Assembly (NCBI GenBank): GCA_014860565.1
Contig: JACZJN010000068.1
Span: forward strand, 23,152 to 87,151
Length of the DNA: 64,000 nucleotides
Direction of reading: 5' to 3'
DNA from: Bacteroidota bacterium
GTDB lineage: Bacteria > Bacteroidota > Ignavibacteria > SZUA-365
Part shown: positions 1 through 64,000 of the stretch, piece by piece
Layout of the letters: each line of letters starts with the position of its first letter
Position numbering within the stretch: position 1 is the stretch's first letter
Program-made: the position numbers and the translations under genes
Notes under the pieces: generated by a model
Told to the model about the DNA's origin: nothing
Databases searched by the model: none
Seen by the model: the letters and a program-made list of their open reading frames with translations, nothing else

Positions 1-1
1 G

Positions 2-571
2 CTGCACCGACAGCTCGGAACCACAATGATCTATGTCACGCATGACCAGGTCGAAGCCATGACCATGGGTGACCGCATTACCGTGATGAAAGACGGCGAC
101 GTTCACCAGATCGACACACCGGTCGCGCTCTATAATCAACCAGCCGATATTTTTGTCGCGGGGTTTATCGGGAGTCCTTCGATGAACTTCATTCCAGCCC
201 GCGTCATTGACGACGGGTCGATTCTTTTGATTGCCGACAAACGGCCGATTACCGTGCCCGAGGAGCATCGCGCATTCCTTGCGGATTATCGCGGACAGGA
301 AGTCACGCTGGGATTGCGTCCTGAGCATGTCCGCTCCACCCCGGATTCATGCGAGTATCCTGCGCATATGGCCATGCAGCATGAAATGTCGGAACTGCTC
401 GGCAATGAAATGTATCTCTACCTCTCCACCGACAATCTCCACATTACAGGGCGATCCAATGTCGTGCGCCAGATAGAGATGGATACCGCCGTTGATATGT
501 ACTTTGATATGGCACACGCGCACTATTTCGAGGGAGCCAGCGGCACAGGCCGCACATTACATGTTCATTAA
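2..571 (+). CDS. ABC transporter ATP-binding protein, C-terminal part (MalK/UgpC-like with TOBE regulatory domain); 5' end lies outside the window
   Basis: Reading from nt 2 gives LHRQLGTTMIYVTHDQ.EAM.MGDRI.VM.DG, the D-loop/H-loop region of ABC ATPases. The following AGFIGSPSMNF...GLRPEH region is typical of the C-terminal transport-associated domain of MalK/UgpC/PotA. Stop codon at 569-571. Confidence 0.8.
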   Translation: MHRQLGTTMIYVTHDQVEAMTMGDRITVMKDGDVHQIDTPVALYNQPADIFVAGFIGSPSMNFIPARVIDDGSILLIADKRPITVPEEHRAFLADYRGQEVTLGLRPEHVRSTPDSCEYPAHMAMQHEMSELLGNEMYLYLSTDNLHITGRSNVVRQIEMDTAVDMYFDMAHAHYFEGASGTGRTLHVH

Positions 572-694
572 TTCGCGTTTTACGTATTGCCCCGGGTAAG
601 ATGGGCAGGTATTTTATTGCCCAACGACCCTGGTGACGCTGCTGTTTGTCCTTCCCGGGCCTTGTATTCTGCCTCACGACTAATCTGATGCGAT

Positions 695-3600
695 ATGAAA
701 CGATTCGTGACAACCATTCTTCTCGCCCTGAGTTTCCTTTCCCTCCTGCATGCCGCCCCGGTGGATCAGCAACGCGCGCGCACCGTCGCCGTGAACTGGA
801 TGATGACCCGCGGAGGATCGGAGTATTCGACGATCAGCGTTTCCGACGTGTATCCCTTCTCACGCGAAGGAGTCGTCACGCATTACATCATGAACCTGCA
901 GCCCGACGGTTTCGTGTTCGTGGCAGGCGACGACATCGCCGCGCCTGTGCTTATGTACGGAGCCCATGGCCGGTACGACGGCATGACTCTGCCTCCTGCA
1001 CTGGCGGAGATGCTGGATCTGTACGCCGGTGATCTCGTGAAGGATGTCAGGAACGGTCTCTCCCAGCCATCCGCGATTGCCGGGCTCTGGCAGGAACTCT
1101 CCCAGGAAGGCACCGCTCAGCGCGGTTTCTTCAAGGGTGGCGGCAACAGTATTGCTTCCGTCTCACCACTGCTCACCGCGACATGGAATCAGACGACTCC
1201 GTACAATCTGGATTGTCCCGCGGTTACCAGCGGCGGCAGCGGCGGCCATGTGTACGTCGGCTGCGTCGCGACGGCAATGGCGATGATCATGCACTATCAT
1301 GGACATCCCTCGACCGGCGTCGGTTCGCACAGCTACACGCATCCGACCTACGGATTGCAAAGCGCCGATTTCGGAAATACGACGTATAACTGGGCCGCGA
1401 TGCCGAACAGTGTCAGCACGAGCAGTTCGACGGCGGCGAAAGCGGCGATCGCACAGCTGAGCTATCATTGCGGCGTTTCGGTCGACATGAATTACTCCCC
1501 TTCCGGATCAGGCGCCAACACTTCGGATGCGCGTGATGCGTTTGTGAATAACTTCCGCTACAAATCATCCGCACAGTATCGTTCGCGCAGCAGCTACGGA
1601 ACAACAACGTGGACTTCCCTTCTCGTGGACGAGCTCGACCACAGTCGTCCGGTGATGTACCGAGGATCGGAACAGAACGGATCCGGCGGACACGCGTTCA
1701 TCGTCGACGGTTATAATGGTACTGATTACTTCCATTTCAATTTCGGTTGGGGCGGGTATCTGAACGGATACTGCTACCTGAACGACATCACTCCCGGTTC
1801 GAATGAATTCTCATACTGGCAGGGAATGATCACCGGCATCGAGCCGCTCGCCAACGTCGCCCCCACCCTCGCCGCGCCTGCGAATCAGGCAACGGAGCAG
1901 TGCGTGACGCCGTCGCTGAGCTGGAATGCAGTCCAAGGTGCGATCAGCTACCGCCTGCAGGTCAGCACCAGCGCCGCATTCTCATCGACACTGTACGACA
2001 ATGCATCGTTGACATCGACCAGTGTGTCGATTCCATCGCTCGCGCCCGGCGTCCGGCACTACTGGCGCGTCAATGTCACAAGCGGTGCCGGGACGAGTCC
2101 CTGGTCGACGGCATGGAGTTTCTACACGCGCGAGGTGACCATCACCCCATCCAGTCCGACCACATTCTGTGAAGGCGGCAGTGTTCAGCTCGTCGGCAGT
2201 ACCGGTACCGGCGTCACCTACGTCTGGTCGCGGAACAGCGTGCCGATCGCCTCGGCCACGCAATCCACCTACACCGCCACGCAGTCCGGCAACTACACGC
2301 TCGCCATTCTCGACAATGGCTGCGCCACGTATTCCGATCCCGTTACAGTCAACGTCACCCCTCTTCCGATAGCGGAGATCACATCTCCGAACAGCGCCAA
2401 CATCTGTCAGGGCCAGAGTATCACGCTCAGCGCGACGCAGGCTGGCGGGTATACGTATCAATGGCGTCTTGACGGGACCGATCTCCCCGGCGCCACGGGA
2501 CCCGTCCTCTCGGTTGCGAACAGCGGGTTATATGACGTCGTCGTTACTTCCGCAGGCTGCGTCAGTACGTCAACGCCAGTGACCATCGCGGTGTATCCTG
2601 CCGATCCCGACGCCTTCGTGTGGACAGGTGCGGTCAGCAGCGAGTGGTCCACGAACGGGAACTGGGATTCTCCCTGTGCACTGCCGGGCAGCGGCGACAA
2701 TGTGACGATTCCCGGAAATGTCACGCCACCCTCCTCCATTCCTTCGTTGACACTCAACAACCTCACGGTGAATCATCCCGCGGGCATAGCGCTGGGCGGT
2801 TCCCTGGTCATCGACGGCGTGCTGAACCTGCAGAGCGGCAGCATCTCCCTTGGCGATCATGATCTCGTCATTTCCGCCAGCGGAAGCATCACAGGTGTGG
2901 GCACCGCGCGACATATCATCACGAACGGTAACGGCGTGCTTCGTCAGCTGGGCATCGGTTCTTCCGGACGGACTGGCGCGGTGCTGTACCCTGTCGGCGC
3001 GATGGCAGGCAGCTACACTCCCGTCACACTCGCCAATTCCGCGGCGTCCAACAGCTTCGGCGTACGTGTCAAGGCGCATGTGCTCAGCAATGGCTCGTTC
3101 GGTACGCAGGTTGCTGCCGGTGTGGTTGATCGCACGTGGGTGATCACGGCCGGCAGCGGACAGTCCGACGTCAGCCTGATGTTCGCCTGGACCGCAGCGG
3201 AAGAACTCTCCGGCTTCAACCGCGCGCAGTGTTTCGTTTCCCGCAACGACGCCGGCAGCAGCTGGGACGCCCTGCAGACACCCGGTGCCACGCAGGGGAG
3301 CGGTCAAGTGTCGCGCATGATTTCCGGCATCACCACATTCTCCCAGATGGGTCTCCCCTATGCCATTGGCAGCGAAGGAACGCTGTATCCCGTCGAACTG
3401 ATCAACTTTGCGGCATCGCTGACCGACAGCAGCGTACGACTGGACTGGTCGACGGTCAACGAGGTCAACAATTTCGGATTCCGTATCCAACGCCGGGGCG
3501 CGAACATCACGGATTGGCAGGATGCCGGATTCGTGGCGGCCGATGTGTCGTCGGTCGACCTGCATTCGTATGCCTGGATCGATCCCACTCCCCTTCCCGG

Positions 3601-3958
3601 TTCCAGTGAGTACCGTCTCGCCCAGGTCGATCTTGACGGCACGGTACATTATTCCACCGTGCTCACTGTCGGCGCACACGCCGCACTGCCGGCGTCTCTC
3701 AGCATGGTCTATCCCCAGCCACTGCGCAGCGGAGACAACGCCAGCGTGACCCTCTCCGCGCATACAGACGCTGCCCTTCGTCTCTCTCTCTTCGACATGC
3801 TTGGCCGCGAGGTGCAGACCCTCTTCGAAGGCAGCATGCCCGGTGGATCGTCGCGTGTCATTTCCCTTCCAACAGCAGGCCTTCGCCCCGGCGTCTGGTT
3901 CCTCCGCCTTGCCGTCGATAATGCCAGCCAGCTGAGGAAATTCAGCATCATCCGCTGA
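695..3958 (+). CDS. Secreted C10-family (streptopain/SpeB-like) cysteine peptidase with N-terminal pro/inhibitor-like region, FN3/Ig-like domains and a T9SS C-terminal sorting domain
   Basis: Signal peptide MKRFVTTILLALSFLSLLHA. Catalytic Cys context GGHVYVGCVATAMAMIMHYH and catalytic His context GGHAFIVDGYNG match the C10 family. Downstream are beta-sandwich repeats (LSWNAVQGAISYRLQVS is FN3-like). The C-terminus ...RVISLPTAGLRPGVWFLRLAVDNASQLRKFSIIR resembles the type IX secretion CTD. Confidence 0.8.
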   Translation: MKRFVTTILLALSFLSLLHAAPVDQQRARTVAVNWMMTRGGSEYSTISVSDVYPFSREGVVTHYIMNLQPDGFVFVAGDDIAAPVLMYGAHGRYDGMTLPPALAEMLDLYAGDLVKDVRNGLSQPSAIAGLWQELSQEGTAQRGFFKGGGNSIASVSPLLTATWNQTTPYNLDCPAVTSGGSGGHVYVGCVATAMAMIMHYHGHPSTGVGSHSYTHPTYGLQSADFGNTTYNWAAMPNSVSTSSSTAAKAAIAQLSYHCGVSVDMNYSPSGSGANTSDARDAFVNNFRYKSSAQYRSRSSYGTTTWTSLLVDELDHSRPVMYRGSEQNGSGGHAFIVDGYNGTDYFHFNFGWGGYLNGYCYLNDITPGSNEFSYWQGMITGIEPLANVAPTLAAPANQATEQCVTPSLSWNAVQGAISYRLQVSTSAAFSSTLYDNASLTSTSVSIPSLAPGVRHYWRVNVTSGAGTSPWSTAWSFYTREVTITPSSPTTFCEGGSVQLVGSTGTGVTYVWSRNSVPIASATQSTYTATQSGNYTLAILDNGCATYSDPVTVNVTPLPIAEITSPNSANICQGQSITLSATQAGGYTYQWRLDGTDLPGATGPVLSVANSGLYDVVVTSAGCVSTSTPVTIAVYPADPDAFVWTGAVSSEWSTNGNWDSPCALPGSGDNVTIPGNVTPPSSIPSLTLNNLTVNHPAGIALGGSLVIDGVLNLQSGSISLGDHDLVISASGSITGVGTARHIITNGNGVLRQLGIGSSGRTGAVLYPVGAMAGSYTPVTLANSAASNSFGVRVKAHVLSNGSFGTQVAAGVVDRTWVITAGSGQSDVSLMFAWTAAEELSGFNRAQCFVSRNDAGSSWDALQTPGATQGSGQVSRMISGITTFSQMGLPYAIGSEGTLYPVELINFAASLTDSSVRLDWSTVNEVNNFGFRIQRRGANITDWQDAGFVAADVSSVDLHSYAWIDPTPLPGSSEYRLAQVDLDGTVHYSTVLTVGAHAALPASLSMVYPQPLRSGDNASVTLSAHTDAALRLSLFDMLGREVQTLFEGSMPGGSSRVISLPTAGLRPGVWFLRLAVDNASQLRKFSIIR

Positions 3959-4023
3959 AGCCGCTGTAAAGCGGGCGCACCCGCGATATTGTTTTCTACA
4001 ACCATCGCCCTCTCCGTTCGCAT

Positions 4024-4058
4024 ACGCTCCGGCTCCTACGCCGGAGCGTTGCTTTTCA
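4024..4058 (+). terminator. Rho-independent terminator after the C10 peptidase gene
   Basis: Perfect 10-bp stem acgctccggc (4024-4033) pairs with gccggagcgt (4040-4049) across a 6-nt loop, followed by tgcttttcat. Confidence 0.6.
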
Positions 4059-4117
4059 TCCCGCGAGTGATAACTTAGGGAGTCATCAAATTTTGATTTT
4101 CCACTTCGGGACTCCAC

Positions 4118-7054
4118 ATGGATCGCATTCTCTTCTGCTTCCTCGTGTTTTCAATGCTGGGTGATGTCAGCTACGCACAGCTCCCCACCTACACCATTCC
4201 TCCTCACGCGCAGTCGCGGTTATTCTGTTACACGAACAAGCAGGCGGCGTTCTACGCCGGTGTAGCGAACGGGCTCAATAGCAGCGGCTTTCACGGGATA
4301 ACTCGAGAGAAGCAAAAACTGTTTGAGAATTACTGGATCCAGTTCGGGGAGCAGGTGCTCGACCGCAGCACCGCGGAAATTGAAATCACCCCGGCTGGAT
4401 TTCGCCGCCGCTATCCGTTGTATAATACAGTGGAAGAGGTCCTGTTCTCCGATTCTTTGACGCTTCTTTGCGTCAGCGTCCGCAGTGAATACCGGGGCAG
4501 CGTGCGGATCTATCCCGGCATGTCGATCTGGTGGCAGGACGCGACACAGTCCAAGCACGGAGACATGTATCGCCTGTTCAAGGAAGGCCTGCAGGGCGGC
4601 GCAACCGTGACCGGACTGGCCGGCGACTGGGACATTCTCCGTCCCCGCGACGCGGCCGCATTCTCGAATCCGGCGCCGATGCACATGCCGTTGATGTACT
4701 ACGGCCAGACCACGGGCACATTCACCTTCGCCGTGCAGTTCCTGCTCTCCGGCATTCCTCCCGTTCCCCGCGACGTACGCAGCATTCAGCGTCTTCGCAT
4801 CAATAAGGAACGAAGGCTCGAAAGCATGCTCTCCGCCGCGGACTTCAGCTGCACCGATGCCGTGACCACACAGGCCTTCCGCTGGATATCCACATCGATG
4901 GACGCGCTGCTGATGCGGCAAAACGGATTCGGTATCTATGCCGGTTTGCCGTGGTTCGACGATTACTGGGGACGCGATACCTTCATTTCACTCCCCGGCG
5001 CCCTGCTCGTAACGGGCCGCTTCGAAAGCGCCAAGGCGGTGTTTCGCTCCTTTCTCATGTACATGGATCGCGACAGCACTTCCGCGACCTACGGACGCAT
5101 TCCCAATCGCATTCAACCGCAGGACGTCATCTACAATACCGTGGACGGGACGCCATGGATGGTGATTCAGCTCTGGCAGTACTATCGCTACTCCGGCGAT
5201 CAGGCGTATCTGCGTGAGATATTCCCGGACATCGAACGCACGATCGCGGGAGCGCTGCGACATACCGATGGAAATCTGCTGCTGACCCATGGCGATGCGG
5301 AGACGTGGATGGACGCAGTCGGTCCAGAAGGTCCATGGTCGCCGCGCGGCAACCGCGCCCTCGATATCCAGGCCCTGTGGTATGCACAGCTGCGCGCCGC
5401 GGCGAATATCGCCGGAGTTCTGGGAGACCAATCCCGCGAAATTGGTTGGAACCGTTACGCGGACAAAGTGCGCTCGTCCGTACATCAACTCTACGTCGAC
5501 ACGCTGGAGTCACGCATTCATGACCATCTCAACGCCGACGACAGCCGGGATCTGCAGCTGCGTCCGAATGTGCTTTTTGCGCTGACGATCCCCGGTTCCG
5601 ACATTCTCGCCGATGTGTCCGACAGCCTGCGTTCCATCGTACTTCATTGTGTGTTTTCCGAATGTGTATTTCCGTACGGTGTGGCCTCGCTGTCTCAGGA
5701 GGATACGAATTTTCATCCCTGGCACGAGGCGCCGCGCTACTATGTCAAAGATGCCGCTTACCATAACGGAACGGTATGGACGTGGCTGACGGGTCCCGCC
5801 GTGAGTACGCTCACCTCCATCGGACTGCAGGACTCGGCATGGGTACTGACGCAATCGCTGCAGCGATTGGCGATGGACGCCGCCGCGGTCGGTACGATCC
5901 CGGAATGCACGGACGCGCTGCCGCGCGAAGATGGCGCGTTGCCGCGCTGGTCTGGGACATTCTCCCAGGCGTGGAGCGATGCGGAGTACTTGCGGAACTG
6001 GTTTCAGGATTATCTCGGCGTCAACCCGTCGTGGGAAGACGGTGCTCCCGTGCTCAGAATCACACCTTCCATCCCTGCTTCCCTGCTCGCCCAACCGGGG
6101 GATTCCGTGGCAGCCACGGTACGTGTCGGCAGCGCCCGCATCCGTGTTGTGTATCGGCAGGAAGGGAATACACGCGTGATGCAGCTTCGACATCTCGAAG
6201 GAGCGTCGACCATCCGCATTCAGGCGGGGGACGATCCTCCCCGTCTGCTCGCTCCGGGCGAACAGCTTCGCGCTGCCTATCCGGCTCCCCGGCCGCGATC
6301 GACAGCATTTCCTGATTCCCTCCCCTTATTCGCACAGCCTCGCAGTGCCGACAGCATACTGACCGTACAGTCCCCTCCATGGCCCCGTATCGACGGCGCA
6401 ACGGCTACCAGGCGCAACGAAGCGGCGAAGGAACTCTGTTCCGCTTTCGATCCGGAAGGCGACGACAAGGGACCGGACGGTTCGCACGTGTATCCCTCGA
6501 ACCCGCTGTTCGCCCCGGGCATTGCGGACCTGCGGTGGTTTGCGGTTGCAGAGGACAAGGAGAATGTGTATTTCACGATCCGCATGCAGGCGCTCGCCCA
6601 GCCGGGATGGCATCCCGAATACGGCTTCCAGCTCACGCTGCTCGCAATCGCCATCGATCAATCACACGATGCCGCGAAGCAGAGCACGGACCTTGGGGTT
6701 AATTCAGGCTTCACACTGCCGCAGGAGCAGGGATACGATCGTCTCATACTCGTCGGCGGCGGCGTTCGAGTCACCGATGCGCGCGGAGAAATCCTCGTCG
6801 AATTCATCCCGGAAACCACAACGGATGCCTTCGGCGATCCCGGATCGGCGACCATCCACTTCGCGATTCCACGCGCATATCTCGGCGGTGGCTTCGACCA
6901 CTGGCGCTACACAATTCTGAGCGGACTTCAGGATGATCACGGCGGCGCGGGAATCGGTGAATTCCGTTCCGTGTTCCCCCTCCCGACCGATTGGAATGGC
7001 GGCGGGAAATCCGGTGCGAACTGGTACGACATCATGCACTGTCCCGAGCATTGA
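4118..7054 (+). CDS. Secreted glycogen-debranching-enzyme-like protein (GDE_N + amylo-alpha-1,6-glucosidase GDE_C six-hairpin domain) with an extra C-terminal beta-sandwich/carbohydrate-binding-like region
   Basis: Signal peptide MDRILFCFLVFSMLGDVSYAQ. The central region (PNRIQPQDVIYNTVDGTPWMVIQLWQYYRYSGDQAYLREIFP...GDAETWMDAVGPEGPWSPRGNRALDIQALWYAQL...) is characteristic of bacterial/archaeal GDE_C (alpha/alpha)6 glucosidases. The C-terminal about 200 aa (DPEGDDKGPDGSHVYPSNPLF...) is a separate domain. Confidence 0.65.
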   Translation: MDRILFCFLVFSMLGDVSYAQLPTYTIPPHAQSRLFCYTNKQAAFYAGVANGLNSSGFHGITREKQKLFENYWIQFGEQVLDRSTAEIEITPAGFRRRYPLYNTVEEVLFSDSLTLLCVSVRSEYRGSVRIYPGMSIWWQDATQSKHGDMYRLFKEGLQGGATVTGLAGDWDILRPRDAAAFSNPAPMHMPLMYYGQTTGTFTFAVQFLLSGIPPVPRDVRSIQRLRINKERRLESMLSAADFSCTDAVTTQAFRWISTSMDALLMRQNGFGIYAGLPWFDDYWGRDTFISLPGALLVTGRFESAKAVFRSFLMYMDRDSTSATYGRIPNRIQPQDVIYNTVDGTPWMVIQLWQYYRYSGDQAYLREIFPDIERTIAGALRHTDGNLLLTHGDAETWMDAVGPEGPWSPRGNRALDIQALWYAQLRAAANIAGVLGDQSREIGWNRYADKVRSSVHQLYVDTLESRIHDHLNADDSRDLQLRPNVLFALTIPGSDILADVSDSLRSIVLHCVFSECVFPYGVASLSQEDTNFHPWHEAPRYYVKDAAYHNGTVWTWLTGPAVSTLTSIGLQDSAWVLTQSLQRLAMDAAAVGTIPECTDALPREDGALPRWSGTFSQAWSDAEYLRNWFQDYLGVNPSWEDGAPVLRITPSIPASLLAQPGDSVAATVRVGSARIRVVYRQEGNTRVMQLRHLEGASTIRIQAGDDPPRLLAPGEQLRAAYPAPRPRSTAFPDSLPLFAQPRSADSILTVQSPPWPRIDGATATRRNEAAKELCSAFDPEGDDKGPDGSHVYPSNPLFAPGIADLRWFAVAEDKENVYFTIRMQALAQPGWHPEYGFQLTLLAIAIDQSHDAAKQSTDLGVNSGFTLPQEQGYDRLILVGGGVRVTDARGEILVEFIPETTTDAFGDPGSATIHFAIPRAYLGGGFDHWRYTILSGLQDDHGGAGIGEFRSVFPLPTDWNGGGKSGANWYDIMHCPEH

Positions 7055-7108
7055 CTCCTGTCCGACGCATGTTATATTTCGGGTATCCCCACAGAAACGG
7101 AGCCGGCC

Positions 7109-7573
7109 ATGCCACAGATTACTCGCATCGTTGTCCCGATCGACTTCTCGGAATACTCCAAAAAAGCATTCCGCTATGCGATCGATTTCGCAAAAACATT
7201 CAACGCGGAGATGATTCTGGTTTATGTCGTGGAGCCCATCATTTATCCCGCCGATTTCAGTTTCGGACAGGTCGCGCTGCCGTCGATCGAGCGCGAACTG
7301 CACGACCGCAGTCTCGAGCAGCTTAACGCGCTTATTCAAACGGAAGTGCCTGAAGGAATCACCGCGCGAAGCGTGATTCGTTCAGGCAAGCCGTTCGTGG
7401 AAATCATTCAACTGGCGAAAGAGGAAAAGGCGGAGCTGATCATCATCGCGACACACGGACACTCCGGCATCGAACACGTGCTCTTCGGCAGCACTGCCGA
7501 GAAAGTCGTCCGCAAGGCACCATGCCCGGTACTTTCCCTGCGCAGTCCGGAGCGCGAATTCGTCATGCCGTGA
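7109..7573 (+). CDS. Universal stress protein (UspA family)
   Basis: MPQITRIVVPIDFSEYSKKAFRYAIDFAKTFNAEMILVYVVEP...IIIATHGHSGIEHVLFGSTAEKVVRKAPCPVL has the Usp fold with ATP-binding G-x2-G-x9-G(S/T) motif. GGAG Shine-Dalgarno 9 nt upstream of the start. Confidence 0.85.
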   Translation: MPQITRIVVPIDFSEYSKKAFRYAIDFAKTFNAEMILVYVVEPIIYPADFSFGQVALPSIERELHDRSLEQLNALIQTEVPEGITARSVIRSGKPFVEIIQLAKEEKAELIIIATHGHSGIEHVLFGSTAEKVVRKAPCPVLSLRSPEREFVMP

Positions 7574-7933
7574 TCAGGCGTCTTCGCTCCGTTCGGCTTT
7601 CGCGACGATCATGTAGTACATCAGGAACGCGAGACCGCCGCCGGTGAAAATGAGGCCCGTGATCAGTTCACCCTGATGGATCTGCGCCCAGCTGAACGCC
7701 TGCAGGGGAATGCTGAGCAGAAGCGCGACGCCGATAAAAAGCGCGGCCAGCCCCCACTTCAGGGCGGCGAAACGATTGGGTTTGCTCTGTGAGCCGAACA
7801 GGTACTTCATGTTCTCGTCAATTGAACCTTTCTCCAGGGCCATCGTCCGCACCTTTTGTCGGCTGTCGATGAACTTCCACAGCACCACGGCCGCGGCGAT
7901 GAACATGGTAATAGGGATCAGCATATCATTCAT
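7574..7933 (-). CDS. Small integral membrane protein of unknown function (3 predicted TM helices)
   Basis: The ORF track extends to 8041. The internal ATG at 7933 is preceded by AAGGAG and gives MNDMLIPITMFIAAAVVLWKF..., with hydrophobic helices at both ends. It is divergent from the ECF sigma gene. Confidence 0.5.
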   Translation of the reverse strand: MNDMLIPITMFIAAAVVLWKFIDSRQKVRTMALEKGSIDENMKYLFGSQSKPNRFAALKWGLAALFIGVALLLSIPLQAFSWAQIHQGELITGLIFTGGGLAFLMYYMIVAKAERSEDA

Positions 7934-8073
7934 GAAAACTCCTTTGTGCGTCGGGTGTTCGTTTCTATCTCTCTTTGACCGAGTATCCGATCGCAGGGTT
8001 TCATGTTTTTTCTGAAACCCTACTCCGTGGCGACCGGTCAAAGAAAAGAAGATGGATCCACAACCGCGGTATA

Positions 8074-8643
8074 ATGAAAGACACGGATCAGGACATCATC
8101 GTCCGCATCGCAGCGGGCGACAAACACGGATACGGCGTTCTGCTCGAGCGCTACCGTGGAAAGGTCATGACGCTGGCGATGCGCATGCTTGGTCGGCGGG
8201 AAGACGCCGAGGAGGCCGCGCAGGATGCGTTTATCCGCGCCTTCCGCAGTCTGCATCAGTTCGAACAGCGGGCGCAGTTTTCCACCTGGCTCTACCGCAT
8301 CACCTATAACGTGTGCGCAACGCAGCTCTCGCGCCGCCGAGGATACACGCAATCGATTGACGATGATGATTCTCCCGAAATAGCCGATCCATCAGGAAGC
8401 AGCGACGGACAACTGGAGTCCCTGGAACTGCGCGCCGCACTCGGACGCGCGATCGACAAGCTCCGACCGGAATACGCTTCCGTGATCACACTGTTTTATA
8501 TGCACGAACAATCGCATGAAGAAATCTGCTCGATCACCGGACTGCCGATCGGCACGATCAAAAACCGCCTGCACCGGGCGCGAACCGAGTTGAGACAGCA
8601 GCTCGAACGAAATGACACACACGCTTCCCTTCTGCATACATGA
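8074..8643 (+). CDS. RNA polymerase sigma-70 factor, ECF subfamily
   Basis: Region 2 (AAQDAFIRAFRSLHQFEQRAQFSTWLYRITYNVCATQ) and region 4 (EICSITGLPIGTIKNRLHRARTELRQQL) are conserved. The start is taken at the ATG at 8074 (MKDTDQDIIVRIAAGD). Confidence 0.85.
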   Translation: MKDTDQDIIVRIAAGDKHGYGVLLERYRGKVMTLAMRMLGRREDAEEAAQDAFIRAFRSLHQFEQRAQFSTWLYRITYNVCATQLSRRRGYTQSIDDDDSPEIADPSGSSDGQLESLELRAALGRAIDKLRPEYASVITLFYMHEQSHEEICSITGLPIGTIKNRLHRARTELRQQLERNDTHASLLHT

Positions 8644-8651
8644 GATGAAAC

Positions 8652-9194
8652 ATGGAACATCCAGAGCGTGAACTTCTGATATTATTCGCCGAGGGCCTGC
8701 TTGGCGAAGCGCAGGCGGACGGCATTCGGTCCCATATCGAGACCTGTCCGCGCTGCCGAGAGACTGTCGTATCCGAACGGGAGTTCGGCGAGGCCCTTCG
8801 CACCCAGCCACTGTTGCAGCCCTCTCACGCGTTCGACCGCAGGGTGCTCGATGCCGTGCTGCCCGCCACGTCGCGAAGCCGGCGGGAGGATATTTCGCTT
8901 CGCAGGTATGCCGGGCTGATTGTGCTCTGTGTCGTCACGCTGATCGTGGCCGTGATCGCATCCGGCCACAGCGGCAACGGACCGGTGTGGATGCGGCCGG
9001 TATCGGATGTCATGAGTACCGCGAGCAAAGCAGTGACCGGAGCGCTCGTCGACGGAATGAAACAGCTGTTTTCGCCTCTGCATGCCGCGAAAGGCAGTGG
9101 GGTGATTGAAATATTCGCCCTCGCGGCCCTCGCCCTCGTGGTGCTCGGCGGACTTGATCGCGTGTTTTCTCCCTTCGCAAAAAAAGGTCGCTGA
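8652..9194 (+). CDS. Anti-sigma factor (zinc-finger type, single TM helix)
   Basis: Lies immediately downstream of the ECF sigma gene. The N-terminal H-x3-C-x2-C motif (SHIETCPRCRE) is typical of ZAS/RsiW-like anti-sigma factors. Central hydrophobic helix AGLIVLCVVTLIVAVIA. Confidence 0.65.
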   Translation: MEHPERELLILFAEGLLGEAQADGIRSHIETCPRCRETVVSEREFGEALRTQPLLQPSHAFDRRVLDAVLPATSRSRREDISLRRYAGLIVLCVVTLIVAVIASGHSGNGPVWMRPVSDVMSTASKAVTGALVDGMKQLFSPLHAAKGSGVIEIFALAALALVVLGGLDRVFSPFAKKGR

Positions 9195-11477
9195 TCAGTA
9201 AAACGAGAAGCGCACCGACAACCTGCTTTTTCTTCCCGCATCATCCATGCACGTCACGCGATGTTCTTTCGCGGTCGGTGTGAAAAATGTCTTCTCACCG
9301 TTTCCGACCGTTGCATGGAGTTTCCCATCGACATACCAGTATTGCTTCTTCACTCCGGCGGAGGAGGCCGCCTGCAGCATGATCTGCTGTCCGGCGCCGC
9401 GTTCTATGTAGTAGGTGTATTCGGGAGAAGGTGAAATCACCCGAGGGCCTTCGCCGCTCATGCGCATCGTACAGGCGGGGTTGTGCGGCGGGGGTTTCGG
9501 GATGGACACCCGATTCACATCAAACCAGACGGCGAGTTCAGGATCGTACACGGGGTACCATTCCTCGACGGTACTCGAATCCGGCACACAGTCCATACAG
9601 AAATGCATGCTTCTGTCCGCGCTCAACATGAACGGACGGAGCAGTTCGCAGCGGCGGTTGGGCGAGCAGCGTTCGATATACCAATCCTCGACGACCTCGG
9701 CACAGCGATCAGCGGGCAGCAGTCCGGTACGTGCGCAGACTTCCCTTCTACCCACGTTCTTCGGACGGAGAGGAACATGCTTTTCACTCTGCTCATCGAT
9801 GGCATCGAAAATATCCACAAGCAGAGGCACGGCCATTTCCGCTCCGGATAGATGCGGTGCGCCTTCTCCGCTGAAATTCCCCATCCAGACGCCGACCGTG
9901 TAGCGGGCGTTCCAGCCTATGGCCCAGGCATCACGCTTCCCGTACGACGTGCCGGTCTTCCATGCGAAGCGGGGAAGCCGTGATGTGGCCCGGAGTTCGG
10001 CGGGGAGATCCGGACGCTCATGTCCGGATAATATCTCCGTGACGAGAAACGCCGCGGCGGGAGAGAGAATCTGCCGGGCCTGCCCCAGGCGATCGGAATT
10101 GATGTATCGAAGGTTCTGCAGTGCGCCCGCGCGGGCGAACATGCTGCTGGCGCGGGTCAGTTGTTCGAGGGTCACGCCGCAGCCACCGAGGATGAGCGAA
10201 AGCCCCAGCTTCTCGCGCGCGGCACCAATGCCCTGGAATCCCGCGGCCGTGAGCCAGGTGATAAACGGCCCCACGCCCTGACGGGCGAGTTCTCGCACCG
10301 CGGGCACATTGAGCGATTGCAGCAGGGCGTCCCTCACCGTCACATCCCCCGTGTACGTGGCGTCGTAGTTCTCCGGCATGTAGCCGCCGAAGTCACTGGG
10401 GATGTCGAGCAGCCGCATGCGCGGCGTGAGGGCTCCTTCGTCGAATGCGCGCGCGTAGAGAAAGGGCTTCAGTGTCGAACCCGGTGAACGCACGGCACGG
10501 ACTCCGTCGACCTGCCCCTGGTTGAATGCATCCGCGAAATCCGCCGAGCCACACCAGGCGGCAATCGAAAGGCTGTCATTATCGATGACGAGGACGGCCC
10601 CGTTGCGGACTCCGTCGGTCATGACGCGTTGTACATGGTTCCACAGCAGCCGCTCGGCGGCATCCTGCACTGCGGGATCAAGCGTCGTATGCACGAGATC
10701 ACTTTGCGCACGCTCCCGGGCAAACAGCGTGAAATGTGGAGCACGCTGCGGCAGCGCCGAACGCGCCACGGTGAAGTCCTCCTCCAGCGCGGAGCGCAGT
10801 GTGCTCGAATCAAAAACGCCGTCCGCAAGGAAGCGCCGAAGCCATCGTCGGGTTTCCTTCTCCACTTCCGCGGAGGATCGATCGAGACGCAGACGGTTGG
10901 GATTGTTGGGAATGATGGCGAGCGCGGTGGCTTGGGCGAGTGACAGCTTCTCGGGTGGACGGTTGAAGTAAATCCACGACGCGGAGGCGACGCCTTCGAT
11001 ATTGCCGCCCATCGGCAGCAGACTGACATAGCGTTCGAGAATTTCCGGTTTCGAATACCGAATTTCCAGCTGCAGCGCCCGTATCATTTCCCGCAGTTTG
11101 ACGAAATAGCTGCGTTCGTCGGGTTCCAGCAGCCGCGCAAGCTGCATGGTGATGGTCGAGGCGCCGGACACGCGACGCCCGCTGCTGATGTTGCTCCACA
11201 CTGCCCTCAGCACGGCATAGGGATTCACGCCATGGTGCAGCAAAAACCACCGATCTTCCTTGTAGACGATCGCGCGCAGGAGATCGGGATTGACATGATC
11301 GAGACGCGTGCGCAACCGCCACTTGTCGTCAGCAGTCAACGACGCGCCCAGCAGTTCCCCTCTGTTATCGAACACCTGCACGGAATACGCCGGCAGAGCG
11401 GGTGGTGGAAAGAGGCGATCGCCGAGCACGAGTGTCCCGACGACTGCGACAGCCAACCACACGCCCCGTATGCGCAT
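9195..11477 (-). CDS. pbpC: Penicillin-binding protein 1C (GT51 transglycosylase + transpeptidase + PBP1C C-terminal domain)
   Basis: GT51 motifs (RAIVYKEDRWFLLHHGVNP..., GASTITMQLARL), a transpeptidase STLKP motif, and a length and domain order typical of PbpC. It overlaps the upstream A2M gene by 1 nt, the canonical yfhM-pbpC arrangement. Confidence 0.85.
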   Translation of the reverse strand: MRIRGVWLAVAVVGTLVLGDRLFPPPALPAYSVQVFDNRGELLGASLTADDKWRLRTRLDHVNPDLLRAIVYKEDRWFLLHHGVNPYAVLRAVWSNISSGRRVSGASTITMQLARLLEPDERSYFVKLREMIRALQLEIRYSKPEILERYVSLLPMGGNIEGVASASWIYFNRPPEKLSLAQATALAIIPNNPNRLRLDRSSAEVEKETRRWLRRFLADGVFDSSTLRSALEEDFTVARSALPQRAPHFTLFARERAQSDLVHTTLDPAVQDAAERLLWNHVQRVMTDGVRNGAVLVIDNDSLSIAAWCGSADFADAFNQGQVDGVRAVRSPGSTLKPFLYARAFDEGALTPRMRLLDIPSDFGGYMPENYDATYTGDVTVRDALLQSLNVPAVRELARQGVGPFITWLTAAGFQGIGAAREKLGLSLILGGCGVTLEQLTRASSMFARAGALQNLRYINSDRLGQARQILSPAAAFLVTEILSGHERPDLPAELRATSRLPRFAWKTGTSYGKRDAWAIGWNARYTVGVWMGNFSGEGAPHLSGAEMAVPLLVDIFDAIDEQSEKHVPLRPKNVGRREVCARTGLLPADRCAEVVEDWYIERCSPNRRCELLRPFMLSADRSMHFCMDCVPDSSTVEEWYPVYDPELAVWFDVNRVSIPKPPPHNPACTMRMSGEGPRVISPSPEYTYYIERGAGQQIMLQAASSAGVKKQYWYVDGKLHATVGNGEKTFFTPTAKEHRVTCMDDAGRKSRLSVRFSFY

Positions 11478-14400
11478 CAGCGCGCCCGCAGGGGTGCGAC
11501 GCGTACGCGGGCGGCTCCATGATACGAATGGAACGCCGGATCATACATGGCTTCGGCGGCGATAGGCGGTAAAGCGAACGCGCCTTCATTCACCACACGC
11601 ATGAGGTACTGGAATTCTTTCGTGGCGCCGCCGTCGAGCGAGGTAAAGAGAATCAGACGATCGTCGCGTACGTCCATGTACTCCACGGTGAGCGGATTCG
11701 CAACCGTCCAGTTCAGTTCGGTGGAAGCGCGCAGCCGCGCATTCTCGATCTCGCAGCCGGCGGGAATGATATCCGTTATGACGACGTTTTCGACCGAACG
11801 GCCTTCGCCGCTCACACTGATCTTGCACACCACGAGCTGTCCCTGGCGCAATTCACCCGGAGACAGCTGCTGGCGTGTGCGATAGTCATACCAGCTGCGC
11901 CGGACCTGCATGCCGGCATCGTTTTCTACGACATCACCCTGCCTGCGTATGCCCTCCGCACTCCAGAAGTAATATACTTCGCCCTTGCCGCTGGCTTTGA
12001 GCGTGGGGGCGCCGCCGCCGAGTTCCTTCTCCGAGACGGTAACCGATTTCCCATCATAGGAAGCGCGCTTCTTTCCGTCGACCATCACCGCGACCGTGAT
12101 TTCAGACGATGCGCCCCGGTGCGCCGCCTTACCGAGCGCAAGCATGACAAAGGCGGTTTCCTGCGTCGAATACATGTTCTCGGCGCGGCTTGTGATCCAC
12201 CGCAGCATGTCGGGAATCTGTTTGCTGCCGGGATCCACTTCAAGCAGCACATTGAGCATGATCGCGTTGGCGCGCAGTTCCGAATCGAAACTTCCGCCCG
12301 TTTCACGTTCCGGGAGTTCGGCGCGGAACATACCCGGAATGCTCTGGTGATAGGAATTCCACTTCCCCGCAAGCGCGTATGCGCCCGCGAGCAGGTACTG
12401 CAGATCGCGGGTCAGAAGATGTGGGCGTCCCTTGTAATAATTCATGGTCGAAAGATCCGCCTTCCCCGCCAGTGCAAGAACGTAAAGCGAGTAAATGATT
12501 TCCTTTCGCACCTTGAGTTCCGTGGTGCGTCCGTTTCCCTGATAATGCACATAGTTATACGTTTCGCGCTTCTTCGCCTCCTTCGCCAGGTAACGGAGCA
12601 GACGCGCGACGGTCTGATCGCTCACGCGATAGCGTGCCTTGCGGGCCTCGAGCAGGAAATGCGCGGCATATGCACTGCCCCACCAGCTCGTCTCACTGCC
12701 ACCGGGCCAGTAGGCCATGCTGCCGTCATAGAGCTGCATGGACTCCACCTTGCGAATGGCCTCGTTCACGTAGTAGCTGGGATTGTGCATACGGTACTGA
12801 TCGGGTGCTGCGAGCTTGAGCACTTCCTCGAGATACAGCTGCGGGAATGCTTTCGACACCGTCTGCTCGATGCAGCCATGGGGATAGCCGACCAGCTGCT
12901 TCAGTTGTTTTGCGAAGCGAATTGCGGGGAAAGGACTGATGGTCAGCTTTAGATCGCGCGTGCCCGGCAGATAATTTTCCGCTTTCGGCAGCGTTACCGA
13001 CGAGCCGTTTTTCAACACGCCGGAGCGACTCTCGACGCTGTACGGCACCCGCGGACGCACGGCGATTTCATATTTTTCGCTCACGCTCGCGATACCGGAA
13101 GCAGACAATGCAAGGGACGCGGTTCCCGGCGTCTGGTCGGCCTGCACGCGAAATTCCACCTGGGCCGTGCCGTTTGCCGGAACCTGCACAGTCGCGCTGC
13201 CCGACGAGCGCAGACGAATCGAACCACCGGTCTTCAGTGCCACGCTTACCTTTCCTTTCTTCCCCGTCGTATTGATGACCGTGACCGGCATGACGAGAGA
13301 ATCCCCAGCCGTGAGCAGTCGCGGGAGCTGCGGTTCGAGGATGATGTCGTCGCTGACCTTCATGCGCCTCTCCGTGCCGGCGAAGCGGTCGTCGGTATAC
13401 GCGACGGCCATCAGCCGCGCCTCTCCGTTGAACTGAGGCAGCTTCAGGGTGATGCGCACCTTTCCGTTACCGTCGCTGCGCTTGATGCCGCTCCAGAAGG
13501 AGAACAGGGTGAAGCGATTCGCGGCGATGGGGTTCGTGCGTTTACGCGCGGCTTCCTCGTCGTAGCCGTCGCCTCCGGTGGAGGACGACATGCGCACGAT
13601 CTCAGGCAGCAGGAATTTGTACAGGTCGTGACTGCTGACATGCAGCGCGCGTTTGGCATACATGGTTTTGTAAGGGTCTGGCGTCCCGAAACCGGTGATC
13701 TGGAGAATGCCCTCGTCCACCGCCGCCAGGGTCACATACACATCGCGTTGGGCAGCGGTCTGGATGGTGATCGTCTGCGTACTGCCGGGCTTCACGCGTT
13801 CGGGAGCGGAAATGGTAAGCGGCAGGCGATTCTCCTTTTTCTCCACGGGCATGGATGCGAATCCGTGGCCGACAAGGAACGGCGTTTCGCTGTCTCCCTT
13901 GTGCGGACGGAACAGCGTCGCGGTCACATATGCGTTGGGCAGGTACTCTGCTTTGACAGGGAGCGTCACTTCGACCGAGCGTTTTTCCACTTCCACATAC
14001 TGATGATGATAGACGCCATTGCGTTCGACGGTAATCAGCAAACGCCCGCCGAAGGGACACATGAACAGGACTTTCGCATTGTCGCCCGGCCGGTAAGCCG
14101 TTTTGTCGAAGACGATGTCGACGCGTCCCTCCTTGTCCACTTCAAAGGAAGAGGCGGAATTCGACGCCCAGCCGTATGCGTAGAAACTGGTTTTCTGATA
14201 TTCAGCCGCCCCCGCACGGGCAACGCGCAGCTCGTACTTCCCGGAGCGCTTTACGGCGAAGTTGAATTTCGTCGGTCCGTTGAGCGTGACGCGCTTCTCC
14301 CATTCTAGTACTTCCTTTTCCTCCGATGCGTAATAATACCGGTCTGAGTAGTCCTTTTTCAGCACGGTCTGCCATTCGAGCCGTACGAGGCGAACATCGG

Positions 14401-16873
14401 CCTGGAAGCCCTGGAGCGCGTTATCCTTCCGATCGACCGCCACGAAACTGAAGTCCAGGTTTTTGTTGACGCCGAAATACGTTCCGCCGGACTTGATGCC
14501 GAGATGTTGCGCATTCGGGAAAACGGTGAAAGGCTGCACGCGACTGATGGTGCGTCCCGTCAAATCGAAAACGCTCACATACATCGCGCCTTCGATGATG
14601 CCGCTCGAACGCAGATCACCGGGGAGCGCGTAGCTGATACGCGTCTTCCCTTCCGCATTCAGCACATCCTCGTTCATGACATTCTCGATGCGGCTGTCTT
14701 TCAACGAGGAATTCGAAAAGTCGTAATCCTTGTAGCGCTGGCTCACGAAGGGACGGTGTTTGAGCTGCACGTCTGTTTCGTAGCGCAGATTCGCCGCAGG
14801 AGCGCCGAAAAGATATTCCGCGTTGACGTCCACGTTGATGGTCTGTCCGGGCAGCAATCGCGTTTCAGCGGCGTTGAGCTGCAGGCGTATTTTATCCGGG
14901 ACAAATTCTTCGACGTTGAGGGAAGAGGTGCCGATCAGCTTGTCACCGCCCGTGTACAGTTCCACTTTGTAGGGTCCGGTCAGTGCGTACGCCGGAATGT
15001 CGACGCTCTGTTCGAATGAACCCTCCTTGTTGAGCACGAGCTTGTATTCGCGGAACGCGCGTCCGCGCGGAGAGACGATCTTCAGCAGCACCGGCACATC
15101 GGCCACCGTGCGCAGGTCCTCGGTGCGGACGATGCCGGAGATATCCGCATTCTCGCCCGGGCGATACAGATCGCGTGCGCCATAGATGAAGCTTACATAT
15201 TCGCGTGAGGCCTGTATCAATCCGCCCACGTCATAACGCGATGTTTCGACGCGCGCGTCATCGAGATCGAGGAAATTGAAATCCTCCTCCGTGACAGCGG
15301 TAACCATCCGCGGAGTGAATCCTTCCGTGTGCACACTGACGTCGTCGAAGACAACCACGCCATTCGCATCGGTTTTTCCTGAAAGCAGCGTCTGATTATT
15401 GCTGGAGATGACCGTGATTTCCACCCCATCAACCGGACGGGCCGTGGCGATGGAATTGACGAATACCGTGATCTGCTCGTCCGCCATGCGCGCGATCAGG
15501 GCCAGATCGCTGAGTGCCACGATCTTCGAATCCTGTATCCAGCGATCCTCGCTCGAGCTCACCTGGATAACGTATATGCCCTTGTGCTTGGCCTTCAGCA
15601 CGCGATCGATGTTTACCACGTGCTTGCCGAGCCAGTTGCGTCCCGTTTGCACGTCGACCGTTTCGTGATACAGTTCCCTGCCGTAATCGCCGACGTAATA
15701 GGTCGGATTGTAATCATAGTCTTCGTCGTACCAGCGATGCTGGTTGAGGAAATGCAGAACGTTATTCGCGAACACCTCATAGGCATTGATCTCGAGTGCT
15801 GCGACATTCACTGCATGCACCTCGAGATTCTTCGCGCCGCCGCGCATCAGGTAACGTCCCTTTCTGTCCGAGAAATTCACCGCGGGTTCGATATCCACGA
15901 AGGAGACCATCTGCCGGTACTCCTCGCGCAGTTCACCGCCGAAGAGTCCGACGAGCCCTTTGGAGACGATCAGTTCCACGGTCTGTTCGTTGGCAAAGTC
16001 TCCTTCGATGCGCAGGATATTGTCACTGATGGAGAACTGCAGCGGACGTTTCGGATCGACGCGTATGAATTCCTTGACGCGTTCCTCATCGACCATCTGC
16101 GTCGTTGCGATTTCAATCCACCCCGTGCTCCCGTCGTAGCCCGCCGCGACTCCCGTGATCGCCAGTTCCGTCACCGGCGGCAGCGTGCTCTTGAATTCCC
16201 GCGTATCCTGCAGCGCCTTTTTCCCCATCACCGACATGAGTCCGTCATGCACGACGATGGTAAAATTCTGCGCCTTGTCCTTCTGCTTGATTTCTCCCAG
16301 CGAGATCGCGATGCGTTCCGACGGCTGATCCGACACGATCTGCACGTTCGAAACCTTCTCGCCGTCCTGCAGTACTTCGAGGTACTCGCGCAGCTTTTCC
16401 GGCTGCACGGGGTAATTGAAATGGATGTTCGCCTGCACCGTCACGGTGTAATACTGGTGCGGAATGAAATTCCAGAACACCTCGGTTTTGACGACGTCGA
16501 AGTCCGGCGTATGAAAGCTGATCGTCTCGAAATCCGTATCCAGTTTCTGCCCGAAAAGTACCTTCTCGCTCACCTCGGCTTCGTATTCCTGAATCGGTTC
16601 GAGCGGATAATCCGGAGAAAACAGCAGCTTACGTGACGACACCCACTTGAACTTTCCGTGGATGGCCGGAGTGAATTCCACGAACGCATCCGTCAGCCAC
16701 ACATTCTGTTTTTCAGGGGGAGCGAGATCCTTCGAGAATTCAATCTCCATCGTGGCCAGCAGCGGCACCTCCCCTTCGGGCGAGACCGATACGATCTCTA
16801 CGGTATTCGACGAACTACAGGCCAGCAGCGTCAGCGCGAGTAGCGCAAGAAGAGAACTGCGAATGGACAACAT
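11477..16873 (-). CDS. yfhM: Bacterial alpha-2-macroglobulin family lipoprotein (YfhM/ECAM-like) with intact thioester motif
   Basis: Thioester CxEQ motif present (GYPHGCIEQTVSKAFP). Large repetitive MG-domain architecture. The start is taken at the ATG at 16873 (MLSIRSSLLALLALTLLAC), which gives a lipobox and is preceded by GAGGA. The ORF track extends to 16936. Confidence 0.85.
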   Translation of the reverse strand: MLSIRSSLLALLALTLLACSSSNTVEIVSVSPEGEVPLLATMEIEFSKDLAPPEKQNVWLTDAFVEFTPAIHGKFKWVSSRKLLFSPDYPLEPIQEYEAEVSEKVLFGQKLDTDFETISFHTPDFDVVKTEVFWNFIPHQYYTVTVQANIHFNYPVQPEKLREYLEVLQDGEKVSNVQIVSDQPSERIAISLGEIKQKDKAQNFTIVVHDGLMSVMGKKALQDTREFKSTLPPVTELAITGVAAGYDGSTGWIEIATTQMVDEERVKEFIRVDPKRPLQFSISDNILRIEGDFANEQTVELIVSKGLVGLFGGELREEYRQMVSFVDIEPAVNFSDRKGRYLMRGGAKNLEVHAVNVAALEINAYEVFANNVLHFLNQHRWYDEDYDYNPTYYVGDYGRELYHETVDVQTGRNWLGKHVVNIDRVLKAKHKGIYVIQVSSSEDRWIQDSKIVALSDLALIARMADEQITVFVNSIATARPVDGVEITVISSNNQTLLSGKTDANGVVVFDDVSVHTEGFTPRMVTAVTEEDFNFLDLDDARVETSRYDVGGLIQASREYVSFIYGARDLYRPGENADISGIVRTEDLRTVADVPVLLKIVSPRGRAFREYKLVLNKEGSFEQSVDIPAYALTGPYKVELYTGGDKLIGTSSLNVEEFVPDKIRLQLNAAETRLLPGQTINVDVNAEYLFGAPAANLRYETDVQLKHRPFVSQRYKDYDFSNSSLKDSRIENVMNEDVLNAEGKTRISYALPGDLRSSGIIEGAMYVSVFDLTGRTISRVQPFTVFPNAQHLGIKSGGTYFGVNKNLDFSFVAVDRKDNALQGFQADVRLVRLEWQTVLKKDYSDRYYYASEEKEVLEWEKRVTLNGPTKFNFAVKRSGKYELRVARAGAAEYQKTSFYAYGWASNSASSFEVDKEGRVDIVFDKTAYRPGDNAKVLFMCPFGGRLLITVERNGVYHHQYVEVEKRSVEVTLPVKAEYLPNAYVTATLFRPHKGDSETPFLVGHGFASMPVEKKENRLPLTISAPERVKPGSTQTITIQTAAQRDVYVTLAAVDEGILQITGFGTPDPYKTMYAKRALHVSSHDLYKFLLPEIVRMSSSTGGDGYDEEAARKRTNPIAANRFTLFSFWSGIKRSDGNGKVRITLKLPQFNGEARLMAVAYTDDRFAGTERRMKVSDDIILEPQLPRLLTAGDSLVMPVTVINTTGKKGKVSVALKTGGSIRLRSSGSATVQVPANGTAQVEFRVQADQTPGTASLALSASGIASVSEKYEIAVRPRVPYSVESRSGVLKNGSSVTLPKAENYLPGTRDLKLTISPFPAIRFAKQLKQLVGYPHGCIEQTVSKAFPQLYLEEVLKLAAPDQYRMHNPSYYVNEAIRKVESMQLYDGSMAYWPGGSETSWWGSAYAAHFLLEARKARYRVSDQTVARLLRYLAKEAKKRETYNYVHYQGNGRTTELKVRKEIIYSLYVLALAGKADLSTMNYYKGRPHLLTRDLQYLLAGAYALAGKWNSYHQSIPGMFRAELPERETGGSFDSELRANAIMLNVLLEVDPGSKQIPDMLRWITSRAENMYSTQETAFVMLALGKAAHRGASSEITVAVMVDGKKRASYDGKSVTVSEKELGGGAPTLKASGKGEVYYFWSAEGIRRQGDVVENDAGMQVRRSWYDYRTRQQLSPGELRQGQLVVCKISVSGEGRSVENVVITDIIPAGCEIENARLRASTELNWTVANPLTVEYMDVRDDRLILFTSLDGGATKEFQYLMRVVNEGAFALPPIAAEAMYDPAFHSYHGAARVRVAPLRAR

Positions 16874-17032
16874 GGGAATCCTCGATGCTATGTTCGGATG
16901 AAGCAGAAAGCTAGGGAAAAGTGCATTCGCTCGCAATTTTCATTTTATTAAGATTCCCTTTTGTATTATTCAAATATATTTTACTTTTATCAAAGTAGTC
17001 TTTCGTTTTATTCAAGTTCCGGAGATTGAGTG

Positions 17033-17329
17033 ATGTCCGATTCGCCTGTCTGGATTCAGGGTCTCGACGAAGAAGACCTTCATTTCCTGAAACGGTTTCT
17101 GCTGCAAAGCGGTTCGCTCAAGGCGTTGGCGGACGAATATGGCGTCTCTTATCCCACCCTGCGGCTGCGGTTGGACCGTCTGATAGAGAAGGTGAATGTT
17201 CTGGATAAAAGCGACGGCGACGATGAGTTCACCACGTTTGTGCGCGTGCTCATCGCCAATGGCGATATCGAATTCGATCTCGCAAAAAAAATTCTCGCAT
17301 CATATAAAAAACAGATACGGAGAAAGTGA
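17033..17329 (+). CDS. Small HTH protein resembling the C-terminal half of DUF2089 proteins (the N-terminal zinc ribbon is absent)
   Basis: ATG at 17033 with GGAG 8 nt upstream. LKRFLLQSGSLKALADEYGVSYPTLRLRLDRLIEKV resembles the HTH part of DUF2089. Confidence 0.5.
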   Translation: MSDSPVWIQGLDEEDLHFLKRFLLQSGSLKALADEYGVSYPTLRLRLDRLIEKVNVLDKSDGDDEFTTFVRVLIANGDIEFDLAKKILASYKKQIRRK

Positions 17330-17330
17330 T

Positions 17331-17669
17331 ATGCAGGAAGCATGGTTCAACGCAGCAATGGTGGCTTGGATTCCGGGAACGGCATTGGGCGTCTTGGGAG
17401 GGGTTCTCGGTGCGATCAGCGGGAGCTTCGCTCAGCGTGGCCTCCATTCGAAGATCATCATGGGTGCCTGGAAGGCATTTGCCGCCATCGGCGTTGTCCT
17501 GCTGCTGATCGGCGTCTATGCACTCGTTGTCGGGCAGCCCTATGGCGTCTGGTTCACGTTCCTTCTCCCCGGTGTACTCGTAGCGTTAATCGGACTGACG
17601 TTGATTCCGGTGATACGGAGAGCGTACACGCAAGCCGAACTGCGAAAGATTTCGGCGCGTGATGCGTAG
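17331..17669 (+). CDS. Small membrane protein (3 TM helices), probably co-transcribed with the preceding HTH protein
   Basis: The ATG at 17331 lies 2 nt after the upstream stop. MQEAWFNAAMVAWIPGTALGVLGGVLGAISG...IGVVLLLIGVYALVVG...FLLPGVLVALIGLTLIPVI is hydrophobic throughout. Confidence 0.45.
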   Translation: MQEAWFNAAMVAWIPGTALGVLGGVLGAISGSFAQRGLHSKIIMGAWKAFAAIGVVLLLIGVYALVVGQPYGVWFTFLLPGVLVALIGLTLIPVIRRAYTQAELRKISARDA

Positions 17670-19547
17670 TTAGTCGCCGTACAGGACGACGTTCTGCAGC
17701 AGGGTCTGCAGCGTGCCGTCGTACTCGTGGAAGACGTCGGAGGGGGCGGTGAAGCGGAAGAGGTAGCCGCGTTCGCCGATAGTAAAGATGCAGTCGGCAG
17801 TTGTGATGCGGCGCTTTCCCGATCCCGGGCGCGTGTCGCGATAGCTGTAGAGCACCGTCGACGCCCTGCGTTCCCCGAAACGGATTTCCCCCTTTTCGAG
17901 AATCTCGACATCGGCGAGCACCACCTTGAGCGCCATGACCTTCGCGTCGAACACTTCGCGCGTTGCGAGGGGATAGGGATTATGCGTCAGCTGCATTTCG
18001 AAGCGGATGTCGGATCCCGCCTCGGGAGCCATGATGACGCTGGTCTGTGTCGTCAATTCCCGCCGCTCGATATTCCATCCACGCGGAGCGGTAACCGTAC
18101 ATTTGAAGACGCGGTCGGAATAGGCACCGTTGAAGATACCCGTGCGCAGCTTCCCTGCCGCTGTCGCATCGATTTCTTCCACCGCGAGCAGGTCAAGGCG
18201 CACGGCGCCGCGCAGCCGTTGTGCCTGGTCCCGCAGTTGCTGCACATCCGCCACGTGGAGGAGCTTGACGTGCGTTGCATCGTCGATGAACTCTCCCACT
18301 CCCGGATCGACGCTTTGCCAGCGTCCCGACCAGACCTCGGCCCAGACAGAGCTGCGCCAGCGATCTCCTTCCGGATGCATGCCGAGTACCAGCCGGGCGG
18401 GAATTCCCGAAGCGCGCGCGAGCGTGACGAACAGCATCGCCGCGTGAAGGGATGTACCGCGCGGTGTTTCCAGGATGCGGTCCGCGGCGACCACGGGAAC
18501 AAACGGGTCCTCCACGAAATGACTCTTCATCCAGTTCATGATTTCCCCGACCACCACTCCCGCATTCCTGTCCATGAGCCGCAGCTGCGCCGCACGATCG
18601 CGCACGGATTCAGCAGTGACGGGCAGGAGCGGGCTTTCCTTTTCATATTCGATCAGATCCTCATCGAGAATCGGCAGCGTCTCATCGCCGGGTTTCTGGC
18701 GGGTGCGTGTGATGCGGAGATTCGCCGCCGCGCCCGAACCGGGATTGTTTTCGGCGATATGCTGGCGCAGATCTTCCGGCACCAACCGGGCGCCGACGTC
18801 CTTCGTCAGCGAAAGCCGCACGTCCATCGAGCGGATATTGTCCGCTTCCGTCGGCAGCGTCACTTGCCCTGCGTCCCAGAACACGCCGCAGTCAACGTCG
18901 CACGGTTCGATGCCCGACACCGGCGTATCCGTCGTTTCCCATGCGAGATCGATCGCCGACATGCGCCACGAAAGAATTTCCCCACGCGCGGCAACGACGA
19001 ATTCGCTTTCCGTCCCGACAGCAATATGCAGCGAGCCATCCGCCTGATCCGTGCTTCGCACAGTAGTATTGCGGGATGCAAGGTCATGTACGAAGAACAC
19101 CTGTTTCGGAGTGGGGATATCCGCGCGCAGGACCAGTTCCGGAAGGAACACGTCGGGGACGGCCGAGCAGTTTTCGCGCCAGCTCTCCACGCGTCCGCTC
19201 TTCTCCTCCCGCGAGAGATAGAGCACGCCGTCGACGCAGCTGCCCTTGATGACGCAGTCGCCCTCCGGCACGAACTCCCTGCCACTGATCGACAGGATGC
19301 GCAGCGTGCTGTCCACGAGAATCGTCAGATTCCTTTTCCATGTCACCGATTTATCGTCGATTCCGATGAAGCGGCGTTCCTCCCGCATCTCGCATTGCAT
19401 GTAGCCGTTCGCCAACCGTTCGTAGGACAGCGTCAACCTCCCGCAGTCACTTCCCGAACGAAGCACATGGTACTGCTGCGCTTCCGACGCGGAGTGGAAG
19501 CCCAGCAGCATCAGGACAATAACAGGAAGTAAAACGGGTGTTCTCAT
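17670..19547 (-). CDS. Secreted transglutaminase-like-domain protein (probable pseudoenzyme)
   Basis: Signal peptide MRTPVLLPVIVLMLLGFHSASEA. The core GTSLHAAMLFVTLARASGIPARLVLGMHPEGDRW...AEVWSGRWQSVDP matches the transglutaminase-like fold, but the position of the catalytic Cys is occupied by Ser/Leu. Confidence 0.6.
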   Translation of the reverse strand: MRTPVLLPVIVLMLLGFHSASEAQQYHVLRSGSDCGRLTLSYERLANGYMQCEMREERRFIGIDDKSVTWKRNLTILVDSTLRILSISGREFVPEGDCVIKGSCVDGVLYLSREEKSGRVESWRENCSAVPDVFLPELVLRADIPTPKQVFFVHDLASRNTTVRSTDQADGSLHIAVGTESEFVVAARGEILSWRMSAIDLAWETTDTPVSGIEPCDVDCGVFWDAGQVTLPTEADNIRSMDVRLSLTKDVGARLVPEDLRQHIAENNPGSGAAANLRITRTRQKPGDETLPILDEDLIEYEKESPLLPVTAESVRDRAAQLRLMDRNAGVVVGEIMNWMKSHFVEDPFVPVVAADRILETPRGTSLHAAMLFVTLARASGIPARLVLGMHPEGDRWRSSVWAEVWSGRWQSVDPGVGEFIDDATHVKLLHVADVQQLRDQAQRLRGAVRLDLLAVEEIDATAAGKLRTGIFNGAYSDRVFKCTVTAPRGWNIERRELTTQTSVIMAPEAGSDIRFEMQLTHNPYPLATREVFDAKVMALKVVLADVEILEKGEIRFGERRASTVLYSYRDTRPGSGKRRITTADCIFTIGERGYLFRFTAPSDVFHEYDGTLQTLLQNVVLYGD

Positions 19548-19633
19548 GTACTCGACGTAAACGTTGACGGATACGAATTTAAAATGTAAGGAATTACGGG
19601 GATTTGTGGTAGGGAAGGAATGCGCCTACGGCG

Positions 19634-19669
19634 ACAACAAAAAGAAAGGCCGCTTCTCCTGCGGCCTTT
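19634..19669 (-). terminator. Rho-independent terminator after the repeat adhesin gene (minus strand)
   Basis: Stem aaaggccgc pairs with gcggccttt around a 7-nt loop (19644-19669). On the minus strand it is followed by CTTTTTGTTGT. Confidence 0.6.
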
Positions 19670-19686
19670 CTTTTCGTCGATGGGGA

Positions 19687-22600
19687 TTACTTCGTGAGGA
19701 GCATTGTTTGCGTGCGAATAGTCTCCCTGCCGTCTCGTGTTCGGCCGACAAGGCGCACCGTGAAGACACCGGATGGGATATCCGACGGGGCGAACCATTG
19801 GATGGAATAGGTTCCGACCGCCAGCATTGATTCGGCAAGCGTTTCCACGAGCGCTCCGAGGGAATTGTAGATGCCAAGCCGGACGCGCATCTCCTCGGGT
19901 ACGGCAAAGGAAATGGTCGTTGCTGGGTTGAACGGGTTGGGATAGTTGGGATAGAGGGTCAATTCCGCTGCGGCGGCATCGTCAAAGCGCTTCATCTGGC
20001 TGCCGAGAATCGACCAGGTTCCAACATGCTGGAAAACAGAACCGGCAGACACCTGGATGTTTGCGCCCGCGGTACCGGGCGTCGTGCTCAAGAAGAGCGT
20101 GCTCCCGCCGCGCAGGTAATAATAATCGTAGGTTGTATTCGATACCGTGACCTTGTCGATACGGGCATAGCCCTTGTTCCCGTGGTTGATATTCGGGAAA
20201 GGACTATCGTCATACCAGAATCGGATTCCGATATCGTTGCCGTTGTCCGCCTTGCGGATATAGACCTTGCAGGAGAATTCGTCCGTCGTCAGGAACGTCT
20301 GATTGTGCAGCGTCAACGGTACGGTAATGCGCTTGCTGCTGTTTTCTGCGTTGCCGGATACCTTCTGCGCCAGCGCGGTCTCCGTACCGATCAGCGTGCT
20401 GTTCTTGTAGAAATCGACCCTGACATCCGCACGCCGGTTGTTGAATGCGTTATCCGTGACTCCGAGGAAGAGGAGCACTGGACCAAGATCGGCGAGCTGC
20501 ACTTTCGTGGTCAACGTCACTTCATCCGAATACATGGTGCAGCCCAGAATCGCTCTCACCCTGTACTGGTCTCCGTTCTGGGCAGCGGTCACGTTTGTGA
20601 TCGTCAGGGCGGTGGAGGTCGCACCGCTGATTTCGTTCCATGCGGTCGTTCCGGACGCCCTGTACTGCCATTGCAGTTCCGGTGATCCCGTCACCACGAC
20701 AGTGAAGGTTGCCGTCGATCCAATCAACACGGTCTGATCCACGGGCTGTGTTACGAACGTCACCGGGTTTTCCACCACAACGATCGCTGAAGCGCTCGCA
20801 CTGTTGCCATTGACATCGGTAACCGTCAGGGTGACCGTGTTCTCACCGACATTCGCACAGGTAAATACGCTCGGCGTGACGATACGTGTATCGATGCCGC
20901 ACGCGTCTGTCGATCCGTTATCCACCTGCGCCGCGGAAATCACGGTAGAACCTGTTGCGTCTAGCTGCACGGTGATATTCTGTGCGACCACGACCGGGGC
21001 GATATTATCCTCCACCGTTACAAGAGCCGTGGTTGTTGCGACATTCCCGTTCGCATCCGTGACGGCAAATGTCACGCTGTTCGTGCCGACATCCGCACAT
21101 CCGAAGCTGCTCGGTGTGACGGTTCGCGCTGCAATGCCGCATGCGTCGCTCGAACCGTCGTCGATTTGTGCCGCGGTGATGTCTGCTGAACCCGTCGCGT
21201 CGAGCTGCACCGTGAGATTGCGGACGAGAGCGATCGGGAGAATGTTGTCCTCCACCGTGACTATCGCCGTCGCAGTGGATGTGTTGCCGTTGACATCGGT
21301 GACCGATAACGTCACCGTGTTCGTCCCGACATCAGCACACGTGAAGCTGCCGGGTGTCACGCTTCGACTGTCAATACCGCATGCATCAGCGGAACCATTG
21401 TCAACCTGCGACGCGGCGATGCTTGCGGCACCCGAGGCATCCAATGCAACGGTCAGGTTCTGTGTGAGGACGGTCGGCGGGACATTATCCTCTACCGTGA
21501 CGACGGCGGTCGCGCTCGAGAAATTCCCGTGCACGTCCGCGACGGTAAGGGTCACGGTGTGCGTTCCGACATCGCCGCAGTCGAAAGTGTTCGGCGACAC
21601 CGTACGCGTATCGATGCCACAGGCGTCAGACGACCCGTTGTCGATGTCCATTGCCATGATCGCAGCGGACCCGGATGCATCAAGCTGTACCGTGATGTCC
21701 TTTGTGACAACGACGGGAGGCGTGTCGTCGATGACAGTGACGTTGAAGGTACAGGAGTATCCTGTCGAAGTACTGAGCTGAACGGCATGTGTGCCGACCT
21801 GGAAACTGCTCAGATCCGGAGGATCGAAGGTAAGTGTTCCGAGCAATGACGCCGCGGCGGGCAGTGTGTACGATACCGTTGCCACACAACTTTGGCCAGA
21901 TGCCGCAACTGAAATGTCTGCTGGACATTCAAATCCTCCGTTGCCGATCGTATACCAGCCGAAGGAGTCGTCATTGATGTCAACGGAATGGGTCATCGAT
22001 GCATCCTGCAGCACGCCGACTGCAAGCCAACTGCTGCCCTGGTCCGTGCTCTTCCAAACCGATACACTCGTAAGATCCAGGCCGTTGTCATCGTCCGGAA
22101 TCCAGGTCAGGCTCAGGAGGCGGCCATTCGTTGGTGGCTGTGTTGAAGCGATTTTCCAGATGCGGCTGATCGAAGTGAACGCGCCGACGATGGTCGTCGC
22201 TGAGACGCCAGAGGAATAATCCGCGGTGACGCTTCCGATATCATCCACACCCGCAGCGATAGTGACGCCGATTCCTCCAAATGTTGTGCTTCCGGTACCA
22301 ACCGTTTGAGCAGTGCTGAGATTACCGACGAGGTAGGTACCACCCTCCTCTCCCGTCACTGTTGCTGTGGGTGTCAGTGTCACGGTATTGCTGCCGCTGT
22401 TGATGACGCCCTCCTCAAACGTCACCGAACCGCTGATTTCAACGCTGTTGGCGAGCAGAAGTTCACCCTCGCCACGTTTAACGATATTCGTGATTTCCGG
22501 AATGCCCGAGAGCGTTGCTGCGGATGTATTCGAAACCACCAATATCGACGAACTGCTCATGGAATAGGTTCCGGAATTCGTCAGACTACCTTGAAGCACG

Positions 22601-22731
22601 ATGGAGACGGGGCCATCCAGTTTCACGGTTGTCCCTGGCATGACCTTCACATTCTGGGCCGTGACAGGTGGACCCGATGCGCAGAGCAGTACCGCCAGCA
22701 GAAGCGGTACGAAAAGATATCTGGTTTTCAT
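19687..22731 (-). CDS. Secreted cell-surface protein with 4-5 tandem Ig/HYR-like repeats and a T9SS C-terminal sorting domain (adhesin-like)
   Basis: Signal peptide MKTRYLFVPLLLAVLLCASGPPVTAQ. A repeated unit of about 93 aa has the form N.TV.LDA.G...I.A...DNGS.DACGI..R.V.P..F.C.DVGT.TVTL.V.DV.GN...A.A.VTVEDN..P. The C-terminus LTLYPNYPNPFNPATTISFAVPEEMRVRLGIYNSLGALVETL... is a type-A T9SS CTD. Confidence 0.75.
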   Translation of the reverse strand: MKTRYLFVPLLLAVLLCASGPPVTAQNVKVMPGTTVKLDGPVSIVLQGSLTNSGTYSMSSSSILVVSNTSAATLSGIPEITNIVKRGEGELLLANSVEISGSVTFEEGVINSGSNTVTLTPTATVTGEEGGTYLVGNLSTAQTVGTGSTTFGGIGVTIAAGVDDIGSVTADYSSGVSATTIVGAFTSISRIWKIASTQPPTNGRLLSLTWIPDDDNGLDLTSVSVWKSTDQGSSWLAVGVLQDASMTHSVDINDDSFGWYTIGNGGFECPADISVAASGQSCVATVSYTLPAAASLLGTLTFDPPDLSSFQVGTHAVQLSTSTGYSCTFNVTVIDDTPPVVVTKDITVQLDASGSAAIMAMDIDNGSSDACGIDTRTVSPNTFDCGDVGTHTVTLTVADVHGNFSSATAVVTVEDNVPPTVLTQNLTVALDASGAASIAASQVDNGSADACGIDSRSVTPGSFTCADVGTNTVTLSVTDVNGNTSTATAIVTVEDNILPIALVRNLTVQLDATGSADITAAQIDDGSSDACGIAARTVTPSSFGCADVGTNSVTFAVTDANGNVATTTALVTVEDNIAPVVVAQNITVQLDATGSTVISAAQVDNGSTDACGIDTRIVTPSVFTCANVGENTVTLTVTDVNGNSASASAIVVVENPVTFVTQPVDQTVLIGSTATFTVVVTGSPELQWQYRASGTTAWNEISGATSTALTITNVTAAQNGDQYRVRAILGCTMYSDEVTLTTKVQLADLGPVLLFLGVTDNAFNNRRADVRVDFYKNSTLIGTETALAQKVSGNAENSSKRITVPLTLHNQTFLTTDEFSCKVYIRKADNGNDIGIRFWYDDSPFPNINHGNKGYARIDKVTVSNTTYDYYYLRGGSTLFLSTTPGTAGANIQVSAGSVFQHVGTWSILGSQMKRFDDAAAAELTLYPNYPNPFNPATTISFAVPEEMRVRLGIYNSLGALVETLAESMLAVGTYSIQWFAPSDIPSGVFTVRLVGRTRDGRETIRTQTMLLTK
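20740..21835. repeat. Tandem coding repeats of about 280 bp (4 full copies plus partial copies) inside the adhesin gene
   Basis: Near-identical protein repeats in the 19687..22731 gene, visible as recurring DNA blocks (gacgcatgcggcattga..., gttgccgttgacatcggtgac...). Coordinates are approximate, derived from residue positions. Confidence 0.55.
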
Positions 22732-22740
22732 CGTCCCCTC

Positions 22741-25700
22741 CTACGGCTGCTGATAACTGACGTTACGTACCTGCTGGTTCTGTCCGTTTATTTTCTCCAC
22801 AGTGGCATGAAGCTGCTGCACGGCGCGCTCGAGCTCGGCGAGTCTGGTGTTGGAGATATCGCTGTTCTCCTTCAGCATCCTGTTTTCCGAACTCAGACGG
22901 CTGCTTTCCGCCTTGAGCGCACGATTCTCCTCGATCAGCTCCTGCACCGCCTTGATCAGCACGATAGACGAGCTATAGGTATCCACCTGCAGCACTTCCT
23001 CGCCATTGAGAAATTCACCGCTCCCCTTCACGTCGTCAGGAAACACCGTACGATATTCCTGCGCGATCACGTTGTAGTACTCGCGGTCCTTGATCGAGGG
23101 ATTGCGCTGCATCCACTCGTTGGTGTAGCGGAAGCGAACCGGACGGAGCCTCATGACGGTCTCGCAGCCATTCTCCACATCCTCGATTCGCGTCTTGATG
23201 CGGCGGTCGGAATTTGCCGCCCACCCGCTCGCAGTGGTCTTGGACGCATCACCCTCGACTTCGAGCGCGTTCGCCGAGGCGACACGGTTGATGCCGACAC
23301 GGTCGTTTGCGAAGTCGCCCCAGATCAACGGTGTTGCAGTACTGCTGTTATCAATAAAGAGTTTGTTGTCGCTATTGCTGCTCGATCCCGCGGAGTATCC
23401 GAGGTACACGTTGCCTGAACCACGGGATGAATAGCCCGCATTATAGCCATACGCGGTGTTGTTGTTTCCCGTCTCGTTCCAAAACAACGCGCGGCTTCCG
23501 CCTGCCGTGTTGTATGAGCCTGATGTATTCTTGCGCAGTCCCTCGGTCCCGGCGACTGCATTCCATGCTCCTGTTGTATTATCCGCCATTCCATAACTCC
23601 CACAGACGCTATTCCATCCGCCGGAGGTAACTGCAGCCAGAGCTCCACTGCCAACGCCGGTATTCTGCAGTCCTGTCTGTGACAGATTTCCTGCCAAATG
23701 TCCGAGAAAAGCATTGTAGGAGCCTGCGGAATGCATGAATGGATCGGTCCCCAGGTAGAGAATTCCGGAGGTCGCGGTTGTACTCGGGAGTCGCATGTTT
23801 CCTGTAAGATGGAGTTGTTCACTTGGCGAACTCACTCCGATACCGAGCCTGCCATTTGTGTTGTCCCACACCAAGCTGGGGCTGCTTGTCTGGCTCGTCG
23901 TTCCATTCCAGATCGCAACTCTCGACGCCGCGCCCGTACCGCTGATGCCCGCGCTGGGGGAAGTCCAACTTGCCAAACCTTCTGCATCGGAAGTAAGGAC
24001 CTTTCCTGCGCCTGGTGATCCACCGGTAATCTTCACCTGTCCGGCGACCTCGAGTTTCGCACCAGGTATTGCTGCTCCCGTTCCGATTCCCAATTTGCCA
24101 TTGATGGCAACGATATCCGATCCAAAATCCCCCCAGATCAACGGCGTTGTGGTGGGGCTGTTGTCGATGAACAGCTTATTGTCCGCGGTATTGTCGTATC
24201 CGGCGGAATGACCAAGGTAGACATTCCCGGATCCCGTTGAATTTTTTCCAGCCTCATACCCGAGGACGGTATTGTTGTTGCCGGAGACGTTTGCGAACAT
24301 GGCCCACATCCCGCTGACGGTGTTTGACGAACCCGTCGTGTTGCTGACCAGTGCGCCGTACCCACTGACAGTATTCTGCTGCCCGGTAGTGTTCGCATTC
24401 ATGGCAAAAGCACCCGAAGCGGTATTCCGGATTCCAGTGGTTGTCACACCGAGCGCATTCAGTCCAACGGCCGTGTTGTACCAGGCTGTGGTATTGGAAG
24501 AAAGTGCATTATTCCCGACGGCGGTATTTGAATTCCCAGTGGAGTTATTGGTAAGGGCTCTATAACCAAGAGCGGTGTTCTGATACCCCGTCGTATTGCT
24601 GCTCATGGCGCTGGAACCGACACCGACATTGTGCCCCATATCAGTCGTTGTGAAATTACCGGCTCCCGCACCCAGGAATACGTTGTCGGTTCCATAGGAA
24701 TGCAGGAAACGATCACTGCCGCGATAGAGCACCCCGGCGGTTGCTGTTGTCGCGGCCATCCGCAGGTTTCCGGTTAGTTCGAGTTGCTGGGTTGGGGTGC
24801 TTGTCCCGATACCGACTTTGGCATCATTGGTGATGAAGAACCCATCCGTATAATCCGTCGTCGTGAAAAGTCTGTAGCCGCCGGTGAAACGCATCGACAT
24901 TTGATTCGGAGCGGACGAATTCATAAGTGAATAGCTCTTATCTCCGAATGCAAATGCGCCATCCTGGCTATTGGTCGATGCATTCATTCCCAGAGCAACA
25001 GATTGATTACCACTCGCGGTGACCGCAGAACCAATCGCCGTCGCATGCTCACCGCTTGCGACTGTTGTTGTTCCCATCGCCGTCGCCGCGGGACCACTCG
25101 CGGTCGTATTATAGCCAAATGCGGTCGACGCCGTGCTGCTCGCGATCGTATTGTATCCTGCTGCAGTGGAATTCGGGCCAATACTGCCGTAATCCCATTG
25201 AGTTCCGTTCACGCTTCCAGCACGAAACGCGGATCTCCCGGGGAACCACATCATTCTCGTCCCGGAACCTGTCGCGGGGATGGTACCTGAGTTGTAGCTT
25301 CCAAGCGCCACGAATCCATCAACCCCATCGATTGTAACAGCTCCCGCATCCGCGGTAATCGTTCTACCTAGACCTGCACCCCCAAAATCATAGGATGCAT
25401 CAAGAGTCGAACCGTTCGCAGGCGGTGTTGTCCAGCTTGCAAGCCCATCCGCGTCCGAGGTCAGAATCTTTCCGGCACCAGGGGACCCTCCGGTGATTTT
25501 CACCTGACCGGCGATTTCGAGCTTGGCGGTAGGAGCTTGGATCCCGAGTCCGACATTCCCATCGCTCGTGAGAAACAGACCATCCATGAGATCCGATGCG
25601 GAAAACAGCCTTACACCACCGTCGAATCGCATGGTTAACTGATTATCTGCTGTCGCTGTGAGGTAATCGTAAGTGCTTTTATCACTGACAACGAATGACC

Positions 25701-26508
25701 CGGTTTTGTCATTTGTCGAAGCCCGCCAGCCCATCGCGATGGAGTACGCTCCGCTCGCGGTTGACACGGAACCGAAAACGAGCGCGTTTTCGCCACTTGC
25801 GGTCGACGTGTTCCCAAACGCCATCGCAAAATCCCCACTCGCGGTGGTATTGACGCCGAGCGCGGTCGCATGTGGCCCGGTCGCTTGCGTTGCATACCCC
25901 GCTGCCAGCGAATGTGTACCACTCGCCTTTGGATTGAACCCGAGCGCAACAGACCCCGCGCCGATATTGCTATCATCCCACTGTGTTCCATCGACGGTTC
26001 CACTGCGGAATGCCGCCTTGGCGGGGTACCACATCATCCTCGTTCCTGCCCCGGACACGGGGATGTTTCCAGACCATAATGTCCCTGTCGCGACAAATCC
26101 CGCGTTATCTTCCACGTGGAGAGCCGCCGTTGGTGAGGATGTCCCGATCCCGACCTTCCCGGCATTGTAATAGATATCCGAACCGTTCATCATCCATTGC
26201 GAACTGAGGTACACCCAGTTCGGCGTCAACGGACTTCCCACATTATAATAAAACCCTTCGATGCCATCCGTCTGATACACGACCAAGCTATGCGCGGGGG
26301 ACGTGATTGCCGCGCGTTCGGTCGCAGTCATCCGCGGAAACAACACACCTTTCGTTGTTGAACCGACGTCCAGCATCGCGGATGCATCTGGATCTGCACT
26401 CGTGGCATTGATTGCCAGTCCCTGCGCACGCAGGACGGGTGCACTCCACAGTAACAGCAACGAAACTGCCATCACCACGGCGAGCCACACTTTGTTTCGA
26501 CGTTCCAT
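22741..26508 (-). CDS. Large secreted fibre/adhesin-like protein with repetitive beta-structure modules and a C-terminal intramolecular chaperone auto-processing domain (peptidase S74, phage tail-fibre type)
   Basis: Signal peptide MERRNKVWLAVVMAVSLLLLWSAPVLRAQ, with AGGAGA Shine-Dalgarno. The C-terminus SDRRIKTRIEDVENGCETVMRLRPVRFRYTNEW... carries the Ser/Lys dyad context of S74 domains, followed by a coiled-coil tail. Large internal duplications are present (for example LEIAGQVKITGGSPGAGKILTSDADGLASWTTP versus LEVAGQVKITGGSPGAGKVLTSDAEGLASWTSP, and repeated G.IP..G.GTRMMW.P...FR.G modules). Confidence 0.7.
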   Translation of the reverse strand: MERRNKVWLAVVMAVSLLLLWSAPVLRAQGLAINATSADPDASAMLDVGSTTKGVLFPRMTATERAAITSPAHSLVVYQTDGIEGFYYNVGSPLTPNWVYLSSQWMMNGSDIYYNAGKVGIGTSSPTAALHVEDNAGFVATGTLWSGNIPVSGAGTRMMWYPAKAAFRSGTVDGTQWDDSNIGAGSVALGFNPKASGTHSLAAGYATQATGPHATALGVNTTASGDFAMAFGNTSTASGENALVFGSVSTASGAYSIAMGWRASTNDKTGSFVVSDKSTYDYLTATADNQLTMRFDGGVRLFSASDLMDGLFLTSDGNVGLGIQAPTAKLEIAGQVKITGGSPGAGKILTSDADGLASWTTPPANGSTLDASYDFGGAGLGRTITADAGAVTIDGVDGFVALGSYNSGTIPATGSGTRMMWFPGRSAFRAGSVNGTQWDYGSIGPNSTAAGYNTIASSTASTAFGYNTTASGPAATAMGTTTVASGEHATAIGSAVTASGNQSVALGMNASTNSQDGAFAFGDKSYSLMNSSAPNQMSMRFTGGYRLFTTTDYTDGFFITNDAKVGIGTSTPTQQLELTGNLRMAATTATAGVLYRGSDRFLHSYGTDNVFLGAGAGNFTTTDMGHNVGVGSSAMSSNTTGYQNTALGYRALTNNSTGNSNTAVGNNALSSNTTAWYNTAVGLNALGVTTTGIRNTASGAFAMNANTTGQQNTVSGYGALVSNTTGSSNTVSGMWAMFANVSGNNNTVLGYEAGKNSTGSGNVYLGHSAGYDNTADNKLFIDNSPTTTPLIWGDFGSDIVAINGKLGIGTGAAIPGAKLEVAGQVKITGGSPGAGKVLTSDAEGLASWTSPSAGISGTGAASRVAIWNGTTSQTSSPSLVWDNTNGRLGIGVSSPSEQLHLTGNMRLPSTTATSGILYLGTDPFMHSAGSYNAFLGHLAGNLSQTGLQNTGVGSGALAAVTSGGWNSVCGSYGMADNTTGAWNAVAGTEGLRKNTSGSYNTAGGSRALFWNETGNNNTAYGYNAGYSSRGSGNVYLGYSAGSSSNSDNKLFIDNSSTATPLIWGDFANDRVGINRVASANALEVEGDASKTTASGWAANSDRRIKTRIEDVENGCETVMRLRPVRFRYTNEWMQRNPSIKDREYYNVIAQEYRTVFPDDVKGSGEFLNGEEVLQVDTYSSSIVLIKAVQELIEENRALKAESSRLSSENRMLKENSDISNTRLAELERAVQQLHATVEKINGQNQQVRNVSYQQP

Positions 26509-26789
26509 AATCTTTCTCCTCTCAAGGTGAAATGATACCCCAGGGCGATTTCTCGGGAAACACCCCTGCGACGGTTTTGAAGTGACCCACGCAATTACGT
26601 GTTTTCAGCGCTGGATATCTTCCATCCCTGTTGCAAAGCTGTGTCCGTGCGTTTCACGGACCGATTCTTTCCGAAAACCATCGGGGTATCACACGTGATG
26701 ATGTGTATCAAGAGAAGATACGGGGGAGGAAGCCGCTCACAGCAGAAGCTTCGAAAGTAAGCGGTGGAAAACGACGGAATGGGATTGTA

Positions 26790-29700
26790 TCAGCCTGCAG
26801 GCTGGCTCTTCCCGATCACTTCCGACGGCGAGCAGCCGAACTCCTCCCGGAAGCAGCGGCTGAAATGGGCTTGCGTCTTGAATCCCACGGCGTAGGCGAT
26901 TTCGGCGACGTTGCCCGCTCGGGCTTCGAGCATTTCCCTGCCGTGCTGGAGACGGATGCTGCGGATGAAGCTGCTGGTGGAATGGTCTGTCAAAGCGGTC
27001 AGTTTGCGGTGAAGCTGTGCCCGGCTCAGGCCCATTTCCGCACTGAGTTGGTCAACACTAAAGTTATCGTCGTCGAGATGGGTCTCGACCGCGGCGACGG
27101 CTTTCAGAAGAAAAACCTCTTCGGTGGACAGCCGTTCCTTCTTCGCCAGCTGCAAAAATCCTCCTTTCAGGGTGAATTTCTGCTTCATCCTCTCACGCAG
27201 TTCGACGAGGTTTCGCACGCGAATCATGAGTTCGCGCATATCCACGGGCTTGACAAGGTACGCATCGGCCCGGGCCTCAAGTCCCTCGAGGCGGCTGCCC
27301 CCGGAGGCGCGCGCAGTAAGCAGAATGATCGGAATGTGGCTGGTCGCCTGATGTTGCTTGAGTCTCTGGCACATGGTATTGCCGTCCATTCGTGGCATCA
27401 TCACATCGCTGATAATAATGTCAGGGACCTCATGCACGGCGGTATCCAATCCCTCTTGTCCGTCTCCCGCTTCGCATATGCGATACTGCGACTGAAGATG
27501 CTCCGCCAAAAGGCCACGGATTTCACTGTTATCCTCCACGAGGAGCACGAGGGGCAGCGTTGTGTCCGAAGCTGCCGGGCGCTTTGATTCACACGATTCC
27601 TCTACCTCGTGATCGGGATGGACGAATGATGAACGACTTTCTTCGCTCGTCCCGAATTCCTCCTCATTGAAAACGGATGCATTCGTCGGTAAGACAACAA
27701 CGAAGCGACTCCCCTCACCTACGCGGCTTTCGACACGGACCTCGCCGTGATGCAGCGCGGTCAACTCTTGCACGAGCGCGAGGCCGATTCCCGAGCCGAG
27801 TCTGTTCTGTTCGTGCTCCGCGAGACGGAAAAAACGGTCGAAAATATGTTCGATATGCTCCGCCGCGATCCCCGGTCCGGTATCTTCCACAGTGATTGCG
27901 ATCGCTTCCGCCAAATGGGGAGCGCGTCCACTACCATTGTCGACGCAAACGGTAATTGCCCCACCCGACGGTGTGTATTTCAGTGCATTGGTGAGGAGAT
28001 TCCCGAGGATTTTTTCCAGAACCTCATGGTCGAATAGCCCAATGCGCTTCGGATCTTCGGTAACGATGGTAAGGGAAATCTGCCGGCGTTCAGCGGCGGA
28101 TTGGAACACTGCGACAAAACCGCGCAGGAATGCGACGATATCACCTTCCGCGACACGAATACGGAATTTCTGCGCATCGATTTTCGAAAGGTCCAGAATC
28201 TGGTTGATGAGCTGTAGAAGTCGACCAGCGCTCCGCTGTACCAGACGCAGTTTTCTCCTCGTGTAGTCATCGCTGTTTCGCGCCAGTAGTTGCTCGACAG
28301 GCGCCTGAATCAAAGTGAGCGGCGTTCGGAATTCATGCGAGATACTCGAAAAGAAGCTGCTTTTCATGGCATCGAGTTGCTCGAGCTGCGACTCATGCAG
28401 CGTGTGGATCTCGAGATCATGGTGCAGCTGAAGCTGGCGAAGACGCTGACGCCAGATTCCGTAAACCGCAAGCACAGGAATGAGCACGAAGAGCAGGTAC
28501 GCCCACCAGGTCCTGTACCAGGGTGGAAGGATGGAGAAAACCAGGCTGGTCTCGGCATGAACACCCTCGTTCCCATTCACGCCGCGCACCCGGAATGTAT
28601 ATTTGCCCGGAGGCAGATGGGAGTAATTCGCCGCCGTCCGCTCCCCAGCTTCGATCCAATCCTCGTCATACCCATCCAGGTGATACTCGTACCAGGTATT
28701 CCACGGAGTGCGATGGTCAAGCAGGGCGAACTGCAACGTGAGGGCGTTCTCATCAGGTTCAAGTATCGGATGTGTACCAGAGGAGAACAGCGAATCGATC
28801 GCGACTCTCCGTCCCGTCGCAAACATCGCACTTATCACCATGCGAGAAGATGGCGACGGCCCCGAGCGGTGGGGTCGGAATTCCGTCAGGCCCGCGTTCG
28901 AGCCTATCATCATATGTCCATCAGGCACGCGGATCATCTTCGCCTCCGAGAGATCGCGCACCGGGAGTCCGTCTGCGTGTGTATACGAATGGACCTCATC
29001 ATGTTCCGGATCATAGCTCAGGAGACCGAGATCCGAAGTAATCCATAACAATCCCTGCGGACCTTCCAACACGTCCCCGAAAGCCCTCGCATTGCGCATC
29101 CGTGCGTTGCTTACGCGGAGGTCCAACTTCCCGACTGCAGGATCGAACCTGAAAATGCCTTTATTATTCACGATCCAGTGTCGGAACTTGCAGTCCTGAT
29201 AGATGATATCCCGTGAATTCCGGTTGTTGATGCTATCTCCAATGACGTACGTGAATCTGTCCCGCGTTTCGTCGAATTTGAATAACCCACCCCACGCGCG
29301 CATCCACAGCGTGCCTCTCTTGTCACGGTACAGACTCCCACGTTCCATTGTGTAGCCCCGATCCAGATACACTTTCGGGGCTCCGCCGTCCGGTTGTAGA
29401 CGACGTACGGAGGTATAGTAGTTCGTGAAGACCCACAAGCGACCTTCCTTGTCTTCCTCCATATCCGTTGCCCAGGTGTCGCTCATTCTCACCGGATCGT
29501 AGTGGTACAAGCCGGTTCGGAGATCGACTGCCGCGACATTCGCATCGGCGGATCCGATCCAGAGTACGTTATTATGATCCTCGATCAAACGGACGACCAA
29601 TGGATGCTTCCGAAACGATCGAATTTTATCGGAATGTGGATGTTTTGTGAAGAATTTCGCTTCAAGGTCAAAGGTGCCGAATCCCATATGGTAAGCTACC

Positions 29701-30878
29701 CAGAGTATTCCCCGGCTGTCCAACAGCATGGCCCGTATCATCTCTCGTTTGAAATGTTTTAGGTCGGGCTTGTATGTCGTAAATGAAAGTGCATGCGGGT
29801 TATAGAAATCGACACCACCTCCGAGAGTCGCAATCCAGTAACAACCGAGGCGATCCCGATACAACTCCCGCACCCGATTGTCTGAAAGTGAGTATGGGAT
29901 ATTTGCATCATGGACGATGCGTGTATATCGCTTCGTTTTCGGATCGAAACGCAGGATACCACCGCCTTCTTCCGAACCGCACCACATCAATCCGTCCGGT
30001 CCGTCAATAATCGTGCAGATCGGATTCAGCAAAGGATGACCCTCGCGAACGTTGTCCATCCTGCAACCGTCCAATCGCTTCGTCGCTGGGTCGTACCAAC
30101 TTATTCCTTCATAGGTGGCAAACCAGATGAGGCCATTCCGGGCTTCACTGACCCGGTAGATATGCCTGCTTATCAGTGAATCTTGAAGGTAGTCGTACGA
30201 GAAAACCGTGTTCGGTATGAAACGAAACTGTTTTCGGCCGGGATCGAATGTGCTGAGCCCGTTCCATGATGACACCCAGAATCGTCCCGATTTGTCCTCG
30301 AGCACCGATGTAATGGAGCGATGCGGCGCACCGCCTGCTGGCGGAGACGTATCCACTGGGGGCTGGAAGTGTTCGCATTTTCCTGTCCGAGGATCGAAAA
30401 GATTCAGTCCCCCCGTCCAGGTCCCCACCCAGATTCTTCCCTTGCTGTCTTCCGTAACACTTGTAATGCTGTCGCTGCTGATACTTTGAGAATCTCTTGG
30501 ATTGTGGTAAAAACGCCTGCTTCGGCCCGTTCGCTTATCAAAAAGATTCAATCCAGCATCCTTCGTCCCCACCCAGAAGCGTTGCTTAGAATCGATGAAC
30601 AGAACGTTGACATTGTCCCCGCTCAGGCTGAGAGAGTCCCGTGCATCATGCTGGAAAATGCGGAAGCGGTAACCGTCATAGCGATGCAATCCACGATCGG
30701 TGGCGAACCACATATACCCATCGCCGTCCATCAGGCTCTGATAGACGACATTACTTGCCATCCCTTCATCGGTGCTGAGATGGCGGAAGCGGATTTCGGA
30801 TTGGCACTGCGCGTTCTGCATGGGAAGACCCCCACAGAATACACTAAGGAATAGCACACCTAATCGACGAAGAACCAC
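26790..30878 (-). CDS. Hybrid two-component system sensor histidine kinase/response regulator (periplasmic beta-propeller Y_Y_Y sensor, HisKA, HATPase_c, REC, AraC-type HTH)
   Basis: GTG start followed by signal peptide VLRRLGVLFLSVFCGGLPMQNAQ. HisKA H-box ISHEFRTPL. ATPase G-boxes (EDTGPGI, GSGIGL). REC domain (LVLLVEDNSEIR...ISDVMMPRMDG...KPV). C-terminal AraC HTH (GNVAEIAYAVGFKTQAHFSRCFREEFGCSPSE). Confidence 0.85.
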   Translation of the reverse strand: MVLRRLGVLFLSVFCGGLPMQNAQCQSEIRFRHLSTDEGMASNVVYQSLMDGDGYMWFATDRGLHRYDGYRFRIFQHDARDSLSLSGDNVNVLFIDSKQRFWVGTKDAGLNLFDKRTGRSRRFYHNPRDSQSISSDSITSVTEDSKGRIWVGTWTGGLNLFDPRTGKCEHFQPPVDTSPPAGGAPHRSITSVLEDKSGRFWVSSWNGLSTFDPGRKQFRFIPNTVFSYDYLQDSLISRHIYRVSEARNGLIWFATYEGISWYDPATKRLDGCRMDNVREGHPLLNPICTIIDGPDGLMWCGSEEGGGILRFDPKTKRYTRIVHDANIPYSLSDNRVRELYRDRLGCYWIATLGGGVDFYNPHALSFTTYKPDLKHFKREMIRAMLLDSRGILWVAYHMGFGTFDLEAKFFTKHPHSDKIRSFRKHPLVVRLIEDHNNVLWIGSADANVAAVDLRTGLYHYDPVRMSDTWATDMEEDKEGRLWVFTNYYTSVRRLQPDGGAPKVYLDRGYTMERGSLYRDKRGTLWMRAWGGLFKFDETRDRFTYVIGDSINNRNSRDIIYQDCKFRHWIVNNKGIFRFDPAVGKLDLRVSNARMRNARAFGDVLEGPQGLLWITSDLGLLSYDPEHDEVHSYTHADGLPVRDLSEAKMIRVPDGHMMIGSNAGLTEFRPHRSGPSPSSRMVISAMFATGRRVAIDSLFSSGTHPILEPDENALTLQFALLDHRTPWNTWYEYHLDGYDEDWIEAGERTAANYSHLPPGKYTFRVRGVNGNEGVHAETSLVFSILPPWYRTWWAYLLFVLIPVLAVYGIWRQRLRQLQLHHDLEIHTLHESQLEQLDAMKSSFFSSISHEFRTPLTLIQAPVEQLLARNSDDYTRRKLRLVQRSAGRLLQLINQILDLSKIDAQKFRIRVAEGDIVAFLRGFVAVFQSAAERRQISLTIVTEDPKRIGLFDHEVLEKILGNLLTNALKYTPSGGAITVCVDNGSGRAPHLAEAIAITVEDTGPGIAAEHIEHIFDRFFRLAEHEQNRLGSGIGLALVQELTALHHGEVRVESRVGEGSRFVVVLPTNASVFNEEEFGTSEESRSSFVHPDHEVEESCESKRPAASDTTLPLVLLVEDNSEIRGLLAEHLQSQYRICEAGDGQEGLDTAVHEVPDIIISDVMMPRMDGNTMCQRLKQHQATSHIPIILLTARASGGSRLEGLEARADAYLVKPVDMRELMIRVRNLVELRERMKQKFTLKGGFLQLAKKERLSTEEVFLLKAVAAVETHLDDDNFSVDQLSAEMGLSRAQLHRKLTALTDHSTSSFIRSIRLQHGREMLEARAGNVAEIAYAVGFKTQAHFSRCFREEFGCSPSEVIGKSQPAG

Positions 30879-31062
30879 AGAGGATATCTCCGGATCGTGA
30901 TGTATTTCACATGAATTATTATGGGGAAATTACATCAAGCGAGCGTATTCCACAATACGCCTCTGATACTCCCTTTCCGGGAATCTCACGATTCAGCGGA
31001 CATGCTATAACGGTTTGATTGCAGACTTTGTCGAAGTGAGGAATGTTGATTGCACGGCGATG

Positions 31063-34000
31063 TCAACCAGCAGGAGATTTCTTCCCGATCACCTCTGATG
31101 GCGAACAGCCGAATTCTTCCTTGAAGCTGCGGCTGAAGTGGGATTGGCTCTTGAATCCCACGGAGTAGGCGATTTCGGCGACGTTCCCGGCACGGGCTTC
31201 GAGCATTTCCCGGCCGCGCTGCAGCCGGATGCTGCGGATGAAATTGCTTGCGGAACGGCCTGCGATGGCGTCGAGCTTGCGGTGGAGTTGGGTACGGCTC
31301 ATCCCGACAATGCTGCTCAGCTGCTCGACACAGAAACTTTCGTCTTCAAGGTGTTCCTCGATCGCCTTGACGACCTTCTGGAGAAATAGATCCTCGGCTG
31401 AAGTGACCTCCTTTTTTGCCAGGCGGAGAAAACCGCCCTCGCGATCGACTTTCTCGTGCATGGTTTTCCGCAATTCGATCAGGTTGCGAATGCGCAGCTG
31501 CAGTTCACGGATATCCACCGGTTTGACGAGGTACGCGTCGGCGCGGGCCTCGAGTCCTTCGAGCCGGCTGCCGCCAGATCCCCGGGCAGTGAGCAGGATC
31601 ACCGGGATGTGATTCGTCACGTCATGCTGTTTCAGCTTGAGACAGAGCGCGTTTCCATCCATCTTCGGCATCATCACGTCGGAAATGATGAGATCGGGAA
31701 TGCGTTCGAGCGCCTGTTCCCAGCCGTCCATGCCGTCGACGGCCTCCAGGATGTTGTAATGCGACCGGAGGTATTCAACGAGCACGTTGCGAATATCGGC
31801 ATTGTCTTCGACGACGAGCAGAATGGGCTTCGAGCGATCCACCTGTCTTTTCGCCGTGCCACTCTCCTCCTCGTTCTCGTCCTCGTCCAGATATTGAGTC
31901 GCCTGGATCGACGTGCCTGTCGAGGCGGAACCCCGTTCATCCTCACCGTACTGTGATGCATCCATGGGAAGCAGTATTTCAAAAGTGCTTCCCACGCCGA
32001 TCGTGCTTTCAACACGGATCTCCCCATGATGCAGCGCAACCAGTTCCTTGACCAGCGCCAGGCCGATGCCCGTCCCTGTCTGCGTCAGATCGTGTGCATC
32101 CTTCCCGCGGTAAAAGCGGTCGAAAACATGCGCCAGCTGATCGGCCGGAATGCCGCTCCCGCTGTCGCTGACCACAATGGCGATCGTCTCGGGTGACCGC
32201 TGTGCGTCCCTGCCGCCCATTCTCATGTCGATGCACACACTCCCCCCGGAAGGAGTATGCTTGAGGGCGTTGGACAGGAGGTTGCCGAGTACTTTCTCCA
32301 CCACCTCCCGGTCGAAATGCATTTCGCAGGGATCAGAATCCGCATTGAAGGCAAGCTGGATGTTTTTTCTCTCCGCCACGGACTCAAAGACCATGACCAC
32401 ACCGCGCACGAAGCCGACAAGTTCTCCCGGGGAGACGTGAAGGTGGAATTTCTGCGCGTCGATTTTGGAGAGGTCCATCAACTGGTTCACCAGATGAAGA
32501 AGACGGGAACTGCTCCGCTGTACCATGTGCAGTTTTTTCCGGAGAAACGGCTCGTGGGTCTGCTCGAGCATCTGATCGACCGGCGCCTGTATCAGTGCCA
32601 GCGGCGTACGGAATTCATGCGATATATTGGAGAAAAAGGTGCTCTTCATTGCATCGAGTTCCTCGAGCTGCGCGGTGCGGACGTTCCCGAGCTCGAGTTG
32701 ATGCGCTACACGCAGCCGATCTTCCCGCGTTCGCCATGCAACGAATCCCAGTGCAAGCGGAATCAGTACGTAGAGAAGATAGGCCCACCAGGTCCTGTAG
32801 AATGGGGGGAGAATGGTGAATCGCAGAGAGGTTTCCGCATGGGTACCTTCGTTTCCATTCCGCGCACGCAGCTGAAACGTATAGTCGCCGGGTGGCAGAT
32901 GCGAGTAATCCACGCTGCTGCGTTCTCCCGCCTCGATCCAGTTATCGTCATAATCCTCCAGGCGGTATTCGTAGAACGTGTTCCAGGGCGTCCGATAATC
33001 CAGCATCGCGTACTGCAGGGAGATCGTGTTTTCGTCGTATGCCAGTACCGGAATTTCATTCCTGGAGAGCGATGAATCGAGGGCAACTTTTCGTCCCGCG
33101 GCAGAGAAACTGCTGATCACTGCCGGAACCGGAGGGGATTTTCCTCGTTTTTTAGGGAAATATTCTATCAGGCCGGAGTTGGAAGCGATCATCATCCGTC
33201 CCTGCGGAAGACTGATCATCTTCGCCGTGGAGAGATCGCGGACAGGCAGTCCTTCAGTGGGGGTGTAGCTTCTTACTTCTCTATTTTCCGGATCATAGCT
33301 GAATAACCCGATATCCGAGGTCATCCACAGCAGGCCGGTCGGACCCTCTACCAGGTCGCCAAAGGCATTGGCTCTTTTCAGCCGGGCGGCCGGTACCTCC
33401 AGATCGGTCTGTTTCTTGTCGAGAAAGACGCGAAACAATCCGTCAGAGTTAAGCTGCCAGATACGCTTTTTACTATCCTTGAGAACGACCGATCGCAGGA
33501 GGTTGCGTGTGGTATCACCGAAACGATAGGAGAAGCCGTTCCTGGACTCAAGTTCTTCAAAAAATCCACCCCAGCCGTGCATCCAGAGTCGTCCCGCAGT
33601 GTCGTGAAAGAACTTCCCATGTTCATCGGATCCCCCCCGCTCGATATAAGCACTGAAACTGCTGTTATTCTCTTCAAAGCGAATAAGCCTCACATTCAAG
33701 ACCGTCAGCATCCAGATCCGATGTCCGGGATCCTCCGCTATATCACTCGCCCAGGCATGGGTCGTCTTCAGATCGAAACTTTCGCGTTGTCCTGTGTACA
33801 GATCCATAAACCCCGGTTGACGATCTTCCGAACCGAGCCATAGGCGGTGCCTGCTGTCTTCGAAGATTGTCGAAATCAGCGCTGGCCCTCTCCACGTAGA
33901 CAACCGATCACTATAGGGATGCCAGGAGTACTGCTTGGTTGCAAGATCGAAACTACCGAAACCCATATGATAGGAGACCCAGAACGTCCCGCGGCTGTCG

Positions 34001-35160
34001 AGCGCCATTGCGCGTATTGTTTTTTCCTTGTTGACACCGATGCTTGGACTATACAGCTTGAAGGACATCGCCTCTGGATTGTAATAATCCACCCCACCAC
34101 CGAGCGTGGCAAACCAGTATCCGCCGAGATGATCGCGGTAAATCTCTTTTACCCGGTTATCCGCAAGAGAAAAGGGGTTGCTGCCTTCGTGCACGAACCG
34201 TGTAAAGGTTCGTGTGTTCTTATCAAAACGGAGGAAGCCTCCGCCCTCCTGCGAGCCACACCAAATCGAACCATCTTCCGCTTCCAGAATGGTGCGGATG
34301 GAATTGACCGTGGGGAGACCTATAAACGAGTAGTCAACGGCGAAACTCTCGAAATCACCACGCTTTCGATTGTATGTTGTGATCCCTTCATAGGTCGCGA
34401 TCCAGATCAGGCCATCATTCGATTCATAGATGTCGTAGATATATTTTGAAATGATCGAGTCACGTGAGTCTTTCGGGGCCCTTACCCCTGTGCGAGCTAA
34501 CTGAAGATCAAAGCCCCCTGTTTCCGGATCGAAGAGACTCAGTCCGTTCCAGGTCCCGATCCAGAACTTTCCCTGGCTGTCTTCAAGGATTTTTGTGACT
34601 GACCTTTGGATCTGTTCGTACTTCTCCGTTTCCTGCAAAGGTGTATCATATCGCTGACAGGCCCCGGTACGGGGATCCAGCAGATTCAATCCTCCCGTCC
34701 AGGTTCCCACCCAGATTCTGCCTTTCGAATCTTCATATATCGTTTTTATGCTGTCACTGCTGAGGGATCGCCGCTTCGCTGTATCCCGTCGGAAATGACG
34801 AAAACTTCCCGTTCGGACGTCGAACAGATCCAGTCCTGCTGCCTTCGTCCCCACCCAGAAACGGTTCTTCGAATCGATCAGAAGGGCGGTGATATCATCG
34901 CTGCCGATGCTGCGCGGATCGTTTGCTTTGTGGCGATAAATCTGGAAACGGTAACCGTCGTAGCGATGGAGTCCCCGCTCCGTGGCGAACCACATATAGC
35001 CGCGGTGATCCATCAGGGACTGATTGACGACATTGCTCGCCATCCCGTCGTCCGTCGATAGATGGCGGAAACGCATCGCGGGTTGCGCAAGAGCAATCTG
35101 TGGGAAAAGCATCGCACAAATCAGAGGAAGAAAAATGATCCCTAATCGACGGAAAGGCAC
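31063..35160 (-). CDS. Hybrid two-component system sensor histidine kinase/response regulator, tandem paralog of the upstream gene
   Basis: Same domain order as 26790..30878, with clearly related sequence (FRHLSTDDGMASNVVNQSLMDHRGYMWFATERGLHRYDGYRF versus FRHLSTDEGMASNVVYQSLMDGDGYMWFATDRGLHRYDGYRF; ISHEFRTPLALIQAP). The start is taken at the GTG at 35160, giving a signal peptide M-PFRRLGIIFLPLICAMLFPQIALAQP analogous to the paralog. The ORF track extends to 35316. Confidence 0.8.
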   Translation of the reverse strand: MPFRRLGIIFLPLICAMLFPQIALAQPAMRFRHLSTDDGMASNVVNQSLMDHRGYMWFATERGLHRYDGYRFQIYRHKANDPRSIGSDDITALLIDSKNRFWVGTKAAGLDLFDVRTGSFRHFRRDTAKRRSLSSDSIKTIYEDSKGRIWVGTWTGGLNLLDPRTGACQRYDTPLQETEKYEQIQRSVTKILEDSQGKFWIGTWNGLSLFDPETGGFDLQLARTGVRAPKDSRDSIISKYIYDIYESNDGLIWIATYEGITTYNRKRGDFESFAVDYSFIGLPTVNSIRTILEAEDGSIWCGSQEGGGFLRFDKNTRTFTRFVHEGSNPFSLADNRVKEIYRDHLGGYWFATLGGGVDYYNPEAMSFKLYSPSIGVNKEKTIRAMALDSRGTFWVSYHMGFGSFDLATKQYSWHPYSDRLSTWRGPALISTIFEDSRHRLWLGSEDRQPGFMDLYTGQRESFDLKTTHAWASDIAEDPGHRIWMLTVLNVRLIRFEENNSSFSAYIERGGSDEHGKFFHDTAGRLWMHGWGGFFEELESRNGFSYRFGDTTRNLLRSVVLKDSKKRIWQLNSDGLFRVFLDKKQTDLEVPAARLKRANAFGDLVEGPTGLLWMTSDIGLFSYDPENREVRSYTPTEGLPVRDLSTAKMISLPQGRMMIASNSGLIEYFPKKRGKSPPVPAVISSFSAAGRKVALDSSLSRNEIPVLAYDENTISLQYAMLDYRTPWNTFYEYRLEDYDDNWIEAGERSSVDYSHLPPGDYTFQLRARNGNEGTHAETSLRFTILPPFYRTWWAYLLYVLIPLALGFVAWRTREDRLRVAHQLELGNVRTAQLEELDAMKSTFFSNISHEFRTPLALIQAPVDQMLEQTHEPFLRKKLHMVQRSSSRLLHLVNQLMDLSKIDAQKFHLHVSPGELVGFVRGVVMVFESVAERKNIQLAFNADSDPCEMHFDREVVEKVLGNLLSNALKHTPSGGSVCIDMRMGGRDAQRSPETIAIVVSDSGSGIPADQLAHVFDRFYRGKDAHDLTQTGTGIGLALVKELVALHHGEIRVESTIGVGSTFEILLPMDASQYGEDERGSASTGTSIQATQYLDEDENEEESGTAKRQVDRSKPILLVVEDNADIRNVLVEYLRSHYNILEAVDGMDGWEQALERIPDLIISDVMMPKMDGNALCLKLKQHDVTNHIPVILLTARGSGGSRLEGLEARADAYLVKPVDIRELQLRIRNLIELRKTMHEKVDREGGFLRLAKKEVTSAEDLFLQKVVKAIEEHLEDESFCVEQLSSIVGMSRTQLHRKLDAIAGRSASNFIRSIRLQRGREMLEARAGNVAEIAYSVGFKSQSHFSRSFKEEFGCSPSEVIGKKSPAG

Positions 35161-35361
35161 GGAGGGTGACCCCGGTTCGTGACATGATTCACTAGATAAC
35201 CCAAGCGATATTACAACAAACGAGTGTGCAATGCAATACTCCGTAATTGCTACCTGACTTTCACTCGAGGGCGCCCCGTAATAATGATTCCCATTTGTCA
35301 ATGCTCTCCCCAACACTTCGGATAGCGTGCACGCTCATTATTCTACCTTCATGCGCGATTT

Positions 35362-35676
35362 TCAGACAAATGGCGGGATGCCCTCGATACGGTCCGAGTG
35401 CGTGGCATCAGTACTGCCTTCCACGGTAATGTCAGAATCGGATGTGGCGTGGGACTCTCCGCTTTCTGCGATGGATTCCTGGGAAGATTTCCCCATCTCC
35501 CCATTCGAATCCAGATACGCCTGCATGTATTCGGCTTCCCGCTGCTCGTATAGACGCTGCCGACGCCAGGAGGGGAACCATAGGGCGAAGAAGATCAGAC
35601 CGAATAACAAGGCGATCCCGAATATGATGATCGGAAGATCCACGGTTTCGCCGGTGCCCGCGAGAATGACGTCCAT
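35362..35676 (-). CDS. Small hypothetical membrane protein with acidic Ser/Thr-rich tail
   Basis: ATG preceded by GGAGGTGG. N-terminal TM helix LPIIIFGIALLFGLIFFALWF. No recognisable domain. Confidence 0.4.
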   Translation of the reverse strand: MDVILAGTGETVDLPIIIFGIALLFGLIFFALWFPSWRRQRLYEQREAEYMQAYLDSNGEMGKSSQESIAESGESHATSDSDITVEGSTDATHSDRIEGIPPFV

Positions 35677-35815
35677 ACCACCTCCGCTGAATTGACGTGA
35701 TGCGGCATTCTATTAAATTCGGACTGCATTGTCAATGAAAAAGGAGGCGCAAGGCCTCCTTTTTCTGGAACAAAGTCTGCGTCGGCTGCGAACAGGTTGC
35801 AGCCTTGTCTCTTGG

Positions 35816-38800
35816 CTACCGCAATTCGGGCAGACGGCCGGGGGTCCACGGCGCGTTCTGCTGCTCGAGGACGTTCTGTATCGTCGGGAGCTCGGCTTCG
35901 CCCATGCTGCGCAGCGCGTCGAGTATCGGACGCAGGAGTGTGACAACATGCTCGATTTCCTGTCGATGCTGCGGTGTGGGACCGGAGGTGGAACTCCACA
36001 TCCCGTAGGCCACTTCCTGAAGCCGTTCGATCACGGATGGGGGCTGGACGCCGTTGCGCTCGCTGATGGTCTTGTCGCCGTTGAGCTGGCGGTCGACTTC
36101 ACGCAACCGATCACGCATCGAGGTCCACTGTGTACGCAGGGCCGGATCCAGTTTTGGTGTGACAAGCATGGTTTTCTCCAGTACCAGCAACCGCTCCTGC
36201 AGTTCCGCCGCATACCTCTGCGCACCAATTCCCACGCGTTGCACTTCCATCACCCGCTTGTGAAACGCCGCGAGCGCCCCGGGATCCTGCGCCGGCAAGG
36301 TGGTGTTACCCAGGACCCGCGTCGTGAACGATACCGGACCGGCGAGCGGGGTCTCCACCCCGTTCTCCACCATCGCCATGGCGACAGTGTATTGCCCGGG
36401 CATGGCCAGCAGGGCGCGGTGCTCGTTGGTCTTGCTGTCCTTCCCCACGGGAGTGGTGCTGGTATAGCGCAGATCCCAGGTCGTGCGCTGCACACCGGAT
36501 TTCACTGGCTCTGTCAGCTGCCGCACAACGTTCCCCTGCATGTCGCGCACGGTGAACAGCAGATACGGCGCCACCTCGTCGTCTTCCGCACGCAATGCGT
36601 CCCATCCGGGATACGGCGGCGTCTTTTTCTCTTTGCGCAGCTTCTTCTCCTCTTCCTGGCGCTGCTGCTTGCGGGACTTGTACCCCTCCTTCACGAAGTA
36701 GGTGAACATCGCGCCGAAGTCAGGATTCGGTGCGCTGAAGAAGGTCTCGCCCTGGCTGCCGATGGCGCGCTGCCGCGCTTCCACGTACATGAATGCGTCG
36801 CGGACGGGGAATAGCACGGCCTCCGTTTCGATCGTCGAAGCATCGATAGCGCGAAGAGGCGTATAGTCGTCGAGCACGTAGAAGCCGCGACCGAACGTGG
36901 CCAGCACGAGATCGTTTTCACGCTTCTGTATCGTGAGATCCTTCACGGCGATGGTCGGCAGACCGGATTTCAGCTGAATCCATTTCTTCCCGCCGTCGAC
37001 ACTGGTCTGCACGCCGAATTCCGTTCCGACGAAAAGCAGTGTGGGTTTGACATGATCCTCCACCAGGGCGTATATCGGTGCGTTGTCGGGGAGATTCGAG
37101 GTGATGGATGTCCATGTGCGGCCGCGGTCCGCGCTTTTCATCACATAGGGTTTGAAATCCGCCATCTTGTGATTGTCGAAACATGCGTACACCGTATTCG
37201 CATCATGCTCCGAGGCGCGCAGGCAGCTGACATAAGTCATTTCCGGCACGCCGGGGATGCGGTCGATTTTGCGCCAGTTCTTGCCGGCGTCTTCGCTTAC
37301 CTGGATCAGGCCGTCGTCGGTGCCGACGTAGAGCAGACCTTCGACCTTGGGAGATTCGTCGAAGGATACGATGTTGCCGTACAGCGACGTGCTGGCGTTC
37401 TTCGCCACCGCCTCCGGCGACCACACCTGTCCCATGACGGGCAGGGTGTTGCGGTCGATCTGCCGCGTGAGATCGCCGGAAACTTTTACCCAGCTTTCGC
37501 CGCGGTCGTCGCTTCGGAAAAGGATGTTCGCTGCGAAATAGAGTCGGCTGTTGTTGTGCGGGCTGATCAGCAGCGGTGAATCCCAGTTCCATCGATACCC
37601 TTCCTCGCCCGGCGCGGGCTGCGGCTGAATGCTCAGCCGTTCGCCGCTCGCCTTGTCGAAGCGCACGAGTCCGCCGTACTGCGACTGCGCGTAGACGATG
37701 TTCGGATTCGCGGGATCGATCTGCGATTCGAATCCATCGCCGCCGTTGGTGAAGAACCAGTCCTCATTGAAAATGCCGTCGGCCTTGGTAGTACGCGACG
37801 GACCCCCGAGACTGTTGTTGTCCTGCGTGCCGCCGTAGACGTTGTAAAACGGCTCGGCGTTGTCGACCGCCACACGGTAGAACTGCGTCACGGAAAGATT
37901 CTCCTTGTAGCGCCACTGCTCTCCGCCGTCATACGTCTCGTACACGCCGCCGTCTCCGCCGATCAGCAGGTGCTGCGTGTTTGCGGGATCGATCCACAGC
38001 GCGTGATCGTCGACATGTCGGCGCCGATTGCCGAGACGGCGATCCGTCTTGAATCCGTCGGTGCTGACACGGGTATAGGTGTCGAGCGCATAGACTTTTT
38101 CCGGGTCCAGCGGATCGCACACGAGTTCGTTGTAGTATTGCGGACTCACCGTCATGTACTTGCCCCGGCGTTCCCAGCTCGCCCCGCGATCGGTGGAACG
38201 GAAGACCCCGCCCTTGTCCTCCGCGGCCTCGACGATGGCATAAATGTAATCCGGATTCGCGGGGGAAATCGCCAGACCGATGCGGCCGACGTCGCCCGAG
38301 GGGAGTCCGCTCGACAGCGTGTCCCAGCTCGCTCCGGCATCGGTGCTTTTGAAAATGCGGCTTTCAGGTCCCCCGTTGATCAGCGTCCACACATGACGCC
38401 GACGCTGATACGACGCGGCGTAGAGAACCTTCGTGTCGCGCGGATCCATGACCACATCCGTCACGCCGGTGTTTTCACTGATCGTGAGCACGGGAGTCCA
38501 CGACTTCCCGGCGTCGGTGGTTTTGTAAAGACCGCGGTCGCCGCCGGGTCCCCAGAGCGGACCCTGTGCCGCCACGTACACGATGCGGGAGTCCGTCGGA
38601 TCCACCACGATCTTTCCAATGTGCTCGGACTTCTTCAGACCCATGTTCTTCCAGCTCTTCCCTCCGTCGGCACTGCGGTACACCCCGTCTCCCCAGGAGA
38701 CCGAGCGCTGCGAATTATTCTCGCCGCTCCCCACCCACACGATATGCGGATTGTTCGGATCCATGGTCACGCAGCCGATGGAGTACGATCCCTCTTTCTC

Positions 38801-39091
38801 GAACACGGGTGAAAAGCTGATGCCGTCGTTGGTGGTCTTCCACACACCGCCCGAGGCTACGGCGACGTAATACTCCGCCGTGTTGCGCGGGTTGACGGCG
38901 AAATCGATGATGCGTCCCGACGGCAGCGCCGTGCCGATATGCCGGAATTTCAGACCGGAGAGTGTCGAGGAATTGAGTTCCTTTTTCTTCCCCGCCTCCG
39001 GCGTTGCTTCGTCTTCATCCTGCGCGCGGAGGGGAAGAACAATCAGAGCCAGAAGAAAGAATGCGATGGCGAGTCGTAGCATGTACTTCAT
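35816..39091 (-). CDS. Secreted BNR/Asp-box repeat protein of the sortilin/VPS10-like (GH74-like beta-propeller) type
   Basis: Signal peptide [24 protein letters not shown]. Multiple S-x-D-x-G-x-(S/T)-W Asp-box repeats ([68 protein letters not shown]) spaced as in two tandem propellers. Confidence 0.7.
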
Positions 39092-39255
39092 GGGAATCCC
39101 GGGATTGGTGAGCGGATGAACAGCCCGCGGGCAGTGCCTGCCGATTGACGACGCTGCGGAAGAACAATCTCTGCCAATGGTCAGCGTCTGCCGGTGAGCG
39201 GTTCCCTGAAGATACGATATTCGGATAATATTCCCTGAGAAGCGAACGTCGTTGT

Positions 39256-40833
39256 TCAGAAATTCAGCGGATACAGGATGGTGAGTCCCAGACCGCCATA
39301 TAATGACGGACCGGTCTGCGAGCGATCCGGGTTTTCATACTCCGTATACCACCAGTCCTCGGTCTCCACGAGCACCCCGGGCTCCACTTCCATGCGGAAT
39401 TCGCAAAGCACATCACAGCCCGCAAGCCGGAAGCCATATCCGAAACTGACGAACGCGGATTGCAGCCAGCTGTCCTTGAGCAGCTGCGTTTTCTGGCGTC
39501 TCCCCCATCCCATACCTGATTCGGTGAAATGTCCCATTTCATCCCAGTTCGTCACCCAATCGAAACCGGCATACATGCTGCCGAACTGCCCGGCATGCAG
39601 CAGGAGACGCAGCCCGGCGGCACTGTGCAGTGGTCCCAGGCTCAGATGGGGGAAAAGGGATAACACCGGGTTCGCTCCTGAATCCCGGATGATAGGAAAT
39701 TCTCTGCCGAGCGCAAGCGCCGGCATTCCTGCGAAAGGACGCGAATCGACCCTGTACCAGTTGAAAAGGAACTCTATGCCGATCCCGATATCCGCCACCT
39801 CCGAAGTCCGCGCATCCGCAGTCGACGACTGCATGCTGGGCTGTGTCGATTCACCGCTCCGCTCAGAGAGTTCCGGCACTGCCGGGATTGGGGTACGCGC
39901 AAAAAGGTCGAGAACCTCGGGAGGGGGATACTCGGACATGAGCTTATCGCGCAGTTCGAAAATCATCTCCTCGCGATTTCTTTCGGTCAGTCCGACAGAC
40001 GCGCGTTCCTCGCCAAGGATCGAAGCGGTCAGCAACGCGGGAAGGATGCTCACGATCCCCGAGGTCACAAGCGCTGTCGGGAGAATGAATGTCATGGAGC
40101 CGCTGCCCCCGCGTCCCGACCATGGATCGCGCTGCCCCATGCTGATGCCGCTTGTCAGCGCCGCGGTGGAGAGCAGCCATCCCAGCCAGCCGCGTTCAGA
40201 AGAATTGATGTAATACGTACCGAGCAGGGAATCGATGTCGGCGTATTGAACAACGGTCAGTTTGGAGTCCAACCGCCTGTGGTCATACCCGCCATCCCCG
40301 GTCCACAAGGCGATCCGCCGGTCCGTTACCGCGAGGGGAATGCCTTCCACACGGTCTCCATCGTGAAGCACGAATCCCGTTTTCATTCCTTTGGCCTCAT
40401 GCGGTGTGGGGAGTACAAACACGCGCTTCTGCATGAACGATGCGAAGCAGCGCTGCAGCGCGGGATCCTGCAGCTCCTGCCCAAGCACTTCCATTGCCTG
40501 TCCGCTTTCTCCCATGCGTTCGTATGCGTCGAGACAGCGGGCGAACACGTCCGCCTCGCATGCGCTGAGAGAAAATAATTCGATACCCTCATCGGACTGT
40601 ACAGCGATCGTCATCCCTGTATCCGATCGTGTCACGGTTGCGCTGCGCGGATCGTCGCATGTGGGGAAAAGTCCGAAGTATGCGATCTCCGCCGCTTCGA
40701 TGTCATCGCCGATGCGGGGAAGCGGCGGCAGGGACACCTGGGCGCGAAGCCGGGGAGCGAGGAATTGCAACGTGAGGATCAGCAGCATGATCAGCACGAT
40801 GAATCGCGAATGCAACGGTGTTCCGATTTTCAT
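39256..40833 (-). CDS. Hypothetical secreted protein with C-terminal outer-membrane beta-barrel-like region
   Basis: The start is taken at the ATG at 40833 ([32 protein letters not shown] signal peptide). The ORF track extends to 41301, which would overlap the divergent methyltransferase gene. The C-terminus has alternating hydrophobic residues and ends in Phe (...[11 protein letters not shown]), typical of OM beta-barrels. Confidence 0.55.
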
Positions 40834-40908
40834 GACGCGTTCGGAAATGGTCGCGTGAAATGTGGCGATTGTAACAGCCAGTTGCCGGAATTTCCGTATT
40901 TTCGAGGC

Positions 40909-41583
40909 ATGGAGCAAACACAGCAGAAGATCATCGACTACTACAATGCATTTTATTCCGCCGAGGGATTCAGCTACTATCCCCCCGCATTCACGAAGGC
41001 GGTCCTGAAATCCCTTTGCCGGAAGGCAGGAGTCGCACCCGGCACCCGGGTTCTCGACGTCGGCTGCGCGACGGGATACTACAGCGCGATACTCGCATCG
41101 CTGGGGTATGACGTCACGGGCATCGACATCAGCGAAACAGGAATTCAGAAAGCCAGAGAACGATATCCGGATATCCGTTTCGAGGTGCAGGATGCCACCG
41201 CCCTTCCCTATGCGAAAGGTTCGTTCGACTTCGTCTTCGCACTGGGCGTGAGCGTGGCGAACACGCGGGATCTCGGCGAACTCCATCGCTGGCTGGAGCA
41301 TCTGATGGGCGTCCTGACTCCAGGCGGGACCCTCGCTCTGCTCGGTGGCAGTACACTCACTGGCGCCGTGTCAGAGCACTCGGACTGGTTTAATCATACC
41401 TGGGGAGAAATCAAGGGCTTCATTCCATCCTGGGCGACGCAGGTTCGCGGTCCCTGGCTGACGCATTTCCGGCTGATGCAGATGCTGCCGCCGTCGCTTT
41501 CGATGAATGGCGTGATGACGCGATTGATGCGGTGGGTGCCGATGGGGTTTCAGCGACGGATCGTTCTTCTGCTGAAGAAATAG
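40909..41583 (+). CDS. Class I SAM-dependent methyltransferase
   Basis: Motif I VLDVGCATGYYSAIL. Acidic residue post-I (YDVTGIDISE). Motif II-like FDFVFALGV. The start is taken at the ATG at 40909 (MEQTQQKII). Confidence 0.75.
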   Translation: MEQTQQKIIDYYNAFYSAEGFSYYPPAFTKAVLKSLCRKAGVAPGTRVLDVGCATGYYSAILASLGYDVTGIDISETGIQKARERYPDIRFEVQDATALPYAKGSFDFVFALGVSVANTRDLGELHRWLEHLMGVLTPGGTLALLGGSTLTGAVSEHSDWFNHTWGEIKGFIPSWATQVRGPWLTHFRLMQMLPPSLSMNGVMTRLMRWVPMGFQRRIVLLLKK

Positions 41584-41743
41584 GAATACGAATGCAGGGA
41601 GGAACCGTTTTCGTGCCGCCCTTTCAGGGCGGTGGGGGTTTCGTGGGGTGTCGCGCCGTATCCCAGGGCTGCACGTCGTGGTCCGCCTTCGGCGTCCCCC
41701 GCCGTTTACCCTGGGCTGTAACCTTGCGCGCTTTCAGCGCGCG

Positions 41744-41804
41744 CCGCTCCTCCCCGCTCCTCCCAGCTCCTTCCGCTCCTCACTGCTCCTCCACGCTCCT
41801 CACT
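41744..41804. repeat. About six tandem copies of a degenerate 10-bp unit (YGCTCCTCMN on the plus strand, GGAGGAGC-rich on the minus strand) at the 3' end of the yfcC-like gene
   Basis: Read directly: cgctcctccc cgctcctccc agctccttc cgctcctcac tgctcctcca cgctcctcac. Confidence 0.5.
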
Positions 41805-43194
41805 GCCAGTGCGCAAGAACCGGCCAGATCAGTAGCAGCAGTGAGAGAATGAAAAAATACACCTGCATCGGCAGATGCCATTTGAACCAGCGTTCGTAGG
41901 GAATTTTCGCCATGGCGAGGGTGCCGATGGTAACGCCGGAGGTGGGAATGATCATGTTGGTGAAGCCGTCACCGAGCTGATAGGCGAGCACGGCGGTTTG
42001 ACGGGTGAGTCCCGACAGATCGGCGAGGGGACCCATCAGCGGCATGGTCAGCGCCGCCTTGGTCGAGCCGGAGGGGATGAAGAAATTCAGCGCCATCTGC
42101 ATGACGTACATGGCGTCGGCCGAAAGCATGCGCGGCAGGTTGGAGGTCATCGAGGAGAGTCCGTAGAGAATCGTGTCCATGATATTGCCGTTCTCCAGCA
42201 CGATAAGGATACCGCCCGCGAACGCGACGACGAGAGCCGCCGAGGCCATGTCCTTGACGCCGAGGATAAAGTTTTTCGCCAGAGTGTTGGGACTCTGTCC
42301 CGCCACGATGCCCGAGACCACACCCATGGCGAGGAACAGCGCGGATAGTTCGGTGATGTACCAACCGAAAACCGATACTCCGACGATCATTCCAACGACG
42401 CCTGCCAGCAGCACCAGCAGGCTCATCACATGCCGCCGCGTGAATGCGCCCTGTTCGCTCTGCTGGCGGAGGATCTCCTCCCGCCGCTTCGTGTCGAGGT
42501 CGTACATGGGACTGCGCGTGGGATCCTTGCGGATTCGCGCGGCATAGATCATGATCCAGGCCGTTGTGCTCGCGGTGACGATCACCCACACGACGATGCG
42601 GTATTCCCAGCCGGAAACGAGGGGAACGCCCGCGAGTCCCTGCGCGATCTGCAGGGTGAAGGGATTCAGGAACGCTCCCGCGAAGCCGACACCGGCCGCA
42701 AGAAAACTGAGTGAGATTCCAACGAAACTGTCGTAGCCCAGCGAGAGCGCGAGAGGAACGAAGATCAGGACAAACGGCATCGCCTCCTCGCACATGCCGA
42801 ACACCGCGCCGAACAGCGAGAAGAAGGTCATGACGATGGGAATGATGAGAATTTCCCTGCCCTTCAGCTTGCGGACAAGCTGATGCGTCCCTGCCGCGAT
42901 GGCCCCGGTTTCATTCAATATATAGAAAGCCCCGCCGACCAGAAAGATAAACGCCACGATTTCCGCCAGGCGCAGGAAACCCTGCATGGGTGCGGTGAAA
43001 ATCTCCAGGAACTGGGGGTGAGACTTTTCGAAGGTGAATGACCCAACCACAGGTACCTGCCGCGTGACGCCGCCTACTTCCTCGCTGACGCGCTCGTACG
43101 ATCCCCCCGGCACGATCCATGTCGCCACCGCCGCCAGGATGATCAGCGTAAATACGATAACAAATACATCGGGGATTTTTTTCTTGATAGACAC
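41800..43194 (-). CDS. yfcC: YfcC-family (C4-dicarboxylate anaerobic carrier-like/putative basic amino acid antiporter) integral membrane transporter
   Basis: GTG start. MSIKKKIPDVFVIVFTLIILAAVATWIVPGGSYERV is the hallmark N-terminus of the YfcC family. About 11-12 TM helices follow. Confidence 0.8.
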   Translation of the reverse strand: MSIKKKIPDVFVIVFTLIILAAVATWIVPGGSYERVSEEVGGVTRQVPVVGSFTFEKSHPQFLEIFTAPMQGFLRLAEIVAFIFLVGGAFYILNETGAIAAGTHQLVRKLKGREILIIPIVMTFFSLFGAVFGMCEEAMPFVLIFVPLALSLGYDSFVGISLSFLAAGVGFAGAFLNPFTLQIAQGLAGVPLVSGWEYRIVVWVIVTASTTAWIMIYAARIRKDPTRSPMYDLDTKRREEILRQQSEQGAFTRRHVMSLLVLLAGVVGMIVGVSVFGWYITELSALFLAMGVVSGIVAGQSPNTLAKNFILGVKDMASAALVVAFAGGILIVLENGNIMDTILYGLSSMTSNLPRMLSADAMYVMQMALNFFIPSGSTKAALTMPLMGPLADLSGLTRQTAVLAYQLGDGFTNMIIPTSGVTIGTLAMAKIPYERWFKWHLPMQVYFFILSLLLLIWPVLAHWQ

Positions 43195-43252
43195 TCAATC
43201 TCCGCCGGCGAACGGCTTCTGCTTCTTCGCTTTCGGCTCTCTGCGAACAGCC

Positions 43253-43318
43253 AACGTCTTCTCCTGCCTCCTGCTTCCTGCTTCCTGCTTCCTGCCTCCT
43301 GCCTCCTGCTTCCTACAT
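43253..43318. repeat. Eight tandem copies of a heptamer (CYTCCTG on the plus strand, CAGGARG on the minus strand) between the sigma-54 regulator stop and the yfcC-like start
   Basis: Read directly: ctcctgc ctcctgc ttcctgc ttcctgc ttcctgc ctcctgc ctcctgc ttcctac. Confidence 0.6.
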
Positions 43319-44743
43319 CTGTGGATCCATCAGCCGGTATTCCTTCACCTTCGTCTGCATGGTCTTGTAATCGATCTGCAGGATGCGGGCGGCCTTGGCC
43401 TTGTTCCAGCCCGTGCGTTTCAGCGTTTCGAGGAGGATTTGCCGTTCGATCTGTGCCGTGTGTTTGCGCACATGATCCTTGAGCGGGACGCCCTGCTCGA
43501 TATCATTCTCGTCGATTTCAGCGATTGCGATGGACGCACGGGCGCGGCGCTCGGCGTCGAGCTCGAGATCGAGATGATCGGTGGTGATGAATTCGTCGGC
43601 GAACAGTACGGCACGGCGCACGACGGCGCGAAGCTGTGCGACGTTCCCCGGCCAATTATATGCCAGCATCTTGTCGAGGGCCTTGGGAGTGAAGCCGTTG
43701 ATGGACTTATTGAGTTCCTTGTTGCTCTCCTGTATGAAGCGCGTCGCCAGATAAGGAATATCTGTCTTTCGCTCACGCAGGGAAGGGACGTGGAAGCTGT
43801 ATTCGTTGAGACGGTAGAAGAGATCCGGCCGGAATTCCTTTTTCTCGATCAGGTCGTGGAGATCCTTGCTCGTCGAAACAATGAGGCGGGCGTCAACCGG
43901 TATGGGTGTCTCGCTGCCGAGACGTGTGAGCGTGCGCGTCTGCAGGCTGCGGAGCAGTCGCGACTGCTGCCGCTGCGGGAAGGCGGAAACTTCATCGAGG
44001 AAGAGCGTTCCACTGTGCGACTGTTCCCACTTCCCCTGCTGCGTGTTGGCTGCCCCCGAAAAGGCACCGCGCTCGAATCCGAACAGTTCACGCTCCATCA
44101 TCGATTCGGAGAGCGCGTCGCACGCGATGGTGATAAAGGGTTTGGTCGCGCGGGGACTGGCGTCATGAAGGGCTTTGGCGACCAACGCCTTGCCCGTGCC
44201 CGGTTCTCCCGTGACGAGGATATCGAATTTCGTTCCGGCAATGCGCTTGATCGTCGTCACAAGTTCCATGATCACGTCGCTGGTGCCCATGCGCTGCAGC
44301 AACTCGTCCTGCTGCTGTTGGGGTTCTGCTTTCGGCTCCTGATATTTCCGCCGCATCAAGCGCTCGTCAAGCGCACGGGAGAGGAACTGAATCATCTCCC
44401 CCGTCTCGAATGGTTTGGCAATATAATCGAAGGCGCCTGCCTTCATCGCGTCCACGGCACCCGGGACACCCGCAAGCGCAGTCATGAACATCACGGGAAT
44501 CTCCGGATTGATGCGCCGCATCCTGAGCATGACCTCCCTGCCGTCCATGCCAGGCATGAGCACGTCGAGGACAACGGCATCGGGCGTTTCACGGCGGAAG
44601 AGTTCCAGTGCGGTATCTCCATCCAATGCCATCATGGCCGTCAATCCCTGCCGTTCAAACAAACGCTTGAGGAGGATGCACATATCCTCTTCATCGTCAA
44701 CGATGAGGATTTTCATTCCGCGATATTTTTCAAGCCCATCCAT
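43313..44743 (-). CDS. Sigma-54-dependent Fis-family response regulator (REC + AAA+ sigma-54 activator + HTH)
   Basis: REC domain (KILIVDDEEDM...LDVLMPGMDG). Walker A GEPGTGK. GAFTGA-type loop variant (ERGAFSGA). Arginine finger region. C-terminal HTH AARILQIDYKTMQTKVKEY. Confidence 0.85.
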   Translation of the reverse strand: MDGLEKYRGMKILIVDDEEDMCILLKRLFERQGLTAMMALDGDTALELFRRETPDAVVLDVLMPGMDGREVMLRMRRINPEIPVMFMTALAGVPGAVDAMKAGAFDYIAKPFETGEMIQFLSRALDERLMRRKYQEPKAEPQQQQDELLQRMGTSDVIMELVTTIKRIAGTKFDILVTGEPGTGKALVAKALHDASPRATKPFITIACDALSESMMERELFGFERGAFSGAANTQQGKWEQSHSGTLFLDEVSAFPQRQQSRLLRSLQTRTLTRLGSETPIPVDARLIVSTSKDLHDLIEKKEFRPDLFYRLNEYSFHVPSLRERKTDIPYLATRFIQESNKELNKSINGFTPKALDKMLAYNWPGNVAQLRAVVRRAVLFADEFITTDHLDLELDAERRARASIAIAEIDENDIEQGVPLKDHVRKHTAQIERQILLETLKRTGWNKAKAARILQIDYKTMQTKVKEYRLMDPQM

Positions 44744-45233
44744 GAGGGGCCTCCAACTGTAACGAGTGCACTAAAATACGGGAGAAGAGTATCTTTTTCA
44801 ACATCAACAGGGATATTATTCCCTTATTTTTTTGTCAGGAAGTCCCTGGCTGTTTGCGCTCGGACAGCACGTATCCGCCGCAGGAGAATACTCAGCCGTT
44901 GAGAACTGAACTCACCGGCCGAGAACTGATGATATATGCAACAACGAACGTTGAAATATACAACAGCACTTTAATTCAATCATATCAATTACTTAGCACT
45001 CTTTTCCCACGCAGAGGCGGTTTTGCCATGTTGAGTTATTCAACACAACCTCTGATTCGGTCATTGGCGCCAGAGAGCGGTAAAGTCCCATATATCCTTG
45101 CGTTACAATCACTTACATCGATTTACGGGAAGCGGAGGTCCAGCGATTTTATCTGGCAAGGTAGTTGTAGTGTATTTCAACAGTTGATTGTTGAATCACA
45201 CAACAACTCACCACCAGAAATCTGGAGTTCGTC
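44744..45233 (+). promoter_or_regulatory. AT-rich intergenic regulatory island upstream of the GcvH-fold/FeS/NrfD operon, with repeated TTCAACA/TGTTGAA palindromic sites and a sigma-54-like -24/-12 element
   Basis: The GC content drops sharply relative to the flanks. Palindrome GTTGAgttatTCAAC lies at about 45031-45047. An imperfect 13-bp inverted repeat gtgtatttcaaca-N6-tgttgaatcacac lies at about 45163-45196. TGGCAA-N5-TTGTA at 45154-45169 resembles the sigma-54 consensus TGGCAC-N5-TTGCA. GGAG Shine-Dalgarno 8 nt before the ATG at 45234. Confidence 0.4.
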
Positions 45234-45908
45234 ATGGTTGCCTTATTCGTCATTCTGTTCGTCGTTTTGCTGCTTGGCATCGATCTGTTCATACAGGCGC
45301 GCAGCAAACAGTATCCCATCATGGCAGCTGCTCCCGCAGGACAGGCATATACGCCCGACCGGGAGACGCTGCGAATTCCGAAAAGCGTCTTTTTCCATCC
45401 CGGACACACTTGGGCACGCCTGCAGGATGGCGATTCCCTTGAAGTCGGCATTGATGATTTCGTCCAGAAAGCACTGGGCGGCATCGACCGGGTCCTGCTT
45501 CCCAACGTCGGAGAGTTTGTCCGCCAGGGCGATGCCGTGATCACCGTCGGTCATCACGACAAGCAGCTCACGCTCGTTGCGCCTGCAAGCGGCTACGTGC
45601 GCTCGGTCAATCGCGACGCTGTGGAGAATCCGGGTATGGTCAGCGAAAATCCGTATCGCGATGGCTGGCTCATGATGATCGAGCCCGCTGAACTCGCAAG
45701 CAACCTCAGCGTACTGCATGTGGCTGAAAACGCAGTGTCCTGGATCAAGGAAGAAGTGAAACGTTTCCGCGAGTTTCTCAACGCAAGCGCTGCCGAGCCG
45801 GCACTGGTTGGAGAGGCGATGTTCGACGGCGGTGCCCCCATGGCCGGCGTGCTCGAGCAGCTCGACGACAAGCATGTGCTCGATTTCGAGCAGCAATTCC
45901 TGCGGTAG
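45234..45908 (+). CDS. Membrane-anchored glycine-cleavage H-protein-like (GcvH-fold) protein
   Basis: N-terminal TM helix MVALFVILFVVLLLGIDLFI. The remainder aligns by eye to GcvH: GHTWARLQDGDSLEVGIDDFVQKALGGIDRVLLPNVGEFV...VITVGHHDKQLTLVAPASGYVRSVN...NPYRDGWLMMIEP, versus GcvH HEWV...VGITDHAQ..LGDIVFVELPEVG...ESVKAASDIYAPVSGEVV.VN...PYG.GWLFK. A Lys sits near the lipoyl-lysine position. Confidence 0.6.
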   Translation: MVALFVILFVVLLLGIDLFIQARSKQYPIMAAAPAGQAYTPDRETLRIPKSVFFHPGHTWARLQDGDSLEVGIDDFVQKALGGIDRVLLPNVGEFVRQGDAVITVGHHDKQLTLVAPASGYVRSVNRDAVENPGMVSENPYRDGWLMMIEPAELASNLSVLHVAENAVSWIKEEVKRFREFLNASAAEPALVGEAMFDGGAPMAGVLEQLDDKHVLDFEQQFLR

Positions 45909-45965
45909 GATTCCGCACTCTCGTGTTTTCACTTTCTTTCACCATGGAATTCAGGAGACAGACTC

Positions 45966-46871
45966 ATGCCACACGCCATTCTCGTTGACCTGACCGAATG
46001 CGTGGGATGCGGCGCCTGCCGTGACGCCTGCCAGCAGGTTCATCATTTCCCGCAGGAAGAGTGCACATCCCTCGATGCCCACAATTTCACCACGCTCCGC
46101 AAAATCGAAACCGCGGACGGGCAGGAAGTCTTCGCCCGCCAGATGTGCCAGCACTGCCAGGATCCCGCCTGCGCGTCTGCATGTCTGGTGGGGGCGCTCG
46201 AAAAAACCCGCGACGGCGCGGTCACATGGGACACCGACAAATGCATCGGCTGCCGTTACTGCATGGTTGCCTGCCCGTTCGATATTCCCAAGTACGAGTG
46301 GGACACCAACAATCCCAAGGTGCGCAAATGCACCATGTGTTATACGGAACGCCATCTGGACGCGGATTCGAAGACCGATAAAGAGGGATACGTGCTCGAT
46401 CGCAGCGGGAAGCGCGTCAGTATCGACGGACGCCTGGTCACCGCGGAAGATCGCGACATGATCGTCGAGATGACCACGAACAGCGACGGCAAGCGTGCCA
46501 CGGCCTGTAGCGTGGCCTGCCCCATCGGCGCGACTCTCTACGGAGAACGCTCCGAATTGCTCGCCGAGGCGCACCGCCGCATTCGCAGCAACCCCGATTC
46601 GTACGTGCAGAAAGTCTACGGGCAGACAGAAGTGGGCGGGACGTCCGTGTTCTACCTCTCCAGCATGCCGTTTGAGCAGCTCGGCTTCTCGACGAAGCTC
46701 GACACCGAAGCACTCCCGCTGCGCACCTGGCGCGTCCTCGAAAAACTGCCGGACGTCATTCTGACCGCAGGCGTCGCGCTCGGCGCGGTGTACTGGATCA
46801 CCAATCGGCGCGAGGATGTGCGGAAGTTCGAAGAGGAAGTGAAGAATCAACGCTCACAAAAGAAATCCTGA
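45966..46871 (+). CDS. 4Fe-4S ferredoxin-type iron-sulfur subunit of the PsrB/DmsB/HybA family (four cluster motifs) with C-terminal TM anchor; no Tat signal
   Basis: Cluster motifs CVGCGACRDAC, CQHCQDPACASAC, CIGCRYCMVACP and CTMC. C-terminal hydrophobic helix VILTAGVALGAVYWI. AGGAGA Shine-Dalgarno. Confidence 0.8.
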   Translation: MPHAILVDLTECVGCGACRDACQQVHHFPQEECTSLDAHNFTTLRKIETADGQEVFARQMCQHCQDPACASACLVGALEKTRDGAVTWDTDKCIGCRYCMVACPFDIPKYEWDTNNPKVRKCTMCYTERHLDADSKTDKEGYVLDRSGKRVSIDGRLVTAEDRDMIVEMTTNSDGKRATACSVACPIGATLYGERSELLAEAHRRIRSNPDSYVQKVYGQTEVGGTSVFYLSSMPFEQLGFSTKLDTEALPLRTWRVLEKLPDVILTAGVALGAVYWITNRREDVRKFEEEVKNQRSQKKS

Positions 46872-46881
46872 GGAGGACGCA

Positions 46882-48102
46882 ATGAAATCCTTTCTGTCCC
46901 GTATCACATTCTGGAAAGCGACAGCTGCGGTTTTCCTCCTTGGCGGACTGGCCACAACGATCGTCCGTTTCGGCTGGGGACTCGGTGCGTCGACCAATCT
47001 GAGCGACATGACTCCATGGGGATTGTGGATCGGCTTCGACGTCGTGACCGGCGTCGGACTGGCTGCAGGCGGCTTTACACTTGCCGGCATCGTGCACATT
47101 TTCCATATCAAGCGCTTCCATCCGATCGTGCGTCCCGCTATCCTGACCGCGTTCCTGGGCTACTGCCTGGTCATCGTCGGACTGATGTTCGACCTCGGGC
47201 GTCCATGGGCGATCTGGCATGCGCTCATCTATCAGAATCCCCATTCGGTGCTGTTCGAAGTCGCCATGTGCGTGATGACCTATACCGCAGTACTCGCCCT
47301 CGAGTTCTCACCGGTCGTGCTTGAGCGCTTCCACCTTCACAAGTTGCTGAAATTTGTCAAGGCCATCACCGTTCCCCTGATCATTCTCGGCATCCTGCTC
47401 TCCATGCTGCATCAGTCTTCCCTCGGCTCGCTCTACCTGATCGTGCCGCAGAAAATGCACCCGTACTGGTATTCACCGATGCTGCCCGTGCTCTTCTTCG
47501 TCAGCGCCGTGGCCGTGGGACTCGGCATGACCATCGTCGAGTCGTACCTGAGCGCCCGTGCATTCCAGAAAACACTCGAGACGCCTCTGCTGCGAGATCT
47601 CACTCGCATCATGATCGGCGTGCTGCTCGTGTATTTCACTATGCGCGCAATCGATCTCTTCCACCGCAACGCGTTTGGGTTCCTTCTCGACGGCAGCTTC
47701 GAAACCATGATGCTGTACCTGGAAGTCGCCTTCATGCTGATCATTCCCCTGCTGCTCTTCAATCTTCGCGAATGGGGACGCTCACGCCAGGGACTGTTCT
47801 TCACGGCGTTTTCCGTCGTGCTCGGCTTCATCACCAACCGGCTGAACGTGACGATGACCTCCCTGGAAGGCTACTATAAGACCAATTTTGGGGTCTCGTA
47901 CTTCCCCGGCATCGGTGAACTCGCAGTTACCATTTCAATCGTGACCGTGGGCTTCGTGATCTTTGCGCTTGCGGTGAAGTATCTCCCGATTTTCCCTCAT
48001 CATGAGGAAGAAACCGTGCTACGGTTCGACGGCGCCCCGGCGCGCACGAATGAGAGCGCTTCCATGCACGCGACACCGGCGGCCGAACTGCGGCGCCACT
48101 GA
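46882..48102 (+). CDS. NrfD/PsrC-family polysulfide-reductase-type integral membrane (quinone-interacting) subunit
   Basis: About 10 TM helices with the NrfD-family pattern (WGLWIGFDVVTGVGLAAGGF..., LGRPW). GAGGAGG Shine-Dalgarno. Follows the FeS gene after a 10-nt gap. Confidence 0.8.
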   Translation: MKSFLSRITFWKATAAVFLLGGLATTIVRFGWGLGASTNLSDMTPWGLWIGFDVVTGVGLAAGGFTLAGIVHIFHIKRFHPIVRPAILTAFLGYCLVIVGLMFDLGRPWAIWHALIYQNPHSVLFEVAMCVMTYTAVLALEFSPVVLERFHLHKLLKFVKAITVPLIILGILLSMLHQSSLGSLYLIVPQKMHPYWYSPMLPVLFFVSAVAVGLGMTIVESYLSARAFQKTLETPLLRDLTRIMIGVLLVYFTMRAIDLFHRNAFGFLLDGSFETMMLYLEVAFMLIIPLLLFNLREWGRSRQGLFFTAFSVVLGFITNRLNVTMTSLEGYYKTNFGVSYFPGIGELAVTISIVTVGFVIFALAVKYLPIFPHHEEETVLRFDGAPARTNESASMHATPAAELRRH

Positions 48103-48109
48103 GGCTGAT

Positions 48110-48164
48110 GCCGGCTGCGATGCAGCGCACAACACCCGTGCACCGCAGCCGGCTGCATTTTTCC
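48110..48164 (+). terminator. Rho-independent terminator after the NrfD-like gene
   Basis: 10-bp stem gccggctgcg (48110-48119) pairs with cgcagccggc (48144-48153) across a 24-nt loop, followed by tgcattttt. Confidence 0.6.
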
Positions 48165-48222
48165 CTCGATCTGTATCATGTCTTCGTTTGATAAACTCCG
48201 GAAGATTCCAAGGCGGTCGGCA

Positions 48223-49005
48223 ATGAGCGTCATAATCGATACATCGTGCGATAACTGTGTCTGGGTGACTGCAGGCGTGCTCAACTACAAGTTGTGCGAC
48301 CGCGACTTTGACTGCGAACATTGTCCCCTCGATGCAGCCTTACGCGATCGCGCGAGCAGTTGTGTGGATAATGAAACCACACTATCCATGGCACGGCTTG
48401 ATTTTCCTGGCTGGAACGACCTGCCCGCCGAAGTCCAGCCGCTGCTCGAGCCTCTGCGCTCGCTGCAGCTCTGCCAGAGCGCCCGGTATTCCGCGCGTCA
48501 TGTCTGGGTGCGCCTCCTCGCATCCGGCATGGTGCGTCTGGGACTTGATAGTTTTGCCGCCGCCCTGCTTCCGGACGACGCTCAGCTCGTAACTGTCGCA
48601 CATAACACCGTATTGCGGGAAGGGGAGGCTTTTGGATGGGTCTATGCGTGGAATCAGACGCTTCCTCTCCCCGCACCTATTTCAGGTATGGTGGTCTGCC
48701 GCAACGGCGGACATCACGACTCGGTGGACAAGCTTCGTACAAGCCCGTATCGCGACGGATGCCTGCTCACGCTTTCCCCTTCCGTCGGTACGCTGGCTAC
48801 CGCACGCGTGTATTCTCCGGCAGTGCACTCAGGACGCATCCAACGTCACTGCCGCTCCATCGCCGGGAAGGTTGATCGTGCACTCGCCCATGCGGAACTC
48901 GGGCTCTGCCTCAACGACGGTGGTGAAGCAGTCCGTTCCCTCCCCCAGATGCTTGGTCAGGACCGTTACTGGAAGCTGATCAAACATTTCATTGGAGGAG
49001 AATAA
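48223..49005 (+). CDS. Second GcvH-fold paralog with Cys-rich (zinc-ribbon-like) N-terminus
   Basis: N-terminal C-x2-C-x12-C-x5-C-x2-C (SCDNCVWVTAGVLNYKLCDRDFDCEHCP). The GcvH-like region HVWVRLLASGMVRLGLDSFAAALLPDDAQLVTV...APISGMVVCRN...SPYRDGCLLTL is paralogous to 45234..45908. The start may alternatively be the ATG at 48178. Confidence 0.5.
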   Translation: MSVIIDTSCDNCVWVTAGVLNYKLCDRDFDCEHCPLDAALRDRASSCVDNETTLSMARLDFPGWNDLPAEVQPLLEPLRSLQLCQSARYSARHVWVRLLASGMVRLGLDSFAAALLPDDAQLVTVAHNTVLREGEAFGWVYAWNQTLPLPAPISGMVVCRNGGHHDSVDKLRTSPYRDGCLLTLSPSVGTLATARVYSPAVHSGRIQRHCRSIAGKVDRALAHAELGLCLNDGGEAVRSLPQMLGQDRYWKLIKHFIGGE

Positions 49006-49073
49006 GGTCCTCTTCCTTGATAGGCAAGGCCGGGTTCACTAGATTGTGAACAGCATCAATCGAGGAGTGCAGG

Positions 49074-50681
49074 ATGCGGCTCTATCACACGCTCAGTTTC
49101 AAGCTCATCTCTCTTATTTTCTTCGCGCTGCTCGTGGTCACGCTCGGGGTGAGCTACGTGCATGTCGAGGCGCAGAGTTCGTTTCTCGAACGGACAGTGC
49201 ACCTCTGTGCCGAGCGGGCAAGCGCCTTCGCCAAAGCCGCCCTGCTCCAGGGAATGCAGGAAAACCACCCCGACGTTATTCGACAGACTATTTACGATAT
49301 CGGTGTCGCGCGTGGAATCGAGCGCATCAGCATCTACGACAAGAACGGTCGGATCGCCTACTCCTCGGCGCTCGCCGAAGTAAACCGCGTCGTCGACACC
49401 AAGGATCTTGCCTGCGCACCCTGTCATGGCGAAAGTTCGGATTTCACGCAAACGAGCAGCGAAGAATTCATGCGCATCTACGATTCCGATCAGGGACATC
49501 GCGTGCTCGGACTGATCACCCCGATCAAGAACATGCCGTCCTGCGCCGACGCCGCCTGCCACGTGCACCCCGCCGAACAGACCGTCCTTGGCGTGCTCGA
49601 CGTGCACATGTCTCTCGCAAGCATCGACGCACAGGCTGCCAAGGTGCGTACAGTCGTGATACTCTCCTCCCTGCTTACATTTATCATCCTCGCTGCGGGT
49701 ACTGCTGTTTTTGTGTTCTTCTTCGTACACAAACCCGTCAAGTCTGTGATCGAGGGAACACATAAGCTCGCAACGGGAGATCTCGAGCATACCATCCCGC
49801 TCAAGCGCAAGGATGAGCTGGGACAGCTGGTCAAATCCTTCAACCGCATGGCCCACGAACTCGGGCGTACCAAGGGGCAGCTCGTCGAATGGTCGAATAC
49901 ACTCGAGGACAAGGTCGCCGCGAAAACCGAGGAACTCAACAAGGTACAGGCGCAAATCCTGCATATGGAAAAAATGGCGTCACTCGGAAAACTGAGTTCC
50001 GTCATCGCGCATGAACTCAACAATCCGCTCGCCGGGATTCTGACATATGCGCGTCTGATCGAGAAGCGGCTCGACAAACGTGAGCTTGACGAAGCGAAAT
50101 GCGCTGTGATGCAAAAGGATGTCGTGCTGATCGCCGAGGAGGCGCGTCGATGCGGCGATATCGTCAAAAACCTGCTCTTCTTCGCACGCGGACGCGAGGG
50201 CGAATACCGACAGGCAGATCTCAACGAGGTCATTGAGAAAACCATCAAGCTGGTACACCACAAGATCGATCTTTACGAAATCCGGCTCGAGGTGCATGTA
50301 CCCACCGAAACCGTGCTTGCGACCTGCGATCAGAATCAGATTCAGCAGGCGGTGCTCGCCATCATCATGAATGCGATCGAAGCGATGCCGGAGGGTGGCC
50401 GTCTGGCGGTTTCATTGTCCCATGATGAGACAAACGCCAGCATACGCGTCTCCGATACGGGCGTGGGAATTTCCGAATCCGATCAGCGCATGATTTTCGA
50501 ACCGTTCTTCACAACAAAGGAAGAAGGACACGGCACAGGGCTCGGCCTCTCCGTTGCCTATGGCATTATCCAGAGCCATGAAGGGCGCATCACCGTCGAC
50601 AGCACGCCTGGAAAGGGTGCGACGTTCACCATCATCATTCCCATTTTCGGTCCCGCTTCATATCGGCAGGAGAACGCATGA
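49074..50681 (+). CDS. Sensor histidine kinase with periplasmic domain carrying two c-type heme-binding motifs
   Basis: N-terminal TM helix, then a periplasmic region with CAPCH (CXXCH) and CADAACH (CX4CH, as in cytochrome c3). A second TM helix (VVILSSLLTFIILAAGTAVFVFFFV) is followed by HAMP, HisKA H-box SVIAHELNNPLAGI and HATPase G-boxes (SDTGVGI, GTGLGLS). Confidence 0.8.
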   Translation: MRLYHTLSFKLISLIFFALLVVTLGVSYVHVEAQSSFLERTVHLCAERASAFAKAALLQGMQENHPDVIRQTIYDIGVARGIERISIYDKNGRIAYSSALAEVNRVVDTKDLACAPCHGESSDFTQTSSEEFMRIYDSDQGHRVLGLITPIKNMPSCADAACHVHPAEQTVLGVLDVHMSLASIDAQAAKVRTVVILSSLLTFIILAAGTAVFVFFFVHKPVKSVIEGTHKLATGDLEHTIPLKRKDELGQLVKSFNRMAHELGRTKGQLVEWSNTLEDKVAAKTEELNKVQAQILHMEKMASLGKLSSVIAHELNNPLAGILTYARLIEKRLDKRELDEAKCAVMQKDVVLIAEEARRCGDIVKNLLFFARGREGEYRQADLNEVIEKTIKLVHHKIDLYEIRLEVHVPTETVLATCDQNQIQQAVLAIIMNAIEAMPEGGRLAVSLSHDETNASIRVSDTGVGISESDQRMIFEPFFTTKEEGHGTGLGLSVAYGIIQSHEGRITVDSTPGKGATFTIIIPIFGPASYRQENA

Positions 50682-52036
50682 CCGCCTTTGATCCCTCGGA
50701 TATCACCATCATGATCGTCGACGATGAACCCAGCGTACGGCAATCGCTGGCCGCCTGGTTCGAGGATGACGGCTACTCCATTGTCACCGCACAAAATGCA
50801 GCCGAAGCCCTGCAATGCATGCAGGAACACAGCGTGGACATCATTCTTCTCGACATCAAGATGCCTGGCATGGATGGACTCGCTCTGCAGGACAGAATCC
50901 GGGAATTCAACCAGCAAGTCATCATCATCATCATCACGGCGTTTGCTACGGTCGACACCGCGGTACGAGCACTCAAAGCCGGTGCCTTTGACTATACGAC
51001 GAAGCCGGTCGATCCCGACGAACTATCTCACCTGGTGCTGAACGCCGTTGATAAAATCCGATTGCAGCGCGAGAACCTCGCCCTGCGCGAGAGCATCGAC
51101 CATCTGCAGTTCGTTGACGACATCATAGGCGAAAGCGGTCCGATGCAGCAGGTACTCGAACTGGTCAAAACGGTGGCTCCGACGGATTCCACTGTGCTGA
51201 TATTGGGAGAAAGCGGCACCGGGAAGGAACTCATCGCGCGGGCCATTCACATGAACAGCCGGCGGCGCTACTTCCCCATCATCCCGGTCAACTGCGGCGC
51301 ATTGCCCGAATCCCTGCTCGAAAGCGAATTATTCGGTCACGAGAAGGGTGCCTTTACCGGTGCCCAGTACCGCCGCAAGGGCAAATTCGAAATGGCGCAG
51401 GGCGGATCGCTGTTTCTCGATGAAATCGGAACCCTGAGCCTGAAATCACAGATCGACCTGCTCCGCGTGCTCGAAGACCGCGAATTTCATCGGCTCGGCG
51501 GCGAGCGCACGGTGAAAGCAGATTTTCGCCTTATCTGCGCGACAAACGTGGACCTGGAAAAGGAAGTAAAAAGCGCCGTTTTCCGGGAGGATTTATACTA
51601 TCGCGTGAACGTATTCACCATTACCCTTCCACCTCTGCGTGAACGACGTGCAGACATTCCCCTGCTTGCTTCGCACTTCGTGGAGCGCCACGCGCGTTCG
51701 ATGAACCGCCCGGCGCCGGAACTGAGTTCAGAAGCGATGGACGTGCTGCTCACACATGACTGGCCCGGCAATGTCCGTGAGTTGGAAAACGCGATCGAAC
51801 GTGCGGTGGTGATCAACAAAACCGGCATCATCACGCCGGATGATCTGCCCGTTCAGGTGGGGAGAAACAGCGTTCCACCGCGCGGGTCCTCGCTCTCCGA
51901 AATGGAGGAAGAGCATATCAGTCATATGCTGGAAGAGAACAACTGGAATATCTCGCGGACAGCAGAGAAATTGGGCATAGACCGCGTCACGCTCTACAAT
52001 AAAATCGAAAAGTACGGTCTGAAGCGTCCAGAATAA
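50678..52036 (+). CDS. Sigma-54-dependent Fis-family response regulator (NtrC-like)
   Basis: Overlaps the kinase gene by ATGA. REC domain (IMIVDDEPSV...LDIKMPGMDG). Walker A GESGTGKE. GAFTGA motif. C-terminal HTH TAEKLGIDRVTLYNKIEKY. Confidence 0.85.
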   Translation: MTAFDPSDITIMIVDDEPSVRQSLAAWFEDDGYSIVTAQNAAEALQCMQEHSVDIILLDIKMPGMDGLALQDRIREFNQQVIIIIITAFATVDTAVRALKAGAFDYTTKPVDPDELSHLVLNAVDKIRLQRENLALRESIDHLQFVDDIIGESGPMQQVLELVKTVAPTDSTVLILGESGTGKELIARAIHMNSRRRYFPIIPVNCGALPESLLESELFGHEKGAFTGAQYRRKGKFEMAQGGSLFLDEIGTLSLKSQIDLLRVLEDREFHRLGGERTVKADFRLICATNVDLEKEVKSAVFREDLYYRVNVFTITLPPLRERRADIPLLASHFVERHARSMNRPAPELSSEAMDVLLTHDWPGNVRELENAIERAVVINKTGIITPDDLPVQVGRNSVPPRGSSLSEMEEEHISHMLEENNWNISRTAEKLGIDRVTLYNKIEKYGLKRPE

Positions 52037-52578
52037 TGTCCGGCGTGAGGGAAGTCACCGTCATACCGCTGGGCACACATCCGCGCGATGTGTCTCTTGA
52101 AGAGCTGCGATCCGGCATCGAGCAGATTCTGCCCGTCCGCATCACCATCAGGCCTCGACCGGTTGACATAGACTCGGCGCTCGACGCCTCCCGCAAGCAA
52201 TACCACTCCACATCCGTTCTCGCACTCCTCCTGCAGCAGGCCGAGCCGCACACCGAACGCCTTCTCGGCATCACCCCATATGACCTGTTTGTCCCGGTGC
52301 TGACATTCGTGTTCGGCCAGGCGCAGCTCAACAACCTCGCTGCCGTATTCTCCACATTCCGACTGCACAACGAATTCTACGGAATCCCGCGTTCCGGGGA
52401 ACAGCTTGCCGCACGCTGTTTGAAAGAAGCGCTGCACGAACTCGGTCACACCTTCGGCCTGCGGCACTGCATCGATCATCCCTGCGTGATGAATTCCTCC
52501 ACCTACGTCGAGGATATCGATTTGAAGCCTGCGGATTTCTGTTTGCCTTGCCGCGAACATCTGGAAATCGTACTATAA
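52036..52578 (+). CDS. Archaemetzincin-family zinc metallopeptidase (peptidase M54)
   Basis: HELGHTFGLRHCIDHPCVM matches the archaemetzincin HExxHxxGxxHCxxxxCxM signature. Its start codon overlaps the regulator stop codon (TAATG). Confidence 0.75.
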   Translation: MSGVREVTVIPLGTHPRDVSLEELRSGIEQILPVRITIRPRPVDIDSALDASRKQYHSTSVLALLLQQAEPHTERLLGITPYDLFVPVLTFVFGQAQLNNLAAVFSTFRLHNEFYGIPRSGEQLAARCLKEALHELGHTFGLRHCIDHPCVMNSSTYVEDIDLKPADFCLPCREHLEIVL

Positions 52579-52628
52579 GGGAAGTTCAGGGAGAACACCC
52601 GTTTTTTCGACATATCCAGGGAGACATC

Positions 52629-53987
52629 ATGAGCACCTCATGGTTATTTCGCATGTGCCTTTTCGGTGCATGCACCGCCCTTCAGTGCATTCCTTCCGCG
52701 GCCCAACCATGGCATTACGATTTCGGAAATGCCACAGGCACTCATGCGAGCGGCGTCAGCACTTCATTCATGCCATCCCCTCCTTCGGGAAGTGCACGTG
52801 TGCGCATAGGATCGCAGGGCGGGAGTCTGCAACTCCTCAATCCCGGCGATTCCCGTCTGGGCAGCGCGTCCGAGGCCAGGCTGACCGCACCGACCGGATC
52901 ATCGCTGAACAAGATTCAGTGGCACGATTTCGACGGATCACGATGCTTCACACTGCAGACGTGGATCTCGATCGGGGGAGGACCGGGCGACGTGTATTTC
53001 TTCTGTGGAAACGGCAGCTGCTTCAGCGACAATGTCGGTTTTTCGTCGAGCCAGATATTCGCGGGACTGAGGTGGCGCCAGGACAGCAGCGGACTCAGTT
53101 TCTCCATACGAAGCAGCACGGGATGGACTGCGATCACACCTGCGCCGATGCGGACTGACAGCGTGCATCTTCTTGAGGTATACGTCAATAACTCATTCAA
53201 TAGCAACAGTTATACCCGCAGCGGTTCATACACCGCTGCCCCCCTATCCTGCGACATCTGGATCGATGGCGCCCTCGTCGCAGACGATCATCCGGGAGCA
53301 GGTCTGTCCGATAGTCTTGACATCGACTCGTTCATGTTCTACATGGCCGCGAGTCCATCCAACGACTGCACCCTCGCACTGGACGATATCACGTTCACGA
53401 ACAGCATCGCCGTGCAGCCCCTCCCCGTCGAGCTGAGCGCATTCGAGGCACGTCTCCGCGACAGGCAGGTGTGGCTGCGGTGGCGCACGGAGACGGAAAT
53501 GCAGAATTTCGGGTTCGAAATTCAGCGTTCGCGAGCATCGGGAGGTTGGGATATCCTGGGCTTTGTTCCGGGCGACGGCGACAGGCAATCGCCCCGCTGG
53601 TACGAATGGACGGACACGCTGGGAAGTGAATCCGGTAAACTGAGATACAGGCTGCGGCAGATCGACCGCGATGGCAGCAGCACTCTTTCCGAGGAAACCG
53701 TTATTGAAGCGATCAGCACCGACCATGGTCTTCTTCTAGCTCCTCCCTGGCCGAATCCCGCGAGGGATGTTGTCACGTTGCCCATCGTCGCGCCTCACGA
53801 CGGCATTGTCCAAATAGAGATTATCTCGCTCGCAGGTACGCAGGCTGCGATCCTGCCCGCCGTGCGCCTCCTCCCAGCCGGCGCGCAGGATCTGCGCCTG
53901 TCCTGCGGGCATTTGTCCCGCGGTATGCATCTGATTACCGTTCGCAGCGGAGGTGAAATGCGATCCCGACTCCTGCTGCTGATCTGA
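52629..53987 (+). CDS. Secreted protein of unknown function with T9SS C-terminal sorting domain
   Basis: The start is taken at the ATG at 52629 (MSTSWLFRMCLFGACTALQCIPSAAQ signal peptide). The C-terminus LAPPWPNPARDVVTLPIVAPHDGIVQIEIISLAGTQAAILPAVRL...HLITVRSGGEMRSRLLLLI is a T9SS CTD. Confidence 0.65.
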   Translation: MSTSWLFRMCLFGACTALQCIPSAAQPWHYDFGNATGTHASGVSTSFMPSPPSGSARVRIGSQGGSLQLLNPGDSRLGSASEARLTAPTGSSLNKIQWHDFDGSRCFTLQTWISIGGGPGDVYFFCGNGSCFSDNVGFSSSQIFAGLRWRQDSSGLSFSIRSSTGWTAITPAPMRTDSVHLLEVYVNNSFNSNSYTRSGSYTAAPLSCDIWIDGALVADDHPGAGLSDSLDIDSFMFYMAASPSNDCTLALDDITFTNSIAVQPLPVELSAFEARLRDRQVWLRWRTETEMQNFGFEIQRSRASGGWDILGFVPGDGDRQSPRWYEWTDTLGSESGKLRYRLRQIDRDGSSTLSEETVIEAISTDHGLLLAPPWPNPARDVVTLPIVAPHDGIVQIEIISLAGTQAAILPAVRLLPAGAQDLRLSCGHLSRGMHLITVRSGGEMRSRLLLLI

Positions 53988-54064
53988 TTGAACTTCGACG
54001 CTTCACCCGTTGAGCCCGCTTTCTCCCCGCTTCAAAGCGATGCGTGTGCCAACGCGTGCCCTCC

Positions 54065-54131
54065 GTGATGCATTATTTCCAGCTTCCGAACGGAAGTGCA
54101 TTCTCCCGGAAATAATGCATCACGGTTTTTT
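54065..54131 (+). terminator. Hairpin terminator (16-bp perfect inverted repeat with a nested inner palindrome) followed by a T7 run
   Basis: gtgatgcattatttcc (54065-54080) pairs with ggaaataatgcatcac (54108-54123). The loop contains the palindrome cttccgaacggaag. Followed by ggttttttt. Confidence 0.55.
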
Positions 54132-54134
54132 TCT

Positions 54135-54190
54135 TGACAACAGCCGCCCAATGTATTATGTTTATCCACACAGTTTAACCATATGGTTAA
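54135..54190 (+). promoter_or_regulatory. Putative sigma-70-type promoter (TTGACA-N16-TATGTT) plus perfect 16-bp palindromic operator TTAACCATATGGTTAA immediately upstream of the TetR gene
   Basis: TTGACA at 54135-54140. The palindrome ttaaccatatggttaa at 54175-54190 lies between the -10 region and the TetR start (54208), the classic TetR autoregulatory operator position. Confidence 0.45.
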
Positions 54191-54207
54191 TCTATTTGGT
54201 AAACATC

Positions 54208-54840
54208 ATGGCAAGTACAACATTTTCAGAGACCGAGCTTCAGATCCTGGCTGCCGCGCTCGAGGAGTTCAGTATGCACGGCAGGCAGGGTGCGCGTATG
54301 CAGTGCATCGCAGACCGTGCCGGCCTGAACAAAGCCCTTCTGCACTATTACTTTCGCAGCAAGGACCGCCTGTATGAGGAAGTGTTCACCTACGTGTTTC
54401 ACACCTATTTCTTTCAGCTCGCCGATACGCTGCGCGCGGAAGGCGACTTCCCTACCGTGCTTCGCGCGTTCATTCACCGGTATGTCGATATGCTGAATGA
54501 AAATCCCGCCCTGCCGATGTTCCTGCTGCGCGAGGTGGCTGAAGGTGCGCCGGTGTTCAGCCGCCGTCTCCCCGAAATCGTACAGGCGAATCCGCTGGGA
54601 ATGCCGAAGCTGCTGCTGGCGTTATTCGAGGAAAGCAGCCGAAGCGGCGAATCGCGGAAGACGGATCCGTTTCAGACATTGATATCGATCATGGGCGCCT
54701 GCATCTATTTTTTTGCGGGATTCCCGATTTTCTCCACACTGATACCGGAACTCAGGGATCGGCGGGATCAGCTGATCGAAGAACGGAAGGATCATATTTT
54801 CGAACTTGTGTATTACGGACTCAAACCCCGAACGGAGTAA
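54208..54840 (+). CDS. TetR/AcrR-family transcriptional regulator (CecR/YbiH-like position)
   Basis: N-terminal HTH ILAAALEEFSMHGRQGARMQCIADRAGLNKALLHYYFRSKDRLYEEVF. The start is taken at the ATG at 54208. Confidence 0.8.
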   Translation: MASTTFSETELQILAAALEEFSMHGRQGARMQCIADRAGLNKALLHYYFRSKDRLYEEVFTYVFHTYFFQLADTLRAEGDFPTVLRAFIHRYVDMLNENPALPMFLLREVAEGAPVFSRRLPEIVQANPLGMPKLLLALFEESSRSGESRKTDPFQTLISIMGACIYFFAGFPIFSTLIPELRDRRDQLIEERKDHIFELVYYGLKPRTE

Positions 54841-54844
54841 TTTC

Positions 54845-56161
54845 ATGACACGTACAGTCATATTCATACTGTTGCTGGGTGTCCCTTTCCTCGGCAACGT
54901 CCCCGGACTCCGGGCGCAACGCATGCTCAGCCTTGAGGAAGCGCAGCAACGGGCGCACGATCATGCGGAGGAAGTCAAGATCGCGCGCCTCGAAGTGGAA
55001 CACGCCGAGCGCGGCGTCGACATTGCACGAACTCAGCGCCTGCCGCGTCTCGATCTGACTGCCTCGTACACCCACATCAGCGAAACCGGCGGCATCGATC
55101 TGGCCATTCCCGGACTGATTTCCCGCAGCATTCGCTTCGGGGACGGCAACGTGTACGAAAGCGCGATAACCGCGAGTGTGCCGCTTTTCACCGGCTTTCG
55201 CCTGGAAACGGGACAGCGCATGCAGGAAGCGCAGGTCGCCATTACCGGTGCGCAATTGAAGGGGACAGAAACCTCTCTGCACAATCGCGTCGCCATCGCC
55301 TACCGCCAGGCACAATTGGCTCTGCGTTCGCGGAGGATTTACGAAGAACAGCTGCAGTATCTCGGCGCGCAGCTCGATCTGCTCAAGAAGCTGCAGGCAC
55401 AGGGACAGATTCTGCCCTACGATACATTGCTGCTTTCCACGCGCATGAGCGCGCTTCGAGTCGAACGCGCCTCCGCCCATTCCGCGTATCGCAATGCGCG
55501 TCTGACGGTTGCCGATTTCGGAGATCTCGATCCCGATTTCGATGTCTCCTCCGACGTCAGCGTCACCTCGACGCTGCCGATCGAGGATGAGGAGGCGCTT
55601 CTGCAGGCCGCTCTTCTGCAGCGGAGCGATCTCGCCGTACTGAGAGAAATGAAAGCTCTGGGTGACCAGCGCGTGCGCGCGGAGAAAGCCGCGTATCTCC
55701 CCGCTCTTTCGGCCTTTGCTTCGTATCGCTATGGGAAACCGGGGGTCGACCAGGTGTCCAACGCGTGGATGAACTACTACACCGCCGGCCTCGCCCTGCA
55801 GTGGAACCTGTGGTCGTGGGGCGGCGATCGCGGCCGCGTCGATCAGCAGGAAATCCAACGACAGGAGACAGACCTGCGCTACGCACGCCTCGAACGTCAG
55901 CTCCGCACGAATATCCGCAGCTTGCGCAACGATCTTGGCGTCCTCGCGGAAACGCGTGCCATGCTCGACGATCAGGTGCGGCAGGAAAGCGTCAAACGCG
56001 ACCTGCTGCAGGCCCGCCTCTCGCAAGGTCTGGCGACGGCGACTGAACTCGTCGACGCGGAAACCGCCCGTACCACGGCTCTGCTCCGCCGCGAGCAGAG
56101 CGACATCCAGTACCTGATAAAACTCACCGAACTCGCGAATGTAATCGGCAAGGACATATAG
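54845..56161 (+). CDS. TolC-family outer-membrane efflux protein
   Basis: Signal peptide MTRTVIFILLLGVPFLGNVPGLRAQ. Two OEP repeats with coiled-coil-rich helical regions. Length is typical, about 440 aa. Confidence 0.8.
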   Translation: MTRTVIFILLLGVPFLGNVPGLRAQRMLSLEEAQQRAHDHAEEVKIARLEVEHAERGVDIARTQRLPRLDLTASYTHISETGGIDLAIPGLISRSIRFGDGNVYESAITASVPLFTGFRLETGQRMQEAQVAITGAQLKGTETSLHNRVAIAYRQAQLALRSRRIYEEQLQYLGAQLDLLKKLQAQGQILPYDTLLLSTRMSALRVERASAHSAYRNARLTVADFGDLDPDFDVSSDVSVTSTLPIEDEEALLQAALLQRSDLAVLREMKALGDQRVRAEKAAYLPALSAFASYRYGKPGVDQVSNAWMNYYTAGLALQWNLWSWGGDRGRVDQQEIQRQETDLRYARLERQLRTNIRSLRNDLGVLAETRAMLDDQVRQESVKRDLLQARLSQGLATATELVDAETARTTALLRREQSDIQYLIKLTELANVIGKDI

Positions 56162-56172
56162 GAGACGAATTC

Positions 56173-57063
56173 ATGAACCTGCGCATACTCCCCGCGCTTC
56201 CCTTCCTGCTGCTGCTGGCGGCATGCTCGGATGGAAACGAGATGGAAACCACTTTCACCGGCATCATGGATGCCAACACCGTGCGCGTCAGCGCTGAAAC
56301 TCCCGGGCGCGTGCTCTCGCTGTACGTGGACGAAGGCGATGCGATCACTCGGGACAGCGTCCTCGCCATCATTGAGACAGAGCGTCTCGGATATCAGCTC
56401 GATCAGAACGATGCCATGATGGCGGAACTGCAGCATCAGCTTACCGCATCCGAGTCTCGCCTCCGTGCTGCTCGTGTGCAGCGGGATAACGTGGCGAAGA
56501 AGTATGAACGCTTCAAGACGCTGCTCTCGCAGCAGGCCGCCACCCAGCAAATGGTGGACGATCTGAAGACACAGCTCGAGTCCACCGATGATGAACTCGC
56601 TGCCGCTGAGGCTGCGATGGGGGCGCTGCGGAGCAAGCGTTCACAGATCGAGTCCGGCAGCGACATCGTCCGCAAGCAGCAGCGCGATGGCAGCATTACT
56701 GCTCCGCTCACAGGACGTGTACTCGTGCGCTACACCGAAGAGGGCGAATTCCTCGGCATTGGGGCGCCGCTATTCGACGTCGCGAATCTCCGAGATATGT
56801 GGACGCGCATCTATGTATCGGAAAAGCAGCTCCCCTCCGTTCGCCTCGGACAGGAGGTGCGCGTCGAGGTCGACGGCTCCGACGCATCGTTTACCGGGCG
56901 GGTCAGCTGGATCTCCGACAAAGCGGAATTCACACCCAAGACCATTCTGACCGAGGAGACGCGGACGGCGCTCGTGTATCCCGTAAAGATTTCCGTGACC
57001 AACCGCGACGAAATACTGAAAATCGGAATGCCCGTCACCGTGCACGTGGAAAAGGGAGCGTAA
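56173..57063 (+). CDS. HlyD-family periplasmic adaptor subunit (lipoprotein, YbhG-like)
   Basis: Lipobox LLLAAC. Biotinyl/lipoyl-like beta-hairpins flank a coiled-coil (TGIMDANTVRVSAETPGRVLSLYVDEGDAI...ITAPLTGRVL). Confidence 0.8.
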   Translation: MNLRILPALPFLLLLAACSDGNEMETTFTGIMDANTVRVSAETPGRVLSLYVDEGDAITRDSVLAIIETERLGYQLDQNDAMMAELQHQLTASESRLRAARVQRDNVAKKYERFKTLLSQQAATQQMVDDLKTQLESTDDELAAAEAAMGALRSKRSQIESGSDIVRKQQRDGSITAPLTGRVLVRYTEEGEFLGIGAPLFDVANLRDMWTRIYVSEKQLPSVRLGQEVRVEVDGSDASFTGRVSWISDKAEFTPKTILTEETRTALVYPVKISVTNRDEILKIGMPVTVHVEKGA

Positions 57064-57995
57064 TGGACGCGCTGATCTCGGTTGAGCACTTTTCGAAATC
57101 CTACGGAAGCCAGAAAGCGGTTCAGGATCTGAGTTTCGAGATCCGCGGCGGCGAGTTGTTCGGCTTGATTGGCCCCGATGGCGCCGGGAAAACCACTACC
57201 ATGCGGACGCTGGTGACGCTGCTGCGGCCCGATTCCGGGACGATGCATGTCCAGGGATTCGATGTGAGCAAAGACATTCGGAATATCCGCTCGATCACTG
57301 GATACATGCCGCAGCGCTTCTCGCTGTACCCCGATCTTTCCGTGGACCAGAACCTGCGATTCTTCGCGGATCTTTTTGCTGTGCCGAAAAAGGAACTGGC
57401 CGCGCGGCTCGAGCGCCTGTACCATTTCAGCCGCCTGCAGCCCTTCGCCAATCGCTTGGCCGGACGGCTATCAGGCGGGATGAAACAGAAGCTGGCACTG
57501 AGCTGCACACTCATTCATAATCCCGTTCTGCTTGTGCTCGACGAACCAACGACAGGCGTCGACCCGGTCTCACGCAACGAATTTTGGAACATCCTCCGCG
57601 AACTGCGCGCACAGGGCGTCACCATCATCGTTTCCACGCCGTATATGGACGAGGCGCTCTTCTGCGATCGTATTGTGATCATGCACGAAGGCCGCGCCCT
57701 CGCCCAGGGCACGCCGGCAGCCTTGATTGAACAGATGCAACTTCCAATGTACGCGCTGCGCGATTCGGACGTCGTGATGCGCTTTGCCGTCATCGAACAG
57801 ACGCCAGGCGTGGTGTCGGTGCAGACCTTCGGAGACACGCTGCATATCACTGCCGAAATCGGCACCGACGAAGCGTCGCTTACGCGCAGTATCGCCGCGG
57901 CGCTGGGCCATGACGTCGTGCTCGAACCCATCGCTCCTTCCCTCGAGGACGTGTTCATTTCCCTGATCGAAAAGGAGACGCGGCATGCAACCTGA
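57063..57995 (+). CDS. ABC transporter ATP-binding protein (first of two; ABC-2/YbhF-like half)
   Basis: Walker A GPDGAGKTT. Signature LSGGMKQKL. Walker B LLVLDEPT. The start overlaps the HlyD stop (TAATG). Confidence 0.85.
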   Translation: MDALISVEHFSKSYGSQKAVQDLSFEIRGGELFGLIGPDGAGKTTTMRTLVTLLRPDSGTMHVQGFDVSKDIRNIRSITGYMPQRFSLYPDLSVDQNLRFFADLFAVPKKELAARLERLYHFSRLQPFANRLAGRLSGGMKQKLALSCTLIHNPVLLVLDEPTTGVDPVSRNEFWNILRELRAQGVTIIVSTPYMDEALFCDRIVIMHEGRALAQGTPAALIEQMQLPMYALRDSDVVMRFAVIEQTPGVVSVQTFGDTLHITAEIGTDEASLTRSIAAALGHDVVLEPIAPSLEDVFISLIEKETRHAT

Positions 57996-58761
57996 ACCTG
58001 TCGTTTACGCCGAACATCTCAGCAAGCGCTTCGGAAGCTTCACCGCTGTCGACGATCTTTCGCTCTCCGTGCAGCAGGGAGAAATCTTCGGCTTTCTCGG
58101 CGCGAACGGGGCCGGGAAAACAACTGCGATTCGGATGTTCTGCGGTCTGCTTACGCCCACCTCGGGCATCGCACGTGTGGCGGGTTTCGACGTACACACG
58201 GAAGCAAGAAAAATCAAGCAGACCATCGGGTACATGAGTCAGAAGTTCTCGCTGTATGAAGACCTGACCGTGGCGCAGAACATCGAATTCTACGGAGGCA
58301 TCTACGGACTCTCACGCGCGGAGATCATAGACAAGACAAACCGGATGCTGGAGGAGTTGAAGCTCGAGGAACGTCGGCACACGCTCACCCGCTCACTCCC
58401 CCTCGGCTGGAAGCAGCGTCTCGCACTGAGCGTGGCCATGCTCCATGATCCGTCCATCGTGTTTCTCGACGAACCGACGGGCGGCGTCGACCCCATATCC
58501 AGGCGCAATTTCTGGCGCATCATTTACGACATCGCCGCGAACGGAAAAACGGTTTTTGTCACGACGCACTACATGGACGAGGCGGAGTACTGCGGACGGC
58601 TCTCCATCATGTACCAAGGCCGTATCATCGAACTGGGAAAGCCCGGCGAATTGAAGGAGAAATACGGGCTGAAAAGCATGCAGGAAATCTTCGTCCACCT
58701 CGTGGGCGAAACAGAGCCTGCGGATAAACCGAATATCATTTCATCGACAGAGAACGGATAG
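57985..58761 (+). CDS. ABC transporter ATP-binding protein (second half)
   Basis: Walker A GANGAGKTT. Signature LPLGWKQRL. Walker B VFLDEPT. Overlaps the preceding gene by 11 nt. Confidence 0.85.
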   Translation: MQPEPVVYAEHLSKRFGSFTAVDDLSLSVQQGEIFGFLGANGAGKTTAIRMFCGLLTPTSGIARVAGFDVHTEARKIKQTIGYMSQKFSLYEDLTVAQNIEFYGGIYGLSRAEIIDKTNRMLEELKLEERRHTLTRSLPLGWKQRLALSVAMLHDPSIVFLDEPTGGVDPISRRNFWRIIYDIAANGKTVFVTTHYMDEAEYCGRLSIMYQGRIIELGKPGELKEKYGLKSMQEIFVHLVGETEPADKPNIISSTENG

Positions 58762-58765
58762 CTAC

Positions 58766-59869
58766 ATGCGGCGCAGACTTCTGGCAATCGTGCGCAAGGA
58801 ATTCACGCACATCTTCCGCGACTGGCGCACCTTGCTCATCATCATCCTGATGCCGATCCTGATGATCGTGTTGTATGGTTATGCCATCACGCTCGACATG
58901 CGGAACATCGCATTCGGCGTCATCGACGACGCACGCACGCCGGAGAGCCGCGCGCTCGTGGAAGCCTTTACCGAAAACGGCTTCTTCAAACCGCTCGGCC
59001 GTGAGGTGAACAGACAGGAAATCGAGCAGCTTTTCATGCGTCGTGATGCGCTGATGGTCATTGTCATTCCCCGTGAATTCAGCCGCGAACTGCAGCCGGG
59101 GAAACGCGCGCGCGTGCAGCTCCTGATCGACGCCAGCGACAGCAACGTCGGCACGTTCGTCAGCAATTACGCCGAGCAGGTGCTTCAACTGTATAATCGG
59201 CGGCTGAACGGGTCGATCCCCCTGCTCTATGATATCGCACCGCGCATTTTCTACAATCCCGACATGAACAGCACATACTTTTTCGTGCCGGGACTCGTCG
59301 CGCTGATTCTGATGCTGATTTCCGCACTGCTCACATCCATTGCAATTACACGTGAAAAGGAAACGGGAACGCTCGAACAGATCCTCGTCTCGCCTGTGCA
59401 CTCGCGTGAAATCATCCTCGGGAAAGTTTTTCCTTACATCCTTCTTGGACTTATGAACGCCGCAATCATTCTCATCAGTGCACGCCTGCTTTTCAATGTC
59501 CCGATGCGCGGCAGCCTGCTTCTGCTTGGAATGCTCTCCCTGGTCTATGTCTTCGTCGCATTGAGCTTCGGACTGATGATATCCACCGTGGCGAAAACGC
59601 AGCTCGTCGCCATGTTCATGACACTGATGGCCACGATCCTCCCTACCATCATGTTGAGCGGTTTCATTTTCCCCGTTTCAAGCATGCCGGAGCCACTGCA
59701 GTATCTCGCCCGCATTCTTCCTGCGACATACTTCCTGATCATTATCCGCGGCATCATGCTCAAAGGTGTGGGGCTGGCGGAATTGTGGCCCGACTCGCTG
59801 ATACTCACCGGACTCGGATTCTTCCTCGTGGTGATTGCCATACGCCGTTTCCGCATGCGGCTCGAATGA
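58766..59869 (+). CDS. ABC-2 family transporter permease (YbhS/YbhR-like)
   Basis: N-terminal KEFTHIFRDWRTLLIIILMPI followed by a large periplasmic loop and 5 C-terminal TM helices. This is the ABC-2 fold. Confidence 0.8.
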   Translation: MRRRLLAIVRKEFTHIFRDWRTLLIIILMPILMIVLYGYAITLDMRNIAFGVIDDARTPESRALVEAFTENGFFKPLGREVNRQEIEQLFMRRDALMVIVIPREFSRELQPGKRARVQLLIDASDSNVGTFVSNYAEQVLQLYNRRLNGSIPLLYDIAPRIFYNPDMNSTYFFVPGLVALILMLISALLTSIAITREKETGTLEQILVSPVHSREIILGKVFPYILLGLMNAAIILISARLLFNVPMRGSLLLLGMLSLVYVFVALSFGLMISTVAKTQLVAMFMTLMATILPTIMLSGFIFPVSSMPEPLQYLARILPATYFLIIIRGIMLKGVGLAELWPDSLILTGLGFFLVVIAIRRFRMRLE

Positions 59870-59943
59870 TACGTATTTCACCAGTGTATACGTCGAGCCA
59901 TCCAAGCTTTTGAATGTTGACCATGTAAGTGAACGGAATACCC

Positions 59944-61068
59944 ATGCAGCGCATTTTCTATATCATACAGAAAGAATTCCGTCAGATCTTTCGCGATCCC
60001 GCGATGATAGGGGTTCTCTTCGTGGTACCTTTCATCCAGATCGTGCTCCTCGGCAACGCGATCACCACCGATGTGAAGAACGTGACCGTCGTGTTCACGG
60101 ACCTCGACCGGACACCAATGAGCCGCGATTTTCTGCAGCGCTTCACACATACGCCGTACTTCATTCCCGTGGGCGTTGAGGAAGATTACACCGCGCTTCC
60201 CGAATGGCTCGATTACGGCAGGGCGCGCATCGCCATCGTTGTACCGGAGCACTTTCAGCGTGATATCATCCGGGGCGACCGGCCCGCCGTCCAGCTCTTG
60301 GTAGACGGCATAGACGGCAACAGCGCCGGGGTTGCGTTGAGTTATCTCTCCCACATCGCACAGGAGCACCAGGCCCAGGTCATCGCGCTCGAACCACAGC
60401 TCGGACGACCGCTCCGCACCGTTCGCCTGGCATCGACGGAAACCCGCTTCTGGTTCAATCCGGAGATGGAGAGCAAGGTGTACATCGTCCCCGGCATCGT
60501 CGCCCTCATTCTGCTGATTATCACCGTGTTCCTTACGAGCATGGGTATTGTGCGCGAGAAGGAAATCGGAACGCTCGAACAGCTCATGGTCACGCCCATA
60601 CGTGCATGGCAGCTGATCCTGGGGAAGATTCTGCCCTTCAGCATTCTCGGCTTCCTCGAGATCACGGTGGCAATGGGATTTGTGTACCTGATATTCGGAA
60701 TTGGCGTGGAGGGAAGCATTCTTCTGCTGTTTTTCGAATCCGCCGTTTTCGTCCTTACCACCCTTGGCATCGGCATCTTCATTTCCACCATTTCCGAGAC
60801 GCAACAGCAGGCGCTGTTCGTGGGATGGTTTTTCATGATCTTCGCCATCCTGCTCTCCGGCTTCTTCATCCCCATCGCCAACATGCCCGACGCGATCCAG
60901 TACCTGACCTACCTCAATCCCCTTCGCTATTACCTCGTCGTACTGCGTGAAATCTATCTGAAGGGCACCCCCCTGCATCTGCTCATTCCGGAAACCCTCG
61001 CGATGATGGCGTTCGGCGTCGGCGTGTTCGGGATGGCAGTGCTGCGCTACAGACGAATACTGAAATAA
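59944..61068 (+). CDS. ABC-2 family transporter permease (second copy)
   Basis: Paralogous to the previous gene (QKEFRQIFRDPAMIGVLFVVPFIQI...). The start is taken at the ATG at 59944. Confidence 0.8.
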   Translation: MQRIFYIIQKEFRQIFRDPAMIGVLFVVPFIQIVLLGNAITTDVKNVTVVFTDLDRTPMSRDFLQRFTHTPYFIPVGVEEDYTALPEWLDYGRARIAIVVPEHFQRDIIRGDRPAVQLLVDGIDGNSAGVALSYLSHIAQEHQAQVIALEPQLGRPLRTVRLASTETRFWFNPEMESKVYIVPGIVALILLIITVFLTSMGIVREKEIGTLEQLMVTPIRAWQLILGKILPFSILGFLEITVAMGFVYLIFGIGVEGSILLLFFESAVFVLTTLGIGIFISTISETQQQALFVGWFFMIFAILLSGFFIPIANMPDAIQYLTYLNPLRYYLVVLREIYLKGTPLHLLIPETLAMMAFGVGVFGMAVLRYRRILK

Positions 61069-61228
61069 AATAGTTCAGCCCTCTGCGGGGTGGAAGGAAA
61101 CCTCAAAGGGCTGAAGGAGGATATTATGCGAGGTGTGGTACGGTTTACCCGGATGTTTGTTTCATGGAAGCGGAAATAAGTTCAGGGCATTTTCCCGGTA
61201 CCATCGCGGACTCCTGCTCCGAAGCGGA

Positions 61229-63961
61229 CTACTGCTCCGCACCTTCCGCATCGATGACCTTGACGGTACCCCAGTTGAGGGAACGCACCGGTGCCTCGAT
61301 CACAGAAAGATCGCCGACGATGACGACGATAGCGTCATCGAAACGGAAAAACTTCTGTGCTGTCGCCGTGATGGCGGCAGGGGTCTGGCTGTCGATGTTG
61401 GAGATGTAATCGGTCAGCGTCGACATGGGCAGTCCATCAGACAACAGTGGTGCGATTTGTCCCGCAACCATATCGTTGCTTTCGAAATTCTGAACATAGC
61501 CGCGCGTCAGGTTGTTCTGCATGTTCCTCAGTTCGTCAGGACGCACAGGGATCCCGCCGCCAAGACCCTCGATTTCCTTCTTGAATTCGATCAGCGACTC
61601 CTTCGTGAACTTCGTCTGCACGCCCGCGGTGGCCATCCAGTAGCCGTACTCGCGCTCTGTCGAGAGACGGCAGAACGCTCCATAAGTGTATCCCTTGTCC
61701 TCGCGGAGGTTGAGGTTGAGACGCGATGAAAATGCGCCGCCAAGCATGGTATTCGTCATCAGCAGCGCGTAGTATTCAGGTGACATTCGGTTCGGCGCCG
61801 TGCTGCCGATGCGGATTTCAGACTGCGGCGCTCCCTGGCGATCGACAAGGTACACGGTCTTGCTGGTTGGGTTTGACCATTTGGGGATGGTCGTCGGAGG
61901 GATGGCCGCGCGCTGCCACTCACCAAGATACTTGTTCGCCAGAGTCACCGCTTCCTCGAGCGTGATGTCACCGACAAACAGAAGTGATGCGTTATTCGGA
62001 CGCCAGAACTTCGACCAGGTCTCACGCAGATCCGCTGTGGAAAGTGCAGCAATGGAAGCCTCCGTTCCGTCGGAACTTCTCCCGAGCGGATGATCTTCTC
62101 CGAACAGCTTCTTCATGAAGATCTTGTTCGCCACGCTGCCGGGGTTGCTGTTGCTCCGTTTGAGTCCATCAAGCGCCTGCTTGCGCTGACGTTCGAATTC
62201 GGAGTCATCGAACTCCGGGTTGAGCACGACATCGGCAAAAATGTCGAACGAATCATCGAGGTATTTTTTCATGCTGCCCAACGTGACGGTCGCCCCCTGC
62301 TTTCCGCCGTTGACGCCGAGCGATGATCCGAAGCGATCCAGATCCTGCTGAATCCGCAGCGCCGATCGCGAGTGCGTCCCTTCGTCAAGCATACTGGCGG
62401 TCATCGAACTGCGTCCGGCCTTCTCCTCGGACTCGAGAACGTCCTGCGTCTTGATGAGAAGACGTGCCGACACAAGCGGGAGCGACGGACGACGGCTCAC
62501 GACCACTTCAAGTCCGTTGTCGAGCATGCGGCTTTCGGTCTCGGGAGCATTGAACGAGACAGGACCTTTGGTAGAGGGAATGACCGTGCGGTCGAATTCA
62601 GGAGCATCCGGACGCCCGCTGGTCTCGGGCATCACGAGCACTTCGAGCCGATGCGCATCGGCAACCCATGTACGGAAGCTGGCGGTGACTTCTTCGGGTG
62701 TCATGCGCTGATAACGGTCATAGTCCTGCTGAAAGAAATCCGGTGTCCCGATGAAGGTGTTATAGCCACCCAGCTTGTCAGCGATGCCACCGAAACCACC
62801 AATGCGCTCAAGACTGCGAAGAAATTGGCTTTCCGTTTCAGCCTTGATGCGCTGCATTTCCTCGGCCGTGGGCCCGGCCTTGACGAACGCCGCGATCTCC
62901 TCGTCCACGACTTGGCGAATGCGGTCGATATCCGCACCGGGACGCGCGGTCACGACGATGGTGAATTCGCCGGAAATCTCGCGCGCGGCATTGTACACCA
63001 TCACATTGCTGGCGAGTTGCAGTTCTCGAACGAGTTTCTTGTAGAGGTACGAGGTCTTGCCCTGACCGAGAATGCTGGCCGCAAAATCGAGCCGGGCTTC
63101 GTCGTTCGAATACTGCTGGGGAACGGCATACACGAATTGCAGCCGCGCCTGTGGGACACGATCCTTGGCGAGCACCTGCTTGTTGCGCGCAAGAAAAGGG
63201 ATATTCACGCCCGGGCGCGCCTGCGGTTTGCCGGGAGCGAACGGACCGAAATACTTTTCAATGAGCGCCTTCGCTTCGGCGGGATCGAAATCACCGACGA
63301 GGGTCAGAGTACAGTTGTTGGGAACATACCAGGTATCGAAGAAGTCGCGAACGTCGTCGAGCGTGGCGTTTGTCAAATCCTCCATCGATCCGATGACCGT
63401 ATGCGCGTAGGGATGTCCGGCAGGATACAGATTATCCGCCACCATGTATTGCACGGACGCGTACGGAGCGTTGTCGCCCTGGCGCTTTTCGTTCTTGACC
63501 ACATCCTGCTGATTGGTGAACTTCTCCATCGTCAGCGCATCGCCGAGGAAACCCATGCGGTCCGACTCGAGCCAGAGCGCATATTCGAGTGACGACGTTG
63601 GCACGGTTTCGAAATAGTTGGTACGATCGTTATTCGTCGTCCCGTTCACTCCGCCTGTGCGAAGGTTTGCTCCTGCCTGCTCGACGAGCGCGAGATACTC
63701 CCCTATCACGTGCTTCGATCCCTGAAACATCATATGCTCGAAAAGATGTGCGAATCCGGTCTTGCCGGGAGCTTCGTTCTTCGAACCGACGTGATACCAG
63801 AGATTCACATTCACCGCGGGAATGCTCTTGTTGACGCTCAGGATGACATCGAGGCCGTTGGCCAATGTGTATTTCTCAAAGTCGATTTTCGGAAGCTGCT
63901 GTGCCGACGCACCCACTCCCATCAACAGGATGAGAATAACGAGGAGGGAACCGTGTCTCAT
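61229..63961 (-). CDS. Secreted M16-family (insulinase/pitrilysin-like) zinc metallopeptidase with two tandem M16 halves
   Basis: Signal peptide MRHGSLLVILILLMGVGASAQQ. Inverted zincin motif HLFEHMMFQGSKH with downstream Glu. Length of about 910 aa is typical of fused active plus inactive M16 domains (PqqL-like). Confidence 0.85.
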   Translation of the reverse strand: MRHGSLLVILILLMGVGASAQQLPKIDFEKYTLANGLDVILSVNKSIPAVNVNLWYHVGSKNEAPGKTGFAHLFEHMMFQGSKHVIGEYLALVEQAGANLRTGGVNGTTNNDRTNYFETVPTSSLEYALWLESDRMGFLGDALTMEKFTNQQDVVKNEKRQGDNAPYASVQYMVADNLYPAGHPYAHTVIGSMEDLTNATLDDVRDFFDTWYVPNNCTLTLVGDFDPAEAKALIEKYFGPFAPGKPQARPGVNIPFLARNKQVLAKDRVPQARLQFVYAVPQQYSNDEARLDFAASILGQGKTSYLYKKLVRELQLASNVMVYNAAREISGEFTIVVTARPGADIDRIRQVVDEEIAAFVKAGPTAEEMQRIKAETESQFLRSLERIGGFGGIADKLGGYNTFIGTPDFFQQDYDRYQRMTPEEVTASFRTWVADAHRLEVLVMPETSGRPDAPEFDRTVIPSTKGPVSFNAPETESRMLDNGLEVVVSRRPSLPLVSARLLIKTQDVLESEEKAGRSSMTASMLDEGTHSRSALRIQQDLDRFGSSLGVNGGKQGATVTLGSMKKYLDDSFDIFADVVLNPEFDDSEFERQRKQALDGLKRSNSNPGSVANKIFMKKLFGEDHPLGRSSDGTEASIAALSTADLRETWSKFWRPNNASLLFVGDITLEEAVTLANKYLGEWQRAAIPPTTIPKWSNPTSKTVYLVDRQGAPQSEIRIGSTAPNRMSPEYYALLMTNTMLGGAFSSRLNLNLREDKGYTYGAFCRLSTEREYGYWMATAGVQTKFTKESLIEFKKEIEGLGGGIPVRPDELRNMQNNLTRGYVQNFESNDMVAGQIAPLLSDGLPMSTLTDYISNIDSQTPAAITATAQKFFRFDDAIVVIVGDLSVIEAPVRSLNWGTVKVIDAEGAEQ

Positions 63962-64000
63962 GGATGATGACTCCGTGATAGTGGAAACTGAAATAATCTT

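Follow-up and report, generated by a model that had tools for sequence, protein, structure and literature searches.

In Melioribacter roseus, Mros1571 and Mros1572, named the 'NrfCD cluster', were proposed to form a quinol:periplasmic-acceptor oxidoreductase (Kadnikov et al. 2013, PMC3534657). In membrane proteomes of this bacterium the cluster MROS_1567-1572 behaves as one unit: MROS_1567, 1568, 1569 and 1571 were found in 3/3 replicates from anaerobic fermentation vs 0/3 aerobic replicates (adjusted p 0.005-0.008), and the FeS protein MROS_1572 in 2/3 vs 0/3, a difference that is not significant (PMC5492636, Table S2). This cluster can be likened to the operon described here by annotation and gene order only, and its annotation, unlike that of our operon, shows no gene for GcvH1 or for a protease. 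A lipoate-binding protein, LbpA, takes part in a redox system, the sHdr pathway (PMC6067878).

Operon composition and conservation

The window, by which we mean the whole stretch of 64 kb that was analysed, contains a seven-gene operon (45234-52578) with its control region (44927-45205), and the operon is conserved in many phyla. The earlier note on this DNA had described six co-oriented genes between 45234 and 52036. All six are present at these coordinates on the + strand, with the composition that the note gave; the unit is however larger, and its extent was revised twice, by the addition of an archaemetzincin gene (52036-52578) and of the control region. The genes are tightly spaced or overlapping and no internal terminator was found in the operon.

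Genes for a GcvH-fold protein, the FeS protein, the NrfD subunit, a dihaem kinase and a sigma-54 activator were found together in 54/90 loci of about nine phyla (Bacteroidota/Ignavibacteria, Acidobacteriota, Fidelibacterota, Zixiibacteriota, Poribacteria, Eisenbacteria, Thermodesulfobacteriota, Myxococcota and Planctomycetota); the archaemetzincin gene accompanies them in 39 of the 54. Recurrence in so many phyla puts the arrangement far above chance. Four loci (L024, L037, L052 and L067) keep the GcvH, kinase, activator and protease genes without an adjacent FeS-NrfD pair, and therefore the kinase can work without one; pairs of GcvH genes likewise persist where no FeS-NrfD genes adjoin.

The earlier note had seen no molybdopterin, hydrogenase or cytochrome catalytic subunit beside the FeS-NrfD pair; this is true of the operon and also of all 64 kb of the window, where a partner cytochrome for the pair is likewise lacking. 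The literature also bears out its remark that no characterised complex of such composition is known: no paper describes it, and no experimental work was found on any member of the operon. The operon is essentially undescribed.

The FeS and NrfD subunits

The second gene (45966..46871, +) encodes a 301 aa protein of the HmcB/HybA/FdnH type with four [4Fe-4S] clusters and a C-terminal transmembrane helix, the membrane anchor that had been predicted. Its 16 cysteines, arranged in four ferredoxin-type motifs, are all kept across homologues, and comparison with locus L004 revealed a clade-specific insertion of ~45 aa within the fourth motif. The best NCBIfam models were HmcB (223 bits) and HybA (185 bits), both scores being under the respective cutoffs, and the closest solved chain was FdnH (1kqf_B). 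The third gene (46882..48102, +) encodes a 406 aa NrfD-family subunit of the HmcC/HybB type with 10 transmembrane helices and a predicted N-in/C-in topology. It matched Pfam NrfD (PF03916) with 92.7 bits and, again under the cutoffs, the NCBIfam models HmcC (334 bits) and HybB (301 bits).

Relatives have in their operons HmcD (NF045712, 37-38 bits, cutoff 34) as well as cytochromes that contain an HmcA/nine-haem-like domain, and in L077 a NapC/NirT-type cytochrome directly follows the protease gene. Since HmcA-like cytochromes and HmcD persist in relatives, the FeS-NrfD pair of the window is a trimmed, reduced Hmc/Nhc-type module.

The family match of the FeS protein starts at residue 4 and therefore leaves no room for a signal peptide. 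The protein has no Tat signal, and neither the operon nor the window encodes a Tat-signal partner for it. The earlier note had presumed from this that the protein faces the cytoplasm. Several observations point to the opposite side. Counts of Lys/Arg in the loops give the 10-helix, N-in NrfD subunit the same bias as in relatives with a Tat-signal FeS partner, and its conservation is highest in the periplasmic loops. The anchor of the FeS protein is followed by a Lys/Arg-rich tail. Moreover, in one relative the NrfD subunit that accompanies a Tat-less FeS protein is fused to a periplasmic trihaem c7 domain. On this basis the FeS domain is probably periplasmic despite the missing Tat signal. In SoeABC, the known cytoplasm-facing case, the orientation of the membrane subunit would need to be reversed.

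The GcvH-fold proteins

The first gene encodes GcvH1 (45234..45908, +), a protein of 224 aa with a transmembrane helix (residues 2-24), a linker, the GcvH fold (residues ~50-160) and a helical C-terminal tail in which D198-G199-G200 is invariant. GcvH1 matched Pfam GCV_H (PF01597) with 67.8 bits (cutoff 22.2), profile searches of the PDB retrieved H-proteins at E = 1e-28, and the AlphaFold2 model (pLDDT 84) aligned with 1onl in Foldseek at a TM-score of 0.92. The fourth gene encodes GcvH2 (48223..49005, +), a soluble protein of 260 aa with the same DGG tail. Its start was taken as 48223 and not the longer 48178, following the Logan gene call and the relatives. GcvH2 scored 35.6 bits against GCV_H and its model (pLDDT 83.7) gave a TM-score of 0.85 to H-proteins; its family comprises 516 clusters at 50 % identity (E <= 1e-30). 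By hhalign (probability 99.9 %, E = 2e-37) the two proteins are paralogues in the core of the GcvH fold as well as in the C-terminal tail. Both the fold and the paralogy that the earlier note had seen are thus confirmed, and the possibility it raised that these are unrelated folds is contradicted by Pfam and Foldseek alike.

The N-terminal region of GcvH2 contains a Cys4 motif (C12-x12-C25-x5-C31-x2-C34) that is conserved in relatives, with the family consensus C-[VI]-W-M-x-A-G-x3-Y-K-L-C-D-R-x-F-x-C-E-x-C-P-[LF]-D. It is a putative metal site, in a region modelled with low confidence (pLDDT only 53-64).

The suggestion of a lipoyl/biotinyl-like carrier found no support. In the GcvH1 family the lipoyl-lysine column holds Lys in 1/79 members, and the next column holds Arg in 39 and Lys in 25. 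GcvH1 of the window has a Lys, K110, one residue past the canonical position. The GcvH2 family has no conserved Lys at the lipoyl column, and GcvH2 lacks one there altogether. The lipoyl lysine being absent, a swinging-arm carrier is not expected: judged from these columns, GcvH1 is not lipoylatable at the canonical position and neither protein is a lipoyl carrier. No lipoate ligase or lipoyl synthase gene was found next to the operon in the window.

Fusions suggest where these domains reside. HmcD-GcvH fusion proteins occur (residues 3-34 of the L055 protein score 40.1 bits against the HmcD model), and TM-receiver-GcvH fusions adjoin a kinase and a divergent FeS-NrfD pair, without a DNA-binding regulator; in L002 the GcvH domain behind the receiver is the only output of the kinase. 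Together with the Lys/Arg residues that follow the transmembrane helix of GcvH1, the receiver and HmcD fusions lead us to infer that the GcvH domains are cytoplasmic and belong to the complex. The GcvH and FeS domains would then probably lie on opposite membrane sides, which excludes a direct electron relay from one to the other.

The predicted haem kinase and the sigma-54 activators

The fifth gene (49074..50681, +) encodes a sensor histidine kinase composed of TM1, a periplasmic domain of ~160 aa, TM2, HAMP, HisKA and HATPase. The c-type haem motifs reported earlier are indeed present between the two helices, as CXXCH (CAPCH, residue 114) and CX4CH (CADAACH, residue 157). Nearly all homologues have both, 34-51 residues apart and 43 in most. 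M61, H118 and H163 are invariant and H165 is conserved at 93 %; the invariant Met and the further conserved His could be the sixth haem ligands. The sensor domain resembled the Geobacter haem-c sensor domain (PF21563) weakly, with a score below the threshold. This kinase is a predicted two-haem sensor. Relatives having multihaem cytochromes keep it too, and therefore it is not a simple replacement for a lost cytochrome.

The sixth gene (50678..52036, +), whose start overlaps the kinase stop by 4 nt, encodes an NtrC-type response regulator with a receiver (Response_reg, 118 bits), a sigma-54 AAA+ domain with GAFTGA (Sigma54_activat, 234 bits) and a Fis-type HTH (HTH_8, 51 bits). The best-scoring models were ZraS/AtoS for the kinase and ZraR/AtoC for the activator. 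The second sigma-54 activator noted upstream (43313..44743, -) is real by its Pfam domains and divergently transcribed, with 35 % identity to the operon activator. However, it is a lineage-specific neighbour outside the conserved core: close relatives (L008-L020) alone have it, accompanied by a DcuC/YfcC transporter (41800-43194 in the window).

The control region

Three palindromes TGTTGAA-N3-TTCAACA (44927-44943, 44949-44965 and 45029-45045, +) precede the operon and are presumed to be upstream activating sites for its sigma-54 activator. They are followed by a predicted promoter, the sigma-54-type -24/-12 element TGGCAAGGTAGTTGTA (45154..45169, +), ~65 nt before the first start codon. The window has six matches of the palindrome type, five of them within 44927-45205, and 0/100 shuffles reached six. 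When 12 related upstream regions are aligned, the upstream palindromes prove conserved; across the loci, 102 sites were found in 41.7 kb of upstream DNA vs 22 in 1047 kb elsewhere, a 116-fold enrichment. A search for GG-N10-(G/T)(C/T), in the form xGG(C/T)A-N6-T(T/G)G(C/T), placed the -24/-12 element before the first GcvH gene in 54/85 loci vs 0.07 expected per 480 nt, and among close relatives its distance is conserved. Against the model, the -12 element in the window is TTGT, not TTGC.

The conserved -24/-12 element and upstream palindromes back the sigma-54 control proposed earlier, and the operon appears to be sigma-54-dependent and self-activating. Two more palindrome-like sites (45166-45182 and 45189-45205, +), also kept in close relatives, overlap the promoter or sit just downstream of it, where autorepression or a site for the second activator are possibilities.

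The archaemetzincin and the DGG tail

The seventh gene (52036..52578, +), whose start codon overlaps the activator stop, encodes an archaemetzincin (peptidase M54) with the motif HEXXHXXGXXHCX4CXM...CXXC intact. It scored 152.9 bits against NCBIfam archmetzin (cutoff 145) and 74 bits against Pfam M54. The gene adjoins the kinase/activator pair in 39 loci, and 47/48 archaemetzincin copies have the full catalytic motif. GcvH proteins without the DGG tail are limited to protease-less loci (L002, L088, L091 and L092) and to L093, of which the flank past the activator gene was not recovered; this correlation comes from few lineages and has one exception (L048).

Proposed function and alternatives

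We suggest that the operon most likely encodes a self-induced, redox-responsive quinone module, an explanation that in its full form seems to us to have about an even chance of being right. The four-cluster FeS protein would be docked on the 10-helix, quinone-interacting NrfD subunit, and the two-haem domain of the kinase, exposed to the periplasm, would report the redox state of the periplasm or of the quinone pool. Because the kinase is the sole haem protein encoded in the operon, the FeS-NrfD pair would be the most likely partner of its haems in electron exchange; the haem-to-FeS contact fails if the FeS domain is cytoplasmic. The kinase would set the phosphorylation state of the activator, which would bind TGTTGAA-N3-TTCAACA and open the -24/-12 promoter, so that the whole module, sensor included, would be induced under reducing or anaerobic conditions; the detection of the M. 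roseus cluster in anaerobic replicates alone would agree with this if the two are orthologous. The GcvH-fold proteins may be cytoplasmic, membrane-associated adaptor or regulatory subunits, GcvH1 tethered by its helix and GcvH2 bearing the Cys4 metal site, that connect the NrfD complex to the signalling proteins. The archaemetzincin may act on or bind their DGG-containing tail.

A plainer, inducible respiratory module is conceivable, though we consider it rather unlikely. FeS-NrfD would be a two-subunit quinol:periplasmic-acceptor oxidoreductase, as Kadnikov et al. read Mros1571/1572 (PMC3534657), and would deliver electrons to multihaem cytochromes, soluble or outer, whose genes lie elsewhere. 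The kinase and activator would control expression only, and the GcvH-fold proteins and archaemetzincin would serve in assembly or maturation, for instance by helping the Tat-less FeS protein into or across the membrane; the export of this protein leaves room for dedicated helpers. The multihaem cytochromes in relatives' operons and the NapC/NirT-type one of L077 agree with this, and so does the self-targeted regulation of the operon, which suits an effector controlled by a two-component system. Fusion to a structural subunit, as in HmcD-GcvH, would however be unusual for a maturation factor, and so would a place behind a receiver as a kinase's only output, as in L002; the GcvH sets that persist without adjacent FeS-NrfD genes and the lack of a partner cytochrome in the window also count against it. 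Less probable still is a stress system of the Psp/Zra kind for the envelope or the proton-motive force, in which the GcvH-fold proteins, tethered to the membrane, restrain the activator, as PspA restrains PspF, until the archaemetzincin frees or destroys them upon a disturbance signalled by the NrfD complex or the haem kinase, FeS-NrfD being mainly a sensor and not an energy-conserving enzyme. The ZraS/AtoS and ZraR/AtoC scores, the autoregulation and the loci without FeS-NrfD speak for it, as does the co-inheritance of the DGG tail with a cytoplasmic protease whose active site is intact. Yet nothing resembling PspA, ZraP or another known anti-activator emerged from profile and fold searches, the L002 GcvH domain is a phosphorelay output and not an inhibitor of a DNA-binding regulator, and conservation of all 16 cluster-binding Cys argues for real electron transfer.

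The model of the earlier note, with a cytoplasm-facing FeS protein and GcvH-fold proteins as lipoyl/biotinyl swinging arms that connect the metabolism of the cytoplasm with the quinone pool by shuttling reducing equivalents via FeS-NrfD, now seems very improbable. The authentic GcvH fold, the absence of a Tat signal and of a Tat partner nearby, K110 and the LbpA precedent (PMC6067878) are in its favour. Opposed to it are the lysine columns, the lack of adjoining lipoate genes, an NrfD subunit that is not inverted relative to those with Tat-exported partners and is most conserved in its periplasmic loops, and the NrfD-c7 fusion beside a Tat-less FeS protein.

Comparison with known systems

The earlier note had allowed that the whole cluster might match a known complex. 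This holds for its FeS and NrfD subunits, which are of the HmcB/HmcC type that the window shares with Hmc/Nhc, although the multihaem cytochrome and HmcD, still present in relatives, are missing from the module of the window. The layer of GcvH-fold proteins, kinase, activator and protease is uncharacterised and lies outside every characterised Hmc/Nhc complex.

Gene content and distribution of the operon

The genes at 45234-52578 form a real, widespread and apparently self-regulated operon, whose respiratory core is of a known kind, an Hmc/Nhc-type pair of FeS protein and NrfD subunit. The earlier note had named a match to an Hmc-type module as an argument against a new kind of complex. Such a match was found for the FeS-NrfD core but not for the layer built around it, since the GcvH-fold subunits, the dihaem kinase, the conserved activator site and the archaemetzincin are undescribed in this setting.

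The six genes first named at 45234-52036 were all found on the + strand. GcvH1 (45234-45908, 224 aa) has an N-terminal hydrophobic helix and scored 67.8 bits against GCV_H (PF01597, cutoff 22.2). It is followed by the FeS protein (45966-46871, 301 aa), which has four ferredoxin motifs, by the NrfD subunit (46882-48102; PF03916, 92.7 bits, cutoff 25.8) and by GcvH2 (48223-49005, 260 aa; GCV_H, 35.6 bits, cutoff 22.2). The last two of the six encode a HAMP-HisKA-HATPase kinase (49074-50681) and an activator composed of a receiver, a sigma-54 AAA+ domain and a Fis-type HTH (50678-52036). The unit is larger than was stated at first, as the archaemetzincin gene (52036-52578, + strand) and the upstream control elements also belong to it. 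The start of the archaemetzincin gene coincides with the stop codon of the activator gene, all genes of the operon overlap or stand 10-120 nt apart (the NrfD gene lies 10 nt past the FeS gene), and no terminator-like sites above chance were found within the operon. The same gene calls were obtained for the identical contig in a public run. Two further window ORFs, 43034-44902 (+, 622 aa) and 45243-45932 (-, 229 aa), run antisense to the upstream sigma-54 regulator and to GcvH1, respectively, and were discarded as high-G+C artefacts and not genes.

A search with GcvH1 recovered a membrane-anchored family whose proteins are about 224 aa long. With one genome scanned per species, 80 loci were obtained, to which more contigs were added through relatives, and gene content was set by iterative searches over all ORFs of these loci. 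The conservation of the neighbourhood, which the earlier note had wanted to see examined in related genomes, proved extensive: GcvH, FeS protein, NrfD subunit, dihaem kinase and sigma-54 activator are all present in 54 of the 90 loci, most of the remainder ending at contig edges, and 39 of the 54 also hold the archaemetzincin. Going by record titles, the hosts belong to Bacteroidota/Ignavibacteria (including Ignavibacterium album and Melioribacteraceae), Acidobacteriota, Fidelibacterota, Zixiibacteriota, Poribacteria, Eisenbacteria, Thermodesulfobacteriota, Anaeromyxobacteraceae and Planctomycetota, and one member (AFH50128.1) comes from a cultured type strain, I. album JCM 16511. Four loci (L024, L037, L052 and L067) keep the GcvH gene or genes, kinase, activator and archaemetzincin with no adjoining FeS-NrfD pair. 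No description of the cluster was found in the literature on NrfD with GcvH, archaemetzincin with sigma-54, GcvH-like proteins or the I. album genome, and it is absent from a review of the NrfD family.

Promoter, activator and sensor kinase

The sigma-54 control proposed earlier is supported by sequence features, namely a -24/-12 element at 45154-45169 (+ strand), in which the -12 part reads TTGT, and five TGTTGAA-N3-TTCAACA palindromes at 44927-45205, upstream of the operon. The whole 64 kb window has six palindrome matches, of which these are five, and that total was reached in no shuffle. An N4 spacer gave chance-level matches only, N3 being the right spacing. Of 85 loci, 54 have a sigma-54-type element ahead of the first GcvH gene, compared with 0.07 expected per 480 nt, and for the palindrome 102 sites were counted in 41.7 kb of upstream DNA versus 22 in 1047 kb elsewhere. 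The enrichment is 116-fold and is found in 52 of 87 loci, which represent several phyla, and phylogenetic footprinting of 12 close relatives showed the same blocks.

The activator matched the Pfam receiver (118 bits), sigma-54 AAA+ (234 bits) and Fis-type HTH (51 bits) domains and contains EKGAFTGA, features by which it is assigned to the NtrC-type sigma-54 enhancer-binding response regulators. The simplest reading is that this activator would bind the palindromes and that the operon would induce itself.

In the kinase, a CXXCH and a CX4CH motif stand 34-51 residues apart (43 in most) in almost every homologue, and both are also kept in operons that have multihaem cytochromes of their own. M61, H118 and H163 do not vary among the homologues, and 93% of these keep H165. 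This pattern fits two six-coordinate haems and would suit a redox sensor rather than a gas sensor. The family PF21563 gave sub-threshold scores of 14.2 bits for the window protein and about 26 for two relatives (cutoff 27), a sequence search of the PDB returned no solved structure for the sensor, and a homology search with the sensor domain returned four proteins only.

GcvH-fold proteins

That the FeS-NrfD pair is accompanied by two paralogous GcvH-fold proteins, as the earlier note had read from the sequence, agrees with the above-cutoff PF01597 matches and with structure prediction. AlphaFold2 models of GcvH1 and GcvH2 (pLDDT 84) gave Foldseek TM-scores of 0.92 and 0.85, respectively, to solved H-proteins and of 0.75-0.79 to GcvH-L (5a35), and a profile-profile comparison of the two families returned a probability of 99.9% across the core and the common C-terminal tail. 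This helical tail of about 60 aa carries in both families an invariant D-G-G (D198-G199-G200 in GcvH1) within a low-confidence loop. GcvH2 has in addition a conserved N-terminal motif, C-x12-C-x5-C-x2-C within C[VI]WMxAGxxxYKLCDRxFxCExCP[LF]D, which is probably a metal site, this region being modelled at low confidence. The Cys4-type family comprises at least 516 clusters at 50% identity (E <= 1e-30).

It had also been supposed that these proteins act as lipoyl or biotinyl-like swinging arms, and here the alignment speaks against the earlier view. The column of the lipoyl lysine in solved H-proteins is occupied by G, D or N, and one member of 79 has Lys there. In the column after it, 39 members have Arg and 25 have Lys, and it is there that K110 of the window protein falls. 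No Lys is conserved at the hairpin in the GcvH2 family, and the equivalog GcvH model TIGR00527 scored 68 and 30 bits for the two proteins, below its cutoff of 115.85. Judged by these residues, the GcvH-fold proteins are not lipoyl carriers.

The most informative variants of the family are fusions. Some Acidobacteriota have a GcvH protein whose TM helix and GcvH domain are separated by a receiver domain (P0064 of locus L002). This TM-receiver-GcvH protein (L002:8001-9125; the same arrangement occurs in the related proteins P0062, P0065 and P0068) is encoded directly after the dihaem kinase and adjoins a divergent FeS-NrfD pair; it has no DGG tail, and the L002 locus has no DNA-binding regulator or sigma-54 activator and no archaemetzincin. 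A third subtype starts with an HmcD-type TM helix and was found in five loci (L055:10871-11581, L046:10848-11540, L047:10858-11577, L089:11875-12579 and L092:12347-12934). Residues 3-34 of the L055 protein scored 40.1 bits against the curated HmcD model (cutoff 34), the L046 and L047 proteins fell just under the cutoff, and the model gave no match in L089, so that L089 and L092 are placed in this subtype by visual N-terminal likeness only. In L091 and L093 a stand-alone HmcD gene is found at this same point of the operon. Because of the receiver fusion, the HmcD fusion and the Lys/Arg residues that follow the TM helix in window-type GcvH proteins, the GcvH domains are placed in the cytoplasm and on the complex. 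The idea that GcvH1 might be a Tat escort for the FeS protein was rejected, since GcvH1 lacks a twin-arginine motif and has its domain in the cytoplasm.

L088, L089 and L091 contain a fourth subtype, which has a two-helix hairpin. There are moreover tandem pairs of TM-anchored GcvH-fold genes that stand as orphans (L032:7295-8678, L080:6418-7806, L027 and L033), with no FeS, NrfD or kinase genes in the recovered flanks (about 8 kb per side in L032 and L080, shorter in L027 and L033). The neighbours of the L032 pair are unrelated (ABC transporter, 5'-nucleotidase, TauE and EamA). Upstream of this pair there are a sigma-54 element and palindromes, and upstream of those of L027 and L080 a sigma-54 element only.

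The FeS-NrfD pair and its side of the membrane

The best curated match of the FeS protein was HmcB (NF045715), with 223 bits against an equivalog cutoff of 420, and that of the NrfD subunit was HmcC (NF045714), with 334 bits against 550. Second best were HybA (185 bits, cutoff 263) and HybB (301 bits, cutoff 450). The closest solved chain to the FeS protein is FdnH (1kqf_B), and no PDB sequence match was obtained for the NrfD subunit, in which ten helices are predicted.

A Tat signal is present on the FeS protein of nine related loci (L006, L046, L047, L055, L088, L089 and L091-L093), and most loci with such a Tat-type protein also encode an HmcA/nine-haem-like multihaem cytochrome, some of them HmcD as well. 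The FeS-NrfD family is therefore Hmc/Nhc-type. The cytochrome and HmcD are represented in L091, L093, L055 and L088, and relatives whose HmcD scores above the curated cutoff of the NCBIfam model and whose cytochrome has the HmcA/nine-haem-like domain show the order FeS-NrfD-HmcD-cytochrome. Both subunits are absent from the window, where no HmcA, HmcD, HmcE or HmcF was found, and the window copy is therefore seen as a reduced derivative, from which, by this comparison, cytochrome, HmcD and Tat signal have disappeared. In two loci the Tat-type FeS gene has a small gene ahead of it, L006:4457-4681 (74 aa, Cys-containing, Anaeromyxobacteraceae) and L092:9952-10185 (77 aa, two-helix membrane protein). 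In the window FeS protein a charged-rich insertion of about 45 aa (46345-46490, residues about 128-175) splits the fourth cluster motif; it is shared by the close relatives (299-308 aa) and absent from the 251-259-aa homologues of other clades.

The FeS protein begins MPHAILVDLTECVGCGAC, with an in-frame stop just 5' of it, and its curated match runs from residue 4, which leaves no space for a signal peptide. For want of a Tat signal the earlier note had placed the protein in the cytoplasm, but four kinds of evidence point the opposite way. Over 47 aligned NrfD homologues the Lys/Arg bias was 18.7 versus 4.4 where the partner is Tat-less and 15.0 versus 4.0 where it bears a Tat signal. As the bias is equal in both, the NrfD subunit would in both cases be a 10-helix protein with N and C termini inside, and an inverted, SoeC-like NrfD, which would have matched a cytoplasmic FeS protein, was dropped. 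The predicted periplasmic NrfD loops 1-2, 3-4 and 5-6 are the most conserved and are common to the Tat-type relatives. The C-terminal anchor of the FeS protein ends in a tail of about 26 aa, with 4.5 Lys/Arg after the helix versus 2.3 before it. Finally, in locus L090 the NrfD protein (6360-7970) runs via an eleventh TM helix into a C-terminal trihaem cytochrome c7 domain, which must be periplasmic, and the FeS gene beside this fusion (5599-6363) has no Tat signal either. On balance the FeS protein is the likelier to be periplasmic, with no Tat signal or partner to explain its export. FdnH likewise lacks a Tat signal of its own and is exported by hitch-hiking on the Tat-bearing FdnG; it has the same architecture as the window FeS protein, but no FdnG-like or other Tat-signal partner was found in the operon or the 64 kb window.

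Archaemetzincin

The product of the last gene belongs to the archaemetzincins (M54; NF033823, 152.9 bits, cutoff 145) and has the complete motif HEXXHXXGXXHCX4CXMX17CXXC (HELGHTFGLRHCIDHPCVM...CLPC), which is intact in 47 of the 48 homologues of these loci. Its presence goes together with that of the DGG tail. Both occur in 39 loci, including the Tat-type L006 and L089, with L048 as the one exception. The GcvH proteins of L002, L088, L091, L092 and L093 are without the tail, and no protease was found in these five loci, the flank of L093 past the activator gene being outside the recovered DNA. That the protease acts on or binds the DGG tail is a lead suggested by this co-occurrence, which is confounded by phylogeny. 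Little is known about archaemetzincins (PMC3427221), and in the literature searched we found no physiological role, substrate or pathway for them.

Neighbouring genes

In the window clade the operon is preceded on the - strand by a DcuC/YfcC-type carrier and an extra sigma-54 regulator (41800-44743). An AbgT-type carrier was found in a Melioribacteraceae MAG (L077:5500-7026) and a malic enzyme in Acidobacteriota (L002:1835-3403 and L004:5399-7753). These recurring carboxylate genes may indicate a link to C4-dicarboxylate metabolism, or may be coincidence. In the same MAG a NapC/NirT-type tetrahaem cytochrome gene (L077:15180-15800) directly follows the archaemetzincin.

Just downstream of the operon, 52548-53987 (+ strand) encodes a protein (452-479 aa) whose N-terminus resembles a signal peptide and for which Pfam gave no match. 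It is kept at this site only in the close relatives of the window (44-65% identity). Beyond it, 54010-61068 (+ strand) contains a TetR-family regulator, an outer-membrane efflux protein (OEP) and an ABC transporter ATPase, followed by ORFs with one ATPase-like start and two hydrophobic, permease-like products. This looks like an ordinary efflux locus, unrelated to the operon.

Proposed working and significance

We hypothesize that the haem kinase senses redox state, that the operon would be induced through its own sigma-54 activator, that the GcvH-fold proteins would serve as cytoplasmic adaptors of the NrfD complex and that the protease would work on their tail. This mechanism is coherent with all of the fusions and correlations.

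A bolder and rather improbable reading would make the lipoyl-less GcvH proteins a new class of cytoplasmic regulatory subunits on NrfD modules, set by the dihaem kinase and by a tail-processing archaemetzincin, with an undescribed route of FeS export. The input of the kinase would then be direct, through the fused receiver, or indirect, through the sigma-54 activator, and docking would in some lineages take the form of HmcD fusions. If true, a two-component system would gate a respiratory quinone module post-translationally, and a bacterial archaemetzincin would have its first physiological substrate.

NrfD-type modules are a main link of periplasmic redox chemistry to the quinone pool in anaerobes, and their regulation is poorly understood. 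The operon offers a compact circuit of dihaem sensor kinase, a palindrome conserved across phyla and predicted to bind the activator, and a sigma-54 promoter, together with a new accessory protein family that is physically tied to the complex in other lineages. It also gives bacterial archaemetzincins a functional context and poses an export puzzle, a C-tail-anchored four-cluster protein that looks periplasmic without Tat signal or partner.

Some physiological information exists for Melioribacter roseus, whose 'NrfCD cluster' (Mros1572/1571) was suggested to give electrons to periplasmic cytochromes (PMC3534657). In its membrane proteome the sigma-54 regulators MROS_1567 and 1568, the kinase MROS_1569 and the NrfD-like protein MROS_1571 were detected in 3/3 replicates of anaerobic fermentation and in none of the aerobic ones (adjusted p 0.005-0.008), and MROS_1572 (FeS) in 2/3 anaerobic and 0/3 aerobic replicates (PMC5492636 Table S2). 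This cluster appears to match the operon by gene order and is taken as supporting evidence only. With I. album and probably M. roseus as cultured hosts, direct testing is possible.

Comparison with known systems

The closest relatives of the core are the Hmc and Nhc complexes of sulfate reducers (HmcABC(D), NhcABCD), and the core would be expected to do what they do, exchange electrons between periplasmic carriers and menaquinone. In the described Hmc/Nhc complexes, however, there is no counterpart of the GcvH-fold subunits, the dihaem kinase, the sigma-54 activator or the archaemetzincin. HybA, FdnH and the window FeS protein are all four-cluster proteins with a C-terminal TM anchor, and HybB, from E. 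coli hydrogenase 2, resembles the window subunit as an NrfD-type partner with ten helices; the operon was found to hold neither hydrogenase nor formate dehydrogenase genes, and the window no hydrogenase.

With H-proteins, LbpA and GcvH-L (of Staphylococcus and Streptococcus) the window pair shares the fold, and it keeps the H-protein landmarks H-x-W, VG-I-D/T-D and PY-x-x-GW. It differs in the unconserved lipoyl Lys, in the TM helix or Cys4 motif and in the DGG tail of about 60 aa, and its partners are NrfD/FeS and a two-component system instead of GcvT/GcvP, sHdr or SirTM. The GcvH of TIGR00527 is soluble and of about 125-130 aa, whereas the window proteins are longer (224 and 260 aa) and extended at the C-terminus. 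In sHdr sulfur oxidation, LbpA is lipoylated and encoded with sHdr genes and dedicated lipoate ligases; neither Hdr-like genes nor lipoate ligases turned up in the operon or among the scanned flanking genes of the window.

The kinase resembles Geobacter GSU0582/GSU0935 (PF21563) in having, between two TM helices, a periplasmic sensor domain with haem-c motifs, but with two such motifs (CXXCH and CX4CH) where the Geobacter type has one. The operon shares with NtrC/ZraSR systems the HAMP-HisKA-HATPase kinase, the receiver/AAA+/Fis-HTH activator, the -24/-12 promoter and the upstream palindromes. The archaemetzincin shares the full signature of AmzA and AMZ1/2, and differs from them in that its gene is coupled in translation to that of a sigma-54 activator and inherited along with DGG-tailed GcvH-fold proteins.

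Follow-up and report, generated by a model that had tools for sequence, protein, structure and literature searches.

The locus described here raises the question of whether two GcvH-like proteins, encoded on either side of a pair of respiratory-type genes, carry lipoate and, if they do not, what use is made of the GcvH fold. In the window, by which we mean the whole 64-kb stretch of DNA that was analysed, both open reading frames are present on the plus strand where the original prediction had placed them: G1 (45234..45908) encodes a membrane-anchored GcvH-like protein of 224 aa, and G2 (48223..49005) a soluble one of 260 aa. A gene call made independently on a Logan contig placed the two genes identically, with G2 again 260 aa long and equivalent to window positions 48223-49005, and, since most G2 homologs are also 260 aa in length, 48223 is preferred as its start over the in-frame position 48178.

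Fold, paralogy and added domains of G1 and G2

G1 and G2 are two distinct polypeptides, each a genuine homolog of GcvH. With the Pfam GCV_H model (PF01597; gathering score 22.2 bits), G1 scored 67.8 bits (E=1e-18, residues 57-173) and G2 35.6 bits (E=9.6e-9), both above the gathering score, and a profile of the G1 family matched solved GcvH structures, 1onl at E=8e-28. The AlphaFold models (mean pLDDT 82.2 for G1 and 80.8 for G2) superpose on such structures, G1 on 1onl_A with a TM score of 0.93 and an rmsd of 1.4 Å, and G2 on 3a8j_E with 0.86 and 1.9 Å; identity to the solved structures in structural alignments is 34% and 21%, respectively, and the H-x-W, VGI(T/D) and PY..GW motifs are kept. 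The two proteins align with each other by BLASTP at 27% identity over 109 gap-free residues (E=7e-11), and the profile-profile comparison (hhalign) gives a probability of 99.9% (E=1.6e-32, 184 columns), the similarity spanning the GcvH domain and a common C-terminal extension of about 60 aa. The fold and paralogy originally proposed for the pair are borne out by these comparisons, as are their different N-terminal tethers; the common sequence pattern given for them holds approximately, one spacing differing by a single residue between G1 and G2. Unlike GcvH itself, both proteins fall below the NCBIfam cut-off for that family (TIGR00527, 115.85 bits; G1 68, G2 30), both add a transmembrane (TM) helix or a Cys4 module along with the C-terminal extension, and neither has gcvP or gcvT nearby.

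G1 begins with the expected TM helix (residues 2-24, 45237..45305, plus strand), which is apparent from the sequence and is modelled as a helix by AlphaFold, and continues with a disordered linker, the GcvH domain (approximately aa 52-173) and a helical C-terminal extension with a DGG loop. No basic residues precede the TM helix and Arg/Lys follow it (QARSKQ), so that the GcvH-like domain is predicted to face the cytoplasm, a location that the receiver-domain fusions described below also require. The invariant DGG loop (aa 198-200, 45825..45833, plus strand) lies inside a segment (aa 188-202) of low model confidence that is probably flexible.

G2 has an N-terminal Cys4 module, the GcvH domain and the same kind of extension, with DGG at aa 232-234 (48916..48924, plus strand). 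The original prediction had read its N-terminus as a zinc-ribbon-like motif of five cysteines, and the spacing it gave is correct (C9-x2-C12-x12-C25-x5-C31-x2-C34); the N-terminus is indeed Cys-rich, but C9 is not conserved, and the conserved motif is C12-x12-C25-x5-C31-x2-C34 (CVW..AG.L.YKLCDRDFDCEHCPLDAALR; 48256..48324, plus strand), which is invariant in the family alignment. A phmmer search recovered this Cys4 module in 709 cluster representatives, and it occurs as tandem copies in other GcvH-like proteins. It matches no Pfam or NCBIfam model and is modelled with low confidence (pLDDT 40-52); it is a putative metal or cluster module.

The lipoyl-lysine position

In the alignment with E. 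coli GcvH, Lys65 of the latter falls opposite Asp109 of G1. In the AlphaFold model the turn is formed by His108-Asp109, and Lys110 opens the next strand, so that at the hairpin tip (His108-Asp109-Lys110, 45555..45563, plus strand) the lysine in GHHDKQL, earlier singled out for its closeness to the lipoyl site, sits one residue past the lipoyl column, and the alignment puts no lysine at the tip. Wallis and Perham (1994) reportedly showed that lipoyl domains are lipoylated only if the lysine is positioned exactly within the beta-turn. Within the G1 family the lipoyl column holds Lys in only 1 of 108 members, with Gly, Asp, Glu or Asn in the other 107, and the column after it is a basic position (47 Arg, 31 Lys, 13 His) in which Lys is not conserved and Arg is the commoner residue even among close G1 orthologs. 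In the G2 family, for which a missing lipoyl lysine had been correctly predicted, none of 120 members has Lys in the column. Judged from these alignments, neither G1 nor G2 can be lipoylated.

The idea that they are swinging-arm proteins like GcvH or LbpA, carrying lipoate or another acyl or sulfur group and handing an intermediate to the FeS/NrfD module or taking one from it, could draw on the clear GCV_H homology and fold, on Lys110 adjoining the hairpin tip, and on the HdrA-like and CCG-domain genes found near WOR-3 loci, which recall the pairing of Hdr-like proteins with LbpA. We consider it very improbable in view of the family counts, of the preference for Arg at the neighbouring position, and of the finding that no neighbourhood examined contains a gene for lipoate ligase or lipoyl synthase. 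LbpA and GcvH-L from S. pyogenes (PDB 5a35, a structural match for both models) likewise have the GcvH fold outside glycine cleavage and are encoded beside redox enzymes, but they keep the lipoyl lysine, are lipoylated and are accompanied by dedicated lipoate ligases, whereas the G1/G2 cluster has neither the lysine nor a ligase gene. The comparison to LbpA, a lipoate-binding protein of the sHdr sulfur-oxidation system (eLife 2018, PMC6067878), does not extend to the cofactor. Loss of the catalytic lysine might be expected of decaying, functionless gcvH copies. That explanation is the least credible of those considered and is already contradicted by the conservation data: both families persist in several phyla and keep residues beyond the hairpin invariant (HPGHTW, PY..GW, DGG and the Cys4 motif), synteny is kept, and G1 and G2 each have added domains of their own.

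A sigma-54-promoted signalling and respiratory cluster

G1 is followed on the plus strand by genes for a HybA/HmcB-like FeS protein (45966..46871), which has motifs for four [4Fe-4S] clusters and, towards its C-terminus, a TM helix followed by a basic tail, and a HybB/HmcC-like integral membrane protein of the NrfD family (46882..48102). After G2, on the same strand, come a sensor histidine kinase of HAMP-HisKA-HATPase architecture (49074..50681), with the motifs CAPCH (aa 114) and CADAACH (aa 157) in its periplasmic domain, a sigma-54-dependent response regulator (REC-AAA+-HTH_8, 50678..52036), and an archaemetzincin (Peptidase_M54, 52036..52578; HELGHTFGLRH, four Cys), the start codon of which overlaps the stop codon of the regulator. 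A second sigma-54 response regulator (43313..44743, minus strand) is divergent from the cluster and has no kinase of its own nearby. A sigma-54-type -24/-12 element, TGGCAAGGTAGTTGTA (45154..45169, plus strand), lies 81 nt upstream of the G1 start codon and is one of two matches to TGGCAN6TTGYW in the 64-kb window, versus 0.36 expected. Relatives have the same element at an equal distance upstream, and in most loci the first structural gene has a similar one ahead of it.

The cluster is conserved across many uncultured bacterial phyla. We found it in 80 species-representative MAG loci from about eight phyla, with members in Bacteroidota/Ignavibacteria, Acidobacteriota, Gemmatimonadota, Eisenbacteria, Planctomycetota, Myxococcota and Calditrichales, and independently gathered neighbourhoods agree with its make-up. 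In the 44 loci whose flanks extend for 7 kb or more in both directions, kinase and regulator are each present in 43, NrfD in 41, G1 in 38, the FeS protein in 38 (with 3 more fused to NrfD) and M54 in 26. Every one of the 76 kinases carries a CxxCH motif close to residue 114 and a Cx4CH motif close to residue 157. Two variants bear on the role of the GcvH-like domain. In WOR-3/TA06 the kinase, M54, the regulator and a Cys-module GcvH-like protein are retained with no FeS/NrfD genes, an arrangement that associates the GcvH-like protein with the regulatory core. In the other, a TM-REC-GcvH-like fusion (P0064) is encoded directly after a kinase with both haem motifs and beside FeS and NrfD genes, at a locus with no sigma-54 regulator and no M54; in this fusion a response regulator has the GcvH-like domain as its output, and the domain must be cytoplasmic.

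Docking or signal output, and the DGG loop

The GcvH fold thus seems to be used here for docking or signalling rather than to carry a cofactor, and we assign a probability of about 0.55 to the reading of G1 and G2 as cytoplasmic proteins for docking or signal output in a redox-sensing system not characterised so far. We infer its mechanism, with all physical interactions and the direction of signal flow, as follows. The system would be self-contained and expressed from the sigma-54 promoter. The periplasmic domain of the kinase, with its two haem-c binding motifs, would sense the redox state of the periplasm or quinone pool, probably in concert with the two proteins encoded between G1 and G2, the HybA-like FeS protein in the periplasm and the HybB-like membrane protein with its quinone site, and the kinase would phosphorylate the sigma-54 regulator to turn the operon on. 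G1, tethered to the membrane by its N-terminal helix, and G2, with its metal or cluster module, would link the phosphorelay and the archaemetzincin to the membrane module through GcvH-like domains acting in docking or signal output with no swinging arm, while their C-terminal helical extensions would expose the DGG loop for the archaemetzincin to recognise or cleave. Against this reading stand the lack of G1 in Gemmatimonadota and the lack of a Tat signal in the FeS subunit of the window, which makes assembly of the membrane module in this organism hard to explain.

The last step rests on co-variation. DGG is present in G2 at all 42 loci with M54 versus 2 of 20 without it (Fisher 1e-13, uncorrected for phylogeny and resting on perhaps three or four independent losses), and in G1 at 58 of 64 versus 1 of 9. 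Such contrasts also occur within phyla (Planctomycetota, Gemmatimonadota), the DGG tail is missing from the REC fusions, where M54 is lacking, and in the AlphaFold models DGG occupies a low-confidence loop between helices. G1 and G2 are possibly protease substrates; M54 is absent from about 40% of loci, and hence the GcvH-like proteins cannot depend on it for their function. The M54 protein of the window bears the signature of archaemetzincins (AmzA, human AMZ1/2), HEXXHXXGXXHCX4CXM...CXXC, a family of which the biological importance is very little known (PMC3427221). What sets the present case apart is that the DGG loop of G1 and G2 is a candidate archaemetzincin partner.

Gene clustering would be accounted for equally well if G1 and G2 had only a structural part, as cytoplasmic subunits of a new quinone-reactive membrane complex of the HybA/HybB type, the two-component system only regulating their expression. 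The FeS and NrfD genes lie between G1 and G2 within a single sigma-54 operon, G1 accompanies these genes in 38 of the 44 loci, and there is a weak resemblance to NqrA (8acy_A and 8a1y_A, probability 0.84-0.93, E ~0.1 in Foldseek; Pfam NQRA_N, E 0.02). The N-terminal barrel-sandwich hybrid domains of NqrA and RnfC are lipoyl/biotinyl-like, bear no prosthetic group and are structural in membrane redox complexes, although the resemblance of G1 and G2 to them is at the level of fold only. We regard this alternative as unlikely, if the most serious: the WOR-3/TA06 loci keep a GcvH-like protein in company with kinase, M54 and regulator and have no FeS/NrfD genes, the receiver-domain fusion makes the domain a phosphorelay output, an FeS subunit that bears a Tat signal is periplasmic whereas G1/G2 are cytoplasmic, and in Gemmatimonadota the FeS and NrfD proteins are fused and G1 is missing. 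A still less probable role is in the maturation or assembly of either the FeS subunit or the kinase with its haem, with M54 trimming the tail after cofactor insertion, by analogy with redox-enzyme maturation proteins and with C-terminal processing of hydrogenase large subunits. The FeS protein in the window has no Tat signal and would need some export route, the Cys4 module could hold a cluster, and the DGG/M54 co-variation is compatible with a processing step; however, G1 and G2 are found equally at loci whose FeS subunit bears a Tat signal (39 of 68), GcvH-like proteins also occur where FeS/NrfD are wholly absent, and neither G1 nor G2 resembles known maturation-protein families in Pfam or NCBIfam.

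Comparison with known systems shows that the genes between G1 and G2 have their best NCBIfam matches in HybA/HybB of E. coli hydrogenase 2 and HmcB/HmcC of Desulfovibrio, which are NrfC/NrfD-type modules (HmcB 223 and HybA 185 bits for the FeS protein, HmcC 334 and HybB 301 bits for the NrfD protein, all below equivalog cut-offs). They share with these an FeS subunit with a C-terminal anchor helix and an NrfD-family membrane partner, but lack a hydrogenase or multihaem cytochrome partner and, in FeS subunits of the window type, a Tat signal; association with GcvH-like proteins is undescribed for those systems. In regulatory layout, with a kinase and sigma-54 regulator beside or divergent from a sigma-54-promoted operon that begins with a small accessory protein, the cluster resembles ZraPSR of E. 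coli and BccR/cbcBA of Geobacter sulfurreducens, although ZraP, the divergently encoded accessory protein, is a periplasmic chaperone unrelated to GcvH. In G. sulfurreducens, the dedicated sigma-54 regulator BccR gives redox-dependent induction of the quinone-linked cbcBA module, an operon that, as described, differs in having no NrfD or GcvH-like genes (bioRxiv 10.1101/2021.04.15.440034). One version of the present cluster, from Anaeromyxobacteraceae, also has CbcA/CbcB-like genes.

The GcvH-like domain and its additions

The genes at 45234-45908 (+ strand, 224 aa) and 48223-49005 (+ strand, 260 aa), referred to here as G1 and G2, code for proteins which, judged from sequence comparison, are paralogs sharing the GcvH fold, in agreement with the original prediction. 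Both pass the gathering score of the Pfam GCV_H model (PF01597; 22.2 bits), with 67.8 bits for G1 and 35.6 bits for G2, and in a PDB profile search the G1-family profile matched solved H-proteins with an E-value of 8e-28. The AlphaFold models (mean pLDDT 82.2 for G1 and 80.8 for G2) superpose on H-protein structures, that of G1 on 1onl_A (TM 0.93, rmsd 1.4 A) and that of G2 on 3a8j_E (TM 0.86, rmsd 1.9 A). The two proteins are recognizably similar by BLASTP (E 7e-11), and hhalign comparison of the family alignments yielded a probability of 99.9% and an E-value of 1.6e-32 over 184 columns, extending from the GcvH domain through to the C-termini of both families. An alternative in-frame start for G2 is found at 48178; the genes called independently on a Logan contig of identical sequence are the same, with G2 at 260 aa, which corresponds to the start at 48223 and is also the length of most G2 homologs.

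In public databases these proteins are named "glycine cleavage system protein H" or "lipoate-binding protein". A lysine of G1 had been placed near the lipoyl site; however, the alignment puts no lysine at the hairpin tip. Lys65 of E. coli GcvH (ESVKA) is aligned to Asp109 in G1 and to Asn in G2, and the hairpin turn of the G1 model is formed by His108-Asp109, with the next strand starting at Lys110. Among all retrieved homologs, the lipoyl column contains Lys in only 1 of 108 G1-family members (Gly in 61, Asp in 17, Glu in 8 and Asn in 8) and in none of the 120 members of the G2 family. The position immediately following it is basic in the G1 family (Arg 47, Lys 31, His 13), alternating between Lys, Arg and His even in G1 orthologs of 63-84% identity. 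Both proteins score below the cut-offs of the GcvH equivalogs TIGR00527 and NF002270 (115.85 and 117 bits), at 68.0 and 72.3 bits for G1 and 30.2 and 43.6 bits for G2, respectively. No gcvP, gcvT or lpd genes occur in the window cluster or in the listed neighbourhoods of homologs, none of these neighbourhoods contains a lipoate ligase or lipoyl synthase gene, and shdr, lipoate ligase and LipS genes are absent from the window cluster and from the homologous loci L002, L004 and L086. These proteins have the GcvH fold yet are not lipoate carriers; the carrier reading was rejected in view of the column counts, the structural position of Lys110 and the absence of ligase genes from the listed neighbourhoods, and we are confident that neither G1 nor G2 is lipoylated. 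As regards function, the database labels are incorrect, and metabolic reconstructions relying on them would be misled for many uncultured phyla.

The GcvH-like domain carries N-terminal additions of three kinds: a membrane helix, Cys4 modules, or a receiver domain. No charged residue precedes the helix of G1 (aa 2-24), whereas Arg/Lys come directly behind it, ahead of a disordered linker. At the N-terminus of G2, a five-cysteine, zinc-ribbon-like motif had been proposed. Four of these cysteines are invariant (C12-x12-C25-x5-C31-x2-C34, within CVW..AG.L.YKLCDRDFDCEHCPLDAALR), whereas the first one (C9) is not conserved; the zinc-ribbon assignment did not hold up, as the sole conserved CxxC is C31-x2-C34, with the other two cysteines isolated, and no zinc-finger family was matched. 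No Pfam or NCBIfam model matched the 35-residue module, the only trace being zf-CHY on one relative (E 0.055), and AlphaFold modelled it poorly, with low confidence. A phmmer search with this module against 1.84 billion cluster representatives gave 709 matches, nearly all of them G2-like. In some relatives (P0233, P0263, P0289, P0332 and P0354), two or three copies of the module stand in tandem before the same GcvH-like domain and tail; the contigs found for P0289, P0354 and P0332 are only 1-2 kb long. A different four-Cys module is present in the Anaeromyxobacteraceae locus L004, where a 74-aa ORF (4457-4681; MTCPYLTE...FC...) lies ahead of the FeS gene; its "CP[FY]LxE..[FY]C" pattern, which found no family in Pfam and NCBIfam searches, is also fused N-terminally to GcvH-like proteins of the WOR-3 type (P0289, P0354). 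At the other end, the G1 and G2 families have in common a C-terminal extension composed of a helix, a loop with an invariant Asp-Gly-Gly (DGG), and further helices. The low model confidence of this loop suggests that it is exposed and flexible.

The gene cluster and its distribution

G1 and G2 belong, with little room for doubt, to a conserved system. Between them lie genes for an FeS protein (45966-46871, + strand) and an NrfD-family membrane protein (46882-48102, + strand), and G2 is followed on the same strand by a histidine kinase (49074-50681), a sigma-54 response regulator (50678-52036) and a Peptidase_M54 protein (52036-52578). The kinase gene shares positions 50678-50681 with the regulator gene, and the regulator stop overlaps the M54 start at 52036, an arrangement suggestive of coupled translation of all three genes. 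A second sigma-54 response regulator (43313-44743, - strand), with no kinase of its own, is divergent from the cluster, in a layout reminiscent of bccR next to cbcBA in Geobacter.

One genome per GTDB species was searched with the G2 alignment, yielding 80 loci, every one of them in a metagenome-assembled genome (MAG), from Bacteroidota/Ignavibacteria, Acidobacteriota, Gemmatimonadota, Eisenbacteria, Planctomycetota, Myxococcota and Calditrichales; the closest, with 83% identity in G2, is in a "Bacteroidetes bacterium" MAG, and another (L066) is in a MAG assigned to Ignavibacterium album. BLASTP of the locus ORFs against the window proteins revealed the same gene set in nearly all loci. For the 44 loci flanked by 7 kb or more on either side, the kinase was found in 43, the regulator in 43, NrfD in 41, the FeS protein in 38 (plus 3 fused to NrfD), G1 in 38 and M54 in 26. 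Genes are arranged either collinearly, as in the window, or divergently, with M54-regulator-kinase and G2-G1-FeS-NrfD-(second G1) on opposite strands. In an informative variant, that of Gemmatimonadota, G1 is missing and FeS and NrfD are fused, as in L029 (10956-13334) and L060 (11209-13326), where they form a single protein of 700-790 aa. Acidobacteria and Anaeromyxobacteraceae neighbourhoods reached via G1 homologs are consistent with the cluster, the latter containing in addition a cytochrome c7, a multihaem cytochrome and a Ni_hydr_CYTB protein.

Most loci have a sigma-54 -24/-12 element ahead of the first structural gene. The window copy, TGGCAAGGTAGTTGTA (45154-45169), is located 81 nt upstream of the start codon of G1, a spacing shared by close relatives, and is one of only 2 matches to the sigma-54 pattern in the entire 64 kb, versus 0.36 expected. 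Within the cluster, intrinsic terminators and sigma-70 promoters were at background level, with no convincing terminator breaking the row of genes. G1 and the FeS gene lie in one reading frame, with a single TAG and 19 codons between them; read-through or fusion was rejected in view of the Shine-Dalgarno-like AGGAGA before ATG 45966, the lack of a start codon between the genes, and the unrelated spacers in relatives.

The sensor region of the kinase gave no confident Pfam match (dCache_3 at best, E 0.043). It contains CAPCH (aa 114-118, 49413-49427) and CADAACH (aa 157-163, 49542-49562), both preceding the HAMP domain (aa 219-263) in a segment taken to be periplasmic. All 76 kinase homologs, from about eight phyla, have CxxCH near residue 114 and Cx4CH near residue 157, suggesting, from motif conservation, a c-type haem sensor domain with two putative haem sites.

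The FeS and NrfD proteins belong to the NrfC-type FeS (Fer4_11) and NrfD families, and are most similar to HmcB/HybA and HmcC/HybB, respectively, although below the NCBIfam equivalog cut-offs (FeS protein: HmcB 223 vs 420, HybA 185 vs 263; NrfD protein: HmcC 334 vs 550, HybB 301 vs 450). A twin-arginine signal is present in 39 of 68 FeS homologs, from other phyla. The window protein has no Tat signal, begins 11 residues ahead of the first CxxCxxC, and has no upstream in-frame start codon; this Tat-less type is found in Bacteroidota, Ignavibacteria, Calditrichales and a few others, and the cluster contains no gene for a Tat-bearing partner of the FeS subunit. Behind the anchor helix of this subunit comes a strongly basic tail; the N-terminus and alternate loops of NrfD are basic, as in N-in proteins of the HybB type. 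An inverted module facing the cytoplasm, considered as a reason for the missing Tat signal, is not supported by this charge pattern, which points to the usual orientation, so that the FeS subunit should still be periplasmic.

Two further variant arrangements are informative. In P0064-type proteins, a TM helix and a receiver domain precede the GcvH-like domain; the gene directly follows a kinase with the same two haem motifs, beside divergent FeS and NrfD genes, and the locus contains neither a sigma-54 regulator nor M54. The fusion makes the GcvH-like domain the output domain of a response regulator, and this domain must be cytoplasmic. In WOR-3/TA06 MAGs, the GcvH-like protein has extra Cys modules and stays together with M54, a sigma-54 regulator and a kinase of the PAS type that lacks haem motifs, and there are no FeS/NrfD genes; HdrA-like, CCG and FlpD genes are located nearby, with no lipoate ligase gene. 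The Cys-module GcvH-like protein thus goes with the regulatory core, and the haem-motif kinase goes with the FeS/NrfD pair.

The Asp-Gly-Gly loop and the archaemetzincin

The M54 protein displays the archaemetzincin signature (HELGHTFGLRH, with Cys 145, 150, 169 and 172) and matches Pfam Peptidase_M54 with an E-value of 1.6e-20. Its presence co-varies with that of the DGG loop, located at 45825-45833 in G1 and 48916-48924 in G2. The loop of G2 is retained in all 42 loci with M54 and in 2 of the 20 without it (Fisher test, 1e-13, kinship ignored), and that of G1 in 58/64 versus 1/9 (2e-6, kinship likewise ignored). In Planctomycetota, ADGGE is kept in Pirellulaceae and others, together with M54, and lost in Phycisphaerae, which lack M54; a single Gemmatimonadota locus has kept both QDGGE and M54, and the others have neither. 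The receiver-domain fusions have no DGG segment and their locus is without M54, and in WOR-3 both DGG and M54 are kept.

This co-variation is the most specific functional link that we found. Retention of DGG tracks M54, making the loop a candidate site of recognition or cleavage by the archaemetzincin; that M54 acts on it is, at this stage, a tentative proposition. Very little is known about the biological importance of archaemetzincins (PMC3427221), and the co-variation provides a concrete candidate substrate for a protease family with a poorly understood role.

Possible functions and relation to known systems

As the simplest model for these observations, we propose that G1 and G2 serve as cytoplasmic docking or signal-output proteins in a redox-sensing system that regulates itself. 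Acting with the periplasmic FeS protein and the NrfD protein with its quinone site, the haem-motif kinase would control the sigma-54 regulator, which would drive the operon starting with a GcvH-like gene, and the GcvH-like proteins would connect the phosphorelay, and the protease where present, to the membrane module. In this general form we assign the proposal a probability of about 0.55; the choice of any particular partner of G1 or G2 is doubtful. Alternatively, the GcvH-like proteins might be feedback partners of the sigma-54 regulator, as ZraP is in ZraPSR, a comparison which concerns layout only.

The main rival to docking or signal output has G1 and G2 as purely structural parts of a HybAB-type complex of a new kind. 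It seems unlikely, being weakened by the WOR-3 loci, where the GcvH-like protein persists without FeS/NrfD genes, and by the receiver fusion. A more elaborate possibility, also improbable as a whole, is that the GcvH fold was recruited as the effector domain of a signalling system not described before. The sigma-54 activator would then have G2 as a redox-sensing partner (Fe-S or Zn-thiolate), with G1 as the membrane-tethered paralog of G2. Regulated proteolysis would control both, the archaemetzincin cutting the exposed DGG loop; in some lineages, direct phosphorylation of the fused receiver would take its place. If true, the state of a haem-motif kinase and a HybAB-like quinone module would be coupled to transcription, and the first physiological substrate for a bacterial archaemetzincin would be at hand. 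Returning to the docking and signal-output reading, the cluster has the appearance of a sensor and effector dedicated to the redox state of respiration, in which a carrier fold stripped of its prosthetic-group site is re-used in a widely distributed set of genes.

A literature search found no description of this cluster or of such lysine-less GcvH-like proteins. While the fold is known, the loss of the carrier site, the three alternative N-terminal additions and the membership of this system appear to be undescribed. GcvH has the same fold, but G1 and G2 are without its lipoyl lysine; LbpA and GcvH-L are likewise GcvH-fold proteins outside glycine cleavage and are lipoylated, for which G1 and G2 lack the lysine. 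Among the closest known entities are also NqrA/RnfC, with barrel-sandwich domains free of a prosthetic group. The nearest known counterparts of the FeS/NrfD pair are the HybA/HybB and HmcB/HmcC modules. The Tat-less HybA-like subunit and the kinases with their two haem motifs pose further problems, which have now become accessible to study. ZraPSR and Geobacter BccR-cbcBA are comparable sigma-54 systems. Identity with the Geobacter cbcBA/BccR operon was considered and rejected, as its published description has no GcvH-like or NrfD genes (bioRxiv 10.1101/2021.04.15.440034). CbcA/CbcB-like genes were found only in a Myxococcota version of the cluster, and four-Cys ORFs of the L004 type might be counterparts of small hypothetical proteins in the Geobacter cbcBA operon.

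Upstream of the window cluster, very long ORFs of 1255-1819 aa occupy the - strand (11477-16936, 22741-26508, 26790-30878 and 31063-35316), and a neighbouring 1091-aa ORF (35816-39091) has BNR/Sortilin-type repeats. Downstream, the region at 54010-59869 contains genes for a TetR-family regulator, an outer-membrane efflux protein, an HlyD-type adaptor and an ABC-2 transporter, which appear unrelated to the GcvH-like proteins.
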